Shown here: positions 1 through 56,868 of the stretch, piece by piece
Position numbering within the stretch: the stretch's first letter is position 1
Layout: the number at the start of each line of letters is the position of its first letter
Origin: Candidatus Iainarchaeum sp.
GTDB taxonomy: Archaea; B1Sed10-29; WALL01
Direction of reading: 5' to 3'
Assembly (NCBI GenBank): GCA_023129115.1
Contig: JAGMCR010000005.1
Location: 1 to 56,868, forward strand
DNA length: 56,868 bases
Notes under the pieces: generated by a model
Database searches by the model: none
What the model saw: the letters and a program-made list of their open reading frames with translations, nothing else
Told to the model about the DNA's origin: nothing
Position numbers and translations under genes: made by a program

Positions 1-3000
1 CGGCTGCACCTGCTGGCTCGGCTGCCTCTGCCGCAGCCCTGCGGGCCTCGCGCTCATCCACGCGGGCCATGGATCTGTCAACTATTTCGCCCACCTTAGC
101 AGACTCTGCCAGCGCCTTCGTGCGCAAGGCCTCCAGAGTCCGTGGCCTCACGATGAGCGGGGTCATAACGCCCGCCTCGTCCGCGAGCTTTTTTACGTAC
201 TTGGTTTCCTGCATATTGGGGTGAAGAGCAAGTATAAGCGGTGGGCTATACCTCTCGACTTCGTGCTTCATCTTCTCGTGGAAGTCCTCGCTCTCCCAGT
301 CCTCCTCGACCTCAATGTTCTCGAGAGCCCTCTCCCGCAGCGCGTCCAAGGTCTCCTTGGTTACGTGCTGGATTGGCGACTCGCCGGCAACCCTAGAAAG
401 CCTGCCCGCGTAATCCGCGACAGGCTCTTCACCAAGCCTTATTGCGGGGAAGAAAAGCTCGCGCCCCCGGAGGTCCCGCTTCATTCTCGTGTGCTTTGCT
501 GTAGTGAAGCCCCTCGCATCGAGCTGTGTCTCGGCAGCCTCCCTGATTGGAACAACAGGCCCGGCAACCGGCGGAACTGCCCTTGCCGGCGGCCTCTCTG
601 CGGGTGGCACTCCACGCGCTGGCGGCCTTGTTGTTGGCGGCCTTCCAGCGGGCCGTGCTTCTCCTGCTGGCGGCCTTGCCGGTGGCCTTGCCGGTGGCCT
701 TCTAGGCGCGGGAGTTACTTCCTCGCCCCTGTCGCGCGCCCTCTTTCTCCTTATGAGCTCGCGCTTGACCTCGCCCTGCAAAGTGGCGTTCCAGTATTGC
801 TTGTAAATCTTTTTACCACGGTTCGTGTTGGCCGCAATTACCTTGGTGCGGTCCCCGCCCTTCCAGCGCTTCTGGTGCGGCTCGAGCTGGTTCAACACTC
901 TCCTGAACTGCCGGTCATCATAAAGCGCCTCGATTGCGTCGGCCCATTCCTCCACGGTCTCCGGCATCACGCCGAGTGCATCGTGGCAAATTGCGTCAAG
1001 GATTAGAGTGTCCTTGTCGCCCCGTGCGCTGCTGCGGTCGTACGCCCGCACGCCGCCCGTGATGTGGCCCTCTTCCTCGAGCTCCTTCAGCAGGGTAGCA
1101 CCAGTCTCTTCCGGCACCCCGCCGACGTCCGCCGGCTTCTCCCAGTCGTGCACCTTGTCCCCGGATGCATCGACGCGGTCCTTGAGCAGCGCGTAAATGA
1201 GGCGCTGGCCCTCTTTCTTGTAGTGCGCCTGCGCGTCGGCGTCCCAGCGGCTCGGGTCGCCCTGGACATGGTCCAGCTCGTAAGTCATGCCGAGCGACCA
1301 GAAGAGCTGGTCCTTGTTCCTCAATAGCTTGGGCCTGGACTTCACGTTCGAGAGCTCCTTGACCGTGGCACTGGTGTCAACGGCGCGCAGCTCGTCGAAC
1401 GCCACTGGGGTGAAGCCCTGGTAGGCGTCGAGCTTCTCTTCGGCCCTGGGCGTTACCCTGCCGAGCTCTTTTCTTGCCTCGGCCAGCCTCTTGATTAGCT
1501 CGGTTTGCTTCTCCAGGCGCTCGACTTTTCTAGTGCACGTCACCGTGTCTTCCCCTGCCCTCGCCTCGTCCCGGTCTATGCTGCGCTGCTGGGCGACGAC
1601 ATCGCCCCTGCTGGCGCGAATGCTTGACCTTATGCCGTCGGCGGCAAGGCCAGCGAACGCGTGGTCGCCGAAGAATGCCTTCGCCTCGTCGGCAAACCCG
1701 CACTCCTCATAAGCCGGGTTGTTGAGGATGTCAATAAACGGCACTCCACTCACGGCATCCCCCTTGGCGCCGAGCCAGTGCGGCTCATTGGCCGCGTCAA
1801 TCTCGTTCTGGAAGTTGTCCAAATAGGTGAGGGCAAAGTCAAAGTCGTCCAGCTGCTCCTGGAGCTGCTGCTCCCTTGCCGCTGGCCGCGCGTAGCCACT
1901 GGCCGCGTCACGCTCTTCCGTGGCCTCGGCCAGCTCATTCTGCTTGTCCTCCAGGAGGTCGTTGGTCTGCTCGACGAGAGCCCTCCTAATTCTCCGTGCC
2001 TCGGTGTTGACTTGGTCAATCTGCGCCCCCCTCTCTTCCTTGTCGCCCATGCCAAGCTCTGCAATCAGCTTTTTCTTGGCGTGCACCCAGTCCGTGAAGC
2101 GCGGGCCGTCCTCAGTGTCCATGTGCAGGCGCTTCAGCATCGAGCGGAACTTCTGGTACTTCGATTCGGGCAGTGCCGAGTAGTCGATGTCCCTCCCGTT
2201 CGCGACGATGCGGTCGTAAACGCCCAGGAGGCCCTCTTCCCGCATTCTCCTCCTGGCGGCCTCGATGTTGACCTGCCCGCCGTCCATGGTCTCGCGGATA
2301 ATGCCCATTATGTCTTCCGAGCGCTCATAGTCCATGCCAAAGGCGATACGGCCGTCCAGGCCCTCCGGGATAATGCCGCGCCGGGTGAGGTCTTTCGCGA
2401 TGTCGATGAACACCAGCTCGCGGTTCGTGGAAAACTTGAAGAACTTGGCGTACTCGCTCGGGCTCCGCTCCCTGAACTCTTCCTCGACCGGTGAGTCGCC
2501 GTGCAGGACGATGGCCGCCGCCGGGTCCAGGTGGGGATAAGTCATCATTTCTTCTTCCCCGGGCTCAAACGCAACATTCCTTTCGACGTCGACAGTGAGC
2601 GCGTCTTCCATGGACTCGGGGAAGAGGTCGCGGTAGCCGTCCCTCTTTTGGGTGATGTAGTCCACGGTGTCGAGGTCAAACTTCATGAGAGTTTTCTCGC
2701 GCTCTTCCTCGTCAGTGGTGCGGAGTATAAGGTTGTCCTCGTGCTCCAGCGGTGTCCTGAAGTCGCCGCGCCTCATGCTTATCTTTCGGCTGAGGTCCCT
2801 GTCGAGGGCCATTTCCGTCCAGTAATCCTTTTTGGTGACCCACTTGCCGCCGACCTTTACCTTCGACGGCATGTACAGCGTGAACTTGTCCTTGTCGACA
2901 ATCGTGCCGTTGCGGAACGCGCGGACAATCGCCCTCGGGTTTTCCGCGATGCTGCCCACCATACCTTTGAAGGCACTCCTCAGCAGCTTCTTTCTCGTCT

Positions 3001-6000
3001 TCTTGCTCTTGCTGGGGAGGTCGGTTTCATTAATCTTTTTGATTTCTCTTCCGTAAGCCGCGACTGTTTCCCTGAACCCAACGTTGCCGCGCAGGAAGCG
3101 AAGCATTTCCTTGGCGATTGGCAGGTGCGCCTTGGCCACTGCCTTCTCGAGCTTGACGTCGCTCTCCTCGTAATCGGTCAGCACTTTCTCGTAATTGTCC
3201 AGCATCGCCTCCGTGTCCCCGATGTTGTAGTCCGCCGGGTTGTTTTCACTCCAGGCCACCGTCGAGACACGGTCGCGCATAAGCTCGCCCTGCCTCTTGA
3301 ACTGCTCTTTGTCCATTTTAAGGGCGTACTTGTCCGCCTCCTTGTCGATTACCGCGAACTCACGCGCGAGCCTTGCGTTGCCGGTCTTCAGCGCCTTGGC
3401 GTACTTGATTGCCCCGTCGACGACACGCGCCGCCGGCGTCTTCGTGTCCGCCGGGCTGACCGCCTTCCTTATGGCTGCCAGGCTCCTCGGGTCCCGGATA
3501 TTCGTGCCCTTGATGTTGCCGGCAATCCTGACGCCGACCAGGGTGCCGTGGCAGCGCGAGATTATGTCGTAGCCCGCCTTCTTCAGCGCCTGGTACTTCG
3601 CGAACTCTTCCTTGTCGCTGTCCGTGAAAGTCGTGAAGTCATTCATCGCCGTATAGGCAGCGTCCAGGGCATAGTCCGGGTGCTCGAGCAGAAGTATCTC
3701 GTTCTTCGCCACGATGATGTCGTTGAATCGCTCGGGCTGGTTTTGGCGGAGCCCATTCTCCCACTGCGCAAGCTTCGCGTCAAGCTCCCCGAACCGGTCG
3801 CCCTCGGCCGCGTCAAGGCGGCCTGTGCCAACCAGCTTGTCCTGCAGCTCCTCGAACACTGTCCTTTCGGCCACGGTAAGGCCGGCGTGCACGCTGTCCT
3901 TTTTGGCGCGGAGCGTGTCTGCGGGAGTTTCCCCGGCCAGCTTAGCCATGTGCTGCAGGAGCGTCACCCTCGCGGAAGAGCCACTGAATTCGCCCTCCAA
4001 GTCGTCCCAGCCGCGCGTCACGCGGTGCATTCCCGCGATGGCGTCCGCTGCCTCCACCGGGAACGACTCCACGACCAGCTTGCTCCTCTTCGACGGCGAG
4101 GTGCGGGCCTTGTTGTAGGCCCTGGCGACGAGCCAGTGCTTCTCGAACTCGTTCGCGCCCATCTGTTCCCTGAGGCGTCCCGAGCCCTCTGACCGGAAGA
4201 TTGCCTCGGGCACTTCTTCCGGCTTGACGGGCTTGCCGTTGATGACGAACGCCCCCGACTCGATTACCTCGCCGAGCCCGGGCACCCACCTCGGCGCGCG
4301 CTTCAGGACTGCCGCGCCGGGAGTGCCGTGCTTGACGTAGACGACGTCGCGGACGACCTCTTCCCTGCCAGTGCCCTCGTGCACCTTCACCAGCTTCTCG
4401 CCCTCGTCAGTTGTGGAATACGTGAGGCCGTACGACTCGTCGAGCCACCCGTCGAGCCTCCTGGCCTCATCGCCGGTCGCGGTCCTCCGCTCGCCCTCGA
4501 GCTCCGCCGCAGTGTATTCGTGGCGGCTGCCGTCCGCCCTCCTGACTCTTATGCGCTTGGGCACGGCCTTGTGGTAGACTGCACTGCCGCCGAACGCGCC
4601 CTTCGCCCCCAGTAACGGGCCGAAAGCGTCGCGGTCCTCGCCGGCGTTCTCCCGGCTGTCCTTGCAAAGCCTGATGAGGTCGGCCGGCCTCGCGAAGCTG
4701 TAGAACTTCCCGTCGATTGTAATCGCTCCGCCGCCTATGTCATAAGACTCATCGTCGATTTCGACTTGTGGCTTGCGCTCGGGCGGCTCGAACATGCCCG
4801 TGTTTTGCTTGATTTTGGTCTCGATTTCTTTTTTCACTGCCTTAGCCCGCCCGTACTGCGGCCTCATGATTCCCTGGGCCTCTGCCTCGGCAGTAAGTGA
4901 GTGGCCGGTCGCCGCATCCGTAAGCATGGACAGCTCCGCCCTGTCCTGGGGGTCGAACAGGTTGTACTCCTTGCCCAGGATGTTGAGCTTGCCGCCCCTC
5001 ACGGTCGTTGCCACCTCGGTGGCACGGTTGGTCGCGGGGTCTAGGACATAAGCCTTGAACTCCTCGCCCTCGATTTGGCCCAGCAGCGAGGCGTCTCCCG
5101 CCTCCATAAGTTTCCGGGACGCCATGTACACAAGCTGGTCGAAGGCGTCTTCCTCCACGTCCTCAAGCGCCAGGTCAATCACCGTTTTTTTGTCCAGCCT
5201 GGCGAGCCGCCTCCGCGCGGCAGCCTCGGTGAGTGTGGCGTCGTCGGCCCTCAGCTGCCTGATTGCGACCTTGTCGCCGAGCTCTGGCACCTTGTCCACC
5301 AAAAGCTCAGCCATCTGGGCGTCCAGAAAGCCAAAGTAAGTGGTGTCGCGCTGGTCCCTGACAGCGGCCTCCAGCGTCCTGCGCCGCTGGTTGGCGCTGA
5401 AGTTTGCGTAATTCTCCTTCGCATCACCCACTGACTGCCCACTGTCCACAAGCGCCATGACCGTGACCCGCTCGGCCACGTCAGGGTTTGCCCGCACGGC
5501 ATTGAGCAAGTCTTCCTCGGTTGTGTCGTCCGCGTCCAGGCGAGTTATTACGTCGGCCACGGGCTCGTACGCGTCCTCGACTCCCGAAAGGAAGTCCTCT
5601 AGGCACTGCTCTCTCGGGCCGTGGAGCTCGCCAAGCAGCGCTGGGCTCGCCATCTCGGTCACTTTGCCGGTGATTGGGTCGGTCCGGCCGAGCATGACGT
5701 CGAAATGGCTGTCCAGCTTCGACGCCTCCGTGATGTGCCCGCCAAGAAGGATTGCCTCCAAAACCGTGTTTACTTCCCTTTGCCTGCCGCCCGCGTCGGC
5801 AAACGTTATCTTTCCGTCAGCGACAGTATAGCCCTCGAACTCGCCGTCGAGCCTCGCCAGCTTGTCAACAAAGTCCGCCTCGCCCGGCAGCGCCTGGGCC
5901 GCGGGAATAATTTGGTCCACGAACACGCTCTGGTAGTCGTCGCCGAGCGCGTCCTCGACCTCCTTCGTGTTTTGGATTTTGTAGCCCAAGCTGAGGAACT

Positions 6001-9000
6001 GCCTCTCCCTGATGTCGTCGAGCCTCTTCTCGTACGACGTGTCAATGGTCCTGTTCCTGACCATGTCCTCTTCCATCTCGGCGTATTGCGTGGAGAAGTT
6101 TGCCTGCATCTCTGCCTTGGAATAGGTGTCCGCGCCGTTCCTTATGAAGTACTCCCTGTTGAACCTGCCGCCCCAGCACTCCCACTCCGTGGTCTCGACT
6201 TCTTCGGTCGCCTTAACGCGCTTGCCTTCCTTCGTGAGGAACATGTGGCCCTTCAGCCTGTAGTCGTTCCTGTAGCCGTCGGCCGCCGCGCTCTTTTCCT
6301 GGAAGGAGTGGATTGCCTTGGCGACGCTGTTACGGTCGAGCTTGATTCCCACGCGGAACGGGTAGTTTCTTCGCTCCGCGAGGTCGGCGAGCTCCACGCG
6401 GTCCAGTGGGTTCCCCAAGTCGTAGCGCCGGCCCTCCACCGTGACCTTGCCGTCACGGATGCTCGCCTCCTCGTGCGTGGTCCCGCCGGTGTCGGGATCC
6501 GTGGTTATTTTTATTGTCAGGGTCTTGCCCTCGAGCTCTTCGGCCGTAGCCGTGAGCTCGTGCGTGCCGCGCTTGAAGAGCCAGTCCCGGCTCTTGGACT
6601 CCTCGACGCCGTCGACGTAGCGGTAGAGCCTCACAAGCGTCTCTGCCTCTGGCGCGGAGTCTGCGGGCAGCGTGCCCAGGAACCGGAAGCGCTGGAGCAG
6701 CGCCTTGGTGTCCTCGCTGAGCCCCGCGTCCCCGAGCAGTGAATCAATGTTGTCGCTCGCGGAGTTGGCCTTGTCAAACTCTCCCCACTTTAGCCTCTGG
6801 TTGGACACGCGCACGGTTCGGCTGAAGTTATAGACCTCGGTCTCGTCCAGTGTCGAGCCAGCCGCGAACCTGCCCTCGGTAATTGGGCTGTCGACATTGT
6901 GCCAGTCCTCGTGCGTGTCCGGCTCCAGGAACTCTGCCTCCTCTTCTTCCGGGGTGAAGCCATAGTACTGGAGCGTGCGCCCATCGAACCTGAACCCGTC
7001 GTGCCCGCCAAGTATTTCGTTGACAGTGTTCCCGCCGTACCTCTGGAACAAGTCCCTCACGCGCTCGTGCGTCTCCTCGCTCTCGTCGTCGAACTTGTCG
7101 AGCAGCTCGCCCCTGAGGGCTGCCTCGAACGCCCTCTCGGCCGCCGGGTCCTCAATCTGCACGGCCCCTCCCCTCTTTATGCGGACCGGGAGAGTCCGGC
7201 TCTTGTCCGTGACTACATAGAACGCGCCTGTCTGGGCTTTTGCGTCGCCAAGGATTTTGTCGGCGACCACGCGCTCGTAGCTGTCGCCGAGTTCGCTCAT
7301 GAGCTCACGCGTGTTAAATGTCCTGCCCTCTACGTCCAAGTAGTCACTGAACAGGTCAACCACCACTGCCTCGCCGCCCTCGTCCTCGAACGCCAGCACG
7401 CCGTCGCCGACGGCGTACGTCGTGCCCTCGTGGGTGAACGCGTAGTCCATGTTGGCGACTATATCCCTTTCGTCAAGAGTGATGGCGGTGGGGTTGACGC
7501 GCTCGAAGAGGGTTTCGTCCGCAACGCCGTGGGCGCGGGCCATGTTCATCACGTCGCCGTACATCGGGTTCCACTCGACCTGTATCTGCTTGCGCTCGGT
7601 CTGCAGGTCGTTGTATGCGAGCACCTTGGCCTCGGGCCCGTTAAGCCTCTCGACTGTTTCCGCCCATTGCGCTGGAGTGAGCTCGATGGGCCACTCCTTC
7701 ATGCCCTCAAGCACCGTGGCCATGTCAAGCATGCGCTGGGTGCGTGCCATGCTGCTAATGGATTTGCCCTCGAGCTCCTCGGCGCTGCCCGTGACCTTTT
7801 CGCCGAGCCTCTCGAAGTAGCGGCGCGAATCCGTCTTGAATTCCCTGACTGCCTCGGAATCGCCCGTCCGAAAGCCCATCTGCCGCCTAGCGTTCTGCCG
7901 CAGCGCGGCCCAGCTGTTCTGCACGCGCTCCTGGGCGTCCTCGAGCCTGCCCACGCGCTCGCGCTCCCAGTCAATGGTTGCCTCCCTGCGCTGGCGCCTG
8001 TTCTCGATTCCCCTCAGCTCGCGGCGCGGGTTCAGGTCCCTAAGCTTCTTCCAGGCCCTGGCCCACTCGTGGTAGTCCGGGTTGTAGAGGCTGGCCGTGG
8101 CCCTGTCGAGCCCGCCGACTGCATCGTCGAACTTTTCCTTGAGCGGCTCTTCCCCGGGGAAGAGCTTCTTGGCGCTGATGTCGGGCACGCTTATGTCGGC
8201 CTCCTCGTCCTCGGCCGTGATGTCGCCGTACGCCTCCCTCTGCGTCTCGAACGGGAGTGCGGAGTGGTGCTCTTCGTATGCCTCGGCCTTTTCCTCGGGA
8301 GTGCCCTCGCGCATCACTTCCTCAAGCGCTTTGGCTGCCTCGTTCCTTTCCTCGACAGTGGCCTTGATTTCTTTCCTGACGCGGAAGCCCGGCCTCACGC
8401 GCCGCTGCATGAAGCGCGTGAACGCGTTGGTCCCGGTGAGGCGCAGCTCCTTGACGGCCTTTTTGTTGTTGGCCAGGTCGTCGAGCGTGTTAATCCTGTA
8501 TTTTGCGAGCGTGTTCTTGACCCACGCCTCCTCGTGCTTGATGTCGGCGTCGTCCAGCATTCTCGAGACCTGGCTGTCAATTGGCAGGCGCCCCCTCACG
8601 TACTTGGCGCGCCGGCCGAACTCCCTCGCGAACCTCTGGGGGTTCCAGGTGGCGGGCCTGCGCCCGTGCTCGTCGACGAAGTCCCTCAATGCCGCGAGGG
8701 CTGCGTCGACCTCGGGCCCCTGGTTCCTGTCGGGGTCGGCTTCTATCTCGTCAATATCTGGCCCCACGACGCGGAGCAGCTCCTCCCGGTTCCGGCCACG
8801 CAGGCCTTCTTCCTGCTCGGCGAGTCTGGCCTCAAACATGGGGGCGTGCAGCTTGCTAAAGACTTCTGCGAATTGCGCCGCGTCCCAGGCGCCTGTCTCC
8901 TCATAGTCGGAGATGAACTCCTGTGCTGCCCGATAGTTTTCGTTCGCGTCGGCATTTGGCATGAACTCCGCGAAATCCCTGAGATAACTATCTGCTGTCC

Positions 9001-12000
9001 TGCGGCCCTCGGCGGCGCCCAGTGCCCCGAAGCGGCTCTTTACCTCTTCTTCTGTTTTGCCGTACGCGACCTCATTAATCTGCCTAGTCAGCTTGGCGTA
9101 CTCGTCGCCGTCCCACTCGGGCGCCTCGCGGTAGTTGTCGACAATGTCCTCTGCCTCCTCAAGGCGGCGCCGTGCGCGCCTGTCCGGGTAAAGGTTAATG
9201 CTCGTGCGCAGGTCGGCGAGCACTTCGTCCGCCGCCTCGACCGCGTCCCCGCGGCTCATGTCTTCCATGCGGTAGCGCGACAGCGCCTCGCTCACGCGGT
9301 CGTACGTGCCCTGTGGCATCTTGTCCGAGTACCTCTGCTTGAACTGCTCGAGTGCGTCCCACTTCTTGTTCCGGATGGCCTTCTCGACCTTCAGCATCAT
9401 CTCGGCCGCTTGCCTGTCCGCCTTCTTGACTTTGGCGTCCTTGCCCCTGAACAGCATGTGCCCAAGGCTCTTGCTCGACAGCGCGTCCTCAAGCGACAAA
9501 AGGCTCTTGTTGTCCCTCTTGCCAGCCGCGCCAAGGAAGCTCTGCACCTCTTCCGGCGAGTACTCAAGGCCCTGCTCCCTCATGAACACGGAAAGCTGCT
9601 TTGTCACAGGCGCCAGTTCCTGCGCCCCGTAAACCGCGCTGACATACTGCGTGGCAAGCTGCTTCTCAAGAGCCTGCCACCTCTCCCGCGACAAGCCCTC
9701 GAACTCGTCGCGCGTCCTGTCCGGGAAGAGTTCGACCAGCCTCTCAATGTTCTTCTGCTTCACCGCCTCAATCCTGTCAAGCGCAACCCTCGCCCTCTTG
9801 GTGAGGCGCTCGTGCGTGGCGTCGTCTGCCACGCGCGCATAAGACTCGTGGCCCATGACGTTCTTCTTCATGTGGTTGAGGACTGCCACCTTTTCCCGCG
9901 GCGTCCTCGCGGCCAGCACCCGGCCAACCCCCAGGACCATGTAGGCGCGCCTCTGCGTGCGCTCGTCAAGATTGTCCCAGTTCTTCCACGCGACGCGCTG
10001 GAGCGCGTCAAGGTCTTCCGCGGCCGCCAGCTCGTTCACGCGCCGCCTGATTGCTGCGTTGGGGTGCGTCGCCAGCTCCGCAATCCCTTCGTCGCGGTCG
10101 GACTCAAGCTGTTCCGCCAGCTTCCTCATGAGGCTCCTGCCCTGTGCCTTCTTCCGCGGCGACTTTATGAACTTGAACTTTTCGTGGTCGCCCTTGACAA
10201 GCAGGTAGCCGAGGTACTCGCTCCCAAGCGCCTCGTCAACCGTCCCTATGCGCTGGTCGCTCCGCTGCCGCGCAAGCTGCATCAATGCGTCGAGGTTCGC
10301 GCGGGTGTAGCCCCTTGTCCCCTCGCCGGTAGCCTCCAATAGCCTGAACATCTCGCTCGCGGTGTCGGACACGGGAAGCGGCTCGGCGCCTTCTTCAGCT
10401 GCTTCTTCGGCGCCTTCTTCGGCGCCTTCTTCGGCGCCTGGCTCGCCCTCAGGCCTAGGCCCGAGGTCGCCGTGGTAATACGCGCGGGTCACCCTATCCC
10501 ACATGTCAGTCAACTGCGGCGCGCCCGCCGGTGGCTGTGCGCCAGGCGGCACTGCGCCAGGCGGCACTGCGCCAGGCACTTCTGCGCCCGGTGGAGCGGC
10601 TGCTGCTGGAACAAGCTGCACTTCCTGCTGCCTGTCCATGATGGACTGGTGCAGTTTTTCAGCGATTTCCTTAGCCTTCTTCTGCTCGATGTGGTCCTGC
10701 AGCCTGGCGAGTGCCTTCCTGTACTCGTGGCCTTCCACCCCCTCGAGTGCGTCCCTGATAACGCCCCGCCTGCGGTTCAATACTTCCAAGCCGTTCCTGA
10801 GCTGCATGCGCTCCTCGACCGTGAGGTCCTCAAAGTGTGTTATTTGGCCAAGCCGGTCCTTCAGGTTGAACAGCCTCGTGAGCTTCACCGAGTCGTTTTG
10901 CTCTTCCGGCACCCCCTCTGGCGTCGGGACTGCTCCCGCCATCACTCCTGAGTGCTGGGCAAGCGCATTGATTGCGGTGAACACCTGCTCTTCGTCAAGG
11001 TCACGGTAGTCGCGCCCGCCGATGAGCGTGCGAAGATTCTGGCGAAGGCCCTGCCTTAGCTCGCCCTCCTGGTAGACTCCTTCCTGGAGCCGGTTGAGTG
11101 GCTGGATTATGTCTGTGCCAATGCCACTTGTTTCTGCCTTGTCCTTGAGGTCGGCGAACTCAAGATTGGTGACGCGGCCCTGGCCGGCGCGCTCCTTGTC
11201 TATGAGCCGCTGGATTGCATCGCCCATTTGGCCGTAGGCACTAACGCGCTCGGGCGAGAGCCCTGCGTTGAACTGCCGGAGGTTCGAGTGGACATTTACC
11301 AGTGCGCGCATGTCGCTCTGGCCGATGTTGTGATATGCCATGTCCGGGCTTGCGACGCGCGTGATTGCCTCGTGCTGGTCCTCGGGAATGCCGAGCTCGT
11401 TCAGCACCTGCCTCATTCCCGCGGCGCCGAGGTGGCGGACACTGTCAGTAACCTGGTCCTGGGTCCGCTGCGGGCGCTGGGCGAGGTTCTCCAGCGTCTG
11501 CTGCATGGGGTTCTGCGCGGCAGCGTCCTGCTGCGCGTTTGGGTTGACGCCCAGGCCCTGGTAGCCCCGCTCCATCTGGCCCGCCACAGAATTGCGGCTG
11601 CTCATGTTGTTGTACAACTCGAGCAATAGGTCCTTGTGCACCTTGTCGCCGGCCTTGTACGAAAGCGGCCCGGCCCGGCCGTGCCTCTCGTTCAGGGCGC
11701 TTGCCTCTTCGTGAGTAATTGGAGTGTTAAGGAAAGCACGAATGTTGCGGGTGCCAGACCACGCGGTCTGGCTCCAGTGGATTTCGTGCCTGAAGATGTT
11801 GAACGGCGAGAACCGCGACGCCCCGTACTTTTCCCTCGCGTCGGCCTCGTCCACCTTTGCCCTCTCGAGCCGCACAAGCAGCGGCTCCAGCTCAGGGCCA
11901 CGCATCCCCATTGCATGGGACTGTACAAAAGCTGTGTGGGCGTAAAGCCGGTCCCACTTTTTTCTCCTAAGGTTTTCTCTCAAATCGCCAGTCGATTTTC

Positions 12001-12010
12001 GCAGCACCAT
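1..12010 (-). CDS. Giant hypothetical protein, at least 4003 aa, C-terminus beyond the left edge
   Basis: ATG at 12010 with AGGTGG SD and an in-frame TGA just upstream (12044-46). Translation MVLRKSTGDLRENLRRKKWDRLYAH... stays open to position 1. The track lists no minus-strand ORF in this frame, which is expected if there is no stop. The long plus-strand ORFs are its codon-register shadows. Confidence 0.95.
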   Translation of the reverse strand, partial: MVLRKSTGDLRENLRRKKWDRLYAHTAFVQSHAMGMRGPELEPLLVRLERAKVDEADAREKYGASRFSPFNIFRHEIHWSQTAWSGTRNIRAFLNTPITHEEASALNERHGRAGPLSYKAGDKVHKDLLLELYNNMSSRNSVAGQMERGYQGLGVNPNAQQDAAAQNPMQQTLENLAQRPQRTQDQVTDSVRHLGAAGMRQVLNELGIPEDQHEAITRVASPDMAYHNIGQSDMRALVNVHSNLRQFNAGLSPERVSAYGQMGDAIQRLIDKERAGQGRVTNLEFADLKDKAETSGIGTDIIQPLNRLQEGVYQEGELRQGLRQNLRTLIGGRDYRDLDEEQVFTAINALAQHSGVMAGAVPTPEGVPEEQNDSVKLTRLFNLKDRLGQITHFEDLTVEERMQLRNGLEVLNRRRGVIRDALEGVEGHEYRKALARLQDHIEQKKAKEIAEKLHQSIMDRQQEVQLVPAAAAPPGAEVPGAVPPGAVPPGAQPPAGAPQLTDMWDRVTRAYYHGDLGPRPEGEPGAEEGAEEGAEEAAEEGAEPLPVSDTASEMFRLLEATGEGTRGYTRANLDALMQLARQRSDQRIGTVDEALGSEYLGYLLVKGDHEKFKFIKSPRKKAQGRSLMRKLAEQLESDRDEGIAELATHPNAAIRRRVNELAAAEDLDALQRVAWKNWDNLDERTQRRAYMVLGVGRVLAARTPREKVAVLNHMKKNVMGHESYARVADDATHERLTKRARVALDRIEAVKQKNIERLVELFPDRTRDEFEGLSRERWQALEKQLATQYVSAVYGAQELAPVTKQLSVFMREQGLEYSPEEVQSFLGAAGKRDNKSLLSLEDALSSKSLGHMLFRGKDAKVKKADRQAAEMMLKVEKAIRNKKWDALEQFKQRYSDKMPQGTYDRVSEALSRYRMEDMSRGDAVEAADEVLADLRTSINLYPDRRARRRLEEAEDIVDNYREAPEWDGDEYAKLTRQINEVAYGKTEEEVKSRFGALGAAEGRRTADSYLRDFAEFMPNADANENYRAAQEFISDYEETGAWDAAQFAEVFSKLHAPMFEARLAEQEEGLRGRNREELLRVVGPDIDEIEADPDRNQGPEVDAALAALRDFVDEHGRRPATWNPQRFAREFGRRAKYVRGRLPIDSQVSRMLDDADIKHEEAWVKNTLAKYRINTLDDLANNKKAVKELRLTGTNAFTRFMQRRVRPGFRVRKEIKATVEERNEAAKALEEVMREGTPEEKAEAYEEHHSALPFETQREAYGDITAEDEEADISVPDISAKKLFPGEEPLKEKFDDAVGGLDRATASLYNPDYHEWARAWKKLRDLNPRRELRGIENRRQRREATIDWERERVGRLEDAQERVQNSWAALRQNARRQMGFRTGDSEAVREFKTDSRRYFERLGEKVTGSAEELEGKSISSMARTQRMLDMATVLEGMKEWPIELTPAQWAETVERLNGPEAKVLAYNDLQTERKQIQVEWNPMYGDVMNMARAHGVADETLFERVNPTAITLDERDIVANMDYAFTHEGTTYAVGDGVLAFEDEGGEAVVVDLFSDYLDVEGRTFNTRELMSELGDSYERVVADKILGDAKAQTGAFYVVTDKSRTLPVRIKRGGAVQIEDPAAERAFEAALRGELLDKFDDESEETHERVRDLFQRYGGNTVNEILGGHDGFRFDGRTLQYYGFTPEEEEAEFLEPDTHEDWHNVDSPITEGRFAAGSTLDETEVYNFSRTVRVSNQRLKWGEFDKANSASDNIDSLLGDAGLSEDTKALLQRFRFLGTLPADSAPEAETLVRLYRYVDGVEESKSRDWLFKRGTHELTATAEELEGKTLTIKITTDPDTGGTTHEEASIRDGKVTVEGRRYDLGNPLDRVELADLAERRNYPFRVGIKLDRNSVAKAIHSFQEKSAAADGYRNDYRLKGHMFLTKEGKRVKATEEVETTEWECWGGRFNREYFIRNGADTYSKAEMQANFSTQYAEMEEDMVRNRTIDTSYEKRLDDIRERQFLSLGYKIQNTKEVEDALGDDYQSVFVDQIIPAAQALPGEADFVDKLARLDGEFEGYTVADGKITFADAGGRQREVNTVLEAILLGGHITEASKLDSHFDVMLGRTDPITGKVTEMASPALLGELHGPREQCLEDFLSGVEDAYEPVADVITRLDADDTTEEDLLNAVRANPDVAERVTVMALVDSGQSVGDAKENYANFSANQRRRTLEAAVRDQRDTTYFGFLDAQMAELLVDKVPELGDKVAIRQLRADDATLTEAAARRRLARLDKKTVIDLALEDVEEDAFDQLVYMASRKLMEAGDASLLGQIEGEEFKAYVLDPATNRATEVATTVRGGKLNILGKEYNLFDPQDRAELSMLTDAATGHSLTAEAEAQGIMRPQYGRAKAVKKEIETKIKQNTGMFEPPERKPQVEIDDESYDIGGGAITIDGKFYSFARPADLIRLCKDSRENAGEDRDAFGPLLGAKGAFGGSAVYHKAVPKRIRVRRADGSRHEYTAAELEGERRTATGDEARRLDGWLDESYGLTYSTTDEGEKLVKVHEGTGREEVVRDVVYVKHGTPGAAVLKRAPRWVPGLGEVIESGAFVINGKPVKPEEVPEAIFRSEGSGRLREQMGANEFEKHWLVARAYNKARTSPSKRSKLVVESFPVEAADAIAGMHRVTRGWDDLEGEFSGSSARVTLLQHMAKLAGETPADTLRAKKDSVHAGLTVAERTVFEELQDKLVGTGRLDAAEGDRFGELDAKLAQWENGLRQNQPERFNDIIVAKNEILLLEHPDYALDAAYTAMNDFTTFTDSDKEEFAKYQALKKAGYDIISRCHGTLVGVRIAGNIKGTNIRDPRSLAAIRKAVSPADTKTPAARVVDGAIKYAKALKTGNARLAREFAVIDKEADKYALKMDKEQFKRQGELMRDRVSTVAWSENNPADYNIGDTEAMLDNYEKVLTDYEESDVKLEKAVAKAHLPIAKEMLRFLRGNVGFRETVAAYGREIKKINETDLPSKSKKTRKKLLRSAFKGMVGSIAENPRAIVRAFRNGTIVDKDKFTLYMPSKVKVGGKWVTKKDYWTEMALDRDLSRKISMRRGDFRTPLEHEDNLILRTTDEEEREKTLMKFDLDTVDYITQKRDGYRDLFPESMEDALTVDVERNVAFEPGEEEMMTYPHLDPAAAIVLHGDSPVEEEFRERSPSEYAKFFKFSTNRELVFIDIAKDLTRRGIIPEGLDGRIAFGMDYERSEDIMGIIRETMDGGQVNIEAARRRMREEGLLGVYDRIVANGRDIDYSALPESKYQKFRSMLKRLHMDTEDGPRFTDWVHAKKKLIAELGMGDKEERGAQIDQVNTEARRIRRALVEQTNDLLEDKQNELAEATEERDAASGYARPAAREQQLQEQLDDFDFALTYLDNFQNEIDAANEPHWLGAKGDAVSGVPFIDILNNPAYEECGFADEAKAFFGDHAFAGLAADGIRSSIRASRGDVVAQQRSIDRDEARAGEDTVTCTRKVERLEKQTELIKRLAEARKELGRVTPRAEEKLDAYQGFTPVAFDELRAVDTSATVKELSNVKSRPKLLRNKDQLFWSLGMTYELDHVQGDPSRWDADAQAHYKKEGQRLIYALLKDRVDASGDKVHDWEKPADVGGVPEETGATLLKELEEEGHITGGVRAYDRSSARGDKDTLILDAICHDALGVMPETVEEWADAIEALYDDRQFRRVLNQLEPHQKRWKGGDRTKVIAANTNRGKKIYKQYWNATLQGEVKRELIRRKRARDRGEEVTPAPRRPPARPPARPPAGEARPAGRPPTTRPPARGVPPAERPPARAVPPVAGPVVPIREAAETQLDARGFTTAKHTRMKRDLRGRELFFPAIRLGEEPVADYAGRLSRVAGESPIQHVTKETLDALRERALENIEVEEDWESEDFHEKMKHEVERYSPPLILALHPNMQETKYVKKLADEAGVMTPLIVRPRTLEALRTKALAESAKVGEIVDRSMARVDEREARRAAAEAAEPAGAA
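669..701. repeat. 12-bp tandem repeat encoding RPPA units in the giant protein
   Basis: ggcggccttgcc-ggtggccttgcc-ggtggcctt. Confidence 0.85.
10383..10439. repeat. 12-bp tandem repeat (GAEE units) in the giant protein
   Basis: tcggcgccttct about 4.7 copies, one variant. Confidence 0.9.
10538..10577. repeat. 15-bp tandem repeat (VPPGA units) in the giant protein
   Basis: tgcgccaggcggcac about 2.7 copies. Confidence 0.9.
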
Positions 12011-12024
12011 CGAACCACCTTTTA

Positions 12025-12039
12025 GTGCAATATTTGCAC
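12025..12039. promoter_or_regulatory. Palindromic operator candidate upstream of the giant gene
   Basis: GTGCAA-TAT-TTGCAC between a TATA-like TATATAA (about 12063-69, minus strand) and the SD. Confidence 0.5.
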
Positions 12040-12062
12040 AGAATCATTAGCGCGGTTCCTAC

Positions 12063-13010
12063 TTATATACCTTTTGTTAATAGGGCTGCAAAGAACTCTG
12101 GGTGGTCCGGCAGGCCCGCTATTTCGTTGGCCCGAGACCAAGCTGTTTCAACAAACCCTGTCGAGACAGTATCCGAGACAATAAATAGCGTAGAATAGAG
12201 CTCGGTTACTCCATCAGAACTCTCCAAGAGCTTCTTTGTTGTTTTGGCTGCTGTTTTGTAATCCTTTACCAGGCTGCTCCAGCCCGAAAAAACAGATGAA
12301 ACGCGCGTCAAAAAGGGCTCCAAGACGTCCCGTTCTCCCGCAGACAGCTTTTCTTTGATATCGAGCCATGGGACGAGCTTGTTTCCACAATCGTGCTTCT
12401 CCAAGAGGCTGATTACTGAAGCGTCTCGTATTGAGTGGGGTGAGTGCGCGAGGAATTTGTTGCAGTTTATTACATGCATTTTTCCGGCGCTGGTGCCGGC
12501 GAAGAAGCGGGAGAGCGGCATGTACCTGGCCTGCATGAGGGTGAGGTTTTCGAAGACGCCTGTGGGGCCGTAGTCCAGGAAGAGCAGCTTGCCGTTGGGC
12601 TTCAGCGACTTTTCGGCTTTGCCGAGGAAGTTGTGGAGCTCGAGCGGGATTACGGCGGTTGTGCCGCGGGGAATGGTGAGGCCGGAGCGCTTCATGAATG
12701 CGTTGGCCTGGCGGGACTGCTCTTTGGTGAGGTCGACGAGCTCGCCGGCCTTGGCGGCATAGAGCTTGTTGTCGATGTTGATTAGCTTGAGGCCGCGGAG
12801 CTGGGGGAGGCACTGCACGCAGGCGACGAAGTCGTAGTCTGCGGAGGCGTCGAGGGCGAGGGGGTCGTCGAGCACGTCCGGCTTCCAGTCCAGGAACTTC
12901 ATTTTTTTGGCAGACGGCCCGATTACTGCTGCGTCGCCTTTCCCGAGGGATTCCTCGAGTGCGAGCGAGAGCATGCCGCCGCAGGTCTCGACGAGGTCGA
13001 TTTCGAACAT
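12063..13010 (-). CDS. SAM-dependent methyltransferase-fold protein (possibly MidA/NDUFAF7-like, divergent)
   Basis: Class I MTase-like strands DYDFVAC and LKPNGKLLFLDYG; no clear GxGxG. Confidence 0.5.
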   Translation of the reverse strand: MFEIDLVETCGGMLSLALEESLGKGDAAVIGPSAKKMKFLDWKPDVLDDPLALDASADYDFVACVQCLPQLRGLKLINIDNKLYAAKAGELVDLTKEQSRQANAFMKRSGLTIPRGTTAVIPLELHNFLGKAEKSLKPNGKLLFLDYGPTGVFENLTLMQARYMPLSRFFAGTSAGKMHVINCNKFLAHSPHSIRDASVISLLEKHDCGNKLVPWLDIKEKLSAGERDVLEPFLTRVSSVFSGWSSLVKDYKTAAKTTKKLLESSDGVTELYSTLFIVSDTVSTGFVETAWSRANEIAGLPDHPEFFAALLTKGI

Positions 13011-13065
13011 CGCTTGCACTATGCAGCCGCGGAATTTATATTTGCCGGTGGAGCAATAGGGTGTA

Positions 13066-13206
13066 ATGGTTTTCGAGGTCGTGGCTGTTTTGCTGCTGGT
13101 GGCGGCGGGCTACCTGTGGGTCCTGAACCGGCGGGTGGGCGCTTTGCCCGCGAACGCGAGCCGGGAAGAGCCCTGGCTGAAGGACGAGGAGCTTGAGCTC
13201 CCGTAA
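13066..13206 (+). CDS. Small single-pass membrane protein (46 aa)
   Basis: MVFEVVAVLLLVAAGYLWVLNRR...; TTTATA and GGGTG upstream; below the track length cutoff. Confidence 0.65.
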   Translation: MVFEVVAVLLLVAAGYLWVLNRRVGALPANASREEPWLKDEELELP

Positions 13207-13238
13207 CTAATAAAAAGCGGGGCGGGTTATTCACTATC

Positions 13239-15734
13239 ATGCGCAGGGCGCTGCTGGCACTTTTGCTTTTTGTCGCCGTGGCATCGGCGGCTAACTTCAG
13301 CGCTAGCCTGGACCGCACCAACGGCACTTATTACACCCAGGACAAGGAGTACAGCGTAAAGGTCACTGTCAAGAACACGCACACAGCGAACAACAGCTAC
13401 TACGTGTTACTGCTCAGTGACGGGACGAGGGTGCTCATCAACAAGACCGATGGCGTGCGCTACGAAATCGAGGACCTGGAGCCCGGCGACACGCACTCGA
13501 AGACGTGGAAGATGAAGGTCACGAATGCGATGCCGTTCAGGTACACCGAGTATTTGGAGCTCCTGGTATCTGACGACTTGAACGACACCAGGAACGGCAC
13601 AATCGTTGAGGTCAAGACGCCGGAGTTCAGCAGCATAGAGGCGAAGCTGACCTACGAGCCGAGCAACGCAGCCACGGGAAAGCTGAAGGTGACGGCGGAG
13701 ACGTCGGAGGGCGACAGCACGAAGCGGTTCAACGTGACCTATTACCTCAAGAACAAGACCGGGGTGTGCATGAACAAGACCACGGACAAGAAGGAGTTCA
13801 CGGTCGACTTCGAGAACTGCAGCAGTGGCATATACGACTTCGTGGTCGAGGGCCATGCGGACAACTACACAAAGACGGACAAGACGCGCGACTTTTTCCT
13901 GTTCAGGAACCTCACGATTACCGCGCATTTTTACCAGTTGGAAGAATTCGGGTTCGAGCGGAACATTGAGCAAATCGGCTTTGTGAAGGGCAACGAGAGC
14001 CTGCGCGTCCGGGGCAGGGCGGTCTATGACGAGGGCACGGTGCTGGGCTATGGGCCGGACGACGAGAGGACTAATTACCTCAACATGACCATTTACAGCA
14101 ACAAAAAGGGCTCGAAGTACGACAAGACTTATACCATCCACCCCAGCGCGAACGGCAACTACAGCCTTTATTTCGAGGCGCCGCAGAACACGAGCAAGTA
14201 CGAAGTGACGATAAAGGCGTTCTCGAAGTACAACGAGGACAAGGACAAGTACGACTACAAGCCGGAGATAGAGTACAACTTAATTGTGAACAACACTGTG
14301 GACTACGCCACGGCGCCGCTGAACAACACGGGCGTGATGGCAAACCTTGGGATAAAGCTGGGCAACCAGAGCAGGGTGTTCAATGGCGGCGGCCTCGTGC
14401 TGGCCGTGCAGGTCACGAACAACAACTCCGTAAGCGTCACCGGAAGGCCCGTGCTCGTAGAGAAAAGCGGGGCAAGCCAGTTCGTGGTGGCGACGCCGGC
14501 GTCGGACACTGTGCTTGGCGGGCATGGCAGGGCGTACAGCCTAACGGTCACGCCAAAAAAGTACACGCGGCCCGGGGAGTACGACGTGGACGTGAAGTTC
14601 TCGACGATTTACGGCGCCCTTCTCACTCCGGTTACGCTGACCGTGCCCGCGGAGGACTTGATTGAGGGCGAGGTGAACGTGTTCAGGTACGTCGAGTACA
14701 CGAGCGATTCCACGGTCTCGCTGAAGCTCGTGAACCAGCACACTGCGAAGGCGACGGCGAAGGTTCGCGAGGACATCAGCAAGGACGTGGTTTCACGCAT
14801 TGTTGACATCCAGCACTTGCTTGGCTCGTGCGCAATGAGTGACACGGAGTGCAGGCTGGGGCACATACTGGAGAGCGGCACATGCAGCGACTGCGCCAGT
14901 GTCGACTGGAATGCGTCGAAGTGCTTCGTTGCGTGCGAGGGCAAGGGCAACCTCACCCAGGCGTGCCGCGCGAACTGCACAAGCCTCGCGGGCAACTGCA
15001 CTGCGAACTGCACGAACCGGACTGTCCTGAAGTTCTCTCCAATTTATAACACTCTCATCGACGCGGACCCGATTGTGGAGTGGAACGTTGTGGTGCCGGC
15101 GGGCGGCGAGGCAGAGGTCTCGTACTACACGGGGATGCTTGTGGACGAGGACTGGTTCACTGAGCCCGTTGTCGAGGCGTTGTTCGGCGCGACGCCAACG
15201 CCCACCGCGACACCCGTGCCGACTGTGGCTCCGGAGCCAACGCTCAACGCAACTGCTACGCCGAGGCCTAAGCCAAAGCCGCCGAGCGGGATTCCGCAGT
15301 GGATGCTTATTGTGATGGGCACTGTGTTTTTCCTTTTCGTGGCCGCGGGGATTGGGGTGGCTTACGTGTTCACGCAGAAGCGGGAATTGGTGGACGAGTT
15401 CATTGAGAAGTATGCGCCTGAGCACGAGCCAACGGAAGCCGAACTCGAGCGCATGAATGTCCGGAAGCTGTTCGTGACAGAGGAGCCGCCGAAGCCGAAG
15501 CCCGCGCCGGAGCCCGAGGTTCCGGAGGAGCCGAAGGAGTCCATCATTTCGCGGCTGGACAAGATGTTTTCGCCGAAGGAGAAGGGCAAGGGGCCGGAGA
15601 AGTACAAGCCGAAGCCGGCTGCCCCGCCAAAGCCGGAGGCGAAGCCCGAGAAGGAAGAAAAGAAGAAAGAGAAAAAGAAGCCCGACTTCAAGGAATTAAA
15701 GGAAATCGGGAAGGGCTTCGCGGACAACCTTTAA
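13239..15734 (+). CDS. Cell-surface glycoprotein with Ig-like domains, Cys-rich insert, C-terminal TM helix and P/K/E-rich tail
   Basis: Signal peptide, many NxS/T sequons, PT linker, hydrophobic helix WMLIVMGTVFFLFVAAGIGVAYV. Confidence 0.85.
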   Translation: MRRALLALLLFVAVASAANFSASLDRTNGTYYTQDKEYSVKVTVKNTHTANNSYYVLLLSDGTRVLINKTDGVRYEIEDLEPGDTHSKTWKMKVTNAMPFRYTEYLELLVSDDLNDTRNGTIVEVKTPEFSSIEAKLTYEPSNAATGKLKVTAETSEGDSTKRFNVTYYLKNKTGVCMNKTTDKKEFTVDFENCSSGIYDFVVEGHADNYTKTDKTRDFFLFRNLTITAHFYQLEEFGFERNIEQIGFVKGNESLRVRGRAVYDEGTVLGYGPDDERTNYLNMTIYSNKKGSKYDKTYTIHPSANGNYSLYFEAPQNTSKYEVTIKAFSKYNEDKDKYDYKPEIEYNLIVNNTVDYATAPLNNTGVMANLGIKLGNQSRVFNGGGLVLAVQVTNNNSVSVTGRPVLVEKSGASQFVVATPASDTVLGGHGRAYSLTVTPKKYTRPGEYDVDVKFSTIYGALLTPVTLTVPAEDLIEGEVNVFRYVEYTSDSTVSLKLVNQHTAKATAKVREDISKDVVSRIVDIQHLLGSCAMSDTECRLGHILESGTCSDCASVDWNASKCFVACEGKGNLTQACRANCTSLAGNCTANCTNRTVLKFSPIYNTLIDADPIVEWNVVVPAGGEAEVSYYTGMLVDEDWFTEPVVEALFGATPTPTATPVPTVAPEPTLNATATPRPKPKPPSGIPQWMLIVMGTVFFLFVAAGIGVAYVFTQKRELVDEFIEKYAPEHEPTEAELERMNVRKLFVTEEPPKPKPAPEPEVPEEPKESIISRLDKMFSPKEKGKGPEKYKPKPAAPPKPEAKPEKEEKKKEKKKPDFKELKEIGKGFADNL

Positions 15735-15758
15735 TAACCAGCGCATTCACTAACCAAA

Positions 15759-15830
15759 GGGAGCAATGAAGAGCCCTATGAGTCTTGAGCCCTTCGGGGC
15801 AATGAAATCAGACGGGCGGACGGAGCTCCC
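15759..15830 (+). ncRNA. C/D box sRNA with two guides
   Basis: Terminal stem gggagc/gctccc, C box ATGAAGA, D' TTGA, UUCG hairpin, C'-like ATGAAA, D-like CGGA. Guides match conserved 16S and tRNA-Met sequences under the N+5 rule. Confidence 0.8.
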
Positions 15831-15862
15831 CCCAACCTTTTTTTGCTATAGTCACAGCAATT

Positions 15863-15893
15863 GGGGGGTGGGCGCCGATTGGCGCCACCCCCC
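15863..15893. repeat. G6...C6 palindrome, copy 1
   Basis: gggggg tgggcgcc gatt ggcgcca cccccc. Confidence 0.8.
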
Positions 15894-15914
15894 GAGAAAA
15901 TTAGTGCCTGCGGC

Positions 15915-16706
15915 TCACTCCCCCAACAGCGGATTCTCGCACAGCGCGACCATGATGTAGACCGAGTAGTCTCCGGTCGAGGTGCCCGGCTCGGTCACGT
16001 CGACGGTGTCGTCCTGCCAGATGGTCACGATTGGCGGGTAGAGCCCGATGTCCAGGAGCTTGGCCTTGTCCCCGATGTACGTGTGCGAGTTTTTGGAGTA
16101 GAAGCTCACGTTTCCCCCCATGTAGTCGGGGCACTTGAAGGTGTTGTTGCCCGGGCTTGAGAGGTCGATTAATCCCTTGTATGGCCTGTCGTAGTAGCCC
16201 ACGGTCGTGGGGCTGATGCAGCGGGAGTAGCCGTCCTTGACAAATGTCATCTGGAACTCCTTGCCGAAGTTCTCGGCGCAGAAGAAGTCGTACACGTCGA
16301 TGAGCCCCATCTCGTTGGTCGTGCCGAGAAGGGTGTCGCCGGCGTAGACCTCGACGCCGGGTATGCACTCGCTGTAGAAGTCCTTGATGCGTCTGCAGTT
16401 CTTCGAGACGTTCAGCTCCTGCGCCCATAGCTGGCCGGCGTATTTGTCGGCCACGCGATGCAGCTGCTCCTCCAGGTCGGGGTTGATGGTGTCGGCGGTG
16501 TTTAGGTACAGGTGCCTCTCCCCAGTTGGCTCGGGGGGAGTTTCGTCGTTTTGGCCGATGGCGTTCAATTCCCTTGTGGCGTTCAATTCGGTTGTGGCGT
16601 TCTCGGCCGGGGTATCGGCTGGAGACGTTTCCCCGTCGCCCAGGCAGCCCGAAAGGAGGAGTGCCGGGAGCATCAACAGGATGGCAAGTGCTAGTTCTCT
16701 TCGCAT
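15915..16706 (-). CDS. Lipoprotein
   Basis: MRRELALAILLMLPALLLSGC lipobox. Confidence 0.85.
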   Translation of the reverse strand: MRRELALAILLMLPALLLSGCLGDGETSPADTPAENATTELNATRELNAIGQNDETPPEPTGERHLYLNTADTINPDLEEQLHRVADKYAGQLWAQELNVSKNCRRIKDFYSECIPGVEVYAGDTLLGTTNEMGLIDVYDFFCAENFGKEFQMTFVKDGYSRCISPTTVGYYDRPYKGLIDLSSPGNNTFKCPDYMGGNVSFYSKNSHTYIGDKAKLLDIGLYPPIVTIWQDDTVDVTEPGTSTGDYSVYIMVALCENPLLGE

Positions 16707-16805
16707 GGGTTGATATTGGTGGGGATTCTTATAAGCGTTTGCGCGTGGAAGGGGGGGTGTGATAGTAATTAACTGTAGTATTTTCCCACAAGGCAAATGA
16801 AAAAG

Positions 16806-17162
16806 TTAGCACCTGACGCGAATTCCTTTGCCGTCGAACAAGACTGTGTAGGCCTCGCCTTTGGTGAATTCGCCGGTGCATTTTATGGTGGTTTTGGTGT
16901 TGAGGATTAGGTAGTCCACGGGCGCGGTGCAGCTGGCGTTGTTCTCGGGGACCTTGATTTCGTGGAGCGGCACGTGCCCGCGCGCGAAGCTGTGCAGCTC
17001 CAGCTCAAGGGACTTGCTGGTGCAGCGGGAGTGGTGCTCTCCCTCGAAGTGGGTGTAGGTGGCCCCCGTAGCGGGAATGGTGAGGAAGAGGAAGGATGCC
17101 GCGGCTGCGATTATGAAGAACAGCATAATGGCGAACTCGATTCCCTGCATTCCTTTTGGCAC
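16806..17162 (-). CDS. Small pilin-like protein (class III signal peptide-like)
   Basis: KGMQGIEF followed by a hydrophobic helix and a short Cys-containing beta domain. Confidence 0.6.
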   Translation of the reverse strand: MPKGMQGIEFAIMLFFIIAAAASFLFLTIPATGATYTHFEGEHHSRCTSKSLELELHSFARGHVPLHEIKVPENNASCTAPVDYLILNTKTTIKCTGEFTKGEAYTVLFDGKGIRVRC

Positions 17163-17177
17163 AAGCCAAAAACTCTT

Positions 17178-17276
17178 TCAGTGCTTATAAGCCTTTTTCC
17201 AAATCACCCAGAACGACACTATCGCGAGCAGGAAGAACACGAGTACGGGGGTTGCCTGGATCCAGTCCATGGGCAT
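17178..17276 (-). CDS. Small membrane peptide (32 aa)
   Basis: MPMDWIQATPVLVFFLLAIVSFWVIWKKAYKH. Confidence 0.5.
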   Translation of the reverse strand: MPMDWIQATPVLVFFLLAIVSFWVIWKKAYKH

Positions 17277-17365
17277 GCATAGGGGCCGGGAGAATAAAAG
17301 GGTTGGAGTTTGGCATGCAACGACAATACAAATAAAAACCATGAAAGGGAATACACCGGGTTATC

Positions 17366-17893
17366 ATGGAACACGTTGTGCAGCAGCAGACAATGGTGAG
17401 GGGGGCTGTTGCCGGGGACGCCGAGGCAATTGTTGGTGTGGCGCAGTCTGTTTTGCTGCCCAACCTGTCGACGACTTCCAGGGGCTTCTTGAGGAACAGG
17501 TACACCAGGGAAGTGTACGAGAAAAAACTTGGCTCGTCGCCGTATTGCCTTGTGGCCGAGGAAGGCGGCGAGGCCATTGGGTTCTTGATTGCTTATGAGT
17601 CGCAACTGCTTGTGCCGGAGAACGAAGTGGAGAAAGAAATCGTGCGGAAGCACTCTGGGTTTGTCTATATCTGCCAGGCGGCGGTCCGGCCCGAGCACAC
17701 CGAGAAAGGGGTTGGCACAAGGCTGTACGAGCGCCTGTTAAAGGAAACCGGCGGCAAGCCGTTGATGTGCGTGATTTCTTCAAGGCCCCGGAACAAGCCG
17801 TCCGAGAGGTTCCACGAAAAAATGGGCTTCAAAAAGCTCGGCGAAGTCACCGAAAAAGACGGCACGAAGTGGTGGGTTTACAAGAAAGAATAA
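17366..17893 (+). CDS. GNAT family N-acetyltransferase
   Basis: YICQAAVRPEHTEKGVGTRLY motif A; N..S..FHEKMGF motif B. Confidence 0.9.
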   Translation: MEHVVQQQTMVRGAVAGDAEAIVGVAQSVLLPNLSTTSRGFLRNRYTREVYEKKLGSSPYCLVAEEGGEAIGFLIAYESQLLVPENEVEKEIVRKHSGFVYICQAAVRPEHTEKGVGTRLYERLLKETGGKPLMCVISSRPRNKPSERFHEKMGFKKLGEVTEKDGTKWWVYKKE

Positions 17894-17964
17894 AAGAAGG
17901 GCCGCAACCAGCTGAAACTCAGCTGGCACGTTGTCCGTGCCCCTTCGGGGCAGCGGACTAAAAC

Positions 17965-17992
17965 AAGAAAAGGTGGGGCCGCGGCCGTGATT
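17965..17992 (-). repeat. Duplicated tRNA-His 3' end (att-like)
   Basis: aagaaaaggtggggccgcggccgtgatt versus 18121-18148 aagaaaagggagggccgcggccgtgatt. Confidence 0.85.
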
Positions 17993-18132
17993 CAGCGTCC
18001 CTAGGGGGAGCGCAGCTCCCCCTGGCTACCCTGGGAAGCCCACCCCCTCAGCAATACTATATTGTTATCACAAGGAGAAATAGTTTTTCTTTTGGCAACT
18101 TACATTTTCTTTTTTCTAAAAAGAAAAGGGAG

Positions 18133-18208
18133 GGCCGCGGCCGTGATTTGAACACGGGTTAGGCGGACCACAACCACCCGTACTAGACCAAGCTATACTA
18201 CCGCAGCC
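18133..18208 (-). tRNA. tRNA-His(GTG) with encoded G-1, no intron
   Basis: Cloverleaf GGCTGCGG...TTGTGGT...CCGTG-TTCAAAT-CACGG-CCGCGGCC; full CCA not encoded. Confidence 0.95.
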
Positions 18209-18277
18209 ACTGTGGGAGTTGATTTTAGGTCTTTGGTTTAAAAAGAGTTACCTTCGGGGCGGCGATAGTGGCCTTAA

Positions 18278-18303
18278 GGGGGGACGCCAATTGGCGTCCC
18301 CCC
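18278..18303. repeat. G6-CAATTG-C6 palindrome, copy 2
   Basis: Perfect 26-bp palindrome ggggggacgccaattggcgtcccccc. Confidence 0.9.
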
Positions 18304-18331
18304 AAGTTTGGGTTGGGTGTCAAGCCCCCAA

Positions 18332-19114
18332 CTACATCTTCGTCTTTTTCTTGGTGAAGCCACTGATGGCGTCCAATAGCTCGATGGGGGTTACAAAGAC
18401 AACTGTGTTGCTCTGGTCGCTCGACAAGTCGTTCAGTGTCTGCAGCGTGCGCAGGTGCAGCCCGCCCGGAGAGCTGGCCAGTTTTTCGGCGGCCTTCGCC
18501 ATGTTGTCCGAAGCGATTACCTCGCCCTCCGCCTTGATGATGAGCGACCGCTTCTCGCGCTCCGTCTCCGCCTGCTTCATGATAGTGCGCTTCAATTCCT
18601 GCGCAATCTCGATGTCCTGCAGCTTGATTTCCGTGACGTCGATGCCCCACGGGTCAGTCCCCTTGTCCACGATGTCGCGCAGCTTGTTCGCAATCGAGTC
18701 GCGCTTGGACAACAGGTCGTCAAGCTCTACCTCGCCGGCAACGTCACGCAAAGAAGTCTGGCCGTAGCGAGACACTGCGTAGTGATAGTCCTCGATATTA
18801 AGCACGGCCTTCTCCGGGTCAATCACCCGGTAATAAATCACCGCGTTAATCTTGACCGGCACGTTGTCTTTCGTCATTACTTCCTGCGCCGGAATGTCCA
18901 GCGTGCGAATCCGCGTGTCAAGCCTGCGCCACGACTGAATCACCGGGACAATGACGTTGACCCCCGGCTCCATTATCCGCGAAAACTTCCCCAGCGTGAA
19001 CAACACGCCGCGCTGGTACTGCATCACCACTTTCACGAAAGCGCTGACGAAGATTATCCCAAAAAACCCCAGAAATATTATTTCAAAAATCACTTTGAAC
19101 ACCTCGGGCTGCAT
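18332..19114 (-). CDS. SPFH/band 7 (stomatin/slipin) protein
   Basis: TM helix then QEVMTKDNV, DPWGIDV, QAETEREKR, LHLRTLQTL. Confidence 0.95.
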   Translation of the reverse strand: MQPEVFKVIFEIIFLGFFGIIFVSAFVKVVMQYQRGVLFTLGKFSRIMEPGVNVIVPVIQSWRRLDTRIRTLDIPAQEVMTKDNVPVKINAVIYYRVIDPEKAVLNIEDYHYAVSRYGQTSLRDVAGEVELDDLLSKRDSIANKLRDIVDKGTDPWGIDVTEIKLQDIEIAQELKRTIMKQAETEREKRSLIIKAEGEVIASDNMAKAAEKLASSPGGLHLRTLQTLNDLSSDQSNTVVFVTPIELLDAISGFTKKKTKM

Positions 19115-19126
19115 AACGCGGTGGAG

Positions 19127-20275
19127 CTATTTATTCTTTACGAATCGCTCGATGCGGTCCAATGCCTCGGACAGAACCTCGATTGGGGGCAGGAAAACCA
19201 ATCGGAAGTGGCCCTTGCCGTACTCGCCGAACCCAGAGCCGTGCACCACCAAAACGTGCTCCTGGTGCAGCAGGTCAAGCACCCACTGCTTGTCGTCCCC
19301 TGTGTCGATGCGCGGGAACGCGTAGAACGCGGCCTTCGGCTCAACGCAATGGACGCCCATTTCGCCGAAGCGCTTCACCACGAAGTCGCGGCGCTCGATT
19401 AGTTTTTTCTTGGTCTCCTCGATGTGGGCCTGCGGCCCGTCCAGCGCGGCCTTGAACCCCCACGCGCACGGCTCGTTCACGCACAATCGGTTCCGGCCCA
19501 GCGCCAAGCACGCCTCGAAAATCTCTGGGCAGTTCCGGAACGCCATGGAGCCGATGCGCCAGCCAGGCGACAAGTAGTTCTTGCTGATGCCGTTGAGGGT
19601 GATGACAGGAGTGTCCTTCACGAGCGACGAAAGCGAAACAGATTCCTGGAAAGTCATCAAGTTATAGATTTCGTCGGACACGAGCGGGAGCGAGTGCTCG
19701 CCCGCTACGTCAATGAGTGACTGCAGCATTTTTTTGGAATAGACCGCGCCCGTTGGGTTGTTCGGGTTGATGACGACCATGACACGCGTCTTTCCGCTGA
19801 TTTTTTTGCGGACGTCGTCGACGTCGGGCTGCCACCCGTCGCCCTCGGCGCACGCGTACTCCACGGGCACGCCGTCGCACAGCCTCGGGACGGACATGTA
19901 CTGCGGGTAGTTGGGGCCGGGCACCAATGCCTCGGCGCCGGGCTCGACCAGCGCGCTGAACGAGAACTCGACGCCCTCGCTCGCGCCCTGCGTGATGCAG
20001 TAGTCGTCCGCCTCCGAGCCGTTCACGCGCTTGTCCCACGCGCGGATTGACCCGAGGATTGGCGCGTCGCCCTGCGAGTCGCCGTAATAGTTCTTGCCGC
20101 CCATGATTGCGTCGCACGCGGCTTGCTTGATGTGCTGGGGCGTGTCGAAGTCGTATTGGTCGGGGTCGCCGATGTTGAGCTTGATTATTTCGTGGCCCTT
20201 GGCCTCCAGCTTTTTGGCGGGGAGCACGACGTCCCGAATTGCGTACTTCAGCCCCTTGACTCGCTCGGCAACCAT
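19127..20275 (-). CDS. PLP-dependent aminotransferase class I/II (AlaA-like)
   Basis: LNIGDP, INPNNPTG, SDEIY, GISKNYLSPGWRIG. Confidence 0.95.
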   Translation of the reverse strand: MVAERVKGLKYAIRDVVLPAKKLEAKGHEIIKLNIGDPDQYDFDTPQHIKQAACDAIMGGKNYYGDSQGDAPILGSIRAWDKRVNGSEADDYCITQGASEGVEFSFSALVEPGAEALVPGPNYPQYMSVPRLCDGVPVEYACAEGDGWQPDVDDVRKKISGKTRVMVVINPNNPTGAVYSKKMLQSLIDVAGEHSLPLVSDEIYNLMTFQESVSLSSLVKDTPVITLNGISKNYLSPGWRIGSMAFRNCPEIFEACLALGRNRLCVNEPCAWGFKAALDGPQAHIEETKKKLIERRDFVVKRFGEMGVHCVEPKAAFYAFPRIDTGDDKQWVLDLLHQEHVLVVHGSGFGEYGKGHFRLVFLPPIEVLSEALDRIERFVKNK

Positions 20276-20355
20276 GGGTGCCTACTAGCCGCGCCAGTCA
20301 TAAAAACCTAACCCCCTTATTAAGGAGAAATACGTTGATTACCGTGAGTGGTTTC

Positions 20356-20910
20356 ATGGACACAAAAGTCACTGCATTGCTTATGCTCGCCGTGCTGGTG
20401 GTGCCGGCCTTCGCAATCAGCCCCTTTGATTTGCTGCTGCACCCCGGCTACTTAATCAAGCTCGTGCTCAAGACCATTGGCCTCGAGGAAAGCACCCAGG
20501 ACAAGGTAATGAACGCCGGGCCGCCGGCCGAGGTAACGCCAGAGTACAAGGAGAGCATCGACAAGTTCAACGAATTGTTTGGCCTGCTGCAGCCCGACGC
20601 CGTCGGGCTCGACACGGGCAAGCGCGTGAACGAGTTCGTGTACATCGCGTTCACCGAGAACGGAGTGCTGTACGCGGACGCCAGCGTCCTGATACAGCAG
20701 GGCGTCGTCAACGCGTTCGAGAAGGGGAAGGGCAACTACGGGACGCCAACGATTTACGTGCGAGTCAACAAGCACGCCGTCGACAAAATCCCTAGCCTCA
20801 TCAACAGCCCGCAGGCGATTGACCACTTGATGGGCCTCTACCTCGACGGGCACATAGAGCTCGAGCCCGAGTCAAAGGCAATCGAGTACGTCGATAAGTT
20901 CAGAGCATAG
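20356..20910 (+). CDS. Secreted hypothetical protein (possible SCP2-like C-terminus)
   Basis: Signal peptide MDTKVTALLMLAVLVVPAFA. Confidence 0.75.
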   Translation: MDTKVTALLMLAVLVVPAFAISPFDLLLHPGYLIKLVLKTIGLEESTQDKVMNAGPPAEVTPEYKESIDKFNELFGLLQPDAVGLDTGKRVNEFVYIAFTENGVLYADASVLIQQGVVNAFEKGKGNYGTPTIYVRVNKHAVDKIPSLINSPQAIDHLMGLYLDGHIELEPESKAIEYVDKFRA

Positions 20911-21151
20911 TCGCCATCAGCCAAAAGACGCCGCCGATGAAAATCATTGCCATAGCCGCGCCCACGGAGACGAACACGTTGTTGATGGGGATGGAGTGCC
21001 TCTCGGTGATGAGGAACGGCGCCAGCAAAACAAACGCCGAGCCCGCGAACACGAACGCGAGGGCGGTGTCCAGCACCAGCAAAAAGTACGAGAAGGCGAA
21101 GAGCGCGACGTAGAAGATTACTGCCTGCTGCTTGAACGCCTGTGGTATCAT
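20900..21151 (-). CDS. Small multi-pass membrane protein
   Basis: 83 aa, about 3 hydrophobic helices. Confidence 0.75.
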   Translation of the reverse strand: MIPQAFKQQAVIFYVALFAFSYFLLVLDTALAFVFAGSAFVLLAPFLITERHSIPINNVFVSVGAAMAMIFIGGVFWLMATML

Positions 21152-21176
21152 GAGTGAAAATAAGACAATCAGCTAT

Positions 21177-22025
21177 TTAAGAATTCTGTTTTGAGGGGTA
21201 TTTTCGTGCGAACGCAGCCAGCACGCCCCTCCTCGCAAGAAACTGCATAATCTCGAGGCCCTTCCCCTTGTCGTCTTCAGCGTGATACTCAGAAACAACG
21301 AGGAATTTGGGCTTACACTTTTGTGTGGCTTTTTCCACTGACTCAAGAAGAAGGAATGAGCGGGTTGGATAAGTCCCAATTCTACCGTAGTCTGCTCTCG
21401 AAAAGCAGTCCAGGTCAACATCAATAATATTGGCGTCCTTCTGTTTAGCAATGTCTTTTTCAAGAGCCGCCATTGCTGCAGGCTCAGCGGCACGCATAAA
21501 CCCTCCTTCCGGGTCCTTCACGCGGATTGTCTCGCCAAGAAGCTCGGGGCCAAACGTCTTCACTTCATCATCTGTTTTCAACCCATTGTTTTTCGCGTGA
21601 CGTACATATGTGTGATGCTCCAGGGTCCTGCCCCATCCTTCGTCATAGTGGGCATCGAACCGCAATACCTTGCCCTCAAGATGATACACCGGGTAAGCCG
21701 CGTCGTGGTGGCTCCCCATCAAAAACACAAAGTCGTGGTCCTTCACGAGTGCCTTTAGCCGCAACCCGATGTCATCATACTGTTTATTATGTTTATTACG
21801 CCAACCCTCGTCGCAATCGTAATCATAATCCAGCAGTTTTGGGAATTCTGTATAGGTCTCTACTTTAACAGACGCCCCCAGTTCATCGCCAGTTTTCTCA
21901 ATTGTTTTCTTGATTTCTTCAATCGGCATTAGGCCGGGGGCATGGTAACCATGTATGTGCTCACAGACGTAGTGATAAGACGGCAACCCGACCACAGCAA
22001 CGCGCAGCTCCTTTTTTCCCGCCAT
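21177..22025 (-). CDS. Arginase/ureohydrolase-fold protein
   Basis: LMGSHH, FDAHYD and DVDLDC metal-ligand motifs. Confidence 0.75.
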   Translation of the reverse strand: MAGKKELRVAVVGLPSYHYVCEHIHGYHAPGLMPIEEIKKTIEKTGDELGASVKVETYTEFPKLLDYDYDCDEGWRNKHNKQYDDIGLRLKALVKDHDFVFLMGSHHDAAYPVYHLEGKVLRFDAHYDEGWGRTLEHHTYVRHAKNNGLKTDDEVKTFGPELLGETIRVKDPEGGFMRAAEPAAMAALEKDIAKQKDANIIDVDLDCFSRADYGRIGTYPTRSFLLLESVEKATQKCKPKFLVVSEYHAEDDKGKGLEIMQFLARRGVLAAFARKYPSKQNS

Positions 22026-22079
22026 TGCCTTAATTATTGTAGGATATCTTTAAAAACACCCCCCTCCTTGCCTATTCTA

Positions 22080-23027
22080 GTGCTGTCTCTTGGTAACGGC
22101 GTGAGCTACCAAAGCAACGGGAGCCACGTCTTGTTTGACCCCAGCCGCAAGGCTCGGGAAGGCCTGGTGTGCATTAGCCACGGGCATTCCGACCACGCCA
22201 GGAGGCACGACACGACCACGCTAATGACACAGGAGACCCTGGACATCACCGGGCTCCCCGGCGAAGCGATTGCGTACGGCAAAGAAAAGCACGGCGTCAC
22301 GGCACACAACGCGGGGCACGTGCTCGGCAGCGCCCAGTTCGAGATTAATGGAGTAGTATATACAGGGGACCTGCTGACGGACAACCCCCTGCTCGGCGGC
22401 GCGGACCCGATTCCGTGCGAGGAACTGGTGATTGAGGCCACGTTCGGCCTGCCGGAATACGTGTTCCGGCCCAGGGAAGAAGTTATTGCGGAAATCCAGA
22501 AGTGGGTCAAGAACAATTACGGGGCCGGGCGCACCGTCGTGCTCGGCGGGTACGCGCTCGGCAAGGCACAGGAGCTCACGAAAATCGCGTGCGACGCGGG
22601 GTTCACGCCGCTTGTGCACCCAAAGATTGCCAAGGTGAACCGCGTGTACGAAAAGTACGGGGTGGCCTTGGGCGAGTGGCTCGAGGGCGGGACCCCTGAG
22701 GCCAACGAAATGATGAAAAGCAACTTCGTCGCGGTGATGCCGTTCCACCAGGTGAAGCCGCCGCTGCTGCAGTCGCTCTCGCGGGGGCACAAGGCCGTCG
22801 CGGGGGTGGCCACGGGGTGGCGGTTCGGCAACGGGAAGGGGACAAAGGCCTTCCAGCTGAGCGACCACGCGGACTTCCCGGGGCTCATTGACTACGTGGA
22901 GGCGGCGGAGCCGAAAAAAGTGTACACCGTGCACGGGTTCGAGGCGGAGTTCGCGCGGCAGCTGCAGAGGAGGGGCTGGAACGCGAGGCCGCTGAAGCAC
23001 AGGCAGAAGACCCTCCACGAATGGTAG
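22080..23027 (+). CDS. MBL-fold beta-CASP nuclease
   Basis: SHGHSDH, AGHVLG, YTGD, LSDHADF, YTVHG; GTG start assumed. Confidence 0.9.
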   Translation: MLSLGNGVSYQSNGSHVLFDPSRKAREGLVCISHGHSDHARRHDTTTLMTQETLDITGLPGEAIAYGKEKHGVTAHNAGHVLGSAQFEINGVVYTGDLLTDNPLLGGADPIPCEELVIEATFGLPEYVFRPREEVIAEIQKWVKNNYGAGRTVVLGGYALGKAQELTKIACDAGFTPLVHPKIAKVNRVYEKYGVALGEWLEGGTPEANEMMKSNFVAVMPFHQVKPPLLQSLSRGHKAVAGVATGWRFGNGKGTKAFQLSDHADFPGLIDYVEAAEPKKVYTVHGFEAEFARQLQRRGWNARPLKHRQKTLHEW

Positions 23028-23032
23028 CAACC

Positions 23033-23101
23033 CTTTTTCTGTTACAGGGACACTCGCTTGCCGGCTCGGTCCCTGAACGGTGGAAAAGCGTTGATGGAAA
23101 A
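23033..23101 (+). repeat. Dispersed bulged-hairpin element, copy A
   Basis: ctttttctgttacag-[25 nt]-ctgaacggtggaaaagcg; reversed copy at 51016-51067. Confidence 0.8.
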
Positions 23102-23141
23102 ACCAAGAACTTTATATACCAGTAATTCATAGGTGTTCAGC

Positions 23142-23639
23142 ATGACGCAGTACAAGGAACAGGCCCATGTCCACAACATCCCCAAGGAAATGATTCTTCA
23201 CTCGATTGAGGCAATCAGCGCAGGGATGGTGCAGGACGCCCGGTACAACTTTGGCCGCGAGGCCGGGTATTCGTCGCAGCTGCTGGTGAACGAGAGGGAC
23301 GGGCTCGTGTTCTGCGAGGTAAAGTTCATTCCGTACGACTATAGCTTCAGGTGGCTCGTGGAAAAAGAGGCGAAAGGCCACATGGTGACGTTCGTTGGGT
23401 CGACGCCGGACACGTGGTTCGAGTTCATGACACAGCAGGGCGACAAGCTCCGCGGGCTCGTGGACACGCAGTGGAGCGCGTTCGTCAACTTCGGCATCGG
23501 GTTCGTCACGTGCGACTATTATTACAAGAACGTCAAGAGCAAGGCCAAAACAAGGCCCGCGCGCGAGCACATCAAGAAGGCCGCGAAGCGTGTCAAGAAG
23601 CGGCCGCGCTCGAGGCACAAAAAGACCAAAATAGACTGA
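23142..23639 (+). CDS. Hypothetical protein with a basic C-terminal tail
   Basis: AGGTG SD and TTTATA promoter; K/R-rich last 35 aa. Confidence 0.8.
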   Translation: MTQYKEQAHVHNIPKEMILHSIEAISAGMVQDARYNFGREAGYSSQLLVNERDGLVFCEVKFIPYDYSFRWLVEKEAKGHMVTFVGSTPDTWFEFMTQQGDKLRGLVDTQWSAFVNFGIGFVTCDYYYKNVKSKAKTRPAREHIKKAAKRVKKRPRSRHKKTKID

Positions 23640-23686
23640 AAGTTTTATAAACCCCTACTCCCTATTCTGTCGAGAAGGTGTATACT

Positions 23687-26470
23687 ATGAAAGGTGTTTC
23701 TCCAATTGTTGGTGTAGTGCTACTCGTCGCTATTGCGGTCCTCGGCGCCACGTCACTGTACTTCTGGGCTGGTGGGGTCACCACCAGGGAAGTGACTGTT
23801 GATGAGCCGAATGCAATCAGCGCGACGGTAATTTCTCCTGCTGAGGGCAAGATTCTTGTCGCGAACCTCGGCGACAGCAACCTAGTGATTGACTATTTGA
23901 ACTTAAGCCACGCCACTAACCTGACGTGCAACTTCAACGGCACTGTGACTCTCCCGCCGGGCGGGCAAGCGCTGTGCATCATGCCGCCACGGATTGGGAC
24001 GAGTTATTTGTACGCCCCGAGGACGGGCACGGCATTGGTTGTAATGGGCGGGAGCGAGCTCACCACAATCACTTACCAATTTTCATTGATTGGGTCGAGC
24101 GGCACGTACCACGAAGATTTCAACGGGACGTTCGAGGGCACTGAAGAGAGCAGCATCAAACTTGTTGACGGCGTGCCTGACGGGACGTTTACGCAGGTCG
24201 GGACCGACCTGGGGAGTGCCAAGTATTTCATGGCTGTGGGCGCGGACATCACACTCGACGGCCCGCTTGACACAGTAAATATTATTCTTCGTGTCTCAAA
24301 CGATGGCGTCGGGGGGCCGTGGGAAGAGCGTGACCTCGGCACTGAGTTCCCCACGTCAGTTGGAATGCCGGAGGGGGCGTTTAGGTATGTTTCTTATAGG
24401 TTGGAGCTGTTCAACGGGGAAGGCGGCTTTGACTTTCCCGAGGTTGACGACGTCCGCATTTATTACCAGAGTGACGCCGACTCGCAGATGTACTTGACCT
24501 GGACCGTCAACAACGAGGGCGGCCTGGGCTGGGCTGCAATCACCGAGACTTGCGGCGAAGTCGAAGACGTGCTCGTGAACAGGACTGGCCTCGGCGGCAT
24601 TACTTCGCTTACCGGGAAAATAAATTATACTTATGGATGCACTTACGAGACAAGCGGGGAAGACCCCAGCGGCAACCCCATTGGCACTGACTTGACTGTA
24701 ACGACTGGGTTCCCAATCCTGCCGCCGGCAGTGTGCGGCGACCACGTGTGCGAACAAGACGAGACGTCTGCAAACTGCCCCGGGGACTGCTGTGACGGAG
24801 ACGTGCACGCGAACACTGGCTTGTGCGACGCGAACTGCGGCGAGACAGCCGCGGCGTGCGACGGAATACCAGTCGATGGAACCGTTTGCTCCGGAAGCGA
24901 CGTGCTTACGTGCTGCTCCGGCGCAGTGCTCCAGACATGCACAACCGAGTGCGTCGACACAGAGTTCCAGCCAGGCATTGCCTACGACGGCACGTGCAGC
25001 GAAGGCGCGTGTGGCACGACAGACGTCAGTGGAACCGAAATCCCAGAGCAGACCTGCCAAGACCTCCTTGACAACGACTGCGACGGGCTTGTGGACTGCG
25101 CGGACCCGGACTGCGAGCCAGACCCGGCGTGCGTGGCCCCAGAGAACGACGAGTGCGCCAGCAAGACAGTGGTCACTGACGGCGGCCATGCCTTTACTAC
25201 CACGGGTGCCACGACGGACGGCACTCCTACAGCCAGCTGCCCCGGCCAGGTCTACAACGACGTCTGGTTCGCCTACACCGCGACGTGCACTGGAACGCTC
25301 ACTGCCAGCACATGCAACCAGGCCGACTTTGACACAGTAATTGTCATCTACGAGGGAGCTGACTGCCTGTTACTGGAGGAAAGGGCGTGCAACGACAACG
25401 AGGACACCTGCGGGGTGACATCAATAGCCCTGTGGGACGTTACCTCCGGCGTTGACTACACGATACGGTTGGGCAGCCTCGTGGATGGCACGACCGGCAC
25501 TGGCACGCTAAGCCTCTCGTGCGCGAGCTGCGGCGACTACAATGACAACTGCGAGGGGTGCATCAGCTTCGGGTGCACGTGGTACAATTACACCAACGGC
25601 AGCAGCTACTGTGTGGACGCTGCGGAAATGGAGTGCCCGTTCCTGTGCTACGACGCAGAGGCGCCGGTAGGAGTGGACGAGTGCTACATGACCAACTGCA
25701 CAACTGACTTTTGTACAGTGGACGAGTGCGGCGACGGCTACTGCACCGGCCTTGAGGACGGGAGCAGCTGCCCCAGCGACTGCTGCCCCATGGCAGATAA
25801 CTGCACCAACTGCGTGCAGTGGGGCAGTTGCGCGTGGTACAACAATACCTTTGACGGCGAGTACTACTGCGCCTATGCCGCCGAGGGCTGTGGCCCGCTT
25901 TGCGCGAGCGAGGACACCAACGAGTGCTACACGGGCAACTGCACAACGAACCAGTGCGGGGGAGAAGGCACAGTGCTCGGGTTCCTGACGTGCGTCAGCG
26001 GAAACGAGCCCGCGGGACCAGCGTGCATCTCAACAAAAGCCCCGGCGTGCGACGCGTTTGACGTGAACACGATGGGAGGAGGACCCGGAGCCGACGGAAT
26101 GGTCAGCCTGTCAGACTTCAACGGCGGAGGCTCGTTCCAGACTTGTTACGAGTCATTCGAGCCGGGGGTCTGTGAAATCTTTGACATCGACAGCAATCTG
26201 CAAGATGGGAACCCGGACGGAATCGTCGACGAGTACGACTTCTTCGCGGGTTGGGCCATCACGGACCCCGGGCAGTGGGACTTTGACGACGGCACCGGGT
26301 CCGGCAATCCAGACTTGGTGGTGGATGTGGCTGACTTTGTGTACTGCCTGCAGGCTTGGGGCGACGCCGACGAGGACGGCATCGGCGACGGAGTCGACCA
26401 GTGCGTGGGGTTCCCTGACTGCAACGATGCAAACCTGGACGCAATCCCGGACGACTGCGCAGGGCCGTAA
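23687..26470 (+). CDS. Pilin-like (class III signal) Cys/Asp-rich mosaic surface protein, about 927 aa
   Basis: MKG/VSPIVGVVLLVAIAV; DNDCDGLVDCADPDC; NDEC..DVWF module; Dx[DN]xDG loops. Confidence 0.9.
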   Translation: MKGVSPIVGVVLLVAIAVLGATSLYFWAGGVTTREVTVDEPNAISATVISPAEGKILVANLGDSNLVIDYLNLSHATNLTCNFNGTVTLPPGGQALCIMPPRIGTSYLYAPRTGTALVVMGGSELTTITYQFSLIGSSGTYHEDFNGTFEGTEESSIKLVDGVPDGTFTQVGTDLGSAKYFMAVGADITLDGPLDTVNIILRVSNDGVGGPWEERDLGTEFPTSVGMPEGAFRYVSYRLELFNGEGGFDFPEVDDVRIYYQSDADSQMYLTWTVNNEGGLGWAAITETCGEVEDVLVNRTGLGGITSLTGKINYTYGCTYETSGEDPSGNPIGTDLTVTTGFPILPPAVCGDHVCEQDETSANCPGDCCDGDVHANTGLCDANCGETAAACDGIPVDGTVCSGSDVLTCCSGAVLQTCTTECVDTEFQPGIAYDGTCSEGACGTTDVSGTEIPEQTCQDLLDNDCDGLVDCADPDCEPDPACVAPENDECASKTVVTDGGHAFTTTGATTDGTPTASCPGQVYNDVWFAYTATCTGTLTASTCNQADFDTVIVIYEGADCLLLEERACNDNEDTCGVTSIALWDVTSGVDYTIRLGSLVDGTTGTGTLSLSCASCGDYNDNCEGCISFGCTWYNYTNGSSYCVDAAEMECPFLCYDAEAPVGVDECYMTNCTTDFCTVDECGDGYCTGLEDGSSCPSDCCPMADNCTNCVQWGSCAWYNNTFDGEYYCAYAAEGCGPLCASEDTNECYTGNCTTNQCGGEGTVLGFLTCVSGNEPAGPACISTKAPACDAFDVNTMGGGPGADGMVSLSDFNGGGSFQTCYESFEPGVCEIFDIDSNLQDGNPDGIVDEYDFFAGWAITDPGQWDFDDGTGSGNPDLVVDVADFVYCLQAWGDADEDGIGDGVDQCVGFPDCNDANLDAIPDDCAGP

Positions 26471-26498
26471 GGTAGAGTTGCCCGCAACGGCATAAACC

Positions 26499-26524
26499 GG
26501 GGGGCCATCAATTGATGGCCCCCC
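26499..26524. repeat. G6-CAATTG-C6 palindrome, copy 3
   Basis: Perfect palindrome ggggggccatcaattgatggcccccc. Confidence 0.9.
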
Positions 26525-26579
26525 CAGCTGCTTTTCTTTTGAATGACTAGCCAGTGCAGCAACAGCAAAAAGAGTTGGT

Positions 26580-26722
26580 AGGGCCGGAAAGAAGAACTGG
26601 GCTCAAGCGGGACGGAAGGTGTTTCTCCTTCTCCGCTTACGGCTCGTTCCTGGAACGTACTTGAGCTCGCTCGAGGTGCCCTCTCCTTTCCGGGGATTTG
26701 CCTGGAAGGGGAACTGGGCCCT
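26580..26722 (-). ncRNA. Candidate structured RNA
   Basis: Closing stem AGGGCC/GGCCCT, nested stems, TTTAAA upstream and a T-run downstream on the minus strand; family not recognised. Confidence 0.35.
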
Positions 26723-26950
26723 GGCAAGGAAAGTATTTCTCAAACCTCTTTAAAGCAAGTTGGGTACAGCCGGTGGCTGGGGACCTAGCCTGCTGCCAGA
26801 GTTGCCCTCCCCCTCCGGGGGGCTAAAAATTTGGGCTAACCAAATATATAAAGTTATCGTGTAATAATGTTCATTAATTTAGTTCTATTTGCAAACACTG
26901 TGCAAATGGGCACCGTCAGTAATTTATAGCCAAACGGGTTTTAAAAGACC

Positions 26951-27478
26951 ATGCGAAACGTGTTGATTGTGCTTGCAATCCTTTTGCTCGCGGGCTGCGC
27001 GGGCACAGAGGAAACGGCGACCCCAACGCCTGCGGCCGCGACGCCCGTCGCGACGCCGGTCGCGACTCCAACGGCGACGCCAGAGGCGACGCCCGAGCCC
27101 ACGCCAATGCCAATGGGCCACGACTGCTATGTGGAGGGCTACCAAGAGCTTTCCGACGCAATCAGGATACAAGAGTGCTTCATGGGCAAGGAAGAATACG
27201 TGGAGTGCGTGTACTTCATGCTCAAGGGCGCTAGGGAGGCCGAGAAGACGGGCGAGACCCTGCAGGCCGGGTGGGCCATGAGGCTCTACTCAAAGGCAAT
27301 TGACTGCGCCAAGGAAGCCGAGAAGCTGCCGAACGCAGGCCTCTTGCCGGACAAGATGTCTGCGACCATAAACAATTACTTCATGTGCTACCACGCGGAC
27401 GCGGTGTGCGGCGCGACTATTGAGCAGATAGACGAAATCATCGCGCAGCTAGAAGGAGTAAGGGCAGACTTCGCCTAG
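26951..27478 (+). CDS. Lipoprotein with PT-rich linker and Cys-rich helical domain
   Basis: LLAGC lipobox; ATP(V/E) repeats. Confidence 0.85.
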   Translation: MRNVLIVLAILLLAGCAGTEETATPTPAAATPVATPVATPTATPEATPEPTPMPMGHDCYVEGYQELSDAIRIQECFMGKEEYVECVYFMLKGAREAEKTGETLQAGWAMRLYSKAIDCAKEAEKLPNAGLLPDKMSATINNYFMCYHADAVCGATIEQIDEIIAQLEGVRADFA

Positions 27479-28146
27479 GTGACGTAGTCTGCGATTATTT
27501 CGGATGTGATTAGCAGTGCCTTTCCGACTTCATCCTCGGAGCGCGCTCCGGTGCAGATGACCTTTCCGTTCTTGAAGAGCAGCAGCGACGCCTTCACGCC
27601 ATTGCTTTCCTTGGTCAGCTTCAGGATTGCGCCGGGGAACTGCTCGGGCTCGTACTCGATGGTGTCTACGGCGCGCGCCAAGGCAAAGAGGTCCAGCTCG
27701 ACGTTGAAGTTGGCTGACGCGACCATGTTCACAATCTTGATGTTGTAGGGGTTGTCGCCGGTAGCGGGCTCTGGCGGGCGAGTTGGGACGATGCGCTCGA
27801 ACAAAGGCCCGGTGCGCTTCACCTTCTTCTTGGGGGCTGCCTTCTTTTTCACCGGCCTTTTCTTTGCAGCCGTTTTCTTCGCGGGCTTTTTCTTAGTCAC
27901 TTTTTTCCTGGCGACTTTTTTCTTTGCCATCTTCTTCTTGGCGGGCTTTTTCTTGGTGACCTTCTTCTTCGTCACCTTCTTTTTGGTTGCCTTGCGTGCG
28001 GTTGCCTTTCGCTTGGTTGCCTTGCGCTTGGTTGTTTTCCTGGAAGTAGCCTTCTTCTTGACTGTTTTCTTCTTCGTTGCTGCCTTCCTCTTGGTAGTAG
28101 CTTTCTTCTTGGCAGTCTTTCTCGCGCGTTTAACAGTTTTGGCCAT
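27475..28146 (-). CDS. Single-repeat TBP domain fused to a histone H1-like Lys-rich N-terminal tail
   Basis: About 110 aa K/A/T-rich, then IVNMVAS..LDL..YEPEQFPG..LLFKNGKVICTGA; only one TBP repeat. Confidence 0.9.
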   Translation of the reverse strand: MAKTVKRARKTAKKKATTKRKAATKKKTVKKKATSRKTTKRKATKRKATARKATKKKVTKKKVTKKKPAKKKMAKKKVARKKVTKKKPAKKTAAKKRPVKKKAAPKKKVKRTGPLFERIVPTRPPEPATGDNPYNIKIVNMVASANFNVELDLFALARAVDTIEYEPEQFPGAILKLTKESNGVKASLLLFKNGKVICTGARSEDEVGKALLITSEIIADYVT

Positions 28147-28237
28147 AAAGCCATCACCTCGCCCTATTTATAAATGGATTCATTTATAAAGGAAACCCTT
28201 TTAAAGGGGGCGGCGACTAATACGCACGGTGTTTTAC

Positions 28238-28450
28238 ATGCCCGAATTCGTTACTATCAAGGCAGAAGAAGTCAAATACGGCAACAACTTCATTGAAGTG
28301 TCGCGCAAAAAGGTCGACGACAACGAGTTCCTCATGGTTTCAAAGGGATACTACGCCCAGGACGGCTCCAAGCGCTACAAGGGCGGGGTCGGCATCCCGG
28401 ACCGCGACGAGGTCAAGAAGTTCATTTCCGAAAAGCTCTTGCAAATGTGA
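28238..28450 (+). CDS. Small PC4/PUR-like nucleic acid-binding protein
   Basis: NEFLMVSKGYYAQDGSKRYKGGVGIP resembles the PC4 pattern LIDIREYW...KPGRKGISL, compared by eye. Confidence 0.6.
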   Translation: MPEFVTIKAEEVKYGNNFIEVSRKKVDDNEFLMVSKGYYAQDGSKRYKGGVGIPDRDEVKKFISEKLLQM

Positions 28451-28456
28451 TGCTGA

Positions 28457-29506
28457 ATGCTCGAGACCGTAATCCTTGGCAATACAGTGATGCAGTACAT
28501 TGAGGTAATAGGCATCGCGATAGGCTCGCTCCTCGCGGCCAAGGTGCTCTATTTCCTGTTCAAGAACGTCATTGGCGCCGCGGTCGCCAAGACCGAGACC
28601 AAGCTCGACGACGAGCTCGTGGACAAGGCCGAGGAGCCGCTCGTGCTGCTCGTCGTGCTGGCGGGGCTGTACTTCGGGATTACGCGCCTCTCGCTGGACA
28701 GCGGGCTGATGTGGGTGAACAATGGCACTTACCTCATCGTGGTAGCTGTGCTCACCTGGCTCGCGCTGCGGCTCGCTGACGTCGCCGTGAAGTTCTGGCT
28801 GAAGCCACTCGCCAAGAAGAGCAAGAGCAAGGTGGACGACCAGCTCGTGCCGATTGCCGACAAAGTACTCAAGCTGGTCATCCTCACGTTCGCCACGATA
28901 ATGGTATTGTCGCACTTTGGCTACAACGTGGACGCGCTGATTGCCGGGCTGGGCGTGGGAGGCATCGCGGTCGCGCTCGCGACCAAGGACTACCTCGAGA
29001 ACATTATTGGCGGGCTCACGATTTTCACGGACAAGCCGTTCCGCATCGGGGACCGCATCAAGGTCGGCGAGGTCGAGGGCACGGTCAAGGAAGTCGGCAT
29101 CCGCTCGACCCGGATAATGACGTTCGACAACACGCTCGTGATTATCCCGAACTCGCAGATGGTCACCAGCAAATTAGTGAACGTGTCCGAGCCGAACCGC
29201 ACGATTGCGGTCAAAATGACGCTTGGCCTGGTGTACAGCACAACGGTCGACCAGATGGAGAAGGCCAAGAAAATCATCAAGAAAGCGATTCTCAAGAACG
29301 ACGAGATTGACGAGAAGTACGAGCCGCTCATTTTCTTCAGTGAGTTCGGCGACTCCGCGCTGAAGCTCTGGGTGAAGTACCGCATCAAGGACTACAGCAA
29401 CAAGCTGACCATCACCGACAAAATCAACATGGAAATAAAGCGCGAGTTCGAAAAGGCAAAGATAGACTTCGCGTACCCGACGCAGACCGTGTACGTCAAG
29501 AAGTGA
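28457..29506 (+). CDS. mscS: Small-conductance mechanosensitive channel
   Basis: AGLGVGGIAVALA, KPFRIGDRI, IGIRST-like VGIRST, IPNS, FGDSAL, AYPTQTV. Confidence 0.95.
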   Translation: MLETVILGNTVMQYIEVIGIAIGSLLAAKVLYFLFKNVIGAAVAKTETKLDDELVDKAEEPLVLLVVLAGLYFGITRLSLDSGLMWVNNGTYLIVVAVLTWLALRLADVAVKFWLKPLAKKSKSKVDDQLVPIADKVLKLVILTFATIMVLSHFGYNVDALIAGLGVGGIAVALATKDYLENIIGGLTIFTDKPFRIGDRIKVGEVEGTVKEVGIRSTRIMTFDNTLVIIPNSQMVTSKLVNVSEPNRTIAVKMTLGLVYSTTVDQMEKAKKIIKKAILKNDEIDEKYEPLIFFSEFGDSALKLWVKYRIKDYSNKLTITDKINMEIKREFEKAKIDFAYPTQTVYVKK

Positions 29507-30779
29507 AGCACTGCTGGGCTGTGTTTTCCAAGAGGAACTTCCATACAGGCACTAGGCGTATTGTGGCCGGCCCAACGCCCTTCTTGGCTTCTTTCCCCTG
29601 GTAGACCAGCATGCCTTCTTTTGTCTTGTACTTTGACAAGAAGTATGCCAATGGATTTATGTCCACTTTCGAAATTCTTTCCTTGTTTTTCACTTCTATG
29701 GGCCACATTTTCTTGCCCTCTATCCTCAAGAAGTCTATTTCTTTGCCGTGCTTCCTCCAGTAGTGCCCGGCATTCAAGTAGTTGCCGACCATGTTCTCGA
29801 TTATTTTGTCGCGGTCCTCGGTATAGCAGTAGAGGAGGCTCCACCAGTAGGCGTAGACCCTCTGCAGCTTCCTGGACTCTGCGAAAATGCCTGGCCTGAA
29901 GTTCCGGACAATTCTAATCAAGTAAGAAAACTCCAGAAAAGAGATGTGGGTGTACAACGTCTTTTTGCTTATGCCCAGGCCCTTGGAAATGGTGTCGTAC
30001 TCCAGGTAAGTCCCCGGCTGGGTGTAAAAGATTTCAATAAGCTTCAGGAGCAACGGCGTGTTCACGTTCTTGAATTTCGCCGGCAGGTCTTCTTTCACGA
30101 TTCTGTCGATGATGGTCGACCTCAAGTAATCCTTTATCAGTAGAGGGTCCTCCCACCCAACAATCTCTGGAAACGTCCGTAATAGGTATCTTTCTGCCTC
30201 GGCTTTTATCTCGTCCTCCCAGAGGCCGGCGTTGTCGGCCAGGCCGCTTTTGCCCCTCATGTCCAAATACTCTGCGAAATCCAGTGGCCGGACCCTTATC
30301 GTGAAGTGCCTTCCCGCAAGGTCCCTGGCCACGTCTTTTTCCAGCCCCACGCTGCTTGACGAGGAAACAAGGAACTTGATGTTCGGGAATGCGTCGTAAA
30401 ACAGCTTTATTTGAGAGGACCAGCCATTGAGCTTAGAGACCTCGTCCAAAAAAACGAATATTTTTTCCTTCTTCCAGTCGACCCCAGTAATCCTGCCGTA
30501 GGCCGCCAGTACCTCGGCCAGTTCTTCAACATCTTTGTCAAAATTGAAGTACACAATCCTGGGTGGCTCGGCCTCCCCGAGCAAGTGCTCCATGGCCTGG
30601 TAGAGAAGGGTTGTCTTTCCCACCCGCCTAAGGCCCACTACTACAACCACCTGCCTTTTGTCCAACAGCCCCAGCAGGCCCTTAAAAGCCCTCCGCTTGT
30701 AGGGCTTCGCAAGCTCTTCCCCAACCCGCTTTTCTTTCCACCACGGGTTCAGCAGCTTTAGCGTGTCTTCTGTTCTCAT
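29496..30779 (-). CDS. AAA_14 plus DUF4143 ATPase with PD-(D/E)xK-like C-terminus
   Basis: NPWW, GLRRVGKT, FLDE, EIDFL..IEVK. Confidence 0.92.
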   Translation of the reverse strand: MRTEDTLKLLNPWWKEKRVGEELAKPYKRRAFKGLLGLLDKRQVVVVVGLRRVGKTTLLYQAMEHLLGEAEPPRIVYFNFDKDVEELAEVLAAYGRITGVDWKKEKIFVFLDEVSKLNGWSSQIKLFYDAFPNIKFLVSSSSSVGLEKDVARDLAGRHFTIRVRPLDFAEYLDMRGKSGLADNAGLWEDEIKAEAERYLLRTFPEIVGWEDPLLIKDYLRSTIIDRIVKEDLPAKFKNVNTPLLLKLIEIFYTQPGTYLEYDTISKGLGISKKTLYTHISFLEFSYLIRIVRNFRPGIFAESRKLQRVYAYWWSLLYCYTEDRDKIIENMVGNYLNAGHYWRKHGKEIDFLRIEGKKMWPIEVKNKERISKVDINPLAYFLSKYKTKEGMLVYQGKEAKKGVGPATIRLVPVWKFLLENTAQQCFTS

Positions 30780-30836
30780 AAACGTTCTTTAATGGAAACT
30801 AATATTTAAAGTTTTCGTTTCCAAATCGAAACTAAT

Positions 30837-30920
30837 ATCAACACCGAAATCAAGCGCGGGTTCGAAAAAGCCAAGATAAGCCTTGCATACCCGACACAAA
30901 CCGTGTACGTGAAGAAGTAG
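30837..30920 (+). pseudogene. Stranded divergent copy of the mscS 3' end
   Basis: Encodes INTEIKRGFEKAKISLAYPTQTVYVKK*; 68/84 nt identical to 29423-29506. Confidence 0.9.
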
Positions 30921-31868
30921 CTACTTCGTTTCAATTGGCTTCAGCCCAGCTTTCTTCCGAAGCTCGTTGAACTCTTCGACTGTGAGCTCTGGCCCCAGCT
31001 TAGCATCCCCCAAGATAGAGTTTATGCCCTGGAGTAATTGCTCGACATTTTGCCTCGGCACCTTTCCATCAGGAGAAAACTCCATCTGGTTCTCAAGGGC
31101 CGGGTGGTCCAGACCGCCTTCGATAATGTTTTCCCGTGTCAGTGGAACTCTTGTTGCCTCTTTTTCCTCGAGCTTGGCCAAATATTCTGCCTCGTCTTTG
31201 GATGTAGCACTAAGCAGCCGCTGGTATTCCTCAACATTGCCCTTGTGCTCGACTTTTTTCATGACGCCGTTGGCTACCAACTCCAGGCCAACACTCTTGA
31301 GCAATTCTTGGTCGTGCTGTGCAGGATAAACTAAGCCATCTTCACCCTTAACATGGAAGATATCGGAGAACTGGTTGTCCACGATAAGGCCTCCCTCCTC
31401 AAGATGGGGCAGCACGTTCGCGAGGACCTTCTTCATGTCGAACTCGTTAATGTGGGCAGCGCCAGTCATGACTGCGCTGAGCTTCTGGCCGGGCTCCAAG
31501 AAGTCTTCAATACTATACTTGTCGGCGTAGCCCTTCTCGCCACCTATTTCCAGCAAAGTCTTTTCCGTGCCGTTGTGGTTAAACGAATACTCGCAAGTGT
31601 CATTGATTTTTTCTCCGGGCTTGAGGCCGGTGATTGTGCCTGCCTCCTGCTCCTCTTTTAGCGGCTTGTGCGCAGTGTAGCCCTCGTGCTTATGGAAAAG
31701 GCCGGGGTCTTGGTTGATTGTCTTTTCACACTTCGAGAACAAGTCTCGGGCAACGGTAGTGGCGCCAGAAGCAATGTATAACGCAGGCCCGAACGATTCC
31801 TTCCCCTTCTCCCACTTTTTGATGTGCGGGCCGTACATCTTTTCGTACTTCTTCGGCTCAATCCCCAT
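30921..31868 (-). CDS. Hypothetical protein, possibly a divergent MTase fold
   Basis: LYIASG and VLPHLEEGGLIV motifs. Confidence 0.6.
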   Translation of the reverse strand: MGIEPKKYEKMYGPHIKKWEKGKESFGPALYIASGATTVARDLFSKCEKTINQDPGLFHKHEGYTAHKPLKEEQEAGTITGLKPGEKINDTCEYSFNHNGTEKTLLEIGGEKGYADKYSIEDFLEPGQKLSAVMTGAAHINEFDMKKVLANVLPHLEEGGLIVDNQFSDIFHVKGEDGLVYPAQHDQELLKSVGLELVANGVMKKVEHKGNVEEYQRLLSATSKDEAEYLAKLEEKEATRVPLTRENIIEGGLDHPALENQMEFSPDGKVPRQNVEQLLQGINSILGDAKLGPELTVEEFNELRKKAGLKPIETK

Positions 31869-31894
31869 AATGATAGTTAGCGCGCCAGAGCTTA

Positions 31895-32041
31895 TTAAGG
31901 CATTATAGCCGCGGGCCCGGCGTACTGCATGATAAACAACACGAGCACCGCGACGAAAGCAATTATCATCAGCGCCGCCAGCGGCTTGTCCCACCACGGC
32001 GGCTTTTCGTCTTTTTTTGACTTCATTGGAACAACAGCCAT
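31895..32041 (-). CDS. Small single-pass membrane protein (48 aa)
   Basis: MAVVPMKSKKDEKPPWWDKPLAALMIIAFVAVLVLFIMQY...; packs into the operon. Confidence 0.7.
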   Translation of the reverse strand: MAVVPMKSKKDEKPPWWDKPLAALMIIAFVAVLVLFIMQYAGPAAIMP

Positions 32042-32045
32042 ACAA

Positions 32046-32213
32046 TCACTTCGCCAAAGACTCGTCGACCTCAATAATCATGAACGGCGGAAAGGACTTG
32101 CCGCACGCGTTGCAGCGGTAGCCCGAGACCTCGCTCCCCGTGCGCATCGCGGTCGCGCCCTCGCTCTCAATCTTTTTCGAGCGGCAGAACGGGCAAACAC
32201 GAACAAACTTCAC
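32046..32213 (-). CDS. Zinc-ribbon microprotein (55 aa)
   Basis: CPFC...YRCNACGKSF; GTGA overlap with the upstream gene. Confidence 0.8.
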   Translation of the reverse strand: MKFVRVCPFCRSKKIESEGATAMRTGSEVSGYRCNACGKSFPPFMIIEVDESLAK

Positions 32214-32674
32214 AGCCTCCTCTCCAAACGCTTTCCTTTCTTCATGGGCCTAAACCCCATCTTTTCCCAGAACTTATGGACGCCCGCCGCTGGCGAGACC
32301 TCAGCCATCCGCCCGCCCTTGTCACGCAAGTGCTCCAGAGTCTTTTCGGCAAGCCCGGAGCCTATGCCCGCCTTATGGAGCCCAGTGTCAACGTCAAGCG
32401 CGCTTATGACCCACCTGCCCTCCCCCTTCGAGTGGGACAGGCTATAGCCAGTCAATCCACCGCTCTCCTCGGACACGAGAAGCCTGCCGTCATCAACTGC
32501 CTTCGAGAGGCTCGGGCTGTACTCAGACTCCACGAACTTCGCCATCTCCTCTTCATCCAGGTTCTGTGCCTGGAGAGGATCCAGCGGCAGAAGGTCAAGG
32601 CTGAAGCTGCCCGATTGTATCTTCGAAATAATCCTGTCGACATCACTCACAGTCGCCTTGCGACACTTTACCAC
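32210..32674 (-). CDS. GNAT family N-acetyltransferase
   Basis: ISALDVDTGLHKAGIGSGL, FWEKMGF. Confidence 0.85.
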   Translation of the reverse strand: MVKCRKATVSDVDRIISKIQSGSFSLDLLPLDPLQAQNLDEEEMAKFVESEYSPSLSKAVDDGRLLVSEESGGLTGYSLSHSKGEGRWVISALDVDTGLHKAGIGSGLAEKTLEHLRDKGGRMAEVSPAAGVHKFWEKMGFRPMKKGKRLERRL

Positions 32675-33600
32675 GGGTAAATCCCCTTCTTCATCAATGC
32701 GTCGCTCAAGTCCCTCTTCATCGCCAGCGCCGCGTCGCGCGCCGCCGCGTCGTACTCGCCGCCCTTCTTCTGGTACGCGAAAATAATCCCACGCGAAGAG
32801 TTCACGATTGCGCCGTAGCCGTCGTCGTTGAAGCACGGCATCGTGTCCATCGCTCCGCCGCCCTGCGCGCCGTAGCCGGGCACGAGAATCGGCGTCTTCG
32901 GCATCAAAAGCCGCAAGCGCTGCGCCTCGCCCGGGTAAGTCGCCCCCACGACCGCGCCGATTGAGGAGTAGCCGCGCTCGCCAACTACTTCCTCGCCCCA
33001 CTTGTCCACGAGCTTCGCCATTGCCTCGTACACGGTCTCGCCTTCCTTGAGGCGAAGGTCCTGCAGCTCGCCGCTCGATGGGTTGCTCGTCTTCACGAGC
33101 AGGAAAGCGCCCTTGCCGTTCTTCGCCTCGTCGACGAATGGCTTGACGCCATCGCTGCCGAGGTAGGAATTAACGGTCAACGCGTCCACGTAGTGGACGC
33201 GTGCCTTGCCCTTGATTGTGTTGACCTCGCCGAGGAATCCCTTGGCGTACGCCACCGCGGTCGAGCCAATGTCGTTCCGCTTCGCGTCCCCGATTACGAG
33301 GAGCCCGCTGTCCTGGGCGTACTTGCACGTGATTTGGAACGCCTCGACGCCGTACGGCCCGTATGCCTCGTAAAACGCCATCTGGGGCTTGACCGCGGGG
33401 ACAATGCCCTTGATGGCGTCAATGATTTTCTTGTTGAACGCGACGAAAGACGCGGCGACTGCCTGGGGCGTGTCGCCGAACTTCGCGACGCGCTCCTGCT
33501 TTATTGAGTCAGGTATTTGCGAGATGCGCGGGTCCAGTCCCACGACGCTCGGGTTCTGCTTTTTCTCGATTGCATTGAACAAGCGGTCGGCAAAATTCAT
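32668..33600 (-). CDS. pyrF: Orotidine-5'-phosphate decarboxylase
   Basis: VGLDP, DAKRNDIGST, VKTSNP, VVGAT, PGYGAQG, NSSR. Confidence 0.97.
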   Translation of the reverse strand: MNFADRLFNAIEKKQNPSVVGLDPRISQIPDSIKQERVAKFGDTPQAVAASFVAFNKKIIDAIKGIVPAVKPQMAFYEAYGPYGVEAFQITCKYAQDSGLLVIGDAKRNDIGSTAVAYAKGFLGEVNTIKGKARVHYVDALTVNSYLGSDGVKPFVDEAKNGKGAFLLVKTSNPSSGELQDLRLKEGETVYEAMAKLVDKWGEEVVGERGYSSIGAVVGATYPGEAQRLRLLMPKTPILVPGYGAQGGGAMDTMPCFNDDGYGAIVNSSRGIIFAYQKKGGEYDAAARDAALAMKRDLSDALMKKGIYPW

Positions 33601-34913
33601 TACTCAAACCCCCTTTTCTTCCCCCAGCCCTTAGTGTCCTTGGTCCACTCAATCACGGCCTTCTTGTCCTCCGCCTCAATAAGCTTCTTTTCCTCGGCCA
33701 CGTCAAGGAGCGTGTTGATGTCGGACAAAGTGAAAATCTCGACTCTTTTTTCCTTGAATGCCTTAAGGCCGGCCTCCATTTTGTAAGTAAAAATCGCGAT
33801 TGCGTGGCTGACTTTCCCCCCGGCGTCCCTCACGCCATCAACCGACCCCAAGACACTGCCCCCAGTGCTAATCAAGTCCTCCATCATCAGCACCTTTGCG
33901 TTCCGCGGGATCTTGCCCTCGACCTCAAATATTTTCTTGCCCTTCTCGTCCTTTCTGGACTTTATGTAAACCATTGGCAGCCCCAGCCGCTCAGCAAGGT
34001 AAGCCGCGTGGGGAATGCCTGCGGTTGCGGTGCCCCCGATTATGTCAACATTTTGGAGGCCGATTTCTTCGACCACAATGTCAACGCACGAGTCAATCAC
34101 TTCCTTCCACTCGTCAGGATAAGAGATAAGCAAGCGGTTGTCCGTGTAAATCGGGCTGTAAATCCCGGAAACATACCTGAAAGGCTTCTTGGTGTTGATG
34201 GAGACCGCCTTAATGCCCAGCAAGATTTCGGCAATCCTCTTTTTGTGCCTCTCCTGCCTCTTCTTGATTTGTTTCTTCCTCTTGCCGGCCCACGCGGCAG
34301 AATCCTTCTGCCACTTCCTGATTTCTTCCCTTCCCTCCCTCGTTAAAGTTTTCTTCACGAAAGCAACGTTCACCACCGTGTCCAGGTCAGTTAACACGGA
34401 ATACGGAATCCCTTTCTTCTTAAGGAACGGCTCGACAATCCCCATCTGGTTCGAGTGAATCGCGGAACAAAACGCGACTTCACAGCTCGCTCCCTCCAGC
34501 GCATCAACTGCGTTTTCCACGTGCCCCTCAGTGCTAAGAATGTCGGAAACAATCAATGCCTTTGAGCCCTTGGGCACAATCCCCTCAATCTGCTTGCCTT
34601 TGCCGTGCCCTTTAGCTTTATCGCGCACGTAAGCCATCGGCAAATGCAGGTACTGGGCCACATAAGTGGCGAGTGAAATCCCCGCATGGCCAGCACCAAC
34701 AACCACGGACACGTCTTTTTTGCGGATGGCCTCCATCGCGTTCTCAACCAAGCCATTAATCACCATTCGCCTTTCCTTGGGGAAATAAGTAATGCGCCTC
34801 GCGTGTATCCATACCGGGCTCAGCACACCTGAAGCGTACTTGAACGGCTCCGTGGGATTAATACTGAAGGCCCCAATGTCCAAAAGGACTTCTGCATAGT
34901 CTTCCTTGTTCAC
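33600..34913 (-). CDS. pyrE: Tandem two-domain orotate phosphoribosyltransferase
   Basis: Two PF.Y.SG..SP repeats; PRPP motifs VSDILSTEG and MEDLISTGG; GTG start after GAGGTG. Confidence 0.9.
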   Translation of the reverse strand: MNKEDYAEVLLDIGAFSINPTEPFKYASGVLSPVWIHARRITYFPKERRMVINGLVENAMEAIRKKDVSVVVGAGHAGISLATYVAQYLHLPMAYVRDKAKGHGKGKQIEGIVPKGSKALIVSDILSTEGHVENAVDALEGASCEVAFCSAIHSNQMGIVEPFLKKKGIPYSVLTDLDTVVNVAFVKKTLTREGREEIRKWQKDSAAWAGKRKKQIKKRQERHKKRIAEILLGIKAVSINTKKPFRYVSGIYSPIYTDNRLLISYPDEWKEVIDSCVDIVVEEIGLQNVDIIGGTATAGIPHAAYLAERLGLPMVYIKSRKDEKGKKIFEVEGKIPRNAKVLMMEDLISTGGSVLGSVDGVRDAGGKVSHAIAIFTYKMEAGLKAFKEKRVEIFTLSDINTLLDVAEEKKLIEAEDKKAVIEWTKDTKGWGKKRGFE

Positions 34914-34924
34914 GTCAAACACCT

Positions 34925-36220
34925 CTAGTAAGTATAAGCCTCCACGCCAACAGCGGCGCCGAACTCGCCGTCGAACACGACTTCGCCGTTCACGATTGTG
35001 TGCGTCGGCACGCCCTGCAGCTGCAGCCCGTCGTACGGCGTCCACCCGCACTTTGAAACAACGTCCTCATTTGTAATGGTTTGCTTTGCGTCCATGTCAA
35101 CAATGGATATATCCGCCGCAAAGCCCTCGCGGAGCTCGCCCCTGCCCTCCAACCGGAAAATCCTGGCGGGATTCGTGGTCATGCGCGCCACCATCTCCGG
35201 CAGTGTCTCCATGCCCTTGTTGACGGCGTCCAAATGCAGCGGCAGGAGCGTCTCCACGCCCGGCACCCCCGCAGGCGCGTGCCAGTAGTCCCTCTCCTTT
35301 TCTTCCCTGGTGTGGGGGGCATGGTCCGTGCACCAGCACGAAATCAATTTCCTGTTCGCCCACAGCGCCATCCTGTCCTCGTGCGAGCGCAGCGGCGGGT
35401 TCATCTTGGCATAGTTCCCCAGGCGCCTCATGTCGTTGTCCTCGAGGACCAAATGGTGCGTCGTGGCCTCGCACGTGATTCTCCCGCCAGCCATGCGGAC
35501 CACGTCCAGCTCCTGCCTCGTGCTGATGTGGCAGATGTGCAGCCGGTTCCCGACCTCCTTGGAGATGATTGCGGCAAGCGAAGCCGCTTCGCCGGCGACG
35601 ATGTTGCGGCGAATCCGCGTGTGGACAATGGGATCGCCCTCGCACGCCCGCTTCGCGTCGCGCGTGAACTTGTTGATTAGCTCGTTGTTCTCGGCGTGGA
35701 CGGCCACGACGTGGCCGCCGATTTTGGCCGCGTGGAATACCTTGTACAAGTCCCCGGTGTCCGGCACCAGCAGGTCGCCGGTGGAAGAGCCCATGTGGGC
35801 CTTGACCGACGCGATTCCGGTGGCGTCGCTGATTTCTTCCATGTTGTCCGCGGTGGCGCCGAAGTGCAGGCCGTAGTTCACGAGGCTCTTGCCCGCGATG
35901 GCTTTTCTTTTTTTGTCGAGCAGCTTTTGTGTGGTGATGCTGGGCTTGTTGTTCGGCATGTCGAGGACCGTCGTCACCCCGCCCTTTGCCGCGGCGCGGG
36001 ACCCGGTCTTCCAGTCCTCCTTGTACTCCTCGCCAGGCGTCCGGAAGTGGACGTGCGGGTCGATTACGCCGGGCAGCACGAGCCTGCCGCTGGCGTCGAT
36101 TGCCTTGTCGCCCTTGAGGTTCTTCCCGATTTTCTTGATTCTTCCTTTGTCGCAGAGCACGTCGGTCGACACGAGGCGACCGCGCGTGAACACCTTGCCG
36201 TTCCGGATGGCGAGGCTCAC
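34925..36220 (-). CDS. pyrC: Dihydroorotase
   Basis: PGVIDPHVHFR, DMPNN, KMNPPLR, TDHAPH. Confidence 0.95.
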   Translation of the reverse strand: MSLAIRNGKVFTRGRLVSTDVLCDKGRIKKIGKNLKGDKAIDASGRLVLPGVIDPHVHFRTPGEEYKEDWKTGSRAAAKGGVTTVLDMPNNKPSITTQKLLDKKRKAIAGKSLVNYGLHFGATADNMEEISDATGIASVKAHMGSSTGDLLVPDTGDLYKVFHAAKIGGHVVAVHAENNELINKFTRDAKRACEGDPIVHTRIRRNIVAGEAASLAAIISKEVGNRLHICHISTRQELDVVRMAGGRITCEATTHHLVLEDNDMRRLGNYAKMNPPLRSHEDRMALWANRKLISCWCTDHAPHTREEKERDYWHAPAGVPGVETLLPLHLDAVNKGMETLPEMVARMTTNPARIFRLEGRGELREGFAADISIVDMDAKQTITNEDVVSKCGWTPYDGLQLQGVPTHTIVNGEVVFDGEFGAAVGVEAYTY

Positions 36221-36975
36221 AGCTCCACCTCCCTGCCCGCCTGGTCGCGCTTGTACTGGAAGAACTCGGAGTTGCGGAGCACCGTGCCGTCGGCGACCGG
36301 GCCTTCCTTGCAGACGCGCCACCCTGTCGGGTCCACGGAGCAGTGGCCGCATACGCCGATGCCGCACTTCATCCAGCGCTCCATCGAGAAGTACGCGGGC
36401 ACATTCGCCTTTTCGCAGATTTGGAACAGGAACTTGAGCATTACCTCGGGGCCGCACGCCGCGACAGCATCGAACTTGCGGTCCTTGAGCAGCCGCTCGG
36501 CCACGACAGTGGCGAACGCCTTCTCGCCGGCAGAGCCGTCGTCCGTGCACATGTGCAGGCCGGGGAAGTACTGCCTGAAGAACAATTCTGTCTTGTCCTG
36601 CGCGCCGATTACAGAAGTAAAGTCTTTTTCGCCGTACTGGGCAAGCGCCTTCATGGGCGCGATTCCGACCCCGCCGCCCACGAGGAGGACGCGGTGGCCT
36701 GGAATCGAGAAGCCGTTGCCGTACGGGCCGCGCACGCCGATGTAGTCCCCTTTCTTGAGGCTGTGCAGGGCGTTGGTTGCCTCGCCCACTTTCTTGACCG
36801 TGATTTGGTTTGGCCCGCTAAGGCTGATTGGGATTTCGTCGACGCCGGGGACCCACACCATGATGAACTGCCCAGGCACAAAGTCAAACTCGTGGGCGAA
36901 CTCGAACGCCTTGACAGTCGGCGTGAGCTTCCTCACGCCCGTGAGCCTGTAGCTCTGGGGGAAGTCAGTGGGCAC
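36217..36975 (-). CDS. pyrK: Dihydroorotate dehydrogenase electron transfer subunit
   Basis: RGPYGNGF, GGGVGIAP, CGP, CGIGVCGHC..VCKEGP. Confidence 0.95.
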   Translation of the reverse strand: MPTDFPQSYRLTGVRKLTPTVKAFEFAHEFDFVPGQFIMVWVPGVDEIPISLSGPNQITVKKVGEATNALHSLKKGDYIGVRGPYGNGFSIPGHRVLLVGGGVGIAPMKALAQYGEKDFTSVIGAQDKTELFFRQYFPGLHMCTDDGSAGEKAFATVVAERLLKDRKFDAVAACGPEVMLKFLFQICEKANVPAYFSMERWMKCGIGVCGHCSVDPTGWRVCKEGPVADGTVLRNSEFFQYKRDQAGREVEL

Positions 36976-37870
36976 TGCCGACCAGCTCCTCCAGTGACTT
37001 TACGCCGTTTTCCTTCATCCAGGCCTCCATTTCCGAGCAGGCCTTGCTGAACACGTCGATGCCGCGGTAGTGGATTCCGGACCCGATTTCGACTGCCGTT
37101 GCGCCCGCCATCATGGCTTCGATGACGTCGGTTCCGTACATGATTCCGCCGACCGCGACAATCGGGGCGTCGATTTTTTCGTACAAGTCGTAGATGCCCT
37201 TGACCATGAGTGGCCGCACCGCAGGGCCGCTTATCCCCCCGGTCTTGAAGCCCATGACGGGCTTGCGGACGTTGACGTCGATGACCATGCCCGGGCCCCA
37301 CGTGTTGAAGCCCGCGATTGCGTCCGCGCCGTTGTCGACGCACGCCTTCGCGACCTCGAGCATGTTGTCGGTGTTCGGCGTGAGCTTGGGCATGACAGGA
37401 ATGGAGCCGGCGACTTCCTTTATTTTGTTGATTAGCTTGCCCGCGGTTTCGGGGTCCTTGCCGAAGACTGCGCCGTGCTTTTTGGTGTTGGGGCAGCCGA
37501 TGTTCACGTCGAGCATGGCGGGCTTGTTCTCCACAATTGCCTCGGCGACTTCCACGAACTCGCTGATTGAGCCGCCGTAGAACGAGGCGATTACTGGCAC
37601 GCTGATGTCCTTCAGCTCTGCCCACTCGCGCGTCATGTTCTTGTAGCCCGGCGTGGGGAGGCCGACGGCGTTCATAAGCCCCTCGCCCCAGCACAGGACC
37701 GTGGGGTTGGGGTTGCCCTCGCGGGGCTCGGGGCCAATCGACTTGATTGTGACGGCGCCGGCGCCGGAATCTGCGACGCGCTTGAGTATGGACGCGCTCG
37801 TGCCAAGGAAGCCAGCTGCGAGGATTGTGGGGTTTTTTAGCTTTAGCCCAGCAATTTCCATAGTAAGCAT
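36965..37870 (-). CDS. pyrD: Dihydroorotate dehydrogenase, family 1B
   Basis: NAVGL, NIGCPN, KLTPN, GGISG, VGGI. Confidence 0.96.
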   Translation of the reverse strand: MLTMEIAGLKLKNPTILAAGFLGTSASILKRVADSGAGAVTIKSIGPEPREGNPNPTVLCWGEGLMNAVGLPTPGYKNMTREWAELKDISVPVIASFYGGSISEFVEVAEAIVENKPAMLDVNIGCPNTKKHGAVFGKDPETAGKLINKIKEVAGSIPVMPKLTPNTDNMLEVAKACVDNGADAIAGFNTWGPGMVIDVNVRKPVMGFKTGGISGPAVRPLMVKGIYDLYEKIDAPIVAVGGIMYGTDVIEAMMAGATAVEIGSGIHYRGIDVFSKACSEMEAWMKENGVKSLEELVGSAH

Positions 37871-37967
37871 TAGGAACCATTTAGGGAGAGCAGGGTATAT
37901 AAAAATACTCGTTTCACGGCGTATGCCGGTAGAACCTTTATATATCCCCCGCAGGAAAACTCTTTTA

Positions 37968-38357
37968 ATGAAGGCTCTTTTTGTTGGTCGCTTTCAGCCG
38001 TTCCATGATGGGCACGCCCATGCCATAAAAGCCGCGCAGGAAAAGTACGGCGAGGTAGTGGTTTTGATTGGCAGCGCGCAGAAGCACGGCACCAAGACCA
38101 ATCCCCTGACGGCGGACGAGCGGGCTGCACTAATCCGGAAAGAGTTTCCGGACATCAAAATCGTTACGCAGGACGACGTGTTCAACGACGAGCGCTGGGT
38201 GCGCGAGATAAAAGAAAAAACGGACTTTGACGTCGTCGTGTCGAGCAATGACTGGGTGAAGCGGTGCTTCGAAAAGGCAGGCTACGAAGTAGTCGAGCCC
38301 GAGCTGCACGAGCCCGAGAGGTACAGCGGCACAAAGATGCGGGAGGGGATGCAGTGA
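37968..38357 (+). CDS. nadM: NMN/NaMN adenylyltransferase
   Basis: GRFQPFHDGH, GSAQ, NPLT, SGT.R. Confidence 0.9.
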   Translation: MKALFVGRFQPFHDGHAHAIKAAQEKYGEVVVLIGSAQKHGTKTNPLTADERAALIRKEFPDIKIVTQDDVFNDERWVREIKEKTDFDVVVSSNDWVKRCFEKAGYEVVEPELHEPERYSGTKMREGMQ

Positions 38358-39154
38358 ACATTCTTGACTACGCGCTTGCGCTTGACGTCGGCACTGGAGA
38401 CGTGACGAGCAACGCGCTTTTTTCGAAGAACCAACGCACGAAAGCAGCAGTCATTGCGCGGGACAGCGGCGTGCTCGCCGGCGTGGAGGAAGCCAAGTAC
38501 GTGTTCGCGAGGTGCGGCGCGAAAGCAAAGCTCCTCAAGAAAGACGGCACGCGAATCAAGAAAGGCGACAAGATAATCACTGTCACCGGCCCGGCCCGCG
38601 CGGTCCTCAAGGGCGAGCGCACTGCGCTGAACATCCTTTCGCGGATGAGCGGCATCGCTACCGAAACGAGCAAATTAGCCCGTTATTGCATTGTTGCAGC
38701 GACGCGCAAGACCGCTCCAGGCCTCGCGCTGCTGGACAAGAAGGCCGTGGAAATCGGGGGCGGGATTAGCCACCGATTGGGCTTGTGGGACATGACACTC
38801 ATCAAGGACACGCATCTTGACTCAATGAAGATGCCGCGCAGGAAAGCGATTCGAGAGGCATTGAAGAAGGCGAAGCCGCCGGTTGAGATTGAAGTGGCAA
38901 ACAAGGCGGAGGCGCTTTTGGCCGCTTCGCTGGGCGCGGACATTGTGATGCTGGACAACTTTTCTCCGGCAAATGCAAAGGCCACGGTAAAAGAGCTGAA
39001 CAAGAACTACCCGGACGTGTGCATCGAGCTCTCGGGCGGGATTAACGAGAAGAACATTCGCGAGTTCGCGAAAGCCGGGGCGGACTATGTTTCATTGGGC
39101 GCGCTGACTCACACGGTGAAGCCGCTGGACTTTTCGATGAAAATCGAGAACTAG
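38354..39154 (+). CDS. nadC: Quinolinate phosphoribosyltransferase
   Basis: ERTALN, TRKTAPG, HRLGL, MLDNF, SGGI. Confidence 0.93.
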   Translation: MNILDYALALDVGTGDVTSNALFSKNQRTKAAVIARDSGVLAGVEEAKYVFARCGAKAKLLKKDGTRIKKGDKIITVTGPARAVLKGERTALNILSRMSGIATETSKLARYCIVAATRKTAPGLALLDKKAVEIGGGISHRLGLWDMTLIKDTHLDSMKMPRRKAIREALKKAKPPVEIEVANKAEALLAASLGADIVMLDNFSPANAKATVKELNKNYPDVCIELSGGINEKNIREFAKAGADYVSLGALTHTVKPLDFSMKIEN

Positions 39155-39288
39155 TCTTCGAATAGTTTTCCTTTTTTATGGTCTTCGAGCACTTTGATGG
39201 ACATTTCAAGCCCCCCTATTATCCCCCACTCTAATGAATGAAAAATGGAGTTTATCCTTCACTCAAATGGAAACATTTATAAATAGGC

Positions 39289-39323
39289 GTGACGTCCTCC
39301 CCGGCCTGAAGGCCGGGGCTTCC
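39289..39323 (-). mobile_element. IS200/IS605-family right-end hairpin, orphan
   Basis: Minus strand GGAAGCCCCGGCCTTCAGGCCGGGGAGGACGTCAC, the typical tnpB-element end; no tnpA or tnpB in the window. Confidence 0.75.
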
Positions 39324-39494
39324 TCTTGTTAATTTTAAATAGCCGCAATGCCTTTACAATAAGGGGCACGGAGGCATTTCAACTGGAAACCCGCTATCCA
39401 CCGTGGTTCTTGCTTCCCGCCCAGCACTATCTTCTATTGATTATACTCCAATAAAAGCATACCTTTATATATGATTATAATCAAATTAACTAAC

Positions 39495-40772
39495 ATGGTT
39501 GAGCTTCTTGAGATATTGGCCAAGATGAACCCCTGGTGGCAGGGAAAGAAAATAGATTCAGGAATTGAAAGGCCAATGTACCTGAACAAAATAAATGATT
39601 ATCTGTCCACGAGAGAAATTGTAGCTGTGAACGGCATACGCAGAAGCGGCAAAACCACCCTTCTTAAGCAATCCATAAACGCCTTGCTTGACAAAAAAGT
39701 AAGCCCAGCGCACATTTTTTTTGTTAACTTTGACGAGCCAGACATACGCAATTTGGAAAATCCGGTAAAGCAAGTCCTGGAGACATACGAGCAAGAAGTC
39801 AATACGGAAGAGGCATATCTGTTCTTTGACGAGATACAAAACGTGGGAGAATGGGAGAGGCACATAAAATCGGTATACGACCAAAAAAAACATTACGTGG
39901 TTATAACCGGCTCGTCGTCAAAGCTGTTGGAAAACAGGCTGGCAACCCTGTTGAGCGGAAGATACTTGCCAGTGAACGTTACACCTCTTGATTTCAGAGA
40001 GTACCTAAACTTTCATGGAATAGAGGTTCCGAAAGATAAGATGGGTCTGGCAGCAAACAAAAACAAGATAATGAAAAAATTAAAGGAGTGCCTTGCCGAA
40101 GGCGGCTTCCCAAGAGTGGTGCTACAGAAAGACCCTGAACTAAAAAAAGAGCATCTAAAAGCATACTATGAAAGCATAGTGTACAAAGACATACTGCTTT
40201 CACACCCAATACGCCAAACAAAAACATTGAGGGAACTGTTGTATTACTTAATTTCAAATTTCACATCTCCCTACACCTACGACAACCTAAGCAAGAATCT
40301 TAAAATAGATTTTGCTACAGTAAAAGAGTATTTGGGCTACATTCTGGAATCAAAAATGCTGTACGAAACAAACTTTTTCAGCTATTCATTAAAAACGCAG
40401 GCCAGAAACCCTAAAAAAGCGTATTGTGTGGATAATGGCCTGAGAAACACAGTGAGCTTCAAGTTTTCTGCTGATTTTGGGAGATTGGCCGAGAACCTTG
40501 TATTCGTCGAGCTAATGAGGAGAGGCAAAGAAGTCTATTACTGGAAGGGTAAAAACGAAGTGGATTTCATAGTGAAGGAGAAGGGCGGTTCGCTGAAGGC
40601 CATAAACGTGACCTATACCAATGAAGTCACCGAAAGGGAAATAAAGGGGCTTCACGAGTTCAAACAAGAATTCAAAAAAACAAAGCAATTAATACTAATC
40701 ACAAAAGACATAGACAAAAGAGAGGGTGGCATACGCTTTGTCCCGTTATGGAAATGGCTGCTGGTGGAATGA
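39495..40772 (+). CDS. AAA_14 plus DUF4143 ATPase, AT-rich
   Basis: NPWW, GIRRSGKT, FFDEIQ, GGFP, DNGL, EVDF. Confidence 0.93.
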   Translation: MVELLEILAKMNPWWQGKKIDSGIERPMYLNKINDYLSTREIVAVNGIRRSGKTTLLKQSINALLDKKVSPAHIFFVNFDEPDIRNLENPVKQVLETYEQEVNTEEAYLFFDEIQNVGEWERHIKSVYDQKKHYVVITGSSSKLLENRLATLLSGRYLPVNVTPLDFREYLNFHGIEVPKDKMGLAANKNKIMKKLKECLAEGGFPRVVLQKDPELKKEHLKAYYESIVYKDILLSHPIRQTKTLRELLYYLISNFTSPYTYDNLSKNLKIDFATVKEYLGYILESKMLYETNFFSYSLKTQARNPKKAYCVDNGLRNTVSFKFSADFGRLAENLVFVELMRRGKEVYYWKGKNEVDFIVKEKGGSLKAINVTYTNEVTEREIKGLHEFKQEFKKTKQLILITKDIDKREGGIRFVPLWKWLLVE

Positions 40773-40831
40773 AGAGCTTAACAAAATGTTCCCCGAATAC
40801 GCTGCCCCACCGCAAGCAACATACACAAAAA

Positions 40832-41488
40832 TCATAAAATGGGCGGCATCCTCTTCTTGTGCCGCGCCTCTTTCTTCCAGCGCGTTACTTTCGCGCTCTT
40901 TTTCTTTCCCTTGAGAGCGGCGTCGATTTTTTCGTACGAGAGGCCGAGCTCTTTCTCGTCGGTCTGCCCCCGCCACAGGCCCGCGCTGGGTTTTTTGCGG
41001 ATTATTTTTTTGGGGATGTTTAGTTTTCGCGCGAGCTTCGGCAAGTCCGTCTTGTAGATGTGCCCAATCGGGAAAAAGTCCGCCGCACCGTCGCCCCACT
41101 TCGTGAAGTAGCCGATTTCTTTTTCGCTGCGGTTGCCGGTGCCCGCAACGCGGCGGTTGAGGAGGTTGGAGTAGTAGTACAGAAGAGTCATGCGGGTGCG
41201 GGCGCGCAAGTTAGCTCTCGCAGTCCTGTCACTCGGCTTGCATTTTTTGTCGAACTCGCGGACGATTGGCTTGATGTCGATTACTTTGTAGTCAATTCCG
41301 AGCTGTTTCGCGAGGGCAAGCGCGTCCCTGTAGTGCGAGTCCCTGCGCTCGGGCATGATTAGTGCGAGGACTTTGTTCTTGCCGAGTGCCCGCGCGCAAA
41401 GCGCGGCGACGACCGCGGAGTCCATTCCACCCGAAAGGCCCACCACCACGGCTTTTGCCTGGCGCCTGATGAAAGCAAGCTCCCTCAT
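40832..41488 (-). CDS. nadE: NH3-dependent NAD+ synthetase
   Basis: GLSGGMDS, NLRARTRM, GYFTKWGDG, PSAGL..GQTDE. Confidence 0.96.
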   Translation of the reverse strand: MRELAFIRRQAKAVVVGLSGGMDSAVVAALCARALGKNKVLALIMPERRDSHYRDALALAKQLGIDYKVIDIKPIVREFDKKCKPSDRTARANLRARTRMTLLYYYSNLLNRRVAGTGNRSEKEIGYFTKWGDGAADFFPIGHIYKTDLPKLARKLNIPKKIIRKKPSAGLWRGQTDEKELGLSYEKIDAALKGKKKSAKVTRWKKEARHKKRMPPIL

Positions 41489-41490
41489 TG

Positions 41491-42312
41491 CTACTCCCTC
41501 TTTTTCCGGGGGCGCACGATGGCCGCGAGCATCGCGCCCACCGCCGATATGACGCCCATTATGACGAAGCTCAGCATCAGGACAAAGACGTCGATTTGGC
41601 TCGGGTCCAGGAACTTGATTATGCCGGTGAGCGACACGAGCGACGTCACTGAATACACTGCGAAGAACAATGTGGGCATGAATGCGCCATAGACTATTTC
41701 AGGCACGACCGGCACCTCGTACTCTTCCTTGACCGTGATGAGCGTGGTCATGAACGCGATGAGGAACACGAAGATGTATAAGCTCCAGAAATGGGTCTGC
41801 AGGATGGGCTCCTTCTCGAGGAAGATGCGGTAGGTGCCCTTGTTGACGTCATAGCCCCGGAACTCTTCCCGGCCCCACCAGCCAGCCTCGCCGAGGATGC
41901 TCTCGCTCTCCAGCGCGGCGAACGCTACCACAGTGTCGTCCGGCAGGCCAATGATTTTGGGGTTCAGAGTCAGCTTCGTGAACGCAGCGCTGGCAATCCA
42001 GTAATTAAAGTAAGTGTACGCGCTGGGCGTGACCGGCGGCGACTTAATCATCTTGCTGAGCTCTTCCGCGCGGGCGGACGCGGCCTTGTACTCCAGGGCC
42101 TCCACCGTCTTGCCGTCGGAATAGGCGGTGCCCGCCTTGGTCTTCATCATCTTGGAAATGAATGTCAAGTCGTTCTGGACCCCCTCGACCTGTGACGCGT
42201 ACATGGCGTGGAGGAAAACGCCGTAGGCCATGCCGACAATCAGGAGCAGCGACGACCCGATGAGCAGCACCCGGACTAGGTCAGCGAAATTGAAGAAGTC
42301 CTTCAGGCGCAT
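41491..42312 (-). CDS. Membrane protein, about 4 TM with an extracytoplasmic loop
   Basis: Hydrophobic pattern; start MRLKDFFNF. Confidence 0.8.
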   Translation of the reverse strand: MRLKDFFNFADLVRVLLIGSSLLLIVGMAYGVFLHAMYASQVEGVQNDLTFISKMMKTKAGTAYSDGKTVEALEYKAASARAEELSKMIKSPPVTPSAYTYFNYWIASAAFTKLTLNPKIIGLPDDTVVAFAALESESILGEAGWWGREEFRGYDVNKGTYRIFLEKEPILQTHFWSLYIFVFLIAFMTTLITVKEEYEVPVVPEIVYGAFMPTLFFAVYSVTSLVSLTGIIKFLDPSQIDVFVLMLSFVIMGVISAVGAMLAAIVRPRKKRE

Positions 42313-42404
42313 TAGAAGGGAGAAACAGCGGGGGGGAATAAAAAGGTTATGCCGCCACAATGCTAATAAGGGGGAAAGCGAAAGGTAACCTGGGGAGAGG
42401 GAGA

Positions 42405-42842
42405 ATGAAAAGAATCTATCTAGATACCAACGTATACCTAAGCAAGTACAGGGACGAATTTTACTCGGGGAGTGTCCCCGCCTATGCACGCTATAACTCA
42501 GAGCAAATACTGGAGAGGACGCTGGCCTGCGAGTTTTTTGTATTTAGCTCTGATTTGGTGTGGAGGGAAATAACAAGCAAGTTCAGTTACCTGGAAGAGA
42601 GCTTCTTGAGCGACATGGACGCACTCAAGGAAAAGAACAAGATGCGAATGCTTGAATCCGCCCCTTACCTCAATAAAGCAAGAATGCTCAACAACAAATT
42701 TGGGCGCACGCTTGGGTGGAAGGACTGCGCCCACCTGCTCATGAGCAGGGACGCGAACGCCACCTTCATTTCCTGGGAAGGCAAGCTCGTTGGGGCCGGC
42801 AAGAAAATAGGGCTAGAAGTATTCAGGCCTGATGCGCTTTAG
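42405..42842 (+). CDS. PIN-domain (VapC-like) nuclease
   Basis: IYLDTNV, E in VWREI, DCAH, SWE. Confidence 0.88.
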   Translation: MKRIYLDTNVYLSKYRDEFYSGSVPAYARYNSEQILERTLACEFFVFSSDLVWREITSKFSYLEESFLSDMDALKEKNKMRMLESAPYLNKARMLNNKFGRTLGWKDCAHLLMSRDANATFISWEGKLVGAGKKIGLEVFRPDAL

Positions 42843-43121
42843 CTTCGCTGACGTCTCTGCGATGTGCTTCGCTTCCAGCTCCGCGGCCTTATCCCAGTCG
42901 CCCCCAGCCATCTCAAAGAATTCCCGCGTCATCTCTTCCCGCGCCTCCCGCACTTCCCTCGCGACAGGCGGCTCTATGTGGCGATAAAGCTCCCTCCTGA
43001 CACCCGAAACAAAGAACTCGTTCAAGCTCGTGTAATGCCCCAGCTCCACAGTCTTCTTAATGTCCCTCAGCAATGCCTCGGGAAGCCTCACAGAAACAAC
43101 AACAGACACGTGTATTACCAT
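42813..43121 (-). CDS. Ribbon-helix-helix (CopG-like) regulator or antitoxin
   Basis: VVSVRLPEALLRDIKKTVELGHYTSLNEFFVSGVR. Confidence 0.85.
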   Translation of the reverse strand: MVIHVSVVVSVRLPEALLRDIKKTVELGHYTSLNEFFVSGVRRELYRHIEPPVAREVREAREEMTREFFEMAGGDWDKAAELEAKHIAETSAKLKRIRPEYF

Positions 43122-43130
43122 AGTAATACA
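43111..43130. promoter_or_regulatory. Inverted repeat, probable RHH operator
   Basis: TGTATTAC-CATA-GTAATACA over the RHH start codon. Confidence 0.7.
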
Positions 43131-43189
43131 GGTATTTATTGTTATGCCCTGACCAATCCTTAAATATCCCGCTGCTGATATACCTAGTA

Positions 43190-43954
43190 ATGGTGAAGGG
43201 CAAGACGTTCCACCAGCTGCACAAGGAAGGCGCTTTCGAGGCGCCGGCCAGGGCAGACACGAAAAACGCCAAGGTCCCAAGTGGAGTTGTTTTTGACGCG
43301 CATACCGGCGAGGGGAGCGGCTGGGGCGGGTCGCACCGCATAAACAAGGGACTAAGAGAGGGAGTCGAGCACGCGCCCAGCCCATCGCAATGCTTGAAAG
43401 AAGAGAGTTATGACGATCCGTACACATCAAGTGCTGGAGGCACGCCTTTTAGTTACGGCCAAATCTACGAGTGGACAGATGAAATTAGTGGGCTATCGAA
43501 AAAATGGCACAGGGAATACATGAAGCTATTCAGCAAGATAGATGATGCCGAAGAATACGGCGAAGAAGGCGAGGAACTCGAGCAAAAAAAAGCCGAGCTT
43601 GCCGGGCTCAAGAACGGCATGCTGCAAAAGCTCAAAAAAATTAAGCGTGAGCCACTGAAATTGAACGATGTTCTCGACTGCGATAGTAAAGAAGACGCGT
43701 ATTACATGACATTTGACGGGTTATCCAGTGTGATCAAGGGCGACGAAAGAGGCGCCCCTGTAACAATAACGCTAGTGCTCCGCAAAAAAAGCTGTGACTG
43801 GGTTATAAAAAAATTGGGGGAAGGCTATAAAATACACGACATAATCAAGCACTACGCGCCAAGGCTTTCCAAAGAACTCTTCAAAGTGGTCAGCTTACAG
43901 CACCCGGAAAACCCAAATCCCTACGAGCGGCCTGGCACGATTGAGCTGGGGTAA
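43190..43954 (+). CDS. Hypothetical protein
   Basis: 254-aa ORF with a TTAAATA promoter; no motif recognised. Confidence 0.8.
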   Translation: MVKGKTFHQLHKEGAFEAPARADTKNAKVPSGVVFDAHTGEGSGWGGSHRINKGLREGVEHAPSPSQCLKEESYDDPYTSSAGGTPFSYGQIYEWTDEISGLSKKWHREYMKLFSKIDDAEEYGEEGEELEQKKAELAGLKNGMLQKLKKIKREPLKLNDVLDCDSKEDAYYMTFDGLSSVIKGDERGAPVTITLVLRKKSCDWVIKKLGEGYKIHDIIKHYAPRLSKELFKVVSLQHPENPNPYERPGTIELG

Positions 43955-46690
43955 TCACGCCTTGGAAACCCCAATCGAGACAGTGGCTTCCTTGAATTTT
44001 ATGGACGCCTTTTCGTCGCCGCCCCCGGAGACAGACGCCTCCGACGCGTTGACTTTCTTCTGCACAATAGGCAATGCTTTCTCGAGCAAGTCGTGGCCCG
44101 AAGCGAAGAGAGCGATTTTGTCCTCGACCTTCAAGCCCATTTTCTTGCGCATGGACTGGGCCTGGCGGGCAACGTCAGAAGCGAGTGCCTCCGCGAGAAG
44201 CGAGTCGTCCATCTCCGTGTCGAGCTTCAGTTCCTTACCGGCGACTACTTCCTTCACGTTGCACTGGCTCTTCAGGATTGGGAAGAGTTCTTTGGACACG
44301 CCGGGGACTGTTAGCTTCTTCAAGGGCCAGCGGAGCTTTACGCCAGCCTCCTGCCGAAGCGTCGCGGCTTTTTCGATTGCGTCGCGGGCCTTTGCCATCT
44401 CCTCTTCCAGCGCGGCGTCCACGTACTTGTCTTCCACCGCGGGCCAGCCCGCGAGGTGCACGCTCTCATCCCCGAAGATTTCGAGGTTGAAGCCCTCCGA
44501 CAGGAACGGGAGCGCGGGGGCGAGCACGTGGTTCACGCGGTCAAGCGCGTAGTACAAAGTGGCGAACGCCTCTTGCTTGTCCGAGCCATCGTAAGTCGGC
44601 CACGTCCGGCCGCGGATTAGCTTGATGTAAAACCGGGACAAGTCGTTCATCACGAAGTCCGAGACGACGCCCATGGCCTTGTAGCCGAGGAAGCGCTCGT
44701 TGTACTCCGTCGCTTCCTTCACGACGCTGTTGACGCGCGACAAGAGCCAGCGGTCCCCGGGAGACGGGCTCTTTATTTCCGCTTTTTTGCAGTACAGGGT
44801 GAAGAACTTGAACGAGTTCTGCAGAATTGTGAAGAATCGGTGTACGTCATTGACCTTGTCCCACGCCCAGTCAAAGTCCGCCGACGGGTCGGACTCAAGG
44901 AAATAATACCGCAAAGTGTCGCGGGAATACTTCTCGATTACCTCTTCGGGGGACACGACGTTGCCCCTGCTCTTGCTCATCTTGACGCCGCCCTCGCTAA
45001 GCACGAGGCCGTGCTGCAGTATGTTGTCGAACGGGATGCGGCCGAACGTTATGTAGCCGCAGATTGCAAGTGAGTTCCACCAGCCCCGCGTCTGGTCAGG
45101 GCCCTCCAAAACGAATTTAACGGGCCAAAGCGACTCGAACGGCTCTTTCTCCCGCGGGTAGCCGAGCGACGCCCACGGCGCTGTCCCGGCGTCGAACCAG
45201 ACGTCCAGCACGTCAGGCACGCGCGACATTTCCTTGCCGCACTTGCACTTGAGCTTTATAGAGTCTATGAAGGGGCGGTGCAAATCGTCCGGGACAGTCG
45301 GCAATTCGTCGGTGGAGCCAATTACCTTTACCTCGCCGCACCCGCACTCCCAAATCGGGAGGGGAATGCCCCAGTAGCGCTGGCGGCTGATTGGCCAGTC
45401 GCCAAGGGACTCAAGCCAGTTGTGGAACCGCTTCCCGGCCCACGGGGGGACCCACGGGACTTTGCTGTTCTGCTTGATTAGGTCTTCCTTCATGTCACTG
45501 ACCTTGAAGAACCACTGCGGCATGTTGAGGAAGAGCAGTGGCGAGCTGCAGCGCCAGCACATTGGGTAGTCGTGCTCGAACTCTTCCGTGAGCAGCAAGT
45601 GGCCCGAGGCCTTGAGGTCCGTGATTATGACGGAGTCCGCGTCCTTGACGAACATGCCGGAGTACTTTCCGACTGTGCCGTCGTAGTGGCCGTTCGGGAG
45701 CACTGGGCACAGTATCGGCAATCCTTTTTCCTTGCCGACGCGCCAGTCCTCTTCGCCGTGCCCCGGCGCAGTGTGGACCATGCCAGTGCCCTCTTCCAGG
45801 TGGACGTAGCGCTGGCTCATCACGACGCGGTTGTCCACGCCTTTTTGGAGCGGGATGCCCATGGGGTGGTCGTATTCCCAGCCCTCCATTTCCTTGCCCT
45901 TGATTGTTTTCACGAGCGTGTAGCCGCTCTCGAGCTTTTCCATGACGCGCGGCAGCAATTCCTTGGCGACCCAGAGCTTGCCGGCCATGGTCTCGGCGAG
46001 GGCGTACTCGAACTTGGGGTGCGCCATTACTCCGGTGTTCGCGGGGAGGGTCCACGGCGTCGTGGTCCAAATCAACAGGAACTCGTCCTTGCCCTTGAGC
46101 TTGAACTTGACGTAGACAGAAGTGTCTTTTTTCTTTTCGTACTCTATTTCGTTGTACGCCACGACGGTCTCGCACGACGGGCAGACGTGCAGGGGGTACT
46201 CGCCCTTGTACAGCATGCCTTTGTCGAACGCGATTTTGAAGGTGTGCCACGCGCCCTCGATGTAGCTGTTCTTGTAAGTGATGTAAGGGTCTTCCCAGTC
46301 CATCCACACGCCAAGGTCGTCGAACTGTGTGCTCATCAATGCAAGGTGGTCTTCGGCGAACTTTTTGCACGCGGCGTTGAACTTGTCGACGCCCATTTTC
46401 TCGATGTCTTCCTTGCCGCGGAGGCCAAGCTGCTTCTCGAGCTTTACCTCAATCGGCAGGCCGTGCGTGTCGTAGCCGGGCTGGCTCCAGACGTCGAGGC
46501 CCTTCATGCGCAGGAAGCGCAGGTAGTAGTCCTTGAGTATCTTGTTGAACGCGGTGCCCATGTGGATTGCGCCCGTGGCGTAGGGCGGGCCGTCCAGGAA
46601 ATAGTACTTTTCCTTGCCCGAGTTCTTCTCCAGCGCCTTGCGGCGGGTGTTGTTGTCCGCCCAGTGCCTGATGACTTCGCTCTCGTCCAT
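43955..46690 (-). CDS. ileS: Isoleucyl-tRNA synthetase
   Basis: DGPPYA, HMGT, WTTTPWTLP, ISRQRYWG, EGPDQTRGW, KMSKS. Confidence 0.97.
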   Translation of the reverse strand: MDESEVIRHWADNNTRRKALEKNSGKEKYYFLDGPPYATGAIHMGTAFNKILKDYYLRFLRMKGLDVWSQPGYDTHGLPIEVKLEKQLGLRGKEDIEKMGVDKFNAACKKFAEDHLALMSTQFDDLGVWMDWEDPYITYKNSYIEGAWHTFKIAFDKGMLYKGEYPLHVCPSCETVVAYNEIEYEKKKDTSVYVKFKLKGKDEFLLIWTTTPWTLPANTGVMAHPKFEYALAETMAGKLWVAKELLPRVMEKLESGYTLVKTIKGKEMEGWEYDHPMGIPLQKGVDNRVVMSQRYVHLEEGTGMVHTAPGHGEEDWRVGKEKGLPILCPVLPNGHYDGTVGKYSGMFVKDADSVIITDLKASGHLLLTEEFEHDYPMCWRCSSPLLFLNMPQWFFKVSDMKEDLIKQNSKVPWVPPWAGKRFHNWLESLGDWPISRQRYWGIPLPIWECGCGEVKVIGSTDELPTVPDDLHRPFIDSIKLKCKCGKEMSRVPDVLDVWFDAGTAPWASLGYPREKEPFESLWPVKFVLEGPDQTRGWWNSLAICGYITFGRIPFDNILQHGLVLSEGGVKMSKSRGNVVSPEEVIEKYSRDTLRYYFLESDPSADFDWAWDKVNDVHRFFTILQNSFKFFTLYCKKAEIKSPSPGDRWLLSRVNSVVKEATEYNERFLGYKAMGVVSDFVMNDLSRFYIKLIRGRTWPTYDGSDKQEAFATLYYALDRVNHVLAPALPFLSEGFNLEIFGDESVHLAGWPAVEDKYVDAALEEEMAKARDAIEKAATLRQEAGVKLRWPLKKLTVPGVSKELFPILKSQCNVKEVVAGKELKLDTEMDDSLLAEALASDVARQAQSMRKKMGLKVEDKIALFASGHDLLEKALPIVQKKVNASEASVSGGGDEKASIKFKEATVSIGVSKA

Positions 46691-46783
46691 TCTAACCACG
46701 CGTGGCGTAAGATTTTGTTGGATTTGTATAAAAAGCCTGTGGGAGCAAACCATTTAAAAACCCGGCGTGCATATATTTTACCA

Positions 46784-48823
46784 ATGGCAAAGGTTGTCCT
46801 GCCCGCGCACCACGTAGACATAATCCACTCCAGCAAGCGCAGGGCGCTGCCGTCCGGCGAGCGGCCAAGTGGCCATGTGATGGGCTTCGTCGACAAGAAG
46901 GGCAACGACACGGGAGTGTTTTTGGCCGGCACGCAAGTGCACGACGTCACGCACCTCAACTTTTTGCCGCTCCTGGGCTCGAGGCACGGCCGGAACAGGG
47001 ACGTGGTCTCTGTCAAGACGCCGGAGGGCAGGCTCGTCTACAAGCTCCCGAAGAACACGCCTGCGCTGCCGCACACGATGCTGACGCTTGACGAGGAGCG
47101 CTACGACGAGCTGGAGGAGTCGATTCCCTGTGCGAGGCACGTCCGGACGCACGCACTGCCGGACGTCGCGTACACGAACCCGGCGGGCAATGTGCATAAC
47201 CTGGGGATGCGCGTCATTGTCGAGGAAGACGTCGGCCGCAAAAACCTTTCCGAAGAGCGGTTCAACATACACGTCTCAAAAAAAGGGCTTGGCCGGATGA
47301 AGGGCGCGCTCGCGCAGATGGTGCACAACTCAATCATCATGCTGCAGAAGGGCTACTTGATTGACATAAAGCCCGAGAACTTTGTGATTCGCGAGCGGGG
47401 CAAGAGGCACGAGCTCGTGCTCGTCGACAAGGACAGCCTCGCGGAAGTCGACGAGGACACTTGGCGGGGGAGCCTCAGGCTCCTCGGCGAGAACCTTGGC
47501 AAGTCGTTTGCCGACTTGTTCATGCTGAACGACCCGCTGCTCGACCACTCCCGCTACCACGACATCCGGGACTTTCTCGACGGCAAGATAATGTCGTGGA
47601 CCCTGGCGCCGCGCAAGGACCTGCAGGGAGAGGAATTGCCGGAGCTTACGGTCAAGGACGCCAACAAAATAATCGGGAGCATGCACGGCTACCTCGACAA
47701 AAAGTTTAGCCGCGAGCCAATAGAGATTGACACGAGGGGGAGGCTGAAGCTCCCGGTGCAGGAGCCAAAGAAAAAGAAGGCCCTCAGGAACTTCAACTTT
47801 GACGAGGGCGCGTCAAGCCAGGCCATAATGGAGTTGAGCGCCAAGTACGAGGACAGGCTCGGCAACCTGCTGCAGATGGACCACAACATCCGCAACCTTG
47901 AGGGAGAGCTGAAGAAGGGCTCGGACATGGGCTTGATTTCTGTTGGCCGCGGGAAACAAATAAACCGCTCGTTCCACTTCCACCGGCTGGCGATGCTTGA
48001 GGCCAAGATAGGCACGTACAAAAAAATCATTGCCGACCTGAAAAAAGCGGTGCCAGAAAGCCCTGCGGCAAAAAAAGAGATTGACGAGCATATTGCCTAC
48101 GCAAAGAAGCTGAAAAAGCTTTTCCGCAAAAAGTACAAGAAGACAAAGCAAGAGCTAGAGGAAGAAGAGGTGGCTGTTGGGACGCTGGAGTCTGTTGACC
48201 TTTACGATTACACGATGCCAGTGACGCATAACACGATACTGAAGGCACTAGACACATACAAGACGACCATGGCAAGCAACATAACGATGGAGGGGGCGGA
48301 GCTGTCCACAGCGCTTAAGCAAGCCGAGAAAGACGGGCAGCTGCCGGAGGGGACTGCCACGCGCCTCGGGACACTGCTCGCGATGCAGAACCTCTCGCTG
48401 CTCGAGAACGACTTCGAGATGTACCGGCACGCCCTCGACGGGCTCGAACAGCAGAAAAAAGACTTCCAGCAAAGGCGATACGACGAGTTCAGGCACATGG
48501 TCGAGACACAACGCCTTGACGGGCTGATGGAGAGCATCCGAAAGAACAGGCAAATGCAGTCCGTGAACGACTACCTCGCCACCGACTACGTCGGGAAGCA
48601 AATCAATGTGCTCGCCCAGAACAAGGACAGGCACGGGTTCAAGGTGCTGCTCAAGTCCATGAGCGAGGGAGAGCTCGATGAATTGAGCAAGGCAGTGAGC
48701 AGCCTGCCCAAGCAAACAGAAGACGAGCTCGACTACAACATCGAGCGGTGCGAAAAAAACCTCACTGAATTGGAGAAGCTGATAGCACCCGTAAAAAAGC
48801 TCACCGACCAGTACTATCAATAA
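46784..48823 (+). CDS. Protein-kinase-like domain plus long helical/coiled-coil C-terminus (679 aa)
   Basis: LVYKLP, YLIDIKPENF, LVLVD; the track's longer N-terminus is antisense to ileS. Confidence 0.7.
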   Translation: MAKVVLPAHHVDIIHSSKRRALPSGERPSGHVMGFVDKKGNDTGVFLAGTQVHDVTHLNFLPLLGSRHGRNRDVVSVKTPEGRLVYKLPKNTPALPHTMLTLDEERYDELEESIPCARHVRTHALPDVAYTNPAGNVHNLGMRVIVEEDVGRKNLSEERFNIHVSKKGLGRMKGALAQMVHNSIIMLQKGYLIDIKPENFVIRERGKRHELVLVDKDSLAEVDEDTWRGSLRLLGENLGKSFADLFMLNDPLLDHSRYHDIRDFLDGKIMSWTLAPRKDLQGEELPELTVKDANKIIGSMHGYLDKKFSREPIEIDTRGRLKLPVQEPKKKKALRNFNFDEGASSQAIMELSAKYEDRLGNLLQMDHNIRNLEGELKKGSDMGLISVGRGKQINRSFHFHRLAMLEAKIGTYKKIIADLKKAVPESPAAKKEIDEHIAYAKKLKKLFRKKYKKTKQELEEEEVAVGTLESVDLYDYTMPVTHNTILKALDTYKTTMASNITMEGAELSTALKQAEKDGQLPEGTATRLGTLLAMQNLSLLENDFEMYRHALDGLEQQKKDFQQRRYDEFRHMVETQRLDGLMESIRKNRQMQSVNDYLATDYVGKQINVLAQNKDRHGFKVLLKSMSEGELDELSKAVSSLPKQTEDELDYNIERCEKNLTELEKLIAPVKKLTDQYYQ

Positions 48824-50226
48824 GCGTTGCTGAACAAGCCGATGCTTTCCGCTTTCTTGCCGCAGCCAATGCACTTGCCGCTAGGCTTTGCCCCAAGCAC
48901 AGTGCCCCGGAACTCAAGCCGCTTCATCGACCCCTCGAGCTTTCCCCAGCACTTCGCGTCGCCGCACACCGGCACGAGCACGGGCAACGCCGCCTTGTCG
49001 GCCTCGCGCAGCGAGTCCCTGGACTTGGCGTTGGCGATTGCCTGCTCGTGGAACTCGAGCGCTTTTTTCTTCATGGACTTCGTGATTTCTGCCAATAGCT
49101 TGGCTACTTCCTTGTCCACGTCTTTTAGTTTTACGGCTTTCTTTTGGCGCGTGTCCCTGCGCACGAGGACGGCCTCGCCCTTCTCGACGTCGCGTGGCCC
49201 GACTTCTATCCGGACGGGCACGCCCTTGAGTTCCCAGCGGTAGTACTTCGCGCCGGGGTTGTCGTCAGACGTGTCGATTTCCTTGCGGCACGAAAGCGAG
49301 CCGAAGACTTTTTTGGCGGCGGACTCGATTTTTTTCTTGTCGCCCTTGAACACGACCGGAACGACGACCGCCTGTATCGGCGCGAACGCCGGCGGCAGCA
49401 CGAGGCCGTGCTCGTCGCCGTGCACCCCAATGACTGCCGCGATTATTCTCGACGAAATCCCGTGGCTGTTGAGGTGGCACAATTGCTGCTCGCCCTTCTC
49501 GTTTTCGTACATTACCTCGAACGTTTTTGAGAAGCCGGTGCCGAGGTCGTGGCTCGTCGCCGACTGTAATGTCTTGTAGTCGGGCATGACGACGTCCCAC
49601 GACACGGTTTTCACGGCGCCGGGGAAGCGGTCCCACTCCGGCCGCTCGACGACGACGGCGGGCACGCAGAGCGCGGCGAAGAAGTCGTCGTACGCCTTGC
49701 GGATTAACTCCATTTCTTCGTCCACGCCCTTCTGGTCCGGGTGGGCGCAGTGCGCTTCCTTGAACGTGGATATCTCGCGGTCCCGGATTAGTGGGCGGGT
49801 GTGCTTTGTCTCGTAGCGGAACGTGTTGACGATTTGGTAGATTTTTAATGGCAGGTCGGCGTGGCTGCGTATCCAGAGCTTGAACAATGGGTACATCACG
49901 GTTTCGCTGGTCGGCCGGAGCGCGAGCGGGACCTCGAGGTCCGAGAGGCCGCCTTTGGTGACCCAGTAGACTCCGTCCTCGAAGCCCTTGATGTGCTTGG
50001 CTTCCTTCATTAGCTGGTCTTCGGGGATGAGGAGCGGGAACAGGGTCTCGTCGTGGCCTGTCTCGTCCATCAAGCGGCGCAATTCGCCGAACACGAGCGT
50101 GCGCAGCTTGAACCCGAACGGGCGCCAGGCGTACGTGCCCTTAAGGTTGTAGCGGGAGTCGATTACTTCGGCTTCCTCGAGCACCGAGTGGTACCAGTCA
50201 GAAAAGTCAGCTCTTGAAGTTTCCAT
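48817..50226 (-). CDS. proS: Prolyl-tRNA synthetase, archaeal/eukaryotic type
   Basis: LRPTSE, FRYETKHTRPLIRDRE, WELKGVP, C-terminal AY. Confidence 0.97.
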   Translation of the reverse strand: METSRADFSDWYHSVLEEAEVIDSRYNLKGTYAWRPFGFKLRTLVFGELRRLMDETGHDETLFPLLIPEDQLMKEAKHIKGFEDGVYWVTKGGLSDLEVPLALRPTSETVMYPLFKLWIRSHADLPLKIYQIVNTFRYETKHTRPLIRDREISTFKEAHCAHPDQKGVDEEMELIRKAYDDFFAALCVPAVVVERPEWDRFPGAVKTVSWDVVMPDYKTLQSATSHDLGTGFSKTFEVMYENEKGEQQLCHLNSHGISSRIIAAVIGVHGDEHGLVLPPAFAPIQAVVVPVVFKGDKKKIESAAKKVFGSLSCRKEIDTSDDNPGAKYYRWELKGVPVRIEVGPRDVEKGEAVLVRRDTRQKKAVKLKDVDKEVAKLLAEITKSMKKKALEFHEQAIANAKSRDSLREADKAALPVLVPVCGDAKCWGKLEGSMKRLEFRGTVLGAKPSGKCIGCGKKAESIGLFSNAY

Positions 50227-50405
50227 TGAAAAACCCCCTTTTCCAAGGATTGGGGGATAAAGGGCGCGGGGGTATAAAAGGATGCCTCTGGAGAGCGAAT
50301 GGCTGCCTAGGGACGGGCACCACCGGCTTCTGGGGGACTGCCCAACCAGCCACAAGGGCTCTGGGGGAATGCTACTACCGGCCTCTGGGGAAGCGAACCC
50401 AAGCT

Positions 50406-50440
50406 GGGGGGTGCTGCCGCCAATTGGCGCAGCACCCCCC
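50406..50440. repeat. G6-CAATTG-C6 palindrome, copy 4
   Basis: gggggg tgctgccgcc aatt ggcgcagca cccccc. Confidence 0.85.
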
Positions 50441-50640
50441 AATGCCGTTCATGGCGCCCCCCAAGTCCTTTGGTTAAGGGAGGAGCACCCAGCCATGCCC
50501 CCCGGTTGGGCTTCTGCTCCGGAGGAGAAGAGAGGAGAGCGGCAGGTGGGGCAGCCCTCCGGTTTTCCTGCGTTGTCCCTCTCGTCTCCTGCATAGGTTT
50601 TTATATGGATACATCTTAAACATTAATAGGAGGGGCTATT

Positions 50641-51012
50641 ATGCCCGAAGAAGCTAAAAAACAGGAAGAAACCGAGGAAGAGGACGATTCACTGGCTTTT
50701 GCCAATGCCCAGGTAGTGAGGGTTATGAGGGCCAACGTGGCACCGGACAAGATGATTAAGTCCGCTGTCAAGAAGGAGATGAACCTGTTCCTCGAGCAGG
50801 TGTGCGGCGACGTGTCCAAGAGGATGGACAAGTTCCCCTACGCCATGATTGACCGGAGAATGTTCGACGAAGCCACAGAGGCCTACAGGACCATGGACAA
50901 GGTCGTCGAGGAAAAGAAGCGCATAATTTCACACCTCGAGGCAATCAAGGCCGACTGCGACAAGCTCATCAGAGACGTCGAAGAGACGTTCAAAGTGGAA
51001 GAGGAAGACTAA
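50641..51012 (+). CDS. Histone-fold protein with C-terminal coiled coil and acidic ends
   Basis: LAFANAQVVRVMR..KMIKSAVK..MNLFLE resembles NF-YB/HMf folds. Confidence 0.75.
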   Translation: MPEEAKKQEETEEEDDSLAFANAQVVRVMRANVAPDKMIKSAVKKEMNLFLEQVCGDVSKRMDKFPYAMIDRRMFDEATEAYRTMDKVVEEKKRIISHLEAIKADCDKLIRDVEETFKVEEED

Positions 51013-51015
51013 GCC

Positions 51016-51067
51016 TTTTCCGCCAGCGCTTTTCCACTGTTCAGCCGACAGGCTGTAACAGAAAAAG
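51016..51067 (-). repeat. Dispersed bulged-hairpin element, copy B
   Basis: Reverse complement ctttttctgttacag-cctgtcgg-ctgaacagtggaaaagcg. Confidence 0.8.
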
Positions 51068-51172
51068 CGTCGTTTTGCGCAGCAACAGGGCTAGCGGCAG
51101 CTGGCGCGTGTAAAGAAAAGAAAAAGAGATATTCGGGACGCGGCGAGCGCGTCCCGGAGTTTTAGACGAAAT

Positions 51173-51346
51173 TTAGAGGTCGGCTGCGCGAACGGTCTTG
51201 CGGCCGTTTGCCTTCGCACGCCTGATGGCGCGGTCAACCATGTCAGCCACATTCTTCGAGAGAGCCTCGCAGAAGTCGCCAGCCATGTTGGCCTTGTTCT
51301 TCTTAACTTCGTCCCTAACCTTGCTCTGAACAACTAATACGTCCAT
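51173..51346 (-). CDS. Short histone (alpha3-truncated, face-to-face/Bd0055-like), 57 aa
   Basis: LVVQSKVR...RAKANGRKTVRAADL; GAGGT SD. Confidence 0.88.
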   Translation of the reverse strand: MDVLVVQSKVRDEVKKNKANMAGDFCEALSKNVADMVDRAIRRAKANGRKTVRAADL

Positions 51347-51467
51347 TTGAATTACCTCGCTACCATTGCTGGCACTGTCATTTATATAGGTTTCGCCGTT
51401 TTTGCCAATATTTGGCGGTTTAGAGCCGATTTGACGCTCTTCGGAAGCCCAGCGCCCGGGAAGAGTT

Positions 51468-51890
51468 TTATCGCTTGGGGGATATTTTCTTGAGTGAAAC
51501 TTTTTGTTGGGATTGGTCAAAAGTTATGACGAACTTGTCAAAGAAGCCCAAACGCCCCAACAAAATCGGGAAATCATAATCCCCCATTATGACTTTTACA
51601 GGCACTGAAAGGCGGTACTTCTCATGCCCTTTTTCCACGAGTATCTTCATCCTTGTGTCAACAGCGTCTACTTTCCCGCCAATCCCAAAAGCAGGGCTCC
51701 TCTTTGCCCTCAAATCTAGCCCTATGATTTCAGCAACGTCCCGGGGGATAGCAGATATGTCCGCACCAGAGTCCAAAAGAGCCACGGTATCAAACTGTTC
51801 TTTTCCGATAAGGGATATAGGGATAGAAGGCGTTTTAACCGTGGTGCCATCCGGACGCTTAATAGACTTGTAGTTAAATTTAAGTGCCAT
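51468..51890 (-). CDS. Retropepsin-like aspartyl protease
   Basis: ALLDSGAD, GIGG, ILLGR. Confidence 0.88.
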   Translation of the reverse strand: MALKFNYKSIKRPDGTTVKTPSIPISLIGKEQFDTVALLDSGADISAIPRDVAEIIGLDLRAKRSPAFGIGGKVDAVDTRMKILVEKGHEKYRLSVPVKVIMGDYDFPILLGRLGFFDKFVITFDQSQQKVSLKKISPKR

Positions 51891-51891
51891 C

Positions 51892-52086
51892 TTAGAATAT
51901 CATGCTTTCCTTGTCAGGAATCCGCGTCACAAGCGGCCGTGCGCCAGGACAAGCCTTTTTCGCTTCCCTGAAAACCTTTTTCACGTCCTTCCCGTGCGAA
52001 ACTATCCTTTTTTCACATATGGCGACCCATTGGCCGATGTACTCGTCAACATTTGTCTCCATGAAAAATTGATAGTCCTCCTTCAT
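51892..52086 (-). CDS. DUF5678-like small protein
   Basis: Y.GQWVAI....IVSHG pattern. Confidence 0.8.
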   Translation of the reverse strand: MKEDYQFFMETNVDEYIGQWVAICEKRIVSHGKDVKKVFREAKKACPGARPLVTRIPDKESMIF

Positions 52087-52145
52087 GATACCTCACCAAG
52101 CCTAAAACATATCCCTTCAGACTTATAACCTTAAGCCTATTGAAC

Positions 52146-52610
52146 TCAAGCGGTTTTTACGAGGCTGCTCTTGTCAATATGTTTCAATTTGCCGCTCTTC
52201 ATGTCGAGGTCGATGCGCAGCATTTTCAGGCTCCTGGTCACGACGGCGACCTTCCACTCGCCGTTCCGCAGCGTAATGATGACCTTGGTCGGGACCTCGC
52301 GCTGCGCAGCCAAAACATCGGTCAGCCTCGAGAGCAAGTCTTTTGCCGGCAGGGCGCCCTTGTGCTCAAGCTCTTGGTAGTCGCCCTCAATCAATGGCGT
52401 GCTCGCCTCGCCCTTGGACACGCCGCCCGGCGTGACTTCGGCAGAAAAGACCCTCTGCTCGTCCGGGTTGAAGTAGACAAGCGTCCACTCCGTTATCTCG
52501 TTTAAATTCTCGGGAATCGCCATTAGGCTGCTCAAGTAATAGCCCTTGCCTTTGTGCTCCTGCACGTCAGGGTCGTTTTCCGCGGTCTCCACTGCCTCAG
52601 CCACTTCCAT
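52146..52610 (-). CDS. Hypothetical protein
   Basis: Operon-packed ORF. Confidence 0.8.
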   Translation of the reverse strand: MEVAEAVETAENDPDVQEHKGKGYYLSSLMAIPENLNEITEWTLVYFNPDEQRVFSAEVTPGGVSKGEASTPLIEGDYQELEHKGALPAKDLLSRLTDVLAAQREVPTKVIITLRNGEWKVAVVTRSLKMLRIDLDMKSGKLKHIDKSSLVKTA

Positions 52611-52796
52611 TCAGAACAGCCCGATAAAGATTATGGCGGCGCCCAGGGACAAGGCAATGGCGCCGTACATGCGGTACGTCAAGTCGTCGTACTTCAGCCA
52701 CTTCCTGAGCCGCTTCCTCGCGGTCTCTGGCGAGAAAAAGTAGGGCAATCCCTTCGTCAAGGCCGCGAGCCCGATAATGAGCACAACGTAGTCCAT
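52611..52796 (-). CDS. DUF2065-like small membrane protein
   Basis: GLPYFFSP...RMYGA pattern, 2 TM. Confidence 0.7.
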   Translation of the reverse strand: MDYVVLIIGLAALTKGLPYFFSPETARKRLRKWLKYDDLTYRMYGAIALSLGAAIIFIGLF

Positions 52797-52822
52797 GCAG
52801 GGGATTAGTGCGGCAGGGGTAT

Positions 52823-53938
52823 TTAACGCTTTGCGACTTCCTCGTACAGCCCCACGAGCTGCCTCGTGCGCTTCTGGATGGTGCTGGCCTCGGCTGTCTT
52901 GCGCGCGTTCTTGGCGAGGCGGTTGCGGAGGCGGGAGTCATAAAGAAGAGTGTTTACGTCGCGGGCGAGCTCCCGCCAGTCGTGCAGGCGGAACAGCAGG
53001 CCGTTCCTGTTGTCCACCACTGTCTCGGGAATCGCGAGCCAGTCGGCGCCCACCACGGGGCACTCGCACGCCATTCCCTCGATAATGACTAGGCCCTGGG
53101 TCTCGGCCTCGGACGCGATTACCGAGAACAAGGCCTCTTTGTACAGCTTCACGAGGTCCTTGTCGTCCACGAAGCCAGTGAAAATCACGTTGTCGGGCGC
53201 GAGGCGCTTCAGGCGCTCGGCGTCCGGCCCCCTGCCAGTGACGACGAGGGGGCAATCGATTTCTTCACAGGCCTTGAGCACGTCGCCAACGTTCTTCTCG
53301 CGCGAGAGGCGGCCGGTGTGCAGCACGAAGCCGCCGTCAAGCCCAAATTTCTTGCGCACGCTTTTGCTGGACTTCACGCTGTCGAAGCGCTTGAGCTCTA
53401 TGCCCGTTGGAATCACGGCCACGGGGGCCTTTATGCCCCGCTCGCGGAGCATGAGCTTAATTGCCATGGACGGCGTGATGACCGCGCTGTAGCGGTTGTA
53501 GTGCACGCGCGAATAAGCCCACGACACTTTCTGGCCGAGCAAGTGGAGGTACTGGCCCCTGAATAAGTAGTGCACGTAGTCCGAGAGAGGGGTGTGGAAC
53601 GTGGTCACGGCAGGGATTTTGTTGCGCCTCGCGGCGTAGAGCCCGGCGAGCCCGATGGAGAACGGGCCGTGGGTGTGGATTACGTCGAAGCCCTTGCCGG
53701 CGACGAGCTTGTTTATGCGCACTGGGGGCACAGTGGCGCGGAACTCGGGGTAGGGGCGGAAGGTAAAGGACTTGAAGCGGTGGACCTTCATGTTGTTGTA
53801 CTTTTTCTTGCCGGGCGTGGGCGCGAAGATTTCGACTTCGTGGCCCTGCTTCACCAGCTCGTCCGCGAACCAGGAGGTGCTGGCGACCACGCCGTTCACC
53901 TGCGGGTGCCACGTCTCCGTGAACATTCCGATTTTCAT
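52823..53938 (-). CDS. GT4 glycosyltransferase
   Basis: MKIGMFTETWHPQVNGV, IHTHGP, GRLSREKN, ETQGLVIIEGMA. Confidence 0.93.
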   Translation of the reverse strand: MKIGMFTETWHPQVNGVVASTSWFADELVKQGHEVEIFAPTPGKKKYNNMKVHRFKSFTFRPYPEFRATVPPVRINKLVAGKGFDVIHTHGPFSIGLAGLYAARRNKIPAVTTFHTPLSDYVHYLFRGQYLHLLGQKVSWAYSRVHYNRYSAVITPSMAIKLMLRERGIKAPVAVIPTGIELKRFDSVKSSKSVRKKFGLDGGFVLHTGRLSREKNVGDVLKACEEIDCPLVVTGRGPDAERLKRLAPDNVIFTGFVDDKDLVKLYKEALFSVIASEAETQGLVIIEGMACECPVVGADWLAIPETVVDNRNGLLFRLHDWRELARDVNTLLYDSRLRNRLAKNARKTAEASTIQKRTRQLVGLYEEVAKR

Positions 53939-54039
53939 GCCGCACCTCGAGCGAAGCGAGTACTTTTTCCCCAGGGTTTTTGCCTCCTGGCAAATCCCAA
54001 AGGATTGCCGGGGAAGAGCGAAGCGAAGGGAAAAAGGCT

Positions 54040-54087
54040 GCCGTTCACCTGCGGGTGCCAGGTCTCCGTGAACATGCCTATTTTCAT
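54040..54087 (-). repeat. Duplicated 5' 48 nt of the GT4 gene
   Basis: 45/48 nt identical to 53891-53938; all 3 differences synonymous. Confidence 0.92.
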
Positions 54088-54142
54088 CTGTGGGGTTTGC
54101 TCGCCATAGCAATAAAAAGCTTTGCTGCGTTAACTTTAGTAG

Positions 54143-54658
54143 ATGAAGAAATACATCAAGCAGCACTCGCGCAAAGAGCTCGACAAAATTACCGATAAAA
54201 CATACAATCACACAAAAGCCAAAGTTTTGCCTTTGCTCGAAGACGAAGAGGCCCTGGGCATTGCCGGCCGAGCGGCCGAGGCAGAGCTGCTCATAGCGCG
54301 GGGGACACTCCGCACGTTCGGGAAAGAGTTTCCCAAAGTAAAAGAAGACTTGGCGCGGCTGGGCTTCAAAAACATCGAGGGGGAACTAGACCCCGAAGTC
54401 CCTATTGAAGATGGGCTGGAGTTTTTGCATATCAACGCCGAGGGAAAGCGCTTGGTTAAAAGTATTTACCCCAAACTACTAAAAAGGTACTTCAATGCGA
54501 AAGGCAGGCACCGCGCGTTTTTTGAGCCGGTGCTCAAGAAAATGAGTGCAGGCGAACTAAATGAAACCATTAGGGAACTGGCGGGTCACTCATTGCCGTT
54601 TGAATACCACGATGAAATCCTCGCGATGGCAAAGGAAGCCCTAGGCAAGAAAAAGTAG
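54143..54658 (+). CDS. Hypothetical protein
   Basis: 171-aa ORF filling the intergenic gap. Confidence 0.75.
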   Translation: MKKYIKQHSRKELDKITDKTYNHTKAKVLPLLEDEEALGIAGRAAEAELLIARGTLRTFGKEFPKVKEDLARLGFKNIEGELDPEVPIEDGLEFLHINAEGKRLVKSIYPKLLKRYFNAKGRHRAFFEPVLKKMSAGELNETIRELAGHSLPFEYHDEILAMAKEALGKKK

Positions 54659-54674
54659 GGGGTTGCCCCCCCTC

Positions 54675-56732
54675 TCAGTCCTCGCACGTCGCGGTGAGCG
54701 CTATCGCGCTCTGGGCGGCCCCGGGGGTTTGCGCCGTGCCCAGGACTTCAGTGGCTCCGGGATAGAACGTGACGTTGTCCGCAATGGCGATGGTGGCAAA
54801 GTCAGCAGTCGCGTCCACGTCGTAGCGCACGTTGTCAATCGCGCCGTCGGCCCCGGTCTTGAACAAGAGGAAGTCGTAGGCGCCCTGGCCCAGGTTCTCG
54901 GAGAACCCGAAGACCGCGTAGCCCGCGCCGGACCGCATGACTGTCCTGGCACCGTCCTCCCCAGCAAGGCCATACCTGTACGCCCAATCAATGCCGCCCG
55001 TCGAGTTAGTCTTTATGGCGAGCGCGTCGTTGAAGCAATAGCTCGGCATGCTGCCCGTCAGGATGTAGCCGCCGCCCTGTGCTATGTCCACGGAGTAAGC
55101 GTAGTCATGGCCGCCCGTGTCATAGCGGTACACCCACTGGTTGTGGCCCGTGGAGTTCAGCTTCATGAGGAAGGAGTCCGTGTCGCCGCCGGTGTCTGTT
55201 ATCCCGGCCACGATGTAGTCCGTGCCGTCCTGGACCACTGACTTGGCATAGCTGTTGCTGGTGTCGAGCGAAGAAGTCCATTCGATTACACCGGTGCCGT
55301 TTACCTTCACGACGTACGCGTAATACGAGACGCCGTTAAAGATTCGGTTCGTGTCGCCGACCGCAATGTAGCCGCCGTCGCTGGTCTGCCTGACCGCGAA
55401 GGCCCTCTCCTCACTGTTGGCGAGGACGCCGTAAGTGTCCATCCACGTCTTGTTGCCGGAGCCATTTGTCTTCACGAGGAAAATGGCGTCCTTCCCGCTG
55501 GCAACGCTCTTGGTGGTGCCGGTCATTATGAAGCCGCTGTCGCCCGTCTGCTGGATTGAAGTGGGGCCATCGTCCCTCCCACCGCCAAACGCGTGCGTCG
55601 CGGTCCAGTTCACCGAGCCGTCGCTCTTCAGCCGGGCCATGAGTATGTCATAGGTTCCTCCGACGCCCGTGGACGCCACCAAAGCTGCGCCACCGTCACT
55701 TGTGCCCGTGACGCTGTAGACGATTTGGTTCTGGGCGATGTCGTACTCCTTCTGCCAAGCAATGGCTCCAGTGGAGCCAACCTTCAGGATGGTCGTGCCG
55801 TCGGTCGTGCTGCCGTTCTGGCCGACCAGGAAGTACCCGCCGCCGCTGGCCTCTGCCATTAACTCAACGCCCTGGTAGAACCCCTGGAGCCCTGCGTCGC
55901 CGTACGCGCGCATCCACTCCGCGCCGCTGCAGTCGTTCCCCCCCGCGGGGCCCTGGCACGCGTCGGGCATGCACGTGTCGTTGTAGCACCGCCTGCCGGC
56001 GGCGCACTCCACCGCGCAAGTGGTTTCCTGGCAGGACGCGGCAGCACAGTCGTCCACCCACGCGCAGCTGGCGTTGAGCAGGCAGTCCGCGCAATTGCCG
56101 CGGCCGGCGCACGGCACTGCCACGCAGTCCGCGTCAGCCCAGTCGACGTCGCCGTCGCAGTCGTTGTCCTTGCCGTCGTCGCACGTCGCCTCTGGAGTTT
56201 CGGTCGCGTTGCACAGGCAGCTGCCCGTGGCGTTGCACTCCGCGCTCGCCCACGTCGCCTCGGGGGTGCACGCCGTGCCCGCGGGGTCCAGGCCGCACGT
56301 CGAGTTGCAGCAGTCGCCGCCTTGGGTGTTGCCGTCGTCGCACTCCTCGCCATCGTCGACCACGCCGTTGCCGCACTCGGATTCAAGGAAGAAACTGGTC
56401 ATGCCAGAGACCGGGCCGTAAACACTGACGTAGCCGTCGGTGACGCCGCTGAAGTTGCACAGCACTTGCTCGTTCTCGAGAATTGGGTACGGGCAGTCAA
56501 TGGTCCCGCTGATTAGCCGCAATGGGTTGCTGGCAAGGATTGGCCTGTCGCCGAGGTTGGCGATTAGCACCCGGCCGCCGCCCACAGGGTTCGCCGTAAT
56601 CGCGACCGGAGTGTCAGGGGTTGGCTGCTTCGTGGCGAGCCCGCTGGTCCAAAAATACAGGCCGACCGCGGCCACGATGGCAATGGCAAGAAGCAGCACA
56701 ACAGCAATAACAGGGGAAACGCCTTTCTTCAT
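54675..56732 (-). CDS. Pilin-like (class III signal) protein with Cys-rich repeats and a C-terminal beta-propeller
   Basis: MKKG/VSPVIAVVLLLAIA; CGNGVVDDGEECDDGN; DNDCDGDVD; repeats of W...YG and QTSDGGY. Confidence 0.9.
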   Translation of the reverse strand: MKKGVSPVIAVVLLLAIAIVAAVGLYFWTSGLATKQPTPDTPVAITANPVGGGRVLIANLGDRPILASNPLRLISGTIDCPYPILENEQVLCNFSGVTDGYVSVYGPVSGMTSFFLESECGNGVVDDGEECDDGNTQGGDCCNSTCGLDPAGTACTPEATWASAECNATGSCLCNATETPEATCDDGKDNDCDGDVDWADADCVAVPCAGRGNCADCLLNASCAWVDDCAAASCQETTCAVECAAGRRCYNDTCMPDACQGPAGGNDCSGAEWMRAYGDAGLQGFYQGVELMAEASGGGYFLVGQNGSTTDGTTILKVGSTGAIAWQKEYDIAQNQIVYSVTGTSDGGAALVASTGVGGTYDILMARLKSDGSVNWTATHAFGGGRDDGPTSIQQTGDSGFIMTGTTKSVASGKDAIFLVKTNGSGNKTWMDTYGVLANSEERAFAVRQTSDGGYIAVGDTNRIFNGVSYYAYVVKVNGTGVIEWTSSLDTSNSYAKSVVQDGTDYIVAGITDTGGDTDSFLMKLNSTGHNQWVYRYDTGGHDYAYSVDIAQGGGYILTGSMPSYCFNDALAIKTNSTGGIDWAYRYGLAGEDGARTVMRSGAGYAVFGFSENLGQGAYDFLLFKTGADGAIDNVRYDVDATADFATIAIADNVTFYPGATEVLGTAQTPGAAQSAIALTATCED

Positions 56733-56868
56733 GGAAACCACTGTATAAAAAACAGAGTAGGCATATTAAAACCCATCGGGTATGCCGTGGGTATTTAACT
56801 GTCGTGGGAAGGATTAAATACGCGTTCTGCGTTTTGGTTGCTGATGAAGACGTATCTCGTGGTCTGGT

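What the first reader, a model, noticed from the sequence alone, without database searches (positions are those of the whole stretch)
1..12010. Hidden giant protein of over 4,000 aa missing from the ORF track
Seen: one uninterrupted minus-strand frame from ATG 12010 off the left edge. It is highly charged (E/D/R/K) and Cys-poor, with no signal peptide or TM helix in the visible part, and it has P/A-rich hinges. No catalytic motif was recognised. Inference: this is a large investment for a probable reduced-genome archaeon, and unlike typical giant adhesins it looks cytoplasmic or non-Sec exported. It could be a host-interaction effector or a scaffold.
Basis: partly seen in the sequence, partly recalled or inferred. 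Interest (0 to 1): 0.8.

Follow-up and report, generated by a model that had tools for sequence, protein, structure and literature searches.

The report
Orphan giant cytoplasmic-type archaeal protein
A tiny-genome archaeon from a cold seep spends over one percent of its DNA on a single gene for a protein of about 5,600 residues that matches nothing known, sits at the same place in every genome of its family, and changes faster than any neighbouring gene.

Summary
Window 2-12010 (minus strand) is one open frame of 4003 codons starting at ATG 12010. It runs off the contig end, and independent contigs from three DNA runs show no stop or misassembly. A 1604-codon piece at the start of contig C7 of the same genome continues it across a short Ala/Glu/Pro repeat, giving about 5,600 residues (1.35% of the 1.25 Mb assembly).

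The protein is charged, Cys-poor and not repetitive. It has no membrane-type segment and native codon usage. Pfam, NCBIfam, PHROGs, PDB sequences, two large protein databases and the ESM Atlas gave no hit, apart from one fragment from a same-genus genome.

The locus is conserved: a methyltransferase-fold gene, then giant charged gene(s), then leucyl-tRNA synthetase. The flanks were found in all six family genomes and a giant piece beside them in each. Sequence similarity is 20-30% within the genus and undetectable between genera, while the synthetase stays 37-85% identical. The positional counterparts carry HEAT repeats in one genus and a RamC_N lyase-like domain in another.

My best reading is a fast-evolving intracellular modular scaffold or tether (about 0.4). 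A contact-delivered effector is the main rival. Function remains unproven.

The parts
2..12010 (-). Giant open reading frame, codons 1-4003. The 3' end runs off the contig. It continues on G000:C7:3-4817 (+), 1604 codons, outside the window.
   Evidence: frame and assembly; continuation on C7
12008..12020 (-). ATG start (12010-12008), preceded by a Shine-Dalgarno-like AGGTGG (12020-12015)
   Evidence: read directly from the sequence
12063..12069 (-). TATATAA string overlapping the stop codon of the upstream gene, about 55 nt before the ATG. It may be the gene's own TATA box (inference).
   Evidence: by eye; the promoter scan was not run
10601..12010 (-). N-terminal region (aa 1-470), the part best conserved within the genus (23-28% identity to two orthologues)
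   Evidence: the profile search found only the G002 fragment
10502..10618 (-). Pro/Ala/Gly-rich hinge (aa 465-503), holding a 15-nt tandem repeat at 10538-10588
10383..10439 (-). Acidic Gly/Ala/Glu stretch encoded by a 12-nt tandem repeat (4.8 copies)
6341..6478 (-). Copy 1 of a roughly 45-residue hairpin-plus-helix motif (aa 1845-1890)
   Evidence: beta-hairpin then helix in the low-confidence model
4886..5020 (-). Copy 2 of the hairpin-plus-helix motif (aa 2331-2375)
4622..4756 (-). Copy 3 of the hairpin-plus-helix motif (aa 2419-2463)
533..742 (-). Pro/Arg/Ala-rich hinge (aa 3757-3826), holding a 12-nt tandem repeat at 672-701
1..43 (-). Ala/Glu/Pro repeat at which the assembly breaks. The last 13 nt of the coding strand recur, in frame, at nt 3-15 of contig C7.
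   Evidence: (47-base unitig of higher depth with another flank)
12063..13019 (-). Upstream 318-aa gene (P0002) on the same strand, 52 nt before the giant. It has a class I methyltransferase-like fold and is the conserved left flank of the locus.
13239..15734 (+). Divergently transcribed 831-aa surface glycoprotein-like gene: signal-like N-terminus, 27 N-x-S/T sequons, 12 Cys, C-terminal membrane anchor and a Lys/Pro/Glu-rich tail

Best explanation
Shown here. This is a real, native gene for a non-repetitive, highly charged, Cys-poor protein with no signal or membrane segment. It has about 5,600 residues: 4003 on this contig and 1604 on contig C7, joined across a short Ala/Glu/Pro tandem repeat that broke the assembly. 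It occupies a fixed locus (methyltransferase-fold gene, then giant gene(s), then leucyl-tRNA synthetase). Both flanks occur in all six genomes of one family of small-genome archaea. A giant charged piece lies beside one or both flanks in each. The only uninterrupted example is G005. Its sequence changes so fast that orthologues are 20-30% identical within the genus and unrecognisable between genera.

Inferred. The protein stays inside the cell and works as a very long modular scaffold or tether. Small helical and hairpin-helix modules are strung together by Pro/Ala/Glu-rich linkers. In the C-terminal piece there are E/K/R-rich rod-like helices and a polybasic tail. The overall size and modular make-up would matter more than the exact sequence. 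The neighbouring genes encode cell-surface proteins, so it may organise or anchor envelope or attachment structures from the cytoplasmic side. The conserved upstream methyltransferase-fold protein may act on it or with it. Neither binding nor modification was tested.
For: Real and native: (codon-position G+C like housekeeping genes).

Join with C7:
- The terminal 13-mer occurs only twice in the 1.25 Mb genome, at the C15 coding end and at C7 nt 3-15, in the same frame.
- Both ends lie in Ala/Glu/Pro low complexity.
- A 47-base unitig of depth 25.8 against 18.2 marks a short repeat at the break.
- The C7 piece has 0 Cys and the same charge pattern.
- It is followed directly by leucyl-tRNA synthetase. 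The same holds for the 5'-open charged pieces of G001 and G002, and the synthetase also bounds the giant genes of G004 and G005.

Conserved locus:
- P0002 homologues were found in 6 of 6 family genomes.
- In G000, G001, G002, G003 and G005 the next gene downstream is a giant charged ORF. G005 has 3803 + 843 + 652 aa on one contig.
- In G004 the contig ends at the P0002 homologue. A piece of at least 592 aa plus a 4143-aa ORF abut the synthetase on another contig.

Cytoplasmic type:
- None of the 12 giant pieces has a hydropathy window above 1.6, against 20 windows in the surface-protein control.
- There are 10 sequons and 7 Cys in 4003 aa, against 27 sequons and 12 Cys in the 831-aa neighbour.

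Scaffold-like make-up:
- There are no internal BLAST repeats, but there are hinges.
- The C7 piece has three E/K/R-rich segments totalling 165 residues.
- HEAT_2 repeats above Pfam threshold occur in the G005 counterpart (E 4e-14) and in its 843-aa follower.
- Total coding length at the locus is similar where it can be seen: about 5,607 aa in G000, 5,298 in G005 and at least 4,735 in G004.

Rapid change:
- The giant is 20-27% identical to G002 in patches only, and its C-terminal pieces are unalignable.
- Against the same genome, P0002 is 76%, the synthetase 85% and the surface protein 44% identical.
Against: - No fold is known for any part. The single-sequence AlphaFold model of aa 1401-2600 had mean pLDDT 41 and cannot be used.
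- The window's own protein has no HEAT hit in Pfam. A direct comparison of a HEAT-looking stretch of the C7 piece with the G005 repeats was not significant (E 0.08).
- Homology between the giants of different genera is not shown. The locus could therefore hold replaced rather than diverged genes.
- The shared hairpin motif is weak: 8.1 bits in G005, reached by 0 of 300 shuffles of that protein, while one shuffle of G002 scored 9.8.
- The E/K/R-rich helices occur only in G000.
- Divergence faster than a surface glycoprotein fits an arms race at least as well as relaxed constraint.
- The G004 counterpart carries an enzyme-like RamC_N domain (E 7e-18).
- No expression, localisation or interaction data exist.
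- The number of repeat units in the C15-C7 gap was not measured.
Confidence: 0.4

Rival explanations
1. It is a host-directed effector or contact-dependent weapon. The protein would be handed to the host cell through a non-Sec route, such as a cell-cell bridge or a pilus-type machine, and would evolve fast because of conflict with the host.
For: It changes faster than the neighbouring surface glycoprotein. C-terminal parts cannot be aligned even within the genus. The positional counterpart in G004 has a RamC_N lyase-like domain near its C-terminus. By eye, that counterpart also has a gamma-glutamyl-cyclotransferase-like string. Genes for surface proteins lie next to the locus in four genera. 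Small-genome archaea of this type are thought to live attached to hosts (general knowledge, recalled).
Against: No secretion signal, trafficking domain, Rhs/YD or haemagglutinin-type repeats were found. No small immunity-like gene follows; the next gene is a tRNA synthetase. No enzyme domain was found in the window's own protein or its C7 piece. No export route for a 5,600-residue protein without a signal is known in archaea (recalled).
Confidence: 0.2
2. It is a fused string (polyprotein-like) of many small lineage-specific proteins with no joint mechanical role. The string would be free to split and fuse, and perhaps be cut after translation.
For: The locus is one frame in G000 but three ORFs in G005 (3803, 843, 652 aa) and at least two in G004. 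The protein is not repetitive and is interrupted by linker-like hinges. Orthologues differ by about 1000 residues of insertions over the alignable part: G000 aa 1-2980 correspond to G002 aa 1-2004.
Against: No protease domain or known cleavage signal was found. None of the modules matches any stand-alone protein in 1.84 billion representatives (N-terminal profile only) or in the 5.8-billion set.
Confidence: 0.1
3. It is a nucleic-acid- or nucleoid-associated giant protein, whose polybasic tail and charged helices bind DNA or RNA.
For: Lys/Pro-rich polybasic C-terminal tails occur in G000 and G002. K+R reaches 21% in the C7 piece.
Against: The tail is not conserved in G001, G004 or G005. The C15 part has a net charge of -120. 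No DNA- or RNA-binding domain was found.
Confidence: 0.08
4. It is an ordinary extracellular giant adhesin whose signal lies elsewhere or was missed.
For: Giant proteins of small-genome archaea and bacteria are usually surface proteins (passages of 10.1101/2023.11.21.568195). Neighbouring genes encode surface proteins.
Against: The true N-terminus is in the window and is charged, not hydrophobic. No membrane-type segment occurs in 5,607 residues. There are no tandem domains. Sequons are not enriched and Cys is nearly absent, unlike this organism's own surface giants, which have 39-76 Cys.
Confidence: 0.07
5. It is an assembly artefact or a decaying, unexpressed frame.
For: The frame is cut by a contig end. 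All orthologues in draft genomes are cut too.
Against: A second assembly of the reads gives the same 12.1 kb with 0 differences, and two other samples carry it. The frame is kept open over 12 kb. Giant open frames sit at the same locus in six genomes. The codon-position G+C pattern is that of coding sequence.
Confidence: 0.02

Closest known systems
HEAT/ARM-type alpha-solenoid scaffold proteins (Pfam HEAT_2 PF13646, HEAT PF02985)
   Same: Large, soluble, mostly helical interaction platforms with low sequence conservation. The positional counterpart in genome G005 has HEAT_2 repeats above threshold.
   Different: The window's protein and its C7 piece have no HEAT hit. About a third of the modelled stretch looks like beta-hairpin plus helix units (low confidence). 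No HEAT protein of this size is known to me in archaea (recalled).
Cytoskeletal proteins of the Mycoplasma pneumoniae attachment organelle (HMW1, HMW2, HMW3, P200), recalled from memory and not fetched
   Same: Wall-less or small host-attached cells. Very large, charged, Cys-poor cytoplasmic proteins with acidic Pro-rich linker domains and long helical rods that support a surface attachment structure. Fast-evolving and restricted to a lineage.
   Different: There is no sequence relation. The EAGR box family did not hit. Those proteins are under 2,000 residues. Nothing here shows an attachment organelle.
Giant proteins of Omnitrophota ('Archaeovorins'; bioRxiv 10.1101/2023.11.21.568195, passages read)
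   Same: Giant genes in ultra-small, probably host- or prey-dependent microbes. They break short-read assemblies, lie near pilin-type genes, and have long N-terminal parts without known domains.
   Different: Those proteins have signal peptides or membrane association, peptidase, glycosyl-hydrolase and transferase domains, and are larger than 10,000 aa. None of these features is present here.
Giant surface proteins of archaea (halomucin; 'SPEARE'-type proteins of nanohaloarchaea, recalled; for PMC10266531 only the search listing was seen)
   Same: Among the few archaeal proteins of several thousand residues. Found in or near symbiotic small archaea.
   Different: Those are secreted or surface-bound and built from recognisable adhesion, protease or nuclease domains. 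This one has no signal, no anchor and no known domain.
Charged helical orphan giants of other small-genome archaea noted earlier in this scan (e1-2526778, e1-3324527, e1-1113977; AI notes, unchecked)
   Same: Membrane-less, highly charged, fast-evolving, lineage-restricted proteins. Some lie next to a tRNA-synthetase gene or carry TPR/HEAT/J domains. They were read as intracellular scaffolds.
   Different: Those have 1,265-1,972 residues and this one about 5,600. No sequence likeness to any earlier window was found.

Membership tests
Giant secreted or surface adhesins (halomucin-like, Bap/RTX-like, archaeal S-layer-linked giants) | N-terminal signal peptide or a membrane anchor | tested here: not met
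   No 19-residue hydropathy window above 1.6 in 4003 + 1604 residues; the control surface protein has 20. The N-terminus is charged. No dedicated signal-peptide predictor was available.
Giant secreted or surface adhesins (halomucin-like, Bap/RTX-like, archaeal S-layer-linked giants) | Tandem arrays of adhesion domains (Ig-like, cadherin, LamG and the like) | tested here: not met
   No Pfam family at threshold. Self-BLAST at E up to 10 gave no internal repeat.
HEAT/ARM alpha-solenoid scaffolds | HEAT-type repeats recognised by profile | tested here: inconclusive
   No hit in the window's protein or the C7 piece. The G005 counterpart hits HEAT_2 at E 4e-14 and its 843-aa follower at E 3e-9. A pairwise comparison of the C7 stretch with the G005 repeats gave E 0.08.
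Polymorphic toxins and contact-dependent effectors (Rhs, CdiA, MARTX type) | N-terminal trafficking domain and Rhs/YD or haemagglutinin-type repeats | tested here: not met
   No such Pfam, NCBIfam or PADLOC-independent hit. PADLOC itself was not searched.
Polymorphic toxins and contact-dependent effectors (Rhs, CdiA, MARTX type) | Variable C-terminal enzyme domain followed by a small immunity gene | tested here: inconclusive
   C-terminal parts are variable. G004 has RamC_N. G000's C7 piece has no enzyme domain, and the next gene is leucyl-tRNA synthetase.
SMC/Rad50-type coiled-coil ATPases | Walker A/B ATPase head domains flanking the coiled coil | tested here: not met
   No SMC or Rad50 family hit. 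Two strings fit the loose Walker A pattern, but both lie in an acidic repeated motif.
E/R/K-rich single alpha-helix spacers (definition recalled) | Long Pro-free stretches dominated by alternating Glu and Lys/Arg | tested here: met
   By my own composition rule, three segments (61, 63 and 41 residues) occur in the C7 piece and none in the C15 part. Helicity was not tested.
Class I SAM-dependent methyltransferases (for the upstream gene P0002) | Rossmann-like methyltransferase fold | tested here: met
Class I SAM-dependent methyltransferases (for the upstream gene P0002) | Gly-rich SAM-binding motif I | tested here: inconclusive
   In alignment A2 no Gly of that region is invariant, and the three homologues of the second family lack the segment. 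The invariant residues lie in the C-terminal half (read by eye). Cofactor binding was not tested.

The most novel reading that the evidence does not exclude
This family of small-genome archaea keeps, at one fixed chromosomal site, a protein (or protein set) of about 5,000-5,600 residues whose total length and charged, linker-and-module build are conserved while its sequence turns over completely between genera. That would make it a 'length-matters' intracellular ruler or tether. It could be a cytoskeleton-like element under the attachment surface, possibly modified by its dedicated methyltransferase-fold partner, and able to pick up lineage-specific enzyme or HEAT modules. It would be a new class of archaeal structural protein.
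Probability: 0.2. Interest if true: 0.85.

Novelty: new variant of a known kind. Interest (0 to 1): 0.6.

Why it matters
Archaeal proteins above 5,000 residues are few, and the known ones are surface proteins (passages of PMC11573180 and of 10.1101/2023.11.21.568195). Here a 1.25 Mb genome devotes 1.35% of its DNA to one cytoplasmic-type protein with no relative in billions of sequences, and the locus is kept in every genome of the family. A cost that large in a reduced genome implies an important role, probably tied to the symbiotic lifestyle.

The finding also has a practical side. The gene is cut at contig ends in five of the six draft genomes. Gene callers and protein databases therefore hold only fragments or nothing, and sequence searches cannot link the genera. 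Only synteny (methyltransferase-fold gene on one side, leucyl-tRNA synthetase on the other) reveals it. The same trick may uncover similar hidden giants in other lineages.

Tried and rejected
Searches with the giant or its pieces that found nothing:
- The search for homologous proteins over the whole 4003 residues, near lengths and shorter lengths: no hit.
- ESM Atlas for aa 1-2000 and aa 2001-4003: no usable hit.
- The search for related loci with aa 3004-4003 in genome contigs and in metagenome contigs: no relative.
- HMMER profile of the N-terminal 470 residues against 1.84 billion representatives: 1 hit, the G002 fragment itself.
- PDB sequences, NCBIfam and PHROGs: only sub-threshold noise.
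- The scan's earlier findings, by place and by sequence: nothing alike.

Comparisons between the giants:
- phmmer all-against-all, hhalign of the N-terminal profile against G005 and G003, and searches with the G005 giant in five family genomes: no cross-genus similarity.
- The C7 piece against G001-G005: only an E 0.002 low-complexity match.
- The HEAT-looking stretch of C7 against the G005 HEAT repeats: E 0.08.
- No end overlaps between the two pieces in G001 or in G002.

Structure: the AlphaFold single-sequence model of aa 1401-2600 had mean pLDDT 40.9, so no fold search was made with it.

Expression: no RNA holder was listed among the sequencing runs.

Context checks:
- Exact suffix-prefix overlap of contig ends found nothing at first, because C7 carries two extra leading bases. 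The 13-nt match appeared on direct reading.
- In the second family that has the P0002 gene (3 of 4 genomes), no giant follows it. A 1181-aa charged ORF some 7 kb away has no family.
- Pfam did not confirm my by-eye reading of pilin-type signals in the genes upstream of P0002 in G004 and G005. One of them has a Big_13 domain.

Considered and rejected:
- Foreign or mobile origin. G+C at third codon positions equals that of housekeeping genes, the locus is inherited across the family, and no integrase was noticed among the 16 nearby ORFs sent to Pfam. The only tRNA gene, tRNA-His, lies 6 kb away.
- An alternative genetic code. None is needed.

Not run: complex prediction (no binding claim rests on it), the PADLOC library and the promoter scan.

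The coordinates in this report come from positions printed, converted by hand arithmetic.
Full report
**1. The observation**

The window is the whole contig C15 of a 1,247,405-base, 19-contig genome, 88.6% complete with 0.2% contamination. On the minus strand an ATG at 12010 opens a frame of 4003 codons that reaches window position 2 without a stop.

Under a plain base-composition model this has a chance of about 1e-51 (my own arithmetic). G+C by codon position is 0.64/0.42/0.81. That is the same pattern as in the leucyl- and alanyl-tRNA synthetase genes of the genome. The frame is therefore coding and uses native codons. Its higher overall G+C (0.62 against 0.57) comes from first codon positions, that is from amino-acid content.

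A Shine-Dalgarno-like AGGTGG lies 4 nt before the ATG, and a TATATAA string lies about 55 nt upstream (by eye). The long ORFs on the opposite strand, up to 1147 aa, are shadows of this purine-rich gene.

Three cold-seep DNA runs of one study hold the stretch. One 17,942-base contig covers window 1-12100 with no difference, and fragments from two other samples differ at one base. The best run may be the source of the assembly.

**2. The protein is longer than the window shows**

Both the submitted assembly and the independent contig stop within 5 bases of each other. A 47-base unitig of higher depth (25.8 against 18.2) matches window 1-32 with two mismatches and a different flank. This is the signature of a short repeat.

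The last 13 nt of the coding strand occur only twice in the whole genome: at this end, and at nt 3-15 of contig C7, in the same reading frame. Both ends encode Ala/Glu/Pro low complexity.

C7 opens with a 1604-codon frame that has no upstream stop. It has 0 Cys, 21% D+E and 21% K+R. It is followed directly by leucyl-tRNA synthetase.

The same arrangement occurs in both other genomes of the genus. A 5'-open charged frame at a contig end runs into the synthetase gene, 2033 aa in G002 and 444 aa in G001. I conclude that C15 and C7 are adjacent.

The gene then has 4003 + 1604 codons plus a few repeat units, about 5,600 residues or 16.8 kb, which is 1.35% of the assembly. The number of repeat units in the gap was not measured.

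**3. What the protein looks like**

- Composition: D+E 17.9%, K+R 14.9%, net charge -120, and 7 Cys in the C15 part.
- No membrane-type segment in any of the 12 giant pieces examined. The neighbouring 831-aa surface protein, used as control, has 20 such windows.
- N-x-S/T sequons are not enriched: 10 in 4003 residues, against 27 in 831 residues of the neighbour.
- This organism's other giant ORFs, a cluster of paralogues on contig C3, have 39-76 Cys each.
- Self-comparison finds no internal repeat.
- One short recurring unit, a beta-hairpin followed by a helix, occurs three times at aa 1845-1890, 2331-2375 and 2419-2463.
- There are two Pro-rich hinges (aa 465-503 and 3757-3826) and an acidic Gly/Ala/Glu repeat.
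- The C7 piece holds three long E/K/R-rich, Pro-free segments of the kind that form stiff single helices (my composition rule; the definition is recalled). It ends in a Lys/Pro-rich basic tail.
- A single-sequence AlphaFold model of aa 1401-2600 was too poor to use (pLDDT 41). Its secondary structure suggests helices mixed with hairpin-helix units.

**4. No relatives by sequence**

- Pfam, NCBIfam, PHROGs and PDB sequences give nothing at threshold.
- The 5.8-billion-protein search found nothing among near-length or shorter proteins.
- The ESM Atlas gave no usable hit for either half.
- Scans of genome and metagenome contigs with the last 1000 residues found no relative.
- Among 41 related genomes searched with aa 1-3000, only the two other genomes of the genus matched, at 24-35% identity in patches.
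- A profile of the N-terminal 470 residues of the three orthologues, run by HMMER over 1.84 billion representatives, found one protein, the G002 fragment itself.

**5. Synteny reveals what sequence cannot**

The gene just upstream (P0002, 318 aa, same strand, 52-nt spacer) is well conserved: 76% identity in G002 and 48% in G001. Homologues exist in all five other genomes of the family and in three of four genomes of a second family. That is 9 of 13 genomes of the order and 9 of 31 of the class.

In G000, G001, G002, G003 and G005 the next gene downstream is a giant, charged, Cys-poor frame:

| Genome | What follows the P0002 homologue |
|---|---|
| G005 | Complete 3803-aa ORF, then ORFs of 843 and 652 aa of like composition, then leucyl-tRNA synthetase |
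| G003 | Contig ends after 715 aa of the giant frame |
| G004 | The contig ends at the P0002 homologue; on another contig a piece of at least 592 aa and a 4143-aa ORF abut the synthetase |
| G002 | N-terminal 2004 aa on one contig and C-terminal 2033 aa on another |
| G001 | 583 aa and 444 aa on two contigs |

The total length where visible is about 5,607 aa in G000, 5,298 in G005 and at least 4,735 in G004.

Despite this, phmmer, hhalign and genome searches find no similarity between the giants of different genera, nor between the C-terminal pieces within the genus. Across the same genomes the synthetase is 85, 73, 52, 51 and 37% identical.

A model built from the three hairpin-helix copies scores 8.1 bits on the G005 giant. 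None of 300 shuffles of that protein reached this, but one shuffle of G002 scored 9.8, so this is only a hint of common descent.

The positional counterparts carry recognisable modules that the window's protein lacks:
- HEAT_2 repeats in G005 (E 4e-14) and in its 843-aa follower.
- A RamC_N lyase-like domain in G004 (E 7e-18).

In the second family that has a P0002 homologue, no giant follows it.

**6. Neighbours**

Its invariant residues lie in the C-terminal half. The Gly-rich cofactor motif is not conserved (by eye), so catalytic activity is open.

On the other side lies a divergently transcribed 831-aa protein. It has a signal-like start, many sequons, a membrane anchor and a Lys/Pro/Glu-rich tail. 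It is 44%, 35% and about 22% identical in G002, G001 and G003.

In G004 and G005 the genes before P0002 look like membrane-anchored surface proteins by eye. Pfam confirms only one Ig-like domain.

**7. Reading**

Shown: a real, native, position-conserved, cytoplasmic-type giant gene without known relatives that diverges faster than any neighbour.

Inferred as most likely (about 0.4): an intracellular modular scaffold or tether whose size and build matter more than its sequence. It is perhaps linked to the envelope genes beside it, and perhaps acted on by the methyltransferase-fold partner.

The main rival (about 0.2) is a host-directed effector moved by a non-Sec route. This would explain the arms-race-like divergence and the enzyme module in G004, but no export signal, route or immunity gene is seen. 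Smaller rivals are a fused string of unrelated small proteins, a nucleic-acid-binding protein, an ordinary adhesin, and an artefact.

**8. Comparison and novelty**

It is not a member of any family tested (see the membership table). In manner of working it most resembles HEAT-type solenoid scaffolds. From memory it also resembles the large acidic, Pro-rich cytoskeletal proteins of the mycoplasma attachment organelle.

I searched the literature twice, with 'giant protein' + DPANN and with 'giant genes' + archaea. I read passages of two papers. They describe archaeal giants as rare and, where characterised, extracellular. I found no description of this locus, but two searches do not prove it is not in print.

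Earlier notes of this scan list smaller charged orphan giants in other small-genome archaea. These are unchecked notes and show no sequence likeness, but they suggest a recurring theme. I rate this a new variant of a known kind (large lineage-restricted scaffold-like proteins) and set interest at 0.6. The reasons are its exceptional size for the genome, the conserved locus with complete sequence turnover, and the unproven function.

Noticed in passing
G000:C3:17933-50630 and G000:C3:85889-96982 (another contig of the same genome): Four tandem paralogous giant ORFs (2490-2876 aa, 23-37% identical to each other, 39-69 Cys each) and a fifth giant ORF of 3698 aa with 76 Cys. These are probably the secreted or surface type of giant protein. 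Together with a 2617-aa ORF on C14, giant genes take up a large share of this small genome.
   Followed up: partly
window 13239-15734 (+): 831-aa surface glycoprotein-like protein with 27 N-x-S/T sequons, a Cys-rich stretch, a Thr/Pro linker, a C-terminal membrane anchor and a Lys/Pro/Glu-rich tail of about 130 residues. It is conserved next to the locus in G001, G002 and G003.
   Followed up: partly
window 6899-10342 (+): A 1147-aa open frame antisense to the giant gene, with several others over 250 aa. They are shadow frames of a G+C-rich, purine-skewed gene and not genes themselves.
   Followed up: yes
L048 (G004:C5) 2436-14864 and 3-1778: The 4143-aa counterpart in G004 has a RamC_N domain at aa 3546-3675. 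It also shares a unit of about 100 residues, present at least twice, with the preceding 5'-open 592-aa piece (E 1e-35).
   Followed up: partly
L044 (G002:C17) 4962-11060 (-): The C-terminal piece of the G002 orthologue contains a CxxC...CxxC string (zinc-ribbon-like, by eye) and ends in a long Lys/Ala/Pro-rich basic tail.
   Followed up: no
window 23678-26470 (+): 930-aa protein whose first 55 residues match the archaeal type IV pilin N-terminal family just below threshold (23.4 bits against a cut-off of 25.2).
   Followed up: no
window 29496-30779 (-): AAA_14 plus DUF4143 ATPase, next to a mechanosensitive-channel gene and a TBP gene.
   Followed up: no
whole genome G000: Strong bias of G+C towards third codon positions (about 0.8) against 0.40 at second positions, in a genome of 0.57 overall G+C.
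   Followed up: no
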